45,535 nt of DNA from an uncultured Pseudomonadota bacterium (lineage in GTDB: Bacteria; UBA10199; JADFYH01). Numbering within the stretch: the stretch's first letter is position 1; every line of letters begins with the position of its first letter. A program made the translations under genes and the position numbers. The DNA is taken from NCBI GenBank assembly GCA_964470915.1, contig CAYYEM010000003.1, positions 1 to 45,535 of the forward strand, written 5' to 3'. This document shows positions 1 through 45,535 of the stretch, one piece after another. The notes beneath the pieces were generated by a model. That model saw nothing but the letters and a program-made list of their open reading frames with translations, made no database searches and was not told where the DNA came from.

Positions 1-4
1 CTAG

Positions 5-55
5 TGTGGGCGATGCAGGGATTGAACCTGCGACGTCTGCCTTGTAAGGGCAGCG
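5..55 (-). repeat. Truncated copy of the 3' two-thirds of tRNA-Val (51-bp direct repeat of 188..238)
   Basis: Positions 5..55 are identical to 188..238, which run from the D-stem 3' strand through the anticodon arm and T arm to the acceptor 3' end plus 2 nt. The sequence beyond 55 (gtttatcacc..) does not supply a D arm or a 5' acceptor strand, so this is not a complete tRNA. Confidence 0.8.
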
Positions 56-189
56 GTTTATCACCAAGGGAGGAAGAATCCTCCCTTCTGATTTGGCAAA
101 GCCAAATCATTCAACCCACCTCTGGCGCTCATTTTAGAGCGCTTCATTACCAGACTCTAATCACTACCCACTCAACACTACCTTTACTG

Positions 190-261
190 TGGGCGATGCA
201 GGGATTGAACCTGCGACGTCTGCCTTGTAAGGGCAGCGCTCTACCGCTGAGCTAATCGCCC
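190..261 (-). tRNA. tRNA-Val (anticodon UAC)
   Basis: The reverse complement folds as a cloverleaf. Acceptor GGGCGAT/ATCGCCC, D stem GCTC/GAGC, anticodon stem CTGCC/GGCAG with loop CTTACAA (anticodon TAC), 5-nt variable loop, T stem GCAGG/CCTGC with loop TTCAATC. CCA is not encoded. Confidence 0.9.
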
Positions 262-397
262 TATTATAAGGGGCTCGCGTCGCCCCCTCCATCCAGCAAA
301 GCTGGATTGGAGCCTCCCCCTCAACGCGCCTTTGGCGCTGAAAAAGTGAAGCAGCCTCTTAACAAAGATAGAGTAAAATGGTCAAGCAAGCTTTGAT

Positions 398-1789
398 CTA
401 TCTTTGTTTTTTTGAAACATGCTCTAAATGCTTGCGGATTTCCTTTTCATAGCCGTGGTCAGTAGGTTGATAGTAAATCTTTTCCTTTAACTGATCTGGT
501 AGATGTTGCTGGTTAGGCACTTTGCCATCATAGTCATGAGCATATTGATAAGCTTTGCCGTAATCCAATTCTTTCATCAGTTTTGTGGGCGCGTTTCTTA
601 AGTGGAGAGGAGTGGGCAAAGATCCAAATTCTTTTAAATCCGCTTTGGCTTTTTTGTAAGCCATATAACTGGCATTACTTTTGGGAGCAGATGCCAAATA
701 AGTGGCGGCTTGAGCGAGTGGAATCCACCCTTCAGGCATGCCCACAAAGTCATAAGCTTGCATGGCAGCGATGGCAACTTGAATCGCTTGTGGATCCGCA
801 TTGCCTACATCTTCTGAAGCGAAAATAACCATTCTTCGGGCCACAAAGAGAGGATCTTCTCCTGCTTCGAGCATGCGAGCAAGCCAGTAAACCGCTGCAT
901 CAGGATCGGAGCCCCGCATACTCTTAATAAAGGTAGAAATAACATTATAATGCTCTTCGCCGCCCTTATCATAAAGAAGCGCTTTTCTCTGAAGCGCCTC
1001 TTCGGCCATTTGCAGAGTAATGAATGAACTTGTGCTTCGACTAGGCTCAGCACGAACGGAAAAAGATTCGTTACCCCGTTCGCCCTGAGGCTCTCGAAGG
1101 GTAATGGTGCTATTTAATAATGATACCGCTACCTCCAATCCATTCAGCATTCGTCTGGCATCTCCTTCGGTAGACTTTATGATAAAATCTTTCGCTGTAT
1201 CTTCAATCTCTAAGGATGAAAACTTAAAGTGATCTTTTAATTCTAAAAGACCCTTTTCTAAAAGCGAATTTAAGGCAGTGTCGTCCAAAGATTTTAAAGT
1301 GAGTACTCGAGTGCGCGAGAGGAGGGGACTAATGACTTCAAAAGAAGGATTTTCTGTTGTTGCGCCAATCAAAGTGACGGTTCCATTTTCAATGTGAGGC
1401 AAAAAAGCATCTTGCTGGGCTTTGTTAAAGCGATGGATTTCATCCACAAACAAAATACTGGTTTTATTTTGATATTTTAAATCTTCTTTGGCCTTCTCAA
1501 TAATTTCCCGAACTTCTTTGACTCCCGAAAGTACGGCTGAAAAGAAATGAAATTTTCTTTGGGTATATTTTGCAATGAGATGAGCGAGGGTAGTTTTGCC
1601 CGTGCCTGGAGGCCCCCATAAAATCATCGAAGGAATTTGATCGGATTCGATCATTTTTCGCAAAGGAGCATTTTTACCTAGCAAATGTTCTTGGCCCACA
1701 AAGTCTTCTAGTTTTTTGGGACGAAGCCTTTCGGATAAGGGGGCGTGGGATTTATCTGTTTTGCTTTGTTGGAATTCAAAGAGATCCAT
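398..1789 (-). CDS. rarA: Replication-associated recombination protein A (RarA/MgsA AAA+ ATPase)
   Basis: 463-aa ORF. Walker A GPPGTGKTT, Walker B/sensor ILFVDEIHRFNKAQQD, and the C-terminal MgsA signature RGSDPDAAVYWLARMLEAGEDPLFVARRM..ASEDVGNADP. Confidence 0.9.
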   Translation of the reverse strand: MDLFEFQQSKTDKSHAPLSERLRPKKLEDFVGQEHLLGKNAPLRKMIESDQIPSMILWGPPGTGKTTLAHLIAKYTQRKFHFFSAVLSGVKEVREIIEKAKEDLKYQNKTSILFVDEIHRFNKAQQDAFLPHIENGTVTLIGATTENPSFEVISPLLSRTRVLTLKSLDDTALNSLLEKGLLELKDHFKFSSLEIEDTAKDFIIKSTEGDARRMLNGLEVAVSLLNSTITLREPQGERGNESFSVRAEPSRSTSSFITLQMAEEALQRKALLYDKGGEEHYNVISTFIKSMRGSDPDAAVYWLARMLEAGEDPLFVARRMVIFASEDVGNADPQAIQVAIAAMQAYDFVGMPEGWIPLAQAATYLASAPKSNASYMAYKKAKADLKEFGSLPTPLHLRNAPTKLMKELDYGKAYQYAHDYDGKVPNQQHLPDQLKEKIYYQPTDHGYEKEIRKHLEHVSKKQR

Positions 1790-1857
1790 GATTTTTGTTT
1801 TATCTCAAATAATGTGAGCGTTTGACAATAAGCTATTTATGATGAGAAATTAGGCCC

Positions 1858-3534
1858 ATGCTTCAAAGTCTTTCCATCCGACATTTTGCGATCATTGATA
1901 CCCTCGATTTAGAGTTTCAAAAAGGGCTCAATATTCTTTCGGGTGAAACTGGTGCGGGGAAATCGATTATCATGCAGGCCTTGAATCTTATTTTGGGGGG
2001 GCGGGCCTATGCAGATTTGATCCGCAGTGGTCATGAAGAATGTGAAGTGGCTGCCCAGTTTGATATTTCAGAGCTGCCTGCTTTGCAGGGTTTATTAAAA
2101 AAACAAGATTATCCGGCAGATGACACGCTGCTGATTCGGCGAGTGATTTCTCGATCAGGCAAAGGTCGAATTTGGTTAAATGATAAAGCCAGCACGGCTA
2201 ATTTGCTTCAGGAAATCGGAAAGTTTTTGATTGATTTGGTGAGCCAGAATGAATCTCAAAAACTTTTTTCGGAAGACATGCCTCGAATTTACCTCGATCA
2301 ATTTGCAGATCACCTCAAAATCCTGTCTGATTATCAAGCGGGATATCATGAATATTTAGAAACAAAATCAGAGCTTTCTCGAGTTGAAAACCAAATGAAA
2401 GAAGCTCGAGAACGTGAAGACCTGTATCGTTTTCAGCTTCAAGAAATTCAAGCAGCGAGTCTCAAGGCAGGAGAGGAAGAGGCACTTTTGCAAGATCGTA
2501 AGATTCTCGCCAATGCATCTAAAATTATCGAAAATTTGTCGGGTGCTGAATCGATGCTTTATTCGGCGAATGATTCTGCTACAGAGCTTGTCGGTAAATC
2601 GCAAAATCTCATTTCTAAATTTGCGGATCTGGATCCTCGTTTGGAGGAAGAATCAAAAAAGTTGTCTCAGGTATGCGATAGCTTAGATGAGGTGAGTCGT
2701 TTTCTGCAAAATTATCTTCAAAAAATTGATTTTGATCCGAATCGTTTGGAACAAATGGAAGAGCGTTTAGATGTGATTGCTTCTCTCAAGAAAAAATATG
2801 GGGGCAGTGTGGAAGCCGTTCTTGAAAAAGAAGTGGAGCTTTCCTCAAAGGTGGGCTTGCTCGAAAATCAAGATGAGGTGATGGAGGCTTTGAAGAAAAA
2901 ACTTTCAGAATGTCAGAAAAATCTTCTCGATCGAGGCCATCGTTTGCGATCTTCCCGAGTGGAAGCGGCCCGAAAGCTTTCCAAACTTCTTGAAAAAGAA
3001 TTAGCGCTTCTCGCCATGCCCAGCGCCAAATTTGAAGTGAGGGTTCTGCCTTTGAAATCGGAAGGAGAAGAAGTTTTCTCCCCTTCGGGTTTAGATGAAA
3101 TTATTTTTTATATTTCTCCCAACAAGGGAGAAGAAATGAAGCCGATGAATTTAATTGTATCAGGCGGTGAGCTTTCGCGTATTTTGCTAGCGCTCAAAAG
3201 TGTAACGCGCGATCCGGATTCGGCCGCTACTTTTGTGTTTGATGAAGTGGATGCAGGCATTGGAGGTGCAGTGGCTGAAGGGGTGGGTAAAAAATTGAAA
3301 AAGCTGGCGGCAGAAGCACAGGTTTTATGTATTACTCATCTTCCTCAAATTGCCGCTTGTGGAGATGTGCATTATCAGATTTCGAAAGTGGAAAAGAAAG
3401 AGCGTACTTCCACGCAAGTAAAACAATTGGATGAAACTGAGCGTGTCGATGAAATTGCACGTATGCTCGCGGGAGTAAAAATTACTGACAAAGCTCTTTC
3501 GCATGCGAAAGAACTCATTAAATTGATGTCTTAA
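1858..3534 (+). CDS. recN: DNA repair protein RecN
   Basis: 558-aa ORF. N-terminal SMC-like head with Walker A GETGAGKSI, a long central coiled coil, and C-terminal signature SGGELSRILLALK plus Walker B FVFDEVDAGIGG. Confidence 0.9.
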   Translation: MLQSLSIRHFAIIDTLDLEFQKGLNILSGETGAGKSIIMQALNLILGGRAYADLIRSGHEECEVAAQFDISELPALQGLLKKQDYPADDTLLIRRVISRSGKGRIWLNDKASTANLLQEIGKFLIDLVSQNESQKLFSEDMPRIYLDQFADHLKILSDYQAGYHEYLETKSELSRVENQMKEAREREDLYRFQLQEIQAASLKAGEEEALLQDRKILANASKIIENLSGAESMLYSANDSATELVGKSQNLISKFADLDPRLEEESKKLSQVCDSLDEVSRFLQNYLQKIDFDPNRLEQMEERLDVIASLKKKYGGSVEAVLEKEVELSSKVGLLENQDEVMEALKKKLSECQKNLLDRGHRLRSSRVEAARKLSKLLEKELALLAMPSAKFEVRVLPLKSEGEEVFSPSGLDEIIFYISPNKGEEMKPMNLIVSGGELSRILLALKSVTRDPDSAATFVFDEVDAGIGGAVAEGVGKKLKKLAAEAQVLCITHLPQIAACGDVHYQISKVEKKERTSTQVKQLDETERVDEIARMLAGVKITDKALSHAKELIKLMS

Positions 3535-3665
3535 TAGAGGTGAAACCCCCTTTGAAATAATTTTTTAAAACTCCAAGACGCTGCTTTGGTTTTCGAAAAG
3601 ATACTTGAATTTTGATAGACCCACCTTAAAGTTTTAAAAAATTATCTCAAAGGAGTTTTTTGTTT

Positions 3666-5009
3666 ATGGAATTTAAAAAAATAATCCAATCCTTCAAAGA
3701 AAAACTTGCTCAGAAAAACGCACCTGAGTTTGAGATTTTTTTGAGTCGAGAACAAGAAGTAGAAGTAGAAGTAAAAGACCAGCAAATGCATGCTTTTAAT
3801 GCATCTGAAAGTATGGGGGTGGCACTGCGAGTGATTATGGAGAAACAATTGGGTTTTTCTTACACCACTGATTTCTCAGAAGCGGCTATTCAGAAATGTG
3901 TTGATTTAGCGCTCGTTACCTCTCGTTATTCCAATAAGCGCGAGTTTTTATCTTTTCCCCCTTCTCAAAAGGATGAAGCAGCAGTCGATCTTAAAGATTT
4001 CGATGCACAGTTTTCTAACACCTCACAGCAAGCTCGTTTGAAAAAAGCATTGGAAATGGAAAAGGCTGCCTTGTCTTTGGACCCTCGTTTGAAAAGGGTG
4101 AGAGGGGCTTCTTATAGTGGATCTCTTTCAGAAGTTTATTTGGAAAATTCTTGGGGTTTAAAAAAACATCATCAAAAAACAATGAATGTGCTTTCGCTGA
4201 TGGCGGTTGCAGAAGCAGATGAAGATGCGGAAGGTGTTTTTGAATTTGATTTTTCTTCTTACCTTGAAAATATTTCTCCAGAAAATGTGGGTAAAAAAGC
4301 TGCGCAGAAGGCTTTAGCTTATTTGGGAGGAAAGTCTGGTCCTACTTTGAGATGTCCAGTGATATTGGATTCTCTTGTAGCCGCCGAAATTTTGGATGTT
4401 TTAGCACCCAGTTTTTATGCTGATAATCTTTTAAAGAAACGCTCACTTTTTGAAGCTCAACAAAATCAAAAAGTGTTATCTCCTCAAATCACTCTCATCG
4501 ATGACGCTAGGCTTGAGGGGGGGTATGCTTCATTTCCTTTTGATGCAGAAGGGGTGTCGACTCGAAAAACAGAAGTGATTCAAAATGGTGTCTTTAAAAA
4601 ATGTTTAGCAGATCTTGAATATGGTGCTCGTTATGGAAGTGGTACGACAGGCTCTAGCGAACGAGAGGATCTGAAAAGTCCTCCACAGATTTCTTATTCC
4701 AATTTGTATTTGAAACCAGGTTTATTAAGTTTTGAAAAATTACTTCAGCAAGTTCCGCAGGCTATTTACATCACCGAGTTGATTGGAATGCATACAGCGA
4801 ATCCTATTTCTGGAGATTTTTCAGTCGGGGCTCAAGGTTTTTGGGTAGAGAAGGGCGAGGTGAAATATCCGCTTAAGCAGATAGCCCTCTCGGGAAATTT
4901 AAAAGAAATGTTAAATAAGGTTCAAGGCATTGCTTCTGACCTTCGATATTACTTTAAAGTTGCCTCTCCATCGATTTTGATTGAAGAAATGGATGTGGCG
5001 GGTGCTTAA
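3666..5009 (+). CDS. pmbA: TldD/PmbA-family protein, PmbA(TldE)-like
   Basis: The ORF track starts at TTG 3660, but ATG 3666 sits 10 nt after AGGAG (3651-3655). About 447 aa with the family C-terminal pattern (ITELIGMHTANPISGDFSVGAQGFWVEKGE). No HExxxH metal motif, which favours PmbA over TldD. Confidence 0.75.
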   Translation: MEFKKIIQSFKEKLAQKNAPEFEIFLSREQEVEVEVKDQQMHAFNASESMGVALRVIMEKQLGFSYTTDFSEAAIQKCVDLALVTSRYSNKREFLSFPPSQKDEAAVDLKDFDAQFSNTSQQARLKKALEMEKAALSLDPRLKRVRGASYSGSLSEVYLENSWGLKKHHQKTMNVLSLMAVAEADEDAEGVFEFDFSSYLENISPENVGKKAAQKALAYLGGKSGPTLRCPVILDSLVAAEILDVLAPSFYADNLLKKRSLFEAQQNQKVLSPQITLIDDARLEGGYASFPFDAEGVSTRKTEVIQNGVFKKCLADLEYGARYGSGTTGSSEREDLKSPPQISYSNLYLKPGLLSFEKLLQQVPQAIYITELIGMHTANPISGDFSVGAQGFWVEKGEVKYPLKQIALSGNLKEMLNKVQGIASDLRYYFKVASPSILIEEMDVAGA

Positions 5010-5014
5010 AAAAA

Positions 5015-5043
5015 TTGACCCCTTTTTTATCCTCTATTATAAT
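5015..5043 (+). promoter_or_regulatory. Sigma-70-type promoter for the PP2C phosphatase gene
   Basis: TTGACC (5015-5020), a 17-nt spacer, then TATAAT (5038-5043), 46 nt upstream of ATG 5090. Confidence 0.6.
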
Positions 5044-5089
5044 CCACGAATGTCTAATGGTTTAAACACTTTATCGGCGTCTAAAAATC

Positions 5090-5854
5090 ATGATCAAAAT
5101 TGAATCTTACGGAATGTCTAATGTGGGAATGAAGCGAAGCCATAACGAAGATCATTATTTAATGAATGATGATCTTCAGCTTTACGTGGTGGCAGATGGC
5201 ATGGGGGGACATTTGGGCGGAGAGTTTGCATCTAAAATGGCAGTAGCGACGGTAGAAGAAGTGGTTCAGAGACTTACAGGACCAGAAGCTCCTGTGATTG
5301 AAGGCGTGAATTCTGAAAATGTCTCGATAGGTGAAAAACTTCGTTTTGCGATTAAAGAAGCTGGTAAGCGAATTTATGATCAGTCTTTATATGATGAAGG
5401 CTTGAAGGGGATGGGAACCACAACGGTGGCTAGCTTGGTGCAGGATGGCAAGGCTTATGTGGCGAATGTGGGTGATTCAAGGGCTTATTTTGTACGGGAT
5501 GGAGAAATTCAACAAATTACAGAAGATCATTCTTTAGTCAGCGAGCAGGTGAGAGCTGGTATTTTGTCTGCAAATGATGCCAAGGGCCATCGTTTAAAAA
5601 ATATCATTACACGTTCAGTAGGTTATCAAGAAGAGGTGGATCCTGACGTCAAAATTCATGAGCTTAAAGCCGGTGATAAAATTTTAATGTGCTCCGATGG
5701 TTTGTCTAATTTAGTGGAAGATCGAGAGATTTTGGACCTGCTTTCGCAGGCTTCTTTGAAAGAGTCCTGTGAAAAACTCATTGATCTGGCCAATGAAAGA
5801 GGCGGTGACGATAATATTACAGTAGTTGTTGTGCAAGCTGTTGAAATTAATTAA
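5090..5854 (+). CDS. PP2C-family Ser/Thr protein phosphatase (Stp/PrpC-like)
   Basis: 254-aa ORF with PP2C motifs RSHNEDH, VADGMGGH, GMGTT, CSDGLSN and GGDDNITVVVV. Confidence 0.9.
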   Translation: MIKIESYGMSNVGMKRSHNEDHYLMNDDLQLYVVADGMGGHLGGEFASKMAVATVEEVVQRLTGPEAPVIEGVNSENVSIGEKLRFAIKEAGKRIYDQSLYDEGLKGMGTTTVASLVQDGKAYVANVGDSRAYFVRDGEIQQITEDHSLVSEQVRAGILSANDAKGHRLKNIITRSVGYQEEVDPDVKIHELKAGDKILMCSDGLSNLVEDREILDLLSQASLKESCEKLIDLANERGGDDNITVVVVQAVEIN

Positions 5855-6044
5855 CTTTTAAGCCTTGACCTTCCTGTACTCCTCTGTTACCTTGCCTTCA
5901 AATAAGTATAAAATCCTTAACAAGTTTTAACTTCTTTTAACTTTCCCATTGGGAAGGGAGAAAAAGTAAGCGTCTTTTCCTTCAAAGAGCCGATAAAGAA
6001 AGCATCGGAGCACTGAAGGTAGTACGCCGCTTAAGGAGGTTCTC

Positions 6045-6971
6045 ATGAATCGATATAGTGTATTGGTTATCCCTGAAAATCATCTGGAATCAAAACGATT
6101 TCATGTGCCGAAGTTTGCCGTTCATTTAGGTATTTTAGGTTTTGCTTTTCTTTTAATATTCACGACCGTCATGAGTTGGGGTTTTCTTCATTATAGAAAG
6201 ATTGCCATTCAAGCTTCCTCAGGTTCTTCCATGGAAGACACTTTCAAAGCTCAACTTCTTACTAAAGTCAGTCAATTGGAAGATTCACTGAAGCGAACCC
6301 AACAGTTTGCTTCTCGTTTAGAGACTATGGTTGGAGTAGATTCCGGCAAGTTGAAAATTGGAGTAGGACCTTTAGGTGAACAGGATGATTTTGGAAAATA
6401 TTTAGATAAAATTAGTAAGCTTCCCAAACCAAATGATCCACAACTCTTCGCAGATTCTTCCAGTAATCTTTATGATAAGTTAGGTTCTAGAATTGATGAG
6501 CTTTCTGGTTTTGCCATGGCCCTCGAAACTCGAGTGAATGAAGTTTATGAGTTGGGTCAAGATAAGTTGTCTTATTGGACCTCAACCCCTTCACTTTGGC
6601 CCGTTCAAGGTTGGGTGACAAGTGATTTTGGTTCTCGTATTTCTCCTTTAAGTGGAATGCCAAAATTTCATGAAGGGGTAGATATTGCAGCTCCTTATGG
6701 CTCTGCGATTTATGCGCCTGCAGATGGAAAAATTTCATTTGCTGGTTCTAAGGGTGGATACGGAAATGCCTTGGTACTTGATCATGGATACGGGGTTTCT
6801 ACGATGTATGCACATACCTCTGCCTTCTACGTAAAAGAAGGAGATAAGGTGAAGCGTGGTCAAATGTTGGCTGCCGTAGGTAGCACCGGTGCTTCCACAG
6901 GTCCTCATCTTCATTATGAAGTCCATGTTGACGGTGTGCCGACTGATCCGATGAAATTTGTGTTAAAATAA
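6045..6971 (+). CDS. M23-family metallopeptidase (murein endopeptidase-like) with N-terminal TM and coiled coil
   Basis: 308 aa. N-terminal TM LGILGFAFLLIFTTVMSWGF. M23 motifs HEGVDIAAPYGSAIYAPADGKI and STGPHLHYEVHVDG. RBS AAGGAGG upstream. Confidence 0.85.
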   Translation: MNRYSVLVIPENHLESKRFHVPKFAVHLGILGFAFLLIFTTVMSWGFLHYRKIAIQASSGSSMEDTFKAQLLTKVSQLEDSLKRTQQFASRLETMVGVDSGKLKIGVGPLGEQDDFGKYLDKISKLPKPNDPQLFADSSSNLYDKLGSRIDELSGFAMALETRVNEVYELGQDKLSYWTSTPSLWPVQGWVTSDFGSRISPLSGMPKFHEGVDIAAPYGSAIYAPADGKISFAGSKGGYGNALVLDHGYGVSTMYAHTSAFYVKEGDKVKRGQMLAAVGSTGASTGPHLHYEVHVDGVPTDPMKFVLK

Positions 6972-6977
6972 TAAATT

Positions 6978-7475
6978 ATGAAAAAAAAAGTTTGGTCTTA
7001 TTTTTTCCTTTTCACATTACTTTCATTTCAAACAGTTTCTTTTGTTTTGGCTGCAGAAACAGCTCAAGACATTCTCAAGAAAATTAAAGTTCCAAATTCT
7101 AACTGGGCTTTGAATAAAGCTAAGCCTGATGATAAAGATGAACTAGCTCTTTCTGTCACAAAAGAAGGAGGTTCAGTTGGTATTCGAATTATGGTCCGTG
7201 AATATCCAGGCTCTTCAGAAGAATATTTAAATATGGTGAGAGGTATTTTACTCAAGAACCCATCTTATGTGGGTGCAAAAGCTTCCCCGGTGAGCAAACA
7301 GCAAATTGAAGGAAAATCTTGGGATGTTTGTACCTTCGAGAATCCTTCAAAGCTTTATCAAGAATTGGTTGCCAGAAAAATAGGGTCTTTTATAGTTTAC
7401 TCGATTTATACCGCCACGAATGGAAGAGGCGCTAGTTATCGGCCAGATATGCTCAGTATCTTAGGGCAGATTTAA
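6978..7475 (+). CDS. Hypothetical secreted protein (signal peptide)
   Basis: 165-aa ORF with an N-terminal signal peptide MKKKVWSYFFLFTLLSFQTVSFVLA/AE. No family recognised. Confidence 0.5.
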   Translation: MKKKVWSYFFLFTLLSFQTVSFVLAAETAQDILKKIKVPNSNWALNKAKPDDKDELALSVTKEGGSVGIRIMVREYPGSSEEYLNMVRGILLKNPSYVGAKASPVSKQQIEGKSWDVCTFENPSKLYQELVARKIGSFIVYSIYTATNGRGASYRPDMLSILGQI

Positions 7476-7591
7476 GCTTTTCAATAAAGTTTTGTTACTT
7501 TCTTTTTTAATGTTCATTCTTTAGATGAACTTGATATACTTTCCTTTCCTTTTGACTCCTTTTAATTTTTAGGTTACCGAAGAAAGCCATT

Positions 7592-10258
7592 ATGTTCAGT
7601 AGCTTGGCGAGAAAAATTTTTGGTAGTAAAAATGATCGAGAATTAAAGCGTATTCATCCTATTGTGAATTGCATTAACGATCTTGAACCATCCGTACAAT
7701 CTCTCTCTAATGATGAGCTGAAAGCTAAAACCCATCATTTCAAAGAAAGAATTTCAAAAGGTGAAAGTTTAGATTCCATTTTACCTGAAGCATTTGCCGT
7801 AGTGCGTGAGGCTTCTAAGCGTGTGCTTGGTATGCGTCACTTTGATTCTCAATTGATTGGGGGAATTGTTTTGCACGAAGGCAAAATTGCTGAAATGAAA
7901 ACAGGTGAAGGAAAAACCTTGGTAGCAACTTTACCTGTTTATTTAAATGCACTCGAAGGTAAAGGCGTTCATGTCGTAACAGTGAATGACTATCTTGCTA
8001 AACGTGACTCTGAGTGGATGGGTCGTTTGTATAAGTTTTTGGGTTTGAGCGTGGGTGTAATTGTCCATGGGCTCGATGATGCAGAACGAAAAGAAAATTA
8101 TGCTGCAGATGTGACTTATGGCACCAACAATGAATATGGTTTTGATTATTTACGCGATAACATGAAGTTTGAACTCTCTCAGTATGTTCAGAGAGATTTA
8201 CATTTTGCGATTGTAGACGAGGTCGATAGTATTTTGATCGACGAAGCCAGAACTCCTTTAATTATTTCAGGACCTACCGATGATTCTACCGATAAATATT
8301 TCAAGATTGATCGTATTATTCCAAATTTAAAAAAAGAATCTGATTACACCATCGATGAAAAAAGTAAGACGGTTGTATTGACCGATGCTGGGGTAGGTCA
8401 TGTAGAAAAACTTTTGGGAATGCAAAATTTGTTTGATCCCCAGAATATGGAAACTCTTCACCATGTTAATCAAGCGTTGAAAGCACATACCTTATTTAAA
8501 CTGGATGTGGACTATGTGGTAAAAGAAGGTGAAGTGATTATTGTCGATGAATTTACGGGGCGCCTTATGCCAGGTCGTCGTTGGAGCGACGGTTTGCATC
8601 AAGCGATTGAAGCAAAAGAAAAAGTAAATGTTGAAAATGAAAATCAAACTTTAGCGACTATTACTTTCCAGAATTATTTCCGCATGTATAAAAAATTGGC
8701 AGGTATGACAGGAACCGCCGATACCGAGGCTGCTGAATTTAATAAAATCTATAATCTTGATGTGATGGTGATTCCTACGAATCGTTTAATGATTCGTAAA
8801 GATGAGCCAGACATGATTTATAAAAACGAAAGAGGCAAGTTTAAGGCAGTGGTAGAAGAGGTGGTGGAATGCCATGAAAAAGGCCAACCCGTTTTAGTGG
8901 GAACTATTTCCATTGAGAAGTCAGAAGTGCTGGCAGGAATGCTTTCCCGCCGTGGTATTAAACATCATGTTTTAAATGCCAAACATCATGAAAAAGAAGC
9001 TGAAATTGTTGCGCAGGCAGGTCGTCACAAAGCTGTGACAATTTCTACTAATATGGCAGGTCGCGGAACCGATATTTTGCTGGGAGGAAATCCGGAGTTT
9101 TTAGCGAAGTCTAAGGTGGGTCCCGAAGCGACTCCAGAACAATACGAACAAGTTTTGGAACAATTCAAAATGAGTTGTGAAGAGGAAAAGAAAAAAGTGG
9201 TGGAAGCAGGGGGCTTGCATATCATTGGAACTGAACGGCATGAATCCCGTCGAATCGATAATCAGTTGAGAGGACGAGCAGGTCGTCAAGGAGATCCGGG
9301 TTCTTCAAAATTTTACATCTCGCTCGAAGATGACCTGATGCGCATATTTGGCTCAGATCGGATTGCAGGAATGATGGATAAATTGGGCATGGAAGAAGAT
9401 GAGCCTATTTTTCATCCCTGGATTAGTAAAGCGATTGAGAATGCACAAAAGAAAGTTGAATCTCACAATTTTGATATTCGTAAGAACGTCATTCAATACG
9501 ACGATGTGATGAACCAACAAAGAAGTACGGTTTATAAACTACGTCGTGAAATATTAGCAGGCACAGATACTCGTGAAAAAATTCTAGATGTGCTTGATCA
9601 AATTGCCCAACAAATTTCCTTTGAATTTGAGCCTGATAAAAATGAAGTTTGGGATCTGAAAGGAATGAATGAAAAAGTATTCAAACTTTTTGGATACCGT
9701 TTGGAAGCTGTGACTGATTTGGAAAGTATGAGCTCTGATCAGATGGGAGAGCTTCTTTATAATAAGGCATTTGATTTTTATGAAGAGAAGGAAAAGAAAG
9801 TAGGGGTCGAGGTGTTGCGTCATGTTGAGCGCATCATTTTGCTTCAAACACTGGATACTCTTTGGAAAGATCATTTGCTGAATATGGATCATTTACGTGA
9901 AGGAATAGGGCTGCGAGGTTATGCTCAAAAAGATCCTATTGTAGAATATAAACGAGAAGGTTTTGATTTGTTTGAGGGCATGATTGCTCAAATGAATGAA
10001 GATGTGATTGAAAAATTATTTCATGTTCAGGTGGAGCATCGTGAAGCAGGAGAGCTTGAAACACGACATCGCCCCCAGCCTATGGTTTTAGGGCGTGGCA
10101 ACTTGCCAACGATGGCAACAAATTCTTCTCCTGAATTACCGTCAGCTCAAGCTTCTGTGAGCCAGCAAACTATTCAAAGACAATATCCTAAAGTGGGCCG
10201 TAACGATCCTTGCTCTTGTGGAAGTGGAGAAAAATATAAGAAGTGTCATGGAAAATAA
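7592..10258 (+). CDS. secA: Preprotein translocase ATPase SecA
   Basis: 888 aa. N-terminus [20 protein letters not shown], Walker [14 protein letters not shown]-like [29 protein letters not shown], and a C-terminal zinc motif [14 protein letters not shown]. Confidence 0.95.
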
Positions 10259-10309
10259 ATTGTAGGGACGATTCATGAGTCGCCCTTACGAAGATTTAGA
10301 AAGAAAGAA

Positions 10310-11536
10310 ATGTCAGGAAAAATCCGAGTCAAAGGTTTTAAGTTTGCCGGTATTCACGCTGGTATCAAAGAAAACCCCAATAAAAAAGATTTGTCGATTA
10401 TTTATAGTGAGGTGCCTTGTCAAATTGCGGCTACCTATACCACTAACCTAGCTAAAGCCGCGCCCGTTATTTTAGATGAAAAGAAAATGAAGAAAGGTTT
10501 GTGCCAGGCTATTATTATGAATAGTGGGAATGCCAATGCCTGTACAGGTGATCTTGGAATCAAAAATGCGCAAAAAATGATTGATGAAACAGCAAAGGCA
10601 TTAAATATTTCTTCCGATTTAGTTTTTGTTTCTTCTACTGGAAAAATTGGCGTGCAAATGCCTATCGAAAAAATTTCTCGTGGCATTCGAAAAATCGTTT
10701 CATTTTTAGACCCTTCTTCTATTGAAGAAGCGGCCCGTGGCATTTTAACCACTGACTTTTTTCCAAAAATTGCTTTTGTGAAAGGTAAAATAGGAAAAAC
10801 GTCTTACAGTATCGCAGGTTTTGCAAAAGGAGCTGGCATGATCGAGCCAGCGATGAAAGGACCGACTAGTAGTGGACAACTCCATGCTACGATGTTGGGT
10901 TATTTTTTAACGGATCTGAATATTTCTGCTAAAGTTCTTCAGCAAATTTGGAATAAAGTTGTAGATGAAACTTTTAATCGAATTACTGTAGATGGAGATA
11001 TGTCCACTAACGATACCGCTATTTTGCTTGCCAATGGCTTGGCAGGAAATTCAGCTCTTCGCTTTAACTCAAAAGAAGCCAAACAATTTGAAGAAAATCT
11101 AAAAAAAGTGGCCACAGATTTGGCACTTAAAATGGTTGAGGACGGTGAAGGGGCCACCAAAGTCGTAGAGTTGAACATTCAAGGCGCTCGTTCTGAAGCC
11201 GAAGCTAAAAGAATAGCTTACAAGGTGGGGCGCTCTCAATTGGTGAAAACCTCTTTTTTTGGTGAAGATCCTAATTGGGGCAGATTGCTTGCAGCAGTGG
11301 GTTATTCAGGTGAAAAAGTAAACCCTGAAAAAGTAGATATTTATTATGGAAAAGTGAAGCTAGTTTCTAAAGGTTTGGGCTTGCAAAAAACAGCAGAACG
11401 TAGGGCTCACCAAGTGATGAAAGCAAAGCATTTCCCCATCACAATTCATCTGAACCAGGGAAAATCCTCTTACCGAATCTGGACCTCAGATATTACCTAT
11501 GATTATGTGAAGTTGAATGCAGAATACAGGACTTAA
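10310..11536 (+). CDS. argJ: Bifunctional ornithine acetyltransferase / N-acetylglutamate synthase ArgJ
   Basis: 408 aa. ArgJ family pattern including the autoproteolytic site context HATMLGYFLTD and the C-terminal TSDITYDYVKLNAEYRT. Confidence 0.9.
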   Translation: MSGKIRVKGFKFAGIHAGIKENPNKKDLSIIYSEVPCQIAATYTTNLAKAAPVILDEKKMKKGLCQAIIMNSGNANACTGDLGIKNAQKMIDETAKALNISSDLVFVSSTGKIGVQMPIEKISRGIRKIVSFLDPSSIEEAARGILTTDFFPKIAFVKGKIGKTSYSIAGFAKGAGMIEPAMKGPTSSGQLHATMLGYFLTDLNISAKVLQQIWNKVVDETFNRITVDGDMSTNDTAILLANGLAGNSALRFNSKEAKQFEENLKKVATDLALKMVEDGEGATKVVELNIQGARSEAEAKRIAYKVGRSQLVKTSFFGEDPNWGRLLAAVGYSGEKVNPEKVDIYYGKVKLVSKGLGLQKTAERRAHQVMKAKHFPITIHLNQGKSSYRIWTSDITYDYVKLNAEYRT

Positions 11537-11600
11537 AGAAGTTAAAGTCTGATTAAAATAGTCTAAATTTCCTAAAATATTCTTTTTTTGTCATTCATTA

Positions 11601-11629
11601 GAAACTTTGCACTTTCGCTTTGCCGATGT
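11601..11629 (+). promoter_or_regulatory. Sigma-28-like promoter motif, copy 1 (upstream of sctV)
   Basis: GAAACTTT (11601-11608), N13, GCCGATGT (11622-11629), ending 22 nt before ATG 11652. This is one of four copies of AACTT-N16-CGAT. The -10 half matches the FliA consensus GCCGATAA. Confidence 0.55.
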
Positions 11630-11651
11630 AGAATGAGTAAAATCCAATTCT

Positions 11652-13775
11652 ATGTTCGATAAACTCAAATTTTCTAATATTAATGAACTCATCACCAAAT
11701 ACAGTGACTTGGTTTTGGCTGCCTTAGTCATTGTGGTTTTGAGCTTAGTGATTATTCCGCTGCCGTCTTGGCTTATCGATATTTTGCTCACTATCGATAT
11801 TGCTCTCAGTGTTCTTATTTTATTGGTCGCCCTCTATATTTCAGATGCTCTAAAAATCGCATCTTTTCCTACTATTTTATTGATGACTACCTTGTATCGT
11901 TTGTCTCTGAATATTGCAGCGACTCGTTTGATTTTGTCCGAAGGGGAAGCAGGGGAAGTTATTCATGCTTTTGGTAGTTTTGTGGTGGGAGGTAATTATG
12001 TAGTGGGGGGAATTTTATTTCTTATTATTACCTTAGTGAACTTTATCGTTATTGCGAAAGGTGCTGAACGTGTTTCTGAAGTAGGAGCTCGATTTACCTT
12101 GGATGCTATGCCTGGAAAACAAATGAGTATTGATGCTGATCTGCGTGCAGGAATTATTAATATGGAACAGGCCATGGAACGTCGCTCTATTTTGCAGCGT
12201 GAAGCTCAGATGTATGGAGCGATGGACGGTGCGATGAAATTCGTCAAAGGAGATGCTATCGCAGGTATTATTATTACTGTGATCAATATTATTGGAGGAC
12301 TGATCATTGGTGTCATGCAGCGAGGTATGGAGTTTTCCAATGCTATTCAAGCTTACACTACACTCACTATCGGGGATGGAATGGTGGCTCAAATTCCCGC
12401 ACTCATGATTTCAGTTGCGGCAGGTATTGTGGTGACGCGCGTTGCTTCTGAAAATAAAGAATCCAATCTTGGTAAAGAAATTGTAGGACAGGTCACTTCT
12501 TATCCTAAAGCAATCGTGATTACTGCGGTTCTCTTGTTTGTGATGGCCTTAATCCCAGGCTTACCTCATTTAGCTTTTTTTATTTTGTCAGGTGTTTTGG
12601 GTGCTGTTGCTTATTTTCTCACTCGTAATAAAAAAACCGAAACACAAGAGTTGGCCGAAATTCCTAAAGACCAAGTGGTTAAAAAAGCGATCGAAAAGCA
12701 TGGCGATGTTTTACCGTTTATTATGCCATCCCCTATTTCTCTTGAAGTAGGGGAGGCTATTATTCCTTGGGTGGATGATACTCAAGATGGCGGACGCTTT
12801 ATTAACGAGCTCATTCCTTTGCTTCGTCACGGTTTGTATTATGAGTTAGGGGTGAATTTTCCAGGCATACAAGTACGCGGACAAAATGTCGATATGGAGC
12901 CTGAAAGTTACATTATTAATATTAATGAGGTCCCCGTTGCCAAAGGCAGAATTTATCGAGGTTGTATTCTAGTTGGTGAGCCCTTAGAGCAGCTTTCCCT
13001 TTTTAATATTAAGGGAGTGGAAACCATTCATCCTATTGATGGCTCAATTGTTACCTGGATTGCGGAAGAGCATAAAGAAACTGCTATTCAAGCTGGGTTT
13101 AGAATGTGGGATATCGCAGAATATCTTATTTTGCATCTTTCCTATATTTTGCGAAAACATGCCCATGAATTTTTAGGCTTACAAGAAATTCAAACCTTGT
13201 TGAATGAACTTGAGAAGTCTCATCCTGCCTTGGTGAAAGAATTGGTGCCCAAGGTAATAACGGTGTTGCAACTTTCAGAAATTTTTCAGCGTTTGGTGCA
13301 GGAAGAAATTGCGATTCGAGATTTGAAGTCTATTTTTTCCACTTTAGCTCAATGGGCAGAAGTTGAAAGAAATACACTGGTTCTCACTGAACATATTCGT
13401 GCTGGACTCAAACGCTATATTACTCATCGCTATGCGGGTCACGCGAATACACTGGCTGTTTATTTACTAGATCCTGACATAGAAGATCAGGTACGCAATG
13501 CAATTCGTACAACCGAAAAAGGAAACTATTTAGCTTTAGAACCTGAAATTACCCAAGAGATTGTAGAGTCAGTCGGTAAAGAAATTGCTTCTCATCCTTT
13601 TCCACCTGGAGCACGTCCTCCAGTAATATTAACTACGGCCGAAATTCGACGTTATTTTCGAAAAATTATAGAATTGGAATTTCCGCAATTGGCTGTTTTA
13701 TCCTATCAAGAGCTTTCTGAAAATCTTCGTATCCAACCGATTGCAAGAGTGGGTTTGCAGAAACAGATGACTTAA
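11652..13775 (+). CDS. sctV: T3SS export gate protein SctV (FlhA/YscV/InvA, FHIPEP family)
   Basis: 707 aa. N-terminal polytopic membrane domain with the FHIPEP signature GAERVSEVGARFTLDAMPGKQMSIDADLRAG, followed by a large cytoplasmic C-terminal domain. Confidence 0.9.
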   Translation: MFDKLKFSNINELITKYSDLVLAALVIVVLSLVIIPLPSWLIDILLTIDIALSVLILLVALYISDALKIASFPTILLMTTLYRLSLNIAATRLILSEGEAGEVIHAFGSFVVGGNYVVGGILFLIITLVNFIVIAKGAERVSEVGARFTLDAMPGKQMSIDADLRAGIINMEQAMERRSILQREAQMYGAMDGAMKFVKGDAIAGIIITVINIIGGLIIGVMQRGMEFSNAIQAYTTLTIGDGMVAQIPALMISVAAGIVVTRVASENKESNLGKEIVGQVTSYPKAIVITAVLLFVMALIPGLPHLAFFILSGVLGAVAYFLTRNKKTETQELAEIPKDQVVKKAIEKHGDVLPFIMPSPISLEVGEAIIPWVDDTQDGGRFINELIPLLRHGLYYELGVNFPGIQVRGQNVDMEPESYIININEVPVAKGRIYRGCILVGEPLEQLSLFNIKGVETIHPIDGSIVTWIAEEHKETAIQAGFRMWDIAEYLILHLSYILRKHAHEFLGLQEIQTLLNELEKSHPALVKELVPKVITVLQLSEIFQRLVQEEIAIRDLKSIFSTLAQWAEVERNTLVLTEHIRAGLKRYITHRYAGHANTLAVYLLDPDIEDQVRNAIRTTEKGNYLALEPEITQEIVESVGKEIASHPFPPGARPPVILTTAEIRRYFRKIIELEFPQLAVLSYQELSENLRIQPIARVGLQKQMT

Positions 13776-13793
13776 AATCAGACGAAGTGAATT

Positions 13794-14870
13794 TTATTTT
13801 AAAAGAATGCTCACAATTCCAATGAGAGCAAAAAGCAGCACAAGCACTCCAACGCCAATTAATATTTTTTCTGTCATTGAAAGCCCTGTTTCTTGGGAGG
13901 GGGCTACTTGATTTTGTTTTTCCTCAGGTAAAGCTTTCGAAGCGGAATCTTCTTTATCAGCTTCGCTTTCAGCAGCATTGTTAGCTTGTTCTGCGGCTAC
14001 GGCATCTGCTTCGGCTTTTTCTTTTTCGATTTCAGCTTCTTCTTCCTCTTTTTTGAGCTTCGCTGCTTCTTCTTCCTCTTGTTTCTTTTGAGCGATTTCC
14101 ATCATTTCAGATTCACGAAGAGCTGCCTCTTTCTTTTTGCGTGAAATTTCTTCACTGATAGCATCAATGTTAATATCTTGAGGATTGCGATAGATGAGTT
14201 TGATGGTGCCTAATAAAACTTTGTCTCCATCTCGCAGTAATTTTTCAGCAACTTTTTCATTATTCACAAAACAACCGTTGCGACTATTTAAATCCATGAG
14301 CACGATGCCGCCCCATTTTTTAATGAGTTTGGCATGTCGTCTTGAAATAACAGCTTCATCTATCTGGAGACTACAATTTGGATCTCGACCAATATCTACT
14401 TCTTGTTGGGCATCATCAAAAAAGATTTTTTTTCCTTCTGCAGAACCATTTAATACTTCAAGGCTGGGAGTTGAATCTTTATCGAGTGCCTTGAGAACTT
14501 TTTTGATCATTTTAATTTCGATAATATCAGTGTCGGTGTCTTCCTCAATCGGTTTGTTTAAACCTTCTTCCAGTAGATGAAAGGCAATTTCGTAGCTTTC
14601 TATTTTGATCAGATCATTGGATCGGAGTAAGTGTTTTTCAATAGAGCGTATGCGCTTACCGTTAAGATAGGTGCCGTTGCCACTTTTGAGATCGATGAGA
14701 AAATAATCTTCAGCATCTTTGACTATTTCAGCATGTTTTCTGGAAATGCTTTTATCAGCAAGTTCAATGTCACAGGCGCCTGTTCTTCCAATGGTGATCG
14801 TATCTTGTGGAAGATTGTACACCTGTTCTTCTTGAGTTTTTTGGTTTTTAACAATCAGTCGTGGAATCAC
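13794..14870 (-). CDS. Tail-anchored protein with two FHA domains and an acidic coiled coil
   Basis: 358 aa. FHA 1: ITIGRTGACDIELADKSISRKHAEI..DLKSGNGTYLNGKRI. FHA 2: VDIGRDPNCSLQIDEAVISRRHAKL..DLNSRNGCFVNNEKV. An E/K/A-rich segment is followed by a single C-terminal TM ILIGVGVLVLLFALIGIVSILL. Confidence 0.85.
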   Translation of the reverse strand: MIPRLIVKNQKTQEEQVYNLPQDTITIGRTGACDIELADKSISRKHAEIVKDAEDYFLIDLKSGNGTYLNGKRIRSIEKHLLRSNDLIKIESYEIAFHLLEEGLNKPIEEDTDTDIIEIKMIKKVLKALDKDSTPSLEVLNGSAEGKKIFFDDAQQEVDIGRDPNCSLQIDEAVISRRHAKLIKKWGGIVLMDLNSRNGCFVNNEKVAEKLLRDGDKVLLGTIKLIYRNPQDINIDAISEEISRKKKEAALRESEMMEIAQKKQEEEEAAKLKKEEEEAEIEKEKAEADAVAAEQANNAAESEADKEDSASKALPEEKQNQVAPSQETGLSMTEKILIGVGVLVLLFALIGIVSILLK

Positions 14871-14885
14871 TTAGACCAGCCTTTA

Positions 14886-16082
14886 CTATTTGCACTGCAC
14901 TGCTTGTCCTACTTTTTGTTTTTCATTTTCAAATTCTTTTGGAGCTTCCTTGATAAAGCGGCATAAAAACTTTTCTGCTTCGGAGCGGTTGCCCATTTCA
15001 CCTTCAAGCAGTCCAAGTGCAAGTAAACTACGATAATGGTTAGAATTCATTTGTAATGCTTTTGCATACCATTCTTTTGCTCCAGCATTATTTCCCATTT
15101 TTTTAAAGGTGAATGCGAGATTGTAAGCTGCATCTGCATTGCGTCCATCGAGTCCAATTGATTTTTGAAAATAATCAATCGCAGCTTGATAATTAGATTG
15201 TGCTAATTTCAAAAGGCCTAAATTGTAATAAACGGCGCTGTTACCAGGCTCTGATTGCAACGCGAGATTAAGCTCTTGTTCAGCTAGGGGGTAATTTTTT
15301 TCGTTTATGTAATGGGCCCCCAGCATTAAATGTGAAGTGGAGCTATTGGGCTGATTGACCATCGCGCGATTTAAAGCTTCTTGTGCCTTCGCAACATTGC
15401 CTTGTTTCTGATACAGTTGCGAAAGAGCAAGCCATGCTTCAGGACTGTTTGGATTCGTTTCGACCGCCACTTTAAAGCGAATGAGCGCATCTTCAAGTTG
15501 TCCTTGTTCCATATAAAGATGACCCAGTTCTAGAGAAGCAAGGTAGTAATTGGGGCTAGCTTCAGTGGCTCGTTTGAAAGCATCAATGGCGTCTTTGGTT
15601 CGATTTTTTTGATTAAACTGAAGGACCTGAGTTTTGTAAGCTAAGCCTAGATTGTAATAAGCATCGGCGTATTTTTTATTGGCGGAAATGGCTTTCTTGA
15701 AGCAACTAATTGCTTTGTCGTAATTGCCTTGAGCGGCATAGATAGTGCCCAAGCCAGTCCAGGCACCTGCATACTTTCCATCGATTTTGAGAGCTTGGTT
15801 ATAAGTTTCAATGGCCTTTTCATATTCTTTTTTATGTTTGTAGGCGAGTCCTAGGTTGTTCCAGGCTTCCATATATTCGGGTGAAATTTCAATCGCTGTT
15901 TTAAATTCAAAAATCGCTTTATCAATTTGCTGTTGGGTGAGGTATTGGGCGCCCAAATTGTTATGATAAACAGCACGGTTTTGGGGTCTCACAATATATT
16001 TTGATTGTAGCGGGCTTATCCAAGAAAACACGAAACAAGTGGTGAAAAGTAAAGATAATAAAAAGAAGTTAATTTTTTTCAT
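14886..16082 (-). CDS. Secreted/lipoprotein TPR-repeat protein
   Basis: 398 aa. N-terminal signal sequence MKKINFFLLSLLFTTCFVFS, then about 9-10 TPR units (repeated ..A...Y..AL...P....A..NLG..Y... pattern). Confidence 0.8.
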   Translation of the reverse strand: MKKINFFLLSLLFTTCFVFSWISPLQSKYIVRPQNRAVYHNNLGAQYLTQQQIDKAIFEFKTAIEISPEYMEAWNNLGLAYKHKKEYEKAIETYNQALKIDGKYAGAWTGLGTIYAAQGNYDKAISCFKKAISANKKYADAYYNLGLAYKTQVLQFNQKNRTKDAIDAFKRATEASPNYYLASLELGHLYMEQGQLEDALIRFKVAVETNPNSPEAWLALSQLYQKQGNVAKAQEALNRAMVNQPNSSTSHLMLGAHYINEKNYPLAEQELNLALQSEPGNSAVYYNLGLLKLAQSNYQAAIDYFQKSIGLDGRNADAAYNLAFTFKKMGNNAGAKEWYAKALQMNSNHYRSLLALGLLEGEMGNRSEAEKFLCRFIKEAPKEFENEKQKVGQAVQCK

Positions 16083-16105
16083 AGGATGTTAAAAAAAAGT
16101 AAAAA

Positions 16106-16134
16106 ATTATAGATTTCAAAAGGCTAATCGTCAA
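16106..16134 (-). promoter_or_regulatory. Sigma-70-type promoter for the TPR / double-FHA operon
   Basis: On the minus strand: TTGACG (16134-16129), a 17-nt spacer, then TATAAT (16111-16106), upstream of start codon 16082. Confidence 0.5.
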
Positions 16135-16242
16135 GGAATTATCGTTTATTTTATTTGCAATATCAATGTTTTATGTTAATTTTTCATAAAGTATAAGTTG
16201 GATTTTTTTTTAATCTTTAAGTAGTAAAGGCTTTGTTTATTC

Positions 16243-18411
16243 ATGAAAGGTTCCTCTAAATCACCCCTAGAAGAAGCAACTCTAATCAAAGCTTTCAATG
16301 ACTTTGAAAAACCCAAGGATATTTCCCGAGGTGCAGATGCTTATCCTCTTTTAGAGATTGTTACGGGCCCGAAGCAAGGTAGCTGGTTTACCTTAACTCA
16401 TCAGAAGGAAGTCTCGCTGGGTCGTGCTAATGTCAATAGTATTGTTTTGGAAGATAATAGTGTGTCTCGTTCTCATGCGGTGATTCACGAGTTAGAAGGA
16501 AAGTATTTTGTTAAGGATGTAGGTTCTCGAAATGGCACTTTCGTGAATGAGAAAAAAATTCAGGAAGATTTTCAACTCAAACAAGGCGATTTAGTAAAGG
16601 TTGGTATTTATACACTTCGTTTTTTAAAAGATCAGAGTGGCGATTTGCCTTTGGTCGAAGAAGTTTCAGAGCCATCTGTTCCTATTGATAAGTTGGATGC
16701 CCAAGTTTCAGAAGCCCATTTAGATTTAGAAGCGATTGAAAAAGCAGCTTCTGAAGATCAAGGGGAAGTGGCAGAAGATAAAACTAATCGAGAAGAGATC
16801 CCCGAATCTGCAGCGCCCTCTCAAGAAATGGAAATGGTAGAATCCCGTCCTGAAGCTGTAAGTCAGTCTAAAGGTGGAAGTAGGGCACTTAAAAATTTGA
16901 GCTACTTGTTGGTAACTCTTATTTTACTAGGAGGGGTGGGGTATACCTTTTACCGTTTTTATATTAAGAAAAGAATTACATCGGTACAAACAACTGCGAA
17001 TACAGATAATCCTGTGAATGAAAATCCTGTCCAGCAAGCGCCTGTAGTTCAAACGCCCGAACAAATCACTCAACAGTTGCCTCCTGTTCAGGCAGGCCCT
17101 AGCGTCCCAGTATTTTTAGAGGTGAATGCAGAACCTCTTCAAGCAAAGATTTTTTATCAGGGAAAAGAATTAGGTCTTACACCTTTTAAAACAAACATTA
17201 CAGTTCCTGTGGGAGCGCCTCAGGAGCTCGTTGCCGTTTATCATTTCCAAGAATTTAATCAGGATTTTAGCGAGAAGAAAACTTTTACAGTCTCTCAACA
17301 GGATGAGTTGATTAAGGTTGATTTTATAGGTTCTGTTGGGAGCTTAAATTTTAAAAGCTTACCCAAAGATGTTCAGCTTTATCTTGAAGGGACTTTTTCT
17401 TCCAATCAACTTAAAACCCAAGCTTCAAAGCTAACGGACATTGTTTATAATCGTCCGATTCATCTCCCTTTTGGGAATTATACATTAGAAATGAAAAAGC
17501 CAGAAGCTTTAGAAGGCTCTCAAACAGTAGTGGATGTGGTAAAGTTTAGAAGAGAGTTTGCTCTTTCAAAGGAAAGTCCAACTTTTGATTTATCTCTTAC
17601 AGATCAAGATGTGAGTGTGTTTCCTGCAAAGATTAAAACAAGCCCAGAAGGTGCTGAGGTCTTGGTTGATGGAAAAAAGATGGGAGAAACCCCCTATGAT
17701 GGAAATCTTCCTTTAGGAAAACATAAGCTTGTTCTCAAAAAAGAAGGTTTTTACGACCATGAACAAGAACTCTCCATGACGATGAATACGCCTTTTAATG
17801 CAGAAGTGCCTTTACGAACTTCTGAGGCAGGAGCTTTTATAAATAGAGGGAGAGATCTGATTAGACAGGGTCAATATGCACAAGCGATTGATCAATTATC
17901 AGAAGCTTTAAAGCATAATCCTTCAGAACAAGAAGTTGCGCAAATACAAGTTTTGTTAGGTTCATCTTATATTAAGACGGGAGCCTATGATGTCGCGATC
18001 GGTTATTTTGAAAAAGCTAAGCAAAATGAAACTTATAAGGGACAAGCTGACTTAGGTATCGCAGAAGCAAGTTTTGCGAATGGTAAAAAAGATATCGCTA
18101 TTTCACGTGTGATTGATGTGATTTTAAATGATAAAAATGAAAAAATAAAATCAGACGCGGAAACTTTGTTTCATAAAATCTCTCCTCTAAAATCTGTTGT
18201 TTTGGTGAGCACTGATCCTCCTGGAGCAAAAATAACTTTGAATGGTCAGGAAATTTCTCAGCCTAGTCCCATTGTATTGTCAGATTTATCTTTGGGTTCT
18301 TATCGAGTCAGTATTGAAAAGGAAGGGTATAAACGCTTTGAAAGCCGTTTCCAGTTAGTTGTTTCTAGCTTTAAGCCTGTTGTGGTGAAGCTTGAACCAC
18401 TTCCCCAGTAA
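16243..18411 (+). CDS. FHA - TM - PEGA-domain - TPR membrane protein (candidate SctD-like scaffold)
   Basis: 722 aa. N-terminal FHA (VSLGRANVNSIVLEDNSVSRSHAVI..DVGSRNGTFVNEKKI), acidic linker, TM LSYLLVTLILLGGVGYTFYRFYI, Pro/Gln-rich spacer, several PEGA-type beta domains (IKTSPEGAEVLVDGKKMGETPY..GKHKLVLKKEGF; VSTDPPGAKITLNGQEIS..GSYRVSIEKEGY) and TPR repeats. Confidence 0.8.
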   Translation: MKGSSKSPLEEATLIKAFNDFEKPKDISRGADAYPLLEIVTGPKQGSWFTLTHQKEVSLGRANVNSIVLEDNSVSRSHAVIHELEGKYFVKDVGSRNGTFVNEKKIQEDFQLKQGDLVKVGIYTLRFLKDQSGDLPLVEEVSEPSVPIDKLDAQVSEAHLDLEAIEKAASEDQGEVAEDKTNREEIPESAAPSQEMEMVESRPEAVSQSKGGSRALKNLSYLLVTLILLGGVGYTFYRFYIKKRITSVQTTANTDNPVNENPVQQAPVVQTPEQITQQLPPVQAGPSVPVFLEVNAEPLQAKIFYQGKELGLTPFKTNITVPVGAPQELVAVYHFQEFNQDFSEKKTFTVSQQDELIKVDFIGSVGSLNFKSLPKDVQLYLEGTFSSNQLKTQASKLTDIVYNRPIHLPFGNYTLEMKKPEALEGSQTVVDVVKFRREFALSKESPTFDLSLTDQDVSVFPAKIKTSPEGAEVLVDGKKMGETPYDGNLPLGKHKLVLKKEGFYDHEQELSMTMNTPFNAEVPLRTSEAGAFINRGRDLIRQGQYAQAIDQLSEALKHNPSEQEVAQIQVLLGSSYIKTGAYDVAIGYFEKAKQNETYKGQADLGIAEASFANGKKDIAISRVIDVILNDKNEKIKSDAETLFHKISPLKSVVLVSTDPPGAKITLNGQEISQPSPIVLSDLSLGSYRVSIEKEGYKRFESRFQLVVSSFKPVVVKLEPLPQ

Positions 18412-18424
18412 AAATTCCCTTTCC

Positions 18425-18453
18425 TTGACGCTTGATTTGTAAAAAGTTAAAAT
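18425..18453 (+). promoter_or_regulatory. Sigma-70-type promoter upstream of the 95-aa ORF
   Basis: TTGACG (18425-18430), a 17-nt spacer, then TAAAAT (18448-18453). Confidence 0.5.
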
Positions 18454-18499
18454 TACTTAAGTTTTTTTCAATTACTTTACTTAAATTGAAAGAAAGGTT

Positions 18500-18787
18500 G
18501 TGTTTGTGGCGACAGCTCCTAAAAAAGAAGATTCTAGCATGGTGGGTTACCCACGTATTGAACGTCTCATAGATACGGAAGAATTTGATTCTGTAAATAA
18601 GAGCTTTGCCTCTGCCTATGGTGAATTGGAGAAGGTAGCTCGTCAAAAAGCAGGTCTTGGAAAAGCTAAACAGGCTAAAAAAGCTATGAGAACTTATGAG
18701 CTTGTAATGGATTTATTGAAAGAATTGTTAAAACTTAAGTACCAAATGCAAGAAGCGTTAAAACAACAAGAAACTCAAAAAAAGTAA
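18500..18787 (+). CDS. Small basic helical hypothetical protein (start uncertain: GTG 18500/18506 or ATG 18539)
   Basis: 95-aa ORF, K/E/Q-rich and predicted helical, directly upstream of the first needle-like gene. AAAGG at 18493-18497 favours GTG 18506. Confidence 0.4.
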   Translation: MFVATAPKKEDSSMVGYPRIERLIDTEEFDSVNKSFASAYGELEKVARQKAGLGKAKQAKKAMRTYELVMDLLKELLKLKYQMQEALKQQETQKK

Positions 18788-18797
18788 GAAGTCTAAC

Positions 18798-18826
18798 ACA
18801 ACTTTTAAGTCAGGCATTTACGATAA
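18798..18826 (+). promoter_or_regulatory. Sigma-28-like promoter motif, copy 2 (upstream of Gly-rich needle-like gene 1)
   Basis: ACAACTTT (18798-18805), N13, TACGATAA (18819-18826), ending 50 nt before ATG 18877. It shares the invariant AACTT-N16-CGAT. Confidence 0.5.
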
Positions 18827-18876
18827 CTGAAACGAAGGGCCATAAGGCTTGTAAGACTTAAGTAGGAGATCAAAAA

Positions 18877-19428
18877 ATGCCAGGTTATTCATACGATTCA
18901 AGTTTTTCTCCCATCGATCCATCAGCGACACGGGAATACGTAAGCTCTGGAAACAGAGGTTATAGCCCGACTGAAGGCTTGTTCTCTTCTCTCTATAATA
19001 ATTTAATTGGGCCTACAGCCATGGCTGGAGCTAGTTATATGGCATCAGCGCCTGGAAGTGGTTTGTTTGGTCGACAGGTGGTGGCTGCAGCCATTTCTGG
19101 TGCTGTCGGTGGTGGTAATGGTGGTGGTACAATGGGGGGCGGTTCTCTTCGCGGAAACTTTATTGGAGCTCCTCCTCCTCCCCCAGGTATGGGATCAGGT
19201 GGTGGTGGTATGCCTGCTCCTCCTACTTTTGGCGGTGGGGCTTCAGGCGCAGGTTTTGGGCCTGATGCTATGCAAGGCAATATTGATGCTATGTTTAATA
19301 ACAATATGATGTTTTTGATGATGCAAACTAAAGTTCAAAACTTGAGTCAACAAATGCAATCAATCTCTAACATCTTTAAAGCAGATCACGATGCTCGTAG
19401 TAATGCGATTCGTAACTTTAGAAGCTAA
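18877..19428 (+). CDS. Gly/Pro-rich protein with needle-subunit-like (SctF-like) C-terminus, paralogue 1
   Basis: 183 aa with strong RBS TAGGAG. Low-complexity Gly/Pro core containing GGGSLRGNF and PPPPPG. C-terminal helix ..QSISNIFKADHDARSNAIRNFRS resembles the ..KVFKDIDAAIIQNFR end of PrgI/MxiH. Followed by a strong terminator. Confidence 0.65.
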   Translation: MPGYSYDSSFSPIDPSATREYVSSGNRGYSPTEGLFSSLYNNLIGPTAMAGASYMASAPGSGLFGRQVVAAAISGAVGGGNGGGTMGGGSLRGNFIGAPPPPPGMGSGGGGMPAPPTFGGGASGAGFGPDAMQGNIDAMFNNNMMFLMMQTKVQNLSQQMQSISNIFKADHDARSNAIRNFRS

Positions 19429-19457
19429 TTGTTCGAAATCATTCTTGAAATTAAAAA

Positions 19458-19487
19458 GGGTAGCAATAAAATTGCTACCCTTTTTTT
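19458..19487 (+). terminator. Rho-independent terminator after needle-like gene 1
   Basis: GGGTAGCAAT (19458-19467), loop AAA, ATTGCTACCC (19471-19480), followed by T7. Confidence 0.85.
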
Positions 19488-19535
19488 CATTCATCAGGTA
19501 TTTTAAGTGTATTAACTTAAAGGGAGGTTTTATTC

Positions 19536-28048: not shown

Positions 28049-29002
28049 ATGAAATTCGACGAAAGTACAGAAAAAGCGATTAAACCTTTTCATTTTTCAG
28101 GAATTAAGAAGTTAAGTCGTCATGATCTTGAAATTGAAAATGCGCTTTTGAATTATTTGCCCTTTTCACTGGAAACAGGTTTGAAAAAGGAGCTCGAAAC
28201 TTTTTTGTCTAAACAATTTAATCAAGAGGCCCAGATCGATCTGGAAAAAATTGAAGAAAGTACTTTAGCTAAATTTGTTTCTTCGGTGCCTCCTATTTCT
28301 TGGGTTGCGGTCTTAGGTATGGAGCCTGTTTCTCATAAGGCTTTTATGTGGTTTGATTCGGTCTTAGCGCATTCATTGGTAGATCGAGTTTTGGGAGGAT
28401 CTGGAGAAACACCCGCTGAAATTAAATCTCCCACTTCGATTGAAGAAGGCGTATTTCAATACCTCATTCTTAAAGTGCTTTCTTTTGTTTTTCAAGTTTC
28501 AGGACCGGCAGAGCCTGTTCATTTTCGTTTGGAGCAAATGATTAAATCTCAAAAAGAGCTGATGAATTTTGGAAACGATGATACTCCCGTGCTTCGCTTA
28601 AGTTTTAAGGTTCAGATAGGCTCTAACATAGGTTTTGTAGTGCTGGTTCTGCCTCATCCTTTAATTGAAGCACGTTTTTTACAGAGAGAGATGATTCATT
28701 CAAAAGAAGGAAGCCCTGAGTTTGAATATACTCAAAATAGATTTTCCAAAATGGGTTACGTTAAAACTCAGATGTGGGCTGAGGTAGCATCAGTTACTCT
28801 TACTTTAGCTGAAAAAAATCAGCTTGAAAAAGATGATGTGATTTTATTTGATCATTCCGCTTGTAGTTTAAGTGCAGGACGATTGCAGGGGAATGTAGTT
28901 TTGAGGATTGGGGAAGGTAGAGAAGGGGGCTTTTTAGCCCAGGTCATTTCTACAGATTCACCTTCGCTAGTCAAAATTCTTGATTATTATGGAGGCGATT
29001 AA
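28049..29002 (+). CDS. sctQ: Cytoplasmic sorting-platform / C-ring protein SctQ (FliM/YscQ family) with C-terminal SpoA domain
   Basis: 317 aa. C-terminal SpoA-like segment MWAEVASVTLTLAEKNQLEKDDVILFDH..VVLRIGEGREGGFLAQV. Its stop overlaps the next start (TAATG). Confidence 0.75.
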   Translation: MKFDESTEKAIKPFHFSGIKKLSRHDLEIENALLNYLPFSLETGLKKELETFLSKQFNQEAQIDLEKIEESTLAKFVSSVPPISWVAVLGMEPVSHKAFMWFDSVLAHSLVDRVLGGSGETPAEIKSPTSIEEGVFQYLILKVLSFVFQVSGPAEPVHFRLEQMIKSQKELMNFGNDDTPVLRLSFKVQIGSNIGFVVLVLPHPLIEARFLQREMIHSKEGSPEFEYTQNRFSKMGYVKTQMWAEVASVTLTLAEKNQLEKDDVILFDHSACSLSAGRLQGNVVLRIGEGREGGFLAQVISTDSPSLVKILDYYGGD

Positions 29003-29409
29003 TGGCTAAACAACCTGATGAGTTTGATATTGCAGATTTTGATGCGGGAGGCGACTCGTTCGAAGTTAATGAGGGGCAAAGTTATGATCCTGCTCCAGGA
29101 GATATGCCACCTCCTAATACCCCCCCCTCTTATTCCGCTCCAGCTTCGAGTACAGGGAAAGCATCGAATATCGATAAAAAAGTAGTGAATTTAACTTCAG
29201 ATATTCCTGTTCAGGTGGTGGCTGTTTTAGGTAAAAAAAATGTCACCGTGAAAGATATTGTTTCGATGAAAATGGGACAAGTCTTGGAGCTGAATAGATT
29301 GCCCAATGAAGCCATCGATTTAGTTGCCAATGGAAAATTGATTGCCAAAGGTGAGTTGGTTGAAATTGAAGGTCGTTTAGGGGTTCGAGTTTTAAAAATA
29401 TTTGATTAA
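29002..29409 (+). CDS. fliN: FliN/SctQ-C (SpoA domain) protein as a separate gene
   Basis: 135 aa. Acidic/Pro-rich N-terminus, then the classic SpoA domain IPVQVVAVLGKKNVTVKDIVSMKMGQVLELNRLPNEAIDLVANGKLIAKGELVEIEGRLGVRVLKIF. Confidence 0.9.
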   Translation: MAKQPDEFDIADFDAGGDSFEVNEGQSYDPAPGDMPPPNTPPSYSAPASSTGKASNIDKKVVNLTSDIPVQVVAVLGKKNVTVKDIVSMKMGQVLELNRLPNEAIDLVANGKLIAKGELVEIEGRLGVRVLKIFD

Positions 29410-29438
29410 TGAACAGCGAATAATAACGGGGTTTTCAA

Positions 29439-29801
29439 TTGCTGAATCTTTTTTTGTTGGCTGAAATAATTCCAGAATCACTTCCTCAAAATTTGGCGGG
29501 ACTTGAAAGTTCGGTCGATTTTACCTGGATGTTTGTGAAAGTGATTTTAGTGTTGGCTTTTGTTTGTCTTATTGCTTTTGCTGTGATTAAATATCTCCTA
29601 CCGAAAGCATCTTTTATTAAGCAAGGGCATGATTCTCAAATTGAATTGGTAGAACGTTTTGCATTAGAGCCTCGAAAAAGTTTATATATTTTAAAAGTAG
29701 GATCTAGATTTTTACTTTTGGGGACAAGTGAAAACACGCTCAGCCCCTTGATGGAGTTGAGCAAGAAAGATCTATCACGTGAAACTTCTCAAGAAAATTA
29801 A
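29439..29801 (+). CDS. FliO-like single-pass membrane protein
   Basis: 120 aa. TM FVKVILVLAFVCLIAFAVIKYLL, then IELVERFALEPRKSLYILKVGSRFLLLGTSENTLSPLMEL, which parallels E. coli FliO ..LGARERVVVVDVEDARLVLGVTAGQINLLHKL. Sits directly upstream of, and overlapping, sctR, as fliO-fliP does. Confidence 0.55.
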   Translation: MLNLFLLAEIIPESLPQNLAGLESSVDFTWMFVKVILVLAFVCLIAFAVIKYLLPKASFIKQGHDSQIELVERFALEPRKSLYILKVGSRFLLLGTSENTLSPLMELSKKDLSRETSQEN

Positions 29802-30567
29802 TAATAAATCAGTTCGCTTTGCTAGTTTGGTTTTTGTTTCTCTCTTGCCGCTTGTTTTGTGGGCAACTGCGGTTTGGGCCCAAGGTAAAAATGAGCAACA
29901 GCTTTCCAAGCCTCTGATTATTCTTTTTGCGCTCTCTATTCTTGCCTTAGTTCCTATTTTGCTCATCATGATGACTTCTTTTATCAAGATTACTGTGGTG
30001 CTTGCCTTGGTGAGAAATGCTTTGGGGACTCAACAGATTCCGCCCAACCAAGTCATTACTGGTTTGGCCATTATTTTGACTATTTATATTATGTCGCCTA
30101 TTGGAATTGAGGTGTATCGGAATGCACAAGGTTTGATCGATCAAACTTCGAGTGAAGGTTTTTTTTCTCAGGCAAGTATTAGTATTGTGATGGAAGGTCT
30201 TAAAAAAGGGGAAGAGCCTATTCGGGGATTTTTGGTTAAGCATGCGAGCGAAAAAGATAGAAGCTTGTTTTACAATTTAGCTAAAAAAATGAGGAAAGCA
30301 GAAGATAGAGATCAAGTGAAAGACAACGATTTTCTAATTTTAATTCCTTCTTTTGTGGTGAGTGAGTTGGCGCGTGCTTTTCAAATAGGTTTTATTATTT
30401 TTCTTCCATTTTTGGTGATCGATATGGTGGTGGCGAATGTGCTCCTTTCTTTGGGAATGTTTCAATTATCCCCTGTCACGGTTTCATTACCCTTTAAATT
30501 GCTTTTGTTCGTATTAGTGGACGGATGGTATTTGATCGCGAAAGGTTTGGTATTAGGATATACTTAA
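29779..30567 (+). CDS. sctR: T3SS export apparatus protein SctR (FliP/YscR family), with N-terminal signal-peptide-like extension
   Basis: 262 aa (start GTG 29779 or a downstream TTG). Signal-like VRFASLVFVSLLPLVLWATAVWAQG. FliP signature ILLIMMTSFIKITVVLALVRNALGTQQIPPNQVITGLAIILTIYIMSP. Confidence 0.9.
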   Translation: MKLLKKINNKSVRFASLVFVSLLPLVLWATAVWAQGKNEQQLSKPLIILFALSILALVPILLIMMTSFIKITVVLALVRNALGTQQIPPNQVITGLAIILTIYIMSPIGIEVYRNAQGLIDQTSSEGFFSQASISIVMEGLKKGEEPIRGFLVKHASEKDRSLFYNLAKKMRKAEDRDQVKDNDFLILIPSFVVSELARAFQIGFIIFLPFLVIDMVVANVLLSLGMFQLSPVTVSLPFKLLLFVLVDGWYLIAKGLVLGYT

Positions 30568-30570
30568 AAA

Positions 30571-30837
30571 ATGGAAAATTATCTTATCTCCATTTCAAAG
30601 CAGGCACTTTACCTCGTTCTCATCCTTTCAGCCCCTTCTGTAGGGATTGCGATGATCGTAGGTTTGATTATTTCTTTAATTCAAGCGACGACACAAATTC
30701 AGGAACAAACTCTAACCTTTGTGCCTAAACTTATTGTAGTCATGGTAGTGTTAGCTTTGACAGGTCCATGGTGCATGGTTCAACTCATTAACTTTACCCA
30801 AAATATTCTCGATCAATTCCCAAGATACATTAAATAA
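30571..30837 (+). CDS. sctS: T3SS export apparatus protein SctS (FliQ/YscS family)
   Basis: 88 aa, two hydrophobic helices. LILSAPSVGIAMIVGLIISLIQATTQIQEQTLTFVPKLIVV is the FliQ family pattern. Confidence 0.9.
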   Translation: MENYLISISKQALYLVLILSAPSVGIAMIVGLIISLIQATTQIQEQTLTFVPKLIVVMVVLALTGPWCMVQLINFTQNILDQFPRYIK

Positions 30838-30849
30838 ACAGGTAAAATT

Positions 30850-31674
30850 GTGGCAGCAAGTCCTCAAAGTTTAGCTCCTTATATCGATCTTGATTTGACC
30901 TTTTCTTTTATTGCGGGAGGTTTAATTGCTACTCGTTTACTGGTAGCGATTAACCTTACTCCTTATATTGGGGGACGTCCTGTTCCTGGTACGGTACGTG
31001 CTGCAACAGCCTTTGCGCTTACTTTATTTATGTATCCTCTGATTGTGCCTGGGATTGATCGAAATGCAGTGCCACGGGAAGCTTTTTTATTGGTAGTGCT
31101 GTTTTTAAAAGAAGCCATGTTTGGTCTATTAATGGGCTTGGTAAACCAGATGATTTTTTATGGAATTCAATCCGCTGGTAACATGATCGATAACCAACGC
31201 TACGTCGCGAATGCACGAATATTTAATCCTGCCTTGGGTGCTCAAGCTTCTATTTTTGGTCTTTTTATGTATCAGCTTGTAATTGCCATTTTTTTATCTA
31301 TCGGGGGTCATCGTCTTTTTTTGAGTGCTTTGATGGAAAGTTTTCAGGCAGTTCCCTTATTGACACTTCCAAGCATGGGGCAGGGGATTACTCCGATGAT
31401 TGATTTAATGCTTAAACTTTCAGCAGATACTCTTATCATTTGTTTACAACTTTCAGCACCAGTTCTCATTGCTATCTTTGTGGCAGATTTAGTTTTAGGG
31501 ATCACGAATCGCATCGCTCCTATGATCAATGTGTTTGAAATGAGCTTCAATATAAAGGGCTTTGTGGGCGTTTTATTGGTCTATTTAGCCCTTCCTCTCA
31601 TGATTTATCAGACCAAGGTATGGTTTCAGCAAATGGTCCATACCTTTCAAAAAATTACCGATTTTTTCCATTAG
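30850..31674 (+). CDS. sctT: T3SS export apparatus protein SctT (FliR/YscT family)
   Basis: 274 aa, polytopic, directly after sctS, with a GTG start. The composition and position are typical of FliR/SctT. Confidence 0.85.
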   Translation: MAASPQSLAPYIDLDLTFSFIAGGLIATRLLVAINLTPYIGGRPVPGTVRAATAFALTLFMYPLIVPGIDRNAVPREAFLLVVLFLKEAMFGLLMGLVNQMIFYGIQSAGNMIDNQRYVANARIFNPALGAQASIFGLFMYQLVIAIFLSIGGHRLFLSALMESFQAVPLLTLPSMGQGITPMIDLMLKLSADTLIICLQLSAPVLIAIFVADLVLGITNRIAPMINVFEMSFNIKGFVGVLLVYLALPLMIYQTKVWFQQMVHTFQKITDFFH

Positions 31675-31758
31675 CTTCCCTTGCGGGATATTGATTTTCA
31701 GATTAAAATAAGAGTGTTTGCCCTGATGTAAAAAAGGGTAAATTTTGAAGCTTTTCAA

Positions 31759-31787
31759 GCAACTTAGCTCTTTTTTGCAACCGATAA
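31759..31787 (+). promoter_or_regulatory. Sigma-28-like promoter motif, copy 4 (upstream of Gly-rich needle-like gene 2)
   Basis: GCAACTTA (31759-31766), N13, ACCGATAA (31780-31787), ending 73 nt before ATG 31861. It shares AACTT-N16-CGAT. Confidence 0.5.
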
Positions 31788-31860
31788 AGATTTTGAAGTG
31801 TCGTTTTAACACTTCTTAAGCTGTGCTAGGGGATGAACGTACTATATCGAAGGAGATAAT

Positions 31861-32889
31861 ATGACCGCTCCAGTTTCAGGTAATAGAAACCGTAATAATC
31901 CAGTGGATAATACTTCTAATCGTCGTTCTCATTCAGGACGTGCGGCAACCCAAGAAGAATCCAGTCAGGTTCAATCGAGACCAGGAAATCGCACAGATTT
32001 AAATTCAGTTCCACGTAATGAAATTCAGCAAGCCATTGCAAATGCACAAATGATGGGTTCGGGTGTTGCTGAAATTTGGGTGAATGGTGAGCTTTTATTT
32101 TTCCCTTTAAATAGTTTACAAGGCTGGGGTTTTCCAACGGAGATGAATCAGCAAATGGCGAGTATGGGAGATGTTGAAATGCCTTATGAAGAAGAATTTA
32201 TGGAAGGTCATCAGCAAGTTTGGGGAGAAGGTGAAGTGCAGGGTGGAATGATGGGTGGAAGTCTCCGTGGCAATATGAACAGTGGCATGGGTGGATCAGT
32301 GAGAATGGGTTTTGGTGGCTACAATCCTTATGGTGGAGACACAGGTTATGGTGGAATGAGTCAAAATCAGTTTATGTGGGATACTATGGTGGGTGGACAA
32401 ATGAGAGAAGAACTGTATGCCCAACGCCAAAATATGCGTCGAGTAGAACATCAGATGAAAGTGAAAATGCGGATTATTATGTTTTTAATCCTGATGGGAG
32501 ATGTAGTGGGTGCGGTTCGCCAGATGGTTTTTGAATCGGAACGACAAAATAGAATGTTTAATCGTTTGCTCGTGAAACAACTCAATAAGGTTAGAGAATC
32601 TAAGTCCAAAGTTTTATTAGCAATGGCTCGCAAGAGTCCTCCAACCGCACATGATAATACTAACAATCCTTCAGGAGCTGCGAGAGATCAAAATAGGCAA
32701 GCAAAATATACTCAATGGGTTTCTGTAACGACCCAGTTGATGAGTGAATTGCAAAACACAGAACGTCAATTGACCGATTTGCTTTCAGAAGGTCGCCGCA
32801 ATATCAACGAAATGTGGGAAGCTTATTCAGGATTAAAAGAATCTGAAGCTCGAACAACACGTACGGTGATTCAAAGCTTTAGAGCTTAA
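31861..32889 (+). CDS. Gly/Met-rich protein with needle-subunit-like C-terminus, paralogue 2
   Basis: 342 aa, RBS AAGGAG. Polar N-terminus. Gly/Met-rich core containing GGMMGGSLRGNM. Hydrophobic stretch MRIIMFLILMGDVVGAV. Helical C-terminal region ending ..EARTTRTVIQSFRA. Confidence 0.65.
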   Translation: MTAPVSGNRNRNNPVDNTSNRRSHSGRAATQEESSQVQSRPGNRTDLNSVPRNEIQQAIANAQMMGSGVAEIWVNGELLFFPLNSLQGWGFPTEMNQQMASMGDVEMPYEEEFMEGHQQVWGEGEVQGGMMGGSLRGNMNSGMGGSVRMGFGGYNPYGGDTGYGGMSQNQFMWDTMVGGQMREELYAQRQNMRRVEHQMKVKMRIIMFLILMGDVVGAVRQMVFESERQNRMFNRLLVKQLNKVRESKSKVLLAMARKSPPTAHDNTNNPSGAARDQNRQAKYTQWVSVTTQLMSELQNTERQLTDLLSEGRRNINEMWEAYSGLKESEARTTRTVIQSFRA

Positions 32890-32907
32890 TGAATGGGATG
32901 AGTTTTT

Positions 32908-32944
32908 AAAAGGCGGCATTCTCAAAAAGAGGCCGCCTTTTTTA
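32908..32944 (+). terminator. Rho-independent terminator after needle-like gene 2
   Basis: AAAAGGCGGC .. 14-nt loop .. GCCGCCTTTT, with stem GGCGGC (32912-32917) / GCCGCC (32932-32937), followed by a T run (32938-32943). Confidence 0.7.
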
Positions 32945-33001
32945 TGGATGTTCTTTGATAGATATAGATGTCTCTCCGTAGGAGATCCGATGAAAAAGGT
33001 T

Positions 33002-33019
33002 GCGGCTATTATTCTGCAA
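33002..33019 (+). promoter_or_regulatory. Candidate sigma-54 (-24/-12) promoter upstream of TPR chaperone 2 and needle-like gene 3
   Basis: gcGGCtattattcTGCAa, with GG at 33004-33005 and GC at 33016-33017 (GG-N10-GC spacing) and a TGCA -12 element. This is only a partial match to TGGCAC-N5-TTGCW. Confidence 0.3.
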
Positions 33020-33064
33020 TGATAGCATAAGATCTCTATATTATTGAAGAAAATGGAGGTTTTG

Positions 33065-33694
33065 ATGCCTAGCGATGATTCCTTTGATCCAGAAGCGGGT
33101 TTAAGCCCAGCAGAGCTTGAAAAAGAGCGTCTTCAGGAAGAAAAGGAAAAAAATGAAAACCCGGAGCTTTGGCAGAAGAATAATGAGTGGCTTGCCAAAT
33201 TTTCGGAAGCGCTAGATAAAATCAAACCTGAAGAGGCTGAAAAAGCAGTTCATTTAGTCGAACGCTTTATTGAAGGCGAGATTACTTGGGCAGAACTTCA
33301 AGCACTTCCTCCCGCCTTACTTTTTCAAATGGCAGAATATGGTTATCTTCAATTTCAACGTGGAAAATTTTCGGAAGCGGAAACCATTTTTAAAGGCCTG
33401 TCGGTTTTGGATCACAAACGAGCTTATTACCATACAGTGCTAGGAGCAATTTATCAACGTATGGATAAACTAGGAGATGCTCTCGCAGAGTATACAGTCG
33501 CTATAGAAATGGATCCAAAGAATATTGCTTCTTATGTGAATCGGGGAGAAATTTATTATCGCTGTGGTTACATTGATGAGCCGATAGAGGATTTTGAAAA
33601 AGCGATTGCTTTAGATCCTCAAGGAAAAGATCCTTGGGCCAATCGGGCGCGGTTTTTAAAAAATCTCGTCTTGCAGGAATCGCAAAGTAGTTAG
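33065..33694 (+). CDS. TPR chaperone, LcrH/SycD (class II) family-like, copy 2, with acidic N-terminal extension
   Basis: The ORF track starts at TTG 33044, but ATG 33065 lies 5 nt after GGAGG (33055-33059). ELQALPPALLFQMAEYGYLQFQRGKFSEAETIFKGLSVLDHKRAYYHTVLGAIYQRMDKLGDALAEYTVAIEMDP parallels LcrH/SycD ..LYALAFNQYQSGKWDDAQKIFQALCMLDHYDARYFLGLGACRQSLGLYEQALQSY. Confidence 0.8.
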   Translation: MPSDDSFDPEAGLSPAELEKERLQEEKEKNENPELWQKNNEWLAKFSEALDKIKPEEAEKAVHLVERFIEGEITWAELQALPPALLFQMAEYGYLQFQRGKFSEAETIFKGLSVLDHKRAYYHTVLGAIYQRMDKLGDALAEYTVAIEMDPKNIASYVNRGEIYYRCGYIDEPIEDFEKAIALDPQGKDPWANRARFLKNLVLQESQSS

Positions 33695-33705
33695 GGAGTT
33701 TTTTT

Positions 33706-34878
33706 ATGGCAGGTCCTGTTAATTCAAATATGTCGAGTATTAATCCACAAATTCGTGGAGCAGGAGAAACTGCAGGTCAACTTAAAATTGACCAGAAGTT
33801 ATTGGAAAAAGTTTTAGCCAAGCAAGGCTTAAGTTCCCCTGAACAACTTGCAAAACTTTTAGGACCAGAAGTTTTAAGCTATTTTCGTGCCATTAGCGAA
33901 TCGCTCAGCAACTTGTGTAGTCGTATGCAAGAAGCTGAAGTAAAATCTCTTCCTGCACAACAGAATGAGCCTAAACTTGCAGAGTTTAGCATGCGCGATA
34001 CTTCTAAAGGAGCTCTTTACCAAGAGCGGTTACCTGAAAATTTTTTAACCATAGAAAAACTTAATTTGGCTGCCAAGACAGGTTTGTTAACCCAACCTCA
34101 GGCTGAAGCTTTGAAACAACTTTTCGGACTTTCTCAAGAAGTGAAAATGATGCATCGGGAAGAAGTTCCTATGCCTCAGGGAGGGCATCCCGCAGAACAA
34201 GAAAGAGAGAGAGGCGGGCAGCAGCAACAACAGCAAAGGCAGCAACAATCCGAAGATGAATCTTGGGCTGATTTTTCAACAAATCCTACAGGCGGTCCTC
34301 AGTCTGGCCAAGTGCCAAGCTATCCGGTGGAGGACGGCGCGCCTATTGGAGGAGGTTCTTTACGTTCAGGTATGAGAATGGGAATTGGCGGAGGGGCAAG
34401 ACAAAACATGGATGCACCCCCACCACCGCCACCTCCAGGATCATCTAACAGGTCTGCTTCACAAGGTCGATCTCCCACTGGCCAAGCGCCTAATATGACG
34501 GGCATGGAACAATCTTATTTGAATTCTAACTTTACGCCAGATGGGCCCTATTATGGCATGTTTGAAAGTTTATTTGGCTCCGAAAATTGGTATCGAAATT
34601 TGGCAGGTAATGCGCTTTCGAATATTCAAAAAATTCGTGAAGCCAAGCAGAGAATTCTTGCTGAGCTGGCAGGTTTAGATCCTTCAAAACCTGGAGATGC
34701 AAAAAAACTTTATATTTTGCAGCAAAAATTGGGTGATATGCAGCAGAGTGAAAGACAATGGTTAGATAATATTTCCACTGCTCAAAAAGCCAATAATGAA
34801 CGGAAGGAATATATAAAGTCTATTTTAGATATATTCTTCCAAACTAACAGTGCTATTATCCGAAACCTTAGACAGTAA
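33706..34878 (+). CDS. Gly/Pro/Gln-rich protein with needle-subunit-like C-terminal hairpin, paralogue 3
   Basis: 390 aa, RBS GGGAG. Poly-Q (QQQQQQRQQQ). GGGSLRSGMRMGIGGG followed by PPPPPPPG. The C-terminal region LDPSKPGDAKKLYILQQKLGDMQQ...ILDIFFQTNSAIIRNLRQ parallels the MxiH/PrgI turn and C-terminal helix (..KNPSNPQLLAEYQSKLSEY...DAAIIQNFR). Confidence 0.7.
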   Translation: MAGPVNSNMSSINPQIRGAGETAGQLKIDQKLLEKVLAKQGLSSPEQLAKLLGPEVLSYFRAISESLSNLCSRMQEAEVKSLPAQQNEPKLAEFSMRDTSKGALYQERLPENFLTIEKLNLAAKTGLLTQPQAEALKQLFGLSQEVKMMHREEVPMPQGGHPAEQERERGGQQQQQQRQQQSEDESWADFSTNPTGGPQSGQVPSYPVEDGAPIGGGSLRSGMRMGIGGGARQNMDAPPPPPPPGSSNRSASQGRSPTGQAPNMTGMEQSYLNSNFTPDGPYYGMFESLFGSENWYRNLAGNALSNIQKIREAKQRILAELAGLDPSKPGDAKKLYILQQKLGDMQQSERQWLDNISTAQKANNERKEYIKSILDIFFQTNSAIIRNLRQ

Positions 34879-34977
34879 AATTTGCATGAGTGATGAAGTG
34901 ACGATTTGCTTTCATGCCTATTTAGATAATTTAGTAATTGTTTGATTTTATAATTTGTTTCTTAGAAAATTAATAAC

Positions 34978-42597: not shown

Positions 42598-43416
42598 TTA
42601 TTTTTTAAGTTCGTTTCGTATTTCTTGAGATCGTTTTGTAGCGGCTGCTACTGTCTGTTGAATGATTTGATCAAAATTTTTCTTTTTCATGATTGTGAGT
42701 CCTGCCAGGGTAGTTCCTTTCTTGGAGGTGACGAGTGGAATAAGTTGTTCAGGAGTTTGACCACTTTGTTTTAAAGTATGAGCTGCACCTAAAAGAGTTT
42801 GTAAAGTGAGCTGATAAGATTGTTCTTTAGACAGACCTTGCTGAATTCCTGCATGGCTGAGAGCTTTGGCAAATTGGTAGACATAAGCAGGTCCCGAACC
42901 TGAGAGGCCTGTGACAGCATCTAAATCATTTTCCTTTTTGACCCATAAAAACTCTCCGGCACCTTCAAAAACTTGTTCTGCTTTTTTTCTCTCGGCAACT
43001 GAGATGTTTTTTCCCCATAAAGCCGTGATTCCTTCCCCTATGAGTGCAGGGTTGTTGGGCATGCTACGAATGATTTTACAAGATTTTGGAAGTAGTTTGG
43101 CGAGGGTAGAACAATCAATGCCTGCTGCAATCGAAATGACCAGGTGTTTTTTAAAATAAGCCTTTAAAGGCTCGAGCGCATTTTTTAAATCTTGGGGTTT
43201 GGTCGCTAAAATGACAATGTTTGATTTTTCAAGGAGTTCAGAAGATGTTTTGCAGGTTTTTATTTTGAGTTGTGAAGCAAGTTTTTTAAGTTTTTTAGCA
43301 TCAAGATCATAGGCAAACAGATGAGAGGCGTTGATCGTTTTGAGAAGTCCCCGGATTAGCGCTTGAGCCATATTGCCAGCGCCTAGGAAACCAATTTTTA
43401 TATTTTTGTGATTCAT
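42598..43416 (-). CDS. proC: Pyrroline-5-carboxylate reductase
   Basis: 272 aa. Rossmann IGFLGAGNMAQALIRGL, plus RSMPNNPALIGEG and GLSGSGPAYVY. Confidence 0.9.
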   Translation of the reverse strand: MNHKNIKIGFLGAGNMAQALIRGLLKTINASHLFAYDLDAKKLKKLASQLKIKTCKTSSELLEKSNIVILATKPQDLKNALEPLKAYFKKHLVISIAAGIDCSTLAKLLPKSCKIIRSMPNNPALIGEGITALWGKNISVAERKKAEQVFEGAGEFLWVKKENDLDAVTGLSGSGPAYVYQFAKALSHAGIQQGLSKEQSYQLTLQTLLGAAHTLKQSGQTPEQLIPLVTSKKGTTLAGLTIMKKKNFDQIIQQTVAAATKRSQEIRNELKK

Positions 43417-44096
43417 TTGAACATTGCCCTGCCTATTCTTAAATAAGTTGAACCTTCTTCAGCTGCTACTAAATAATCATTCGACATGCCCATGGAGAGT
43501 TCCGTGAGGGGTTTTTTATAAACATTTTTTTGGTTAAATTCAAAAAGAATTTCACGAAGATGTTTATAGTAAGGTCTTGAGTCTTCAGGATCTTCAACCA
43601 GTGGAGGGAAAAGCATAAAACCTTGGAGTTCCAGGTGACTGAAATCCCGCATTTTTTCAACAAAACTTCTTAGCTCTTTTTCTGCCACACCCGCTTTAGT
43701 GGCTTCATGCGCAAGATCGACTTCAATTAACACGCGAGAAATGACATTTCTCTTTTTGGATTCTTCTTCCATTTTAAGAGCCAGATCCCAGCGATCAAGT
43801 GAATGAAAGAGCGCAATATTCTGTAAAAGATACTTGAGTTTATTGCTTTGCAGTCGACCGATGAAATGCCATTCGATATTTGCATCTGATAATTGTTCTT
43901 TCTTTTCTCTCCATTCCTGAACGTAATTTTCTCCAAATCTATTTTGACCTAATACTAGTAGCTCGCTTAAGTTGTTTGAGTTTTGTCCTTTGCTGACCAC
44001 CAAAATTTTTGCGCTCGAAGGGGGGCGACCAGAGTTTTTAAGACAAACTTCAAGTTCAGACTGGATTCGTCGGTAATTTTCAGAAATCAGGCCCAT
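43413..44096 (-). CDS. yggS: YggS-family pyridoxal-phosphate homeostasis protein
   Basis: 227 aa. ILVVSKGQ (PLP lysine), WHFIGRLQSNK, LSMGMSNDY, GSTYLRIGRAMF. Overlaps the proC start by 4 nt. Confidence 0.9.
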   Translation of the reverse strand: MGLISENYRRIQSELEVCLKNSGRPPSSAKILVVSKGQNSNNLSELLVLGQNRFGENYVQEWREKKEQLSDANIEWHFIGRLQSNKLKYLLQNIALFHSLDRWDLALKMEEESKKRNVISRVLIEVDLAHEATKAGVAEKELRSFVEKMRDFSHLELQGFMLFPPLVEDPEDSRPYYKHLREILFEFNQKNVYKKPLTELSMGMSNDYLVAAEEGSTYLRIGRAMFK

Positions 44097-44218
44097 GACT
44101 CTGATGTAATGATCTTAAAGATTAAAGTCAAAGCTCTTTCTGTTTACTTGATTTCGTGAGAGCCTTATGCTTCCATGTGCTTCAATTTATGATGGGGAAT
44201 TTTATTTTTTTGAAAAAT

Positions 44219-44746
44219 ATGAGATATTTTATTTTTGTTTTACTTTGCTTGCTTCCCGCTTGTTTTTTAAGAGGGCCTAGCAATCCGGGGAAGGTCAGAT
44301 CTTATGCTCCAGGCATGGTGAAGACAGATAAAGGATATTATGGGGTAGGGCCATTGCCAAGCGAATGGAAACGTGGACGTGTCGGTAATTATAAAGTCTT
44401 GGTATTTTATAATGAAGCTTTTCAAAGCAGTATTGAAACAGATGCCTTTTGCGACCATTCTTTCGATGATGCTTCATTGAGTGTTTTAACCAAACATCTT
44501 CACATGGGGCTTACTAATGCCAAAACAAAAAGTGAAACGCCTTTCATGCTTGATTCACGTGGAGCCCTTCGTAGCATTACGCAGGGGACTATCGATGGGG
44601 TAGAAATGGTGATGGATTCAGTAGTCATTAAGAAAGACAATTGCTTGTTTGATTTTGTGCTCATTTCAAAACCTTCTAAATATAAATCTGCCGTTTTTGA
44701 TTTTGAAAATTTCTTTGGCGGCTTCCGCTATACCGGAGACATTTAA
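44219..44746 (+). CDS. Hypothetical lipoprotein
   Basis: The ORF track starts at 44156. ATG 44219 gives MRYFIFVLLCLLPAC with a lipobox (LLPAC). Its stop overlaps the mlaE start (TAATG). Confidence 0.55.
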   Translation: MRYFIFVLLCLLPACFLRGPSNPGKVRSYAPGMVKTDKGYYGVGPLPSEWKRGRVGNYKVLVFYNEAFQSSIETDAFCDHSFDDASLSVLTKHLHMGLTNAKTKSETPFMLDSRGALRSITQGTIDGVEMVMDSVVIKKDNCLFDFVLISKPSKYKSAVFDFENFFGGFRYTGDI

Positions 44747-45522
44747 TGCAAGTTTTTTTTGCTAATCTGGGAGAGGGATTCATCGCTGTGATGAGTTATC
44801 TGGGTGGGCTCTGTTTTCTAACTGCTCAAACTCTCAGCTCTATCTTGAAAGAAAAATTCAACTGGAAAGAGTGTATCAATCAATTTGAAATGGTGGGGAT
44901 TAAGTCGGCCTCTCTTACCAACTTGATTGCAATTTTTACCGGAATGGTTTTGGCAGTGCAATTCATTGTGGGTTTAGAACGATTTGGTTTACAAAATTAT
45001 ACAGGGCAAATCGTGGGGATCGCGATTACACGTGAATTGGGTCCTGTATTAACCGCTGTCATGATTGCTGCAAGGGTGGGGGCAGGGATTACTGCTGAGT
45101 TAGGTTCGATGAATGTGACTGAGCAGGTTCTGGCGATTGAGGCGATGGGAGCGAATCCCATTCAAAAATTAGTGGTCCCCCGAGTTTTGGCGACAACGAT
45201 TTGTACTCCTATTTTATCAATTATTGCTGACTTTATCGGGATTTTTGGAGGCATGCTCATTACTATTTTACAAACAGGGGTGAGCAGTACTTTTTATTTG
45301 AACCAAATTACTAGTACTGTTGAATTTATGGATTTTAGTAGCGGGATCGCTAAAACATTTTTCTTCGGATTTTTTATTGGGATTATTGCTTGTTATCAAG
45401 GTTTGAATACTCACGGAGGGACTGAGGGGGTCGGAAGGGCGACCACTTTGTCGGTGGTATATGGTTGTATTTGTGTTTTCGTATCGGATTTTTTCTTAAC
45501 CAAACTTTTTTTGGTTTTTTAA
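44746..45522 (+). CDS. mlaE: ABC transporter permease MlaE (phospholipid transport / outer-membrane lipid asymmetry)
   Basis: 258 aa. ITRELGPVLTAVMIAARVGAGITAELGSMNVTEQVLAIEAMGANPIQKLVVPRVLA is the MlaE/Ttg2B family signature. Confidence 0.9.
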   Translation: MQVFFANLGEGFIAVMSYLGGLCFLTAQTLSSILKEKFNWKECINQFEMVGIKSASLTNLIAIFTGMVLAVQFIVGLERFGLQNYTGQIVGIAITRELGPVLTAVMIAARVGAGITAELGSMNVTEQVLAIEAMGANPIQKLVVPRVLATTICTPILSIIADFIGIFGGMLITILQTGVSSTFYLNQITSTVEFMDFSSGIAKTFFFGFFIGIIACYQGLNTHGGTEGVGRATTLSVVYGCICVFVSDFFLTKLFLVF

Positions 45523-45535
45523 GGATTTGCATGCA

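Follow-up and report, generated by a model that had tools for sequence, protein, structure and literature searches.

Promoters of the sigma-28 family (FliA, SigD, WhiG) have the form TAAA-N15-GCCGATAA, and in polar flagellates a sigma-54 tier stands above FliA, as in the FleQ/FlrA and FlgR systems. Among the ECF sigma factors, which consist of domains 2 and 4 alone and whose -10 elements read CGT or TCAAA, sigma-E of Escherichia coli uses a promoter with a spacer of about 16 bp and the -10 element TCAAA, and the hrp box has the consensus GGAACC-N15/16-CCACNNA. Several type III secretion systems (T3SS) are tied to a sigma factor of their own. The gene for HrpL depends on sigma-54 and the enhancer-binding proteins HrpR/HrpS (PMC2957411). 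Bordetella BtrS is described as an injectisome-dedicated ECF sigma and BtrA as an anti-sigma factor that is exported by the T3SS (PMC10732220). The chlamydial sigma-28 uses an E. coli-like sigma-28 promoter, and its ChIP-seq targets are hctB and tsp alone, with no T3SS genes among them (PMC12282069).

The window, by which we mean the whole stretch of 45,535 nucleotides that was analysed, resembles the Hrp1-type T3SS loci of Pseudomonas syringae, Erwinia and Dickeya, with their HrpR/HrpS-HrpL control, in that a sigma factor is encoded together with the T3SS genes. Unlike them, it encodes a flagellum-like T3SS, with FliG-, FliM- and FliO-like genes in the cluster; a secretin gene is found neither in the window nor in the flanks examined. 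SctR scores above the yscR cutoff, and SctN exceeds the cutoffs of SctN and FliI_clade2 alike; SctJ (TIGR02544, 137.9 bits) and SctT are best matches that stay below cutoff, and SctU was not found in the window. Comparison with 50 related loci points to a box of extended consensus G[CA]AACTT-N16-CGATAA (window and related loci together), probably a two-part promoter, in front of probable secreted-substrate genes of this system throughout an uncultured phylum. Like the hrp box, it is bipartite and conserved, has an AAC-type -35 element and lies before T3SS and substrate operons; unlike the hrp box, its -10 element is CGATAA, as against CCACNNA.

The four sites of the window are the following, with distances running from the last base of the -10 hexamer up to the start codon.

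11601..11629, + strand: candidate site GAAACTT-N16-CGATGT, 12.3 bits, 22 nt before sctV
18798..18826, + strand: P1, ACAACTT-N16-CGATAA, 22.7 bits, 50 nt before ORF183; predicted transcription start near 18834
20907..20935, + strand: P2, GAAACTT-N16-CGATAC, 23.6 bits, 24 nt before ORF167; predicted transcription start near 20943
31759..31787, + strand: P3, GCAACTT-N16-CGATAA, 24.9 bits, 73 nt before ORF342; predicted transcription start near 31795

An exact pattern search for AACTT-N16-CGAT returned four matches on the + strand and none on the - strand, exactly where the preliminary description had placed them, and the distances agree with the 22-73 nt that it gave. Its statement that the window holds no further copies is upheld, because a weight-matrix scan at 12 bits or more gave no fifth site. 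Could the four sites nevertheless be a chance or compositional coincidence, noticed afterwards? The pattern was drawn from the same four sites, its halves are common in this AT-rich window (AACTT 98 times on the + and 115 times on the - strand, CGATAA 17 and 16 times), and a peptide of SctL can mimic it. Dinucleotide shuffles of the window, however, contained 0.46 matches on average and none of 100 reached four; moreover, in independent genomes the enrichment is confined to one spacer and one strand, and the sites are orthologous, with diverged spacers. We therefore regard a coincidence behind all four as extremely improbable.

Since the pattern was set only after the four sites had been seen, conservation is the independent test. 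The comparison set comprised 50 related loci (732 kb) from UBA10199-type MAGs, all of them uncultured; the loci were picked via the sigma gene, so the co-occurrence of sigma gene and motif is partly a matter of construction. With a spacer of 16 these loci hold 63 matches on the + strand and 3 on the - strand, and each of the other spacers from 8 to 25 gave between 0 and 8 on the + strand. At 18 bits or more, 78 matches lie on the + strand against a single one on the - strand. Positions that the search did not force are conserved as well, with G two bases before AAC at 87%, C or A one base before it at 98%, and two A residues after CGAT (itself required by the search) at 98% and 91%. A T follows AACTT in 66% and CGATAA in 52%, and the 14 positions of the spacer are almost devoid of information. 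When the regions upstream of ORF167 were aligned without the motif as an anchor, conservation of 85% or more was left only in CGAAACT, CCGATAA and the ribosome-binding site. At the positions of P1, P2 and P3 the boxes are kept before orthologous genes, 16-95 nt from their start codons, while the spacers between them drift. Every mapped non-coding site of at least 18 bits sits at a T3SS-cluster position, and the sole exception on the - strand, in locus L043, is at a cluster-adjacent one; the non-T3SS flanks of three loci (L035, L038 and L041, about 9.8 kb each) contain no such site. Orthologous conservation and the specificity for spacer and strand refute a chance origin of P1, P2 and P3, and such an origin is possible for the sctV site only. 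In some genomes, a conserved peptide of SctL mimics the box motif.

The genes downstream of the four sites are these.

11652..13775, + strand: sctV, export gate (TIGR01399 hrcV, 807 bits against a cutoff of 692)
18877..19428, + strand: ORF183, putative target of P1; Gly/Pro-rich, with a highly conserved C-terminal 50 aa of weak needle-subunit likeness
19536-19955 and 19961-20863, + strand: TPR protein and SctJ lipoprotein (Pfam TPR and YscJ_FliF), 5 nt apart
20960-21463 and 21497-21853, + strand: ORF167 and ORF118, putative targets of P2, directly upstream of the sigma gene
31861..35574, + strand: P3 unit, with ORF342, a TPR protein (33044-33694), ORF390 (33706-34878) and a second TPR protein (34978-35574)

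Sites that score at least 18 bits lie behind the ORF95 ortholog in 19 of 21 loci (the P1 position, with counterparts also in the metagenome loci L052, L061 and L063), behind the SctJ ortholog in 14 of 17 (P2) and behind the SctT ortholog in 9 of 27 (P3). The preliminary description had called ORF183 and ORF342 needle-like. For ORF183 this finds weak support: its last 36 aa align end to end in hhalign with a PrgI sequence entered by hand (E 0.0017, probability 15%) and one homolog has a precomputed PF09392 match, although searches of Pfam and PDB with ORF183 gave no match. For ORF342 the name is not supported, with no homology to ORF183 detectable beyond a short Gly-rich motif; this GGSLRGN-type motif is all that ORF342 and ORF390 share with ORF183. 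The TPR protein at 19536 and SctJ are probably co-transcribed from P1, and ORF342-TPR-ORF390-TPR form a probable P3 operon, both of whose TPR proteins are paralogous to that at 19536. ORF167 and ORF118 contain no known domains; the AlphaFold model of the former is uninformative (pLDDT 51), and the latter is fast-evolving but keeps its position.

It is plausible that the target genes encode secretion substrates, which leaves standing one half of the earlier proposal of a regulon of secretion substrates and the export gate. P1 also precedes sctJ, a structural gene, and the regulon is therefore not purely one of substrates. The export-gate half fares worse, as the sctV site is weak and lineage-specific and, judged by its sequence, behaves unlike P1 to P3. 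It overlaps a sigma-70-like TTTGCA-N17-TAGAAT, and only two near-identical metagenome contigs, L052 and L061, retain its boxes, around a spacer that has diverged. Upstream of sctV these contigs have the same sequence, and the SctV that they encode is 95% identical to that of the window. The boxes are absent from nine other sctV upstream regions, including that of L051 (96% identity).

As for the nature of the element, fixed spacing, one orientation and a location 16-95 nt before start codons bear out the description of a promoter-like bipartite element, and CGATAA matches the sigma-28 -10 core, as had been claimed. The same description held that the spacer was 2 bp longer than that of sigma-28 promoters and that the -35 half was an altered AAAGTTT. 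Neither of these details survives. In the P. aeruginosa sigma-28 open complex, (-36)TCTAAAG(-30) and (-15)GCCGATAA(-8) form a 7-mer, N14 and an 8-mer (PMC12784957), and the layout G[CA]AACTT-N14-nnCGATAA is identical to that of this fliC promoter. When mapped on the complex, the upstream box falls at -36..-30, the sigma-28 -35 position, and the spacer therefore has the usual length; it is simpler to assume that the -35 element is in its normal place and differs in sequence. That sequence has the ECF form, with an upstream G, AAC and a T-tract (PMC1540707), which the heptamer follows through its conserved G, its C or A, AACTT and the frequent T. No sigma-28 TAAA(G) is present at about -34..-30, where the heptamer G[CA]AACTT lies, and classical patterns of the TAAA-N15 type occur nowhere in the window and 2-3 times in the 732 kb of loci.

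One may ask whether the boxes are instead a bipartite transcription-factor site, or an activator-dependent sigma-70 promoter with the unusual -10 element GATAAT. The latter hexamer, which arises where T follows CGATAA (52%), matches TATAAT at 5 of 6 positions, and the sctV site does overlap a sigma-70-like promoter. However, the C-G that invariably precedes ATAA places a G where a sigma-70 -10 element has its critical T at -12, the hexamer CAACTT 17 bp upstream agrees with TTGACA at none of the 6 positions, the halves of the motif are neither repeats nor palindromes, unlike most factor sites, and the single strict spacing, one orientation and closeness to start codons are promoter-like. We consider either version very unlikely, and favor a promoter for an alternative sigma factor.

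The obvious candidate for such a factor, and the only sigma found in the window, is encoded within the cluster, together with the elements that may govern it.

22003..22018, + strand: sigma-54-type promoter TGGCATGTTTAGTGCA, in front of the sigma gene
22075..22872, + strand: sigma factor, FliA/WhiG-like, group 3 (TIGR02479 best family; PDB matches WhiG and FliA)
35577..37004, - strand: sigma-54 enhancer-binding protein (Pfam Sigma54_activat 1.6e-70, N-terminal FHA, HTH_8)

The true start of the sigma gene is probably the ATG at 22087, after GGGAGGAG; homologs begin MSQSAAQ. The assignment to the FliA family held in part: TIGR02479 is the best-scoring family and the closest PDB entries are WhiG (6pfv) and FliA (9wsf, 6pmi, 1rp3), but the score of 132.9 bits lies under the curated cutoff of 189.6. 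Other models scored 83 bits (SigB/F/G) and 98.5 bits (chlamydial NF004572). The 265-aa protein aligns over the full length of FliA and WhiG, region 3 included. Metagenomes contain over 1400 members of its family, and across the phylum its gene keeps synteny with the box targets.

The comparison of regions 2.4 and 4.2 with FliA, which had been suggested as a check, gave a divided answer. We mapped the protein on P. aeruginosa FliA with a numbering offset checked on eight residues. The residues of regions 2.3-3.0 for the -10 element are kept (D66 as D84, Y76 as F94 and R97 as R115, in GWIPRS, which fits the W-x-PRS of FliA), whereas those for the -35 element in region 4.2 are changed from Gln to Arg (Q228 to R238, Q232 to R242); moreover, R223 of FliA is replaced by W, and S224 is kept as S234. 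The recognition helix reads SKSWTSRLHAR, compared with ESRVSQLHSQ in FliA (ESRVSQ(L/I)H in the FliA/WhiG family), and both the mapped residues and the helix are invariant in 18 members of the family. In the BLASTP register, R242 aligns with R176 of sigma-E, which in all ECF sigmas reads the G upstream of AAC (PMC1540707). With an arginine at the sigma-E R176 position and FliA-type -10 residues, a hybrid sigma would thus match a hybrid promoter. One observation goes against this: R115 is kept, and its counterpart reads the GC of GCCGATAA, yet the GC just upstream of CGATAA is only 45-51% conserved.

These features make it quite probable, in our judgment, that the box is the promoter of a secretion-system-specific regulon and is read by RNA polymerase with the cluster sigma (22087-22872). 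Domains 2 and 3 of the sigma would read CGATAA at -13..-8 in the sigma-28 fashion, with the A at -11 flipped out and transcription starting about 8 nt downstream of CGATAA. Domain 4 would occupy -36..-30, its usual sigma-28 position, and would there read the ECF-like G-AAC-TT heptamer instead of TAAA, a proposal we base on the divergence of the recognition helix.

If the reader were encoded elsewhere in the genome, an ECF sigma would be the most plausible one, since the -35 half has the textbook G-AAC-T tract of ECF promoters and the spacing is ECF-like as well. The heptamer G[CA]AACTT comes close to GGAACTT, the consensus for sigma-E (PMC1540707), and known T3SS-dedicated sigmas, HrpL and BtrS, are of the ECF type (PMC2957411; PMC10732220). 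Still, we think another alternative sigma an unlikely reader, as the -10 element CGATAA, with its final AA at 91-98%, is the sigma-28 core and not CGT or TCAAA, neither the window nor the conserved cluster encodes an ECF sigma, and the cluster sigma itself combines FliA-type -10 residues with the region 4.2 arginine.

Taken as the reader of the box, the cluster sigma stands between described types. It shares with E. coli sigma-E a near-identical -35 element (GGAACTT), a similar distance to the -10 element and an Arg as counterpart of R176; it departs from sigma-E in the -10 element and in sigma domains 2 and 3, which are sigma-28-like and not ECF-like. Unlike HrpL, an ECF sigma, it belongs to group 3, is FliA/WhiG-like and has region 3. 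BtrS is likewise dedicated to an injectisome but differs in being ECF. Chlamydia, which is non-flagellated, also pairs a FliA-family sigma with a T3SS, but its sigma-28 has an E. coli-like promoter and binds no T3SS gene, in contrast to a box that lies before T3SS genes. The closest sequence relatives are the flagellar sigma-28 factors, with which the system shares the -10 core and the overall geometry, and from which it differs in the -35 element (G[CA]AACTT, not TAAA), the changed recognition helix and the score below the family cutoff.

Upstream of the sigma gene, a sigma-54-type GG-N10-GC element is present in 40 of 47 loci, nearly always as TGGCA[CT]-N6-TGCA. The FHA-domain enhancer-binding protein is the candidate activator of the sigma gene on sequence grounds; in the deep-branching loci L020, L042, L043, L046 and L050 its orthologs adjoin the sigma gene, upstream and divergent. 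A putative sigma-54 box before the sigma gene and an enhancer-binding protein in the cluster would recall the HrpL cascade, but the activator, unlike those of the HrpR/HrpS system, has an FHA domain, and the host is uncultured and non-proteobacterial. In the cascade that we propose, the sigma gene would be transcribed from the conserved sigma-54 promoter, probably switched on by this activator, and the sigma would in turn drive ORF183-TPR-SctJ, ORF167-ORF118 and ORF342-TPR-ORF390-TPR.

Such an arrangement would parallel flagellar sigma-28, which stands at the lowest tier of its T3SS hierarchy, serves exported filament-type subunits and has a sigma-54 tier above it. Unlike in the flagellar system, the targets are not flagellins, SctV and SctJ are of the non-flagellar type, and no FlgM domain was found in the small ORFs of the cluster in the window and loci (E <= 0.01). 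We could speculate, tentatively and with more doubt than confidence, that this deep-branching T3SS has kept flagellar logic, in which a sigma-54 tier activates a FliA-derived sigma that in turn serves exported filament-type subunits, and that the sigma was re-tuned to an ECF-like AAC -35 element through the Gln-to-Arg changes in region 4.2. Perhaps there is also a checkpoint of the FlgM kind, where ORF118 or ORF167, anti-sigma candidates by position only, would act under their own box as an anti-sigma exported through the apparatus; outside flagella, anti-sigma control coupled to secretion has a precedent in BtrS and BtrA (PMC10732220). If true, the locus would represent a living intermediate between the gene control of flagella and that of injectisomes, and would show how nature can re-wire sigma specificity in a modular way.

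Downstream of the sigma gene the unit is completed by two further features.

22905..23390, + strand: ORF161, after a gap of 32 nt from the sigma gene
23413..23441, + strand: strong intrinsic terminator (13-bp stem and T run) that ends the sigma-ORF161 unit

ORF161 has no match in Pfam, NCBIfam or PDB. In the window it lacks its own box, but one precedes it in 9 of 48 loci. The terminator stands before the structural operon that runs from the fliG-like gene to sctT, and in close loci the hairpin is kept and is followed by a TATAAT-like hexamer.

The four sites quoted in the preliminary description are present in the sequence, all on the + strand, and they account for every AACTT-N16-CGAT match in the 45.5-kb window (exactly four, at 11603, 18800, 20909 and 31761). 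Dinucleotide-preserving shuffles contained a mean of 0.46 such matches, and none of 100 shuffles contained four. The boxes and the neighbouring genes referred to below are:

11601-11629, + strand: candidate box before sctV (11652-13775)
18798-18826, + strand: box P1, before ORF183
20907-20935, + strand: box P2, before ORF167 and ORF118
31759-31787, + strand: box P3, before the unit that holds ORF342 and ORF390
22075-22872, + strand: gene for the FliA/WhiG-like sigma factor of the cluster (the cluster sigma)
22905-23390: ORF161, just downstream of the sigma gene

The start codons of sctV, ORF183, ORF167 and ORF342 lie 22, 50, 24 and 73 nt, respectively, beyond the end of the -10 hexamer, and the claim that no further copies exist is borne out by a weight-matrix scan of the window, which returned no fifth site of at least 12 bits. 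A sigma-70 reading of the boxes was rejected because of the G at -12 and a match of 0/6 at -35. Classical sigma-28 patterns (TAAA-N15-CGATAA, AAAGTT-N14-CGAT) have zero matches in the window and occur at background level in related loci. Because the pattern was defined after the sites had been seen, independent support was sought in relatives.

Alignment of 18 homologs of the cluster sigma led to 50 genomic loci (732 kb), which were thus chosen through the sigma gene and which, by record title, belong to uncultured MAGs labelled 'Deltaproteobacteria', UBA10199 and similar. With a spacer of 16, these 732 kb hold 63 matches on the + strand and 3 on the - strand, and any other spacer within 8-25 gives 0-8 matches on the + strand; across all matches of at least 18 bits, the count is 78 on the + strand vs 1 on the - strand. 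Conservation also extends to positions that the search did not force, with G in 87% of cases two bases before AAC, C or A in 98% one base before it, and the final A of CGATAA in 91%, so that the extended consensus from the loci reads G[CA]AACTT-N16-CGATAA; information is low in the 14 spacer positions, at about 0-0.4 bit each. Similarly, a motif-free alignment of the regions upstream of 14 ORF167 orthologs keeps at least 85% identity only in CGAAACT, CCGATAA and the ribosome-binding site. A site of at least 18 bits is found at the P1 position, between the orthologs of ORF95 and ORF183, in 19 of 21 loci, at the P2 position, between SctJ and the ORF167 ortholog, in 14 of 17, and at the P3 position, between SctT and an ORF342-like gene, in 9 of 27. 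The specificity for spacer and strand, the unforced conservation and this occupancy together argue that the sites at 18798, 20907 and 31759 are conserved functional elements.

In 9 loci, matches also recur inside sctL, at its 3' end and 24-59 nt ahead of sctN. We consider these a coding coincidence and not a promoter, since they follow the conserved peptide DAQLxTQLxAIK, whose Leu, Ala and Ile codons vary freely, and the copy in the window does not fit the motif. This C-terminal SctL peptide (window 25166-25210; L002 13079, L013 13413, L020 13245, and others) mimics the box by codon choice, and is a trap for motif scans.

The preliminary description had also included the export gate gene sctV among the targets. 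Its site is present, but scores 12.3 bits, because its -10 reads CGATGT. The sigma-centred loci all end inside sctV, so its conservation was judged from a metagenome scan on SctV, and among the 11 upstream regions examined the boxes are kept in two only (L052 and L061), as GGAACTTT-N13-GCCGATGT. These two regions are identical to each other, their SctV is 95% identical to that of the window, and their spacer has diverged from the one in the window. The motif is absent from L051, with 96% SctV identity, and from eight other regions; in five box-less regions the preceding coding sequence, which is argJ in the window, extends up to sctV. The site also overlaps a sigma-70-like TTTGCA-N17-TAGAAT. 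It is possibly a weak, lineage-specific site.

The cluster sigma had been assigned to the FliA family. Its best family is indeed TIGR02479 (FliA/WhiG), but its score of 132.9 bits lies under the cutoff of 189.6. The nearest solved structures are WhiG (6pfv) and the FliA proteins of P. aeruginosa, E. coli and Aquifex, and more than 1400 homologs are found in metagenomes. The probable start is the ATG at 22087, not the first ATG at 22075; GGGAGGAG precedes 22087, and the homologs begin MSQSAAQ.

The sigma-28 open complex of P. aeruginosa has (-36)TCTAAAG(-30) and (-15)GCCGATAA(-8) as its promoter elements; the flipped -11A is kept in place by D66 and Y76, the extended -10 is recognised by R97, and the -35 is read by region 4.2 through S224 and Q228 (PMC12784957). 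The sigma-28-like character proposed for the -10 half of the boxes agrees with this layout: if CGATAA is set at -13..-8, the upstream box occupies -36..-30, and both promoters consist of a 7-mer, N14 and an 8-mer. Since the layout is identical, the spacer is not 2 bp longer, as had been thought; it is the -35 sequence that differs, in the same place. Residues were mapped by alignment to 9wsf_A, with the offset verified on D66, Y76, I79, R82, R97, R101, S224 and Q228. In this comparison with FliA, which the preliminary description had suggested, the -10 residues D66, Y76 and R97 of the P. aeruginosa protein correspond to D84, F94 and R115 of the cluster sigma, the last inside GWIPRS, and the region 4.2 helix has diverged, S224, Q228 and Q232 corresponding to S234, R238 and R242. 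The recognition helix reads ESRVSQLHSQ in Pseudomonas and E. coli, ESRVSQIHTK in WhiG and SKSWTSRLHAR in the cluster sigma, where it is invariant among 18 aligned family members, which leaves no variation for a covariation analysis of sigma and motif.

According to Lane and Darst, an ECF -35 consists of an upstream G, AAC and finally a T-tract; the upstream G is read in sigma-E by R176, a residue shared by all ECF sigmas, and the next base by S172 (PMC1540707). The G-[CA]-AAC-TT box has this form. Moreover, the BLASTP register (query = sigma-E residue + 66) places R242 on R176 and R238 on S172; six residues named in PMC1540707 served as a check on the sigma-E sequence used. The predicted promoter is a hybrid, with an ECF-like -35 and a sigma-28-like -10, and the cluster sigma appears to be the matching hybrid. 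This match is the main argument that the cluster sigma would read the boxes, and the region 4.2 substitutions could be regarded as a natural experiment in which -35 recognition was re-targeted with the reading of the -10 kept fixed.

To our knowledge, sigma factors dedicated to type III secretion systems (T3SS) are known only as ECF proteins (HrpL, BtrS), and flagellar ones as FliA. The system predicted here joins both kinds, as it places a FliA-like sigma in a non-flagellar-type T3SS cluster, below a sigma-54 tier. The hrp-box consensus and the spacer and -10 consensus of sigma-E are used as general background values. Flagellar FliA is the closest relative of the cluster sigma; it shares the -10 and the geometry but reads TAAA. 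The cascade from HrpS and sigma-54 to HrpL and the hrp-box follows the same logic; however, HrpL is an ECF sigma (PMC2957411). An injectisome with a secreted anti-sigma exists in Bordetella (BtrS/BtrA), as outlined in PMC10732220, and chlamydial sigma-28 binds only hctB and tsp, with an E. coli-like promoter (PMC12282069). Sigma and FliA are nowhere mentioned in PMC3459982, on the origin of non-flagellar T3SS, and our literature search turned up no paper that connects UBA10199 and type III secretion. The arrangement may bear on how regulation travelled with the machinery as injectisome-like systems evolved from flagella, and the extended consensus could serve as a regulon marker for secreted substrates or effectors in an uncultured phylum.

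The cluster itself (window 11652-31674) is a T3SS of mixed character. SctV scores above the curated hrcV cutoff, SctR above the yscR cutoff, and the SctN ATPase above both the SctN and FliI_clade2 cutoffs; SctV and SctJ are of non-flagellar type, SctJ being of the lipoprotein type. Alongside them are FliG-like (23484), FliM-like (28049) and FliO-like (29439) genes, plus FliH/SctL, FliK-like and FliN-type genes, and neither a secretin nor SctU/FlhB is found anywhere in the window. The cluster may be a deep-branching T3SS, comparable to Abby and Rocha's 'Myxo' group. The conserved order of the loci is FHA, TPR, FHA/PEGA protein, ORF95, ORF183, TPR, SctJ, ORF167, a fast-evolving ORF of ~120 aa, sigma, ORF161, FliG-like, SctL/N/O/P/Q, FliO-like and SctR/S/T. 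ORF95 (18500-18787), just upstream of P1, is small, reaches up to ~90% identity across loci and has no known domain; a sigma-70-like TTGACG-N17-TAAAAT (18425-18453) precedes it, and it could be a co-chaperone or regulator.

No known domain was found in the box-target proteins with Pfam or NCBIfam. Two of them, ORF183 and ORF342, had been called needle-like. The middle of ORF183 is rich in Gly and Pro, and its last 50 residues are almost invariant (…SNIFKADHDARSNAIRNFRS); hhalign places the final 36 of these end to end on PrgI (E 0.0017, probability only 15%), and one homolog carries a precomputed PF09392 annotation, but searches of PDB (phmmer, profile) and Pfam (20 members scanned) gave no match. 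Since the direct searches were negative and the positives are weak, the name is only a weak lead for ORF183. For ORF342 it is not supported, as no homology of ORF342 or ORF390 to ORF183 was detected beyond a GGSLRGN-type motif. The three (ORF183, 18877-19428; ORF342, 31861-32889; ORF390, 33706-34878) form a Gly-rich trio sharing GGSLRG(N), and behind each comes a TPR protein from a set of three paralogs (19536-19955, 33044-33694 and 34978-35574, respectively), a pairing we read as a T3SS substrate-and-chaperone arrangement. P1 probably also drives the structural gene sctJ, since sctJ starts 5 nt after the first TPR gene. ORF161 as the inner rod protein SctI was a guess from its C-terminal pattern, unsupported by Pfam, NCBIfam and PDB searches.

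The sigma gene is preceded, at a distance of about 70 nt, by a sigma-54-type promoter, TGGCATGTTTAGTGCA, at 22003-22018. An element of this type, nearly always TGGCA[CT]-N6-TGCA, precedes the sigma gene in 40 of 47 loci, against an estimated chance expectation of ~0.16 loci per 450 nt for the pattern used. A second match, TGGCATAGTCTATGCT (40329-40344), is at chance level, and only the one at 22003 is convincing in the window; a 539-aa ORF (40661-42280), with no family match and no homolog in the loci, begins 317 nt after TGGCATAGTCTATGCT. In five deep-branching loci, the gene of the candidate activator, an FHA-domain sigma-54 enhancer-binding protein, directly adjoins the sigma gene on the opposite strand. 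Downstream, a very strong intrinsic terminator (23413-23441, 13-bp stem, T run) closes the sigma-ORF161 unit right after ORF161; it recurs in close relatives, and after it comes a TATAAT-like hexamer, ~10 nt ahead of the fliG-like gene. Given the terminator and this hexamer, the structural operon from the fliG-like gene to sctT appears to be transcribed from a separate promoter and to carry a very short leader. Three tiers would result: the structural operon from a sigma-70-like promoter (the weak part of the model), the sigma gene from sigma-54 plus the activator, and the substrate operons from the cluster sigma's own box.

A site of at least 18 bits also occupies the gap between the sigma gene and ORF161 in 9 of 48 loci (L006 1590, L007 10499, L008 850, L009 10816, L015 4159, L016 3584, L017 834 and L020 10698 among them); in the window this gap is 32 nt and empty. 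Such a box would provide positive feedback onto the downstream gene in a subset of genomes, and, together with P2, which would drive the gene pair immediately preceding the sigma gene, fits feedback control. A search for an anti-sigma identified none: no Pfam or NCBIfam family, FlgM included, matched ORF118, ORF167 or ORF95; proteins at the ORF118 position align poorly (26% mean column identity), and AlphaFold on the ORF167 alignment gave a pLDDT of 51.

Finally, genes for Ser/Thr phospho-signalling and further FHA proteins surround the T3SS:

5090-5854, + strand: PP2C phosphatase
13794-14870, - strand: FHA protein
16243-18411, + strand: FHA protein (one of these two has PEGA and TPR domains)
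35577-37004, - strand: the candidate activator
37031-39559, - strand: PEGA-domain Ser/Thr kinase

Their presence suggests that the cascade is switched by phosphothreonine recognition.
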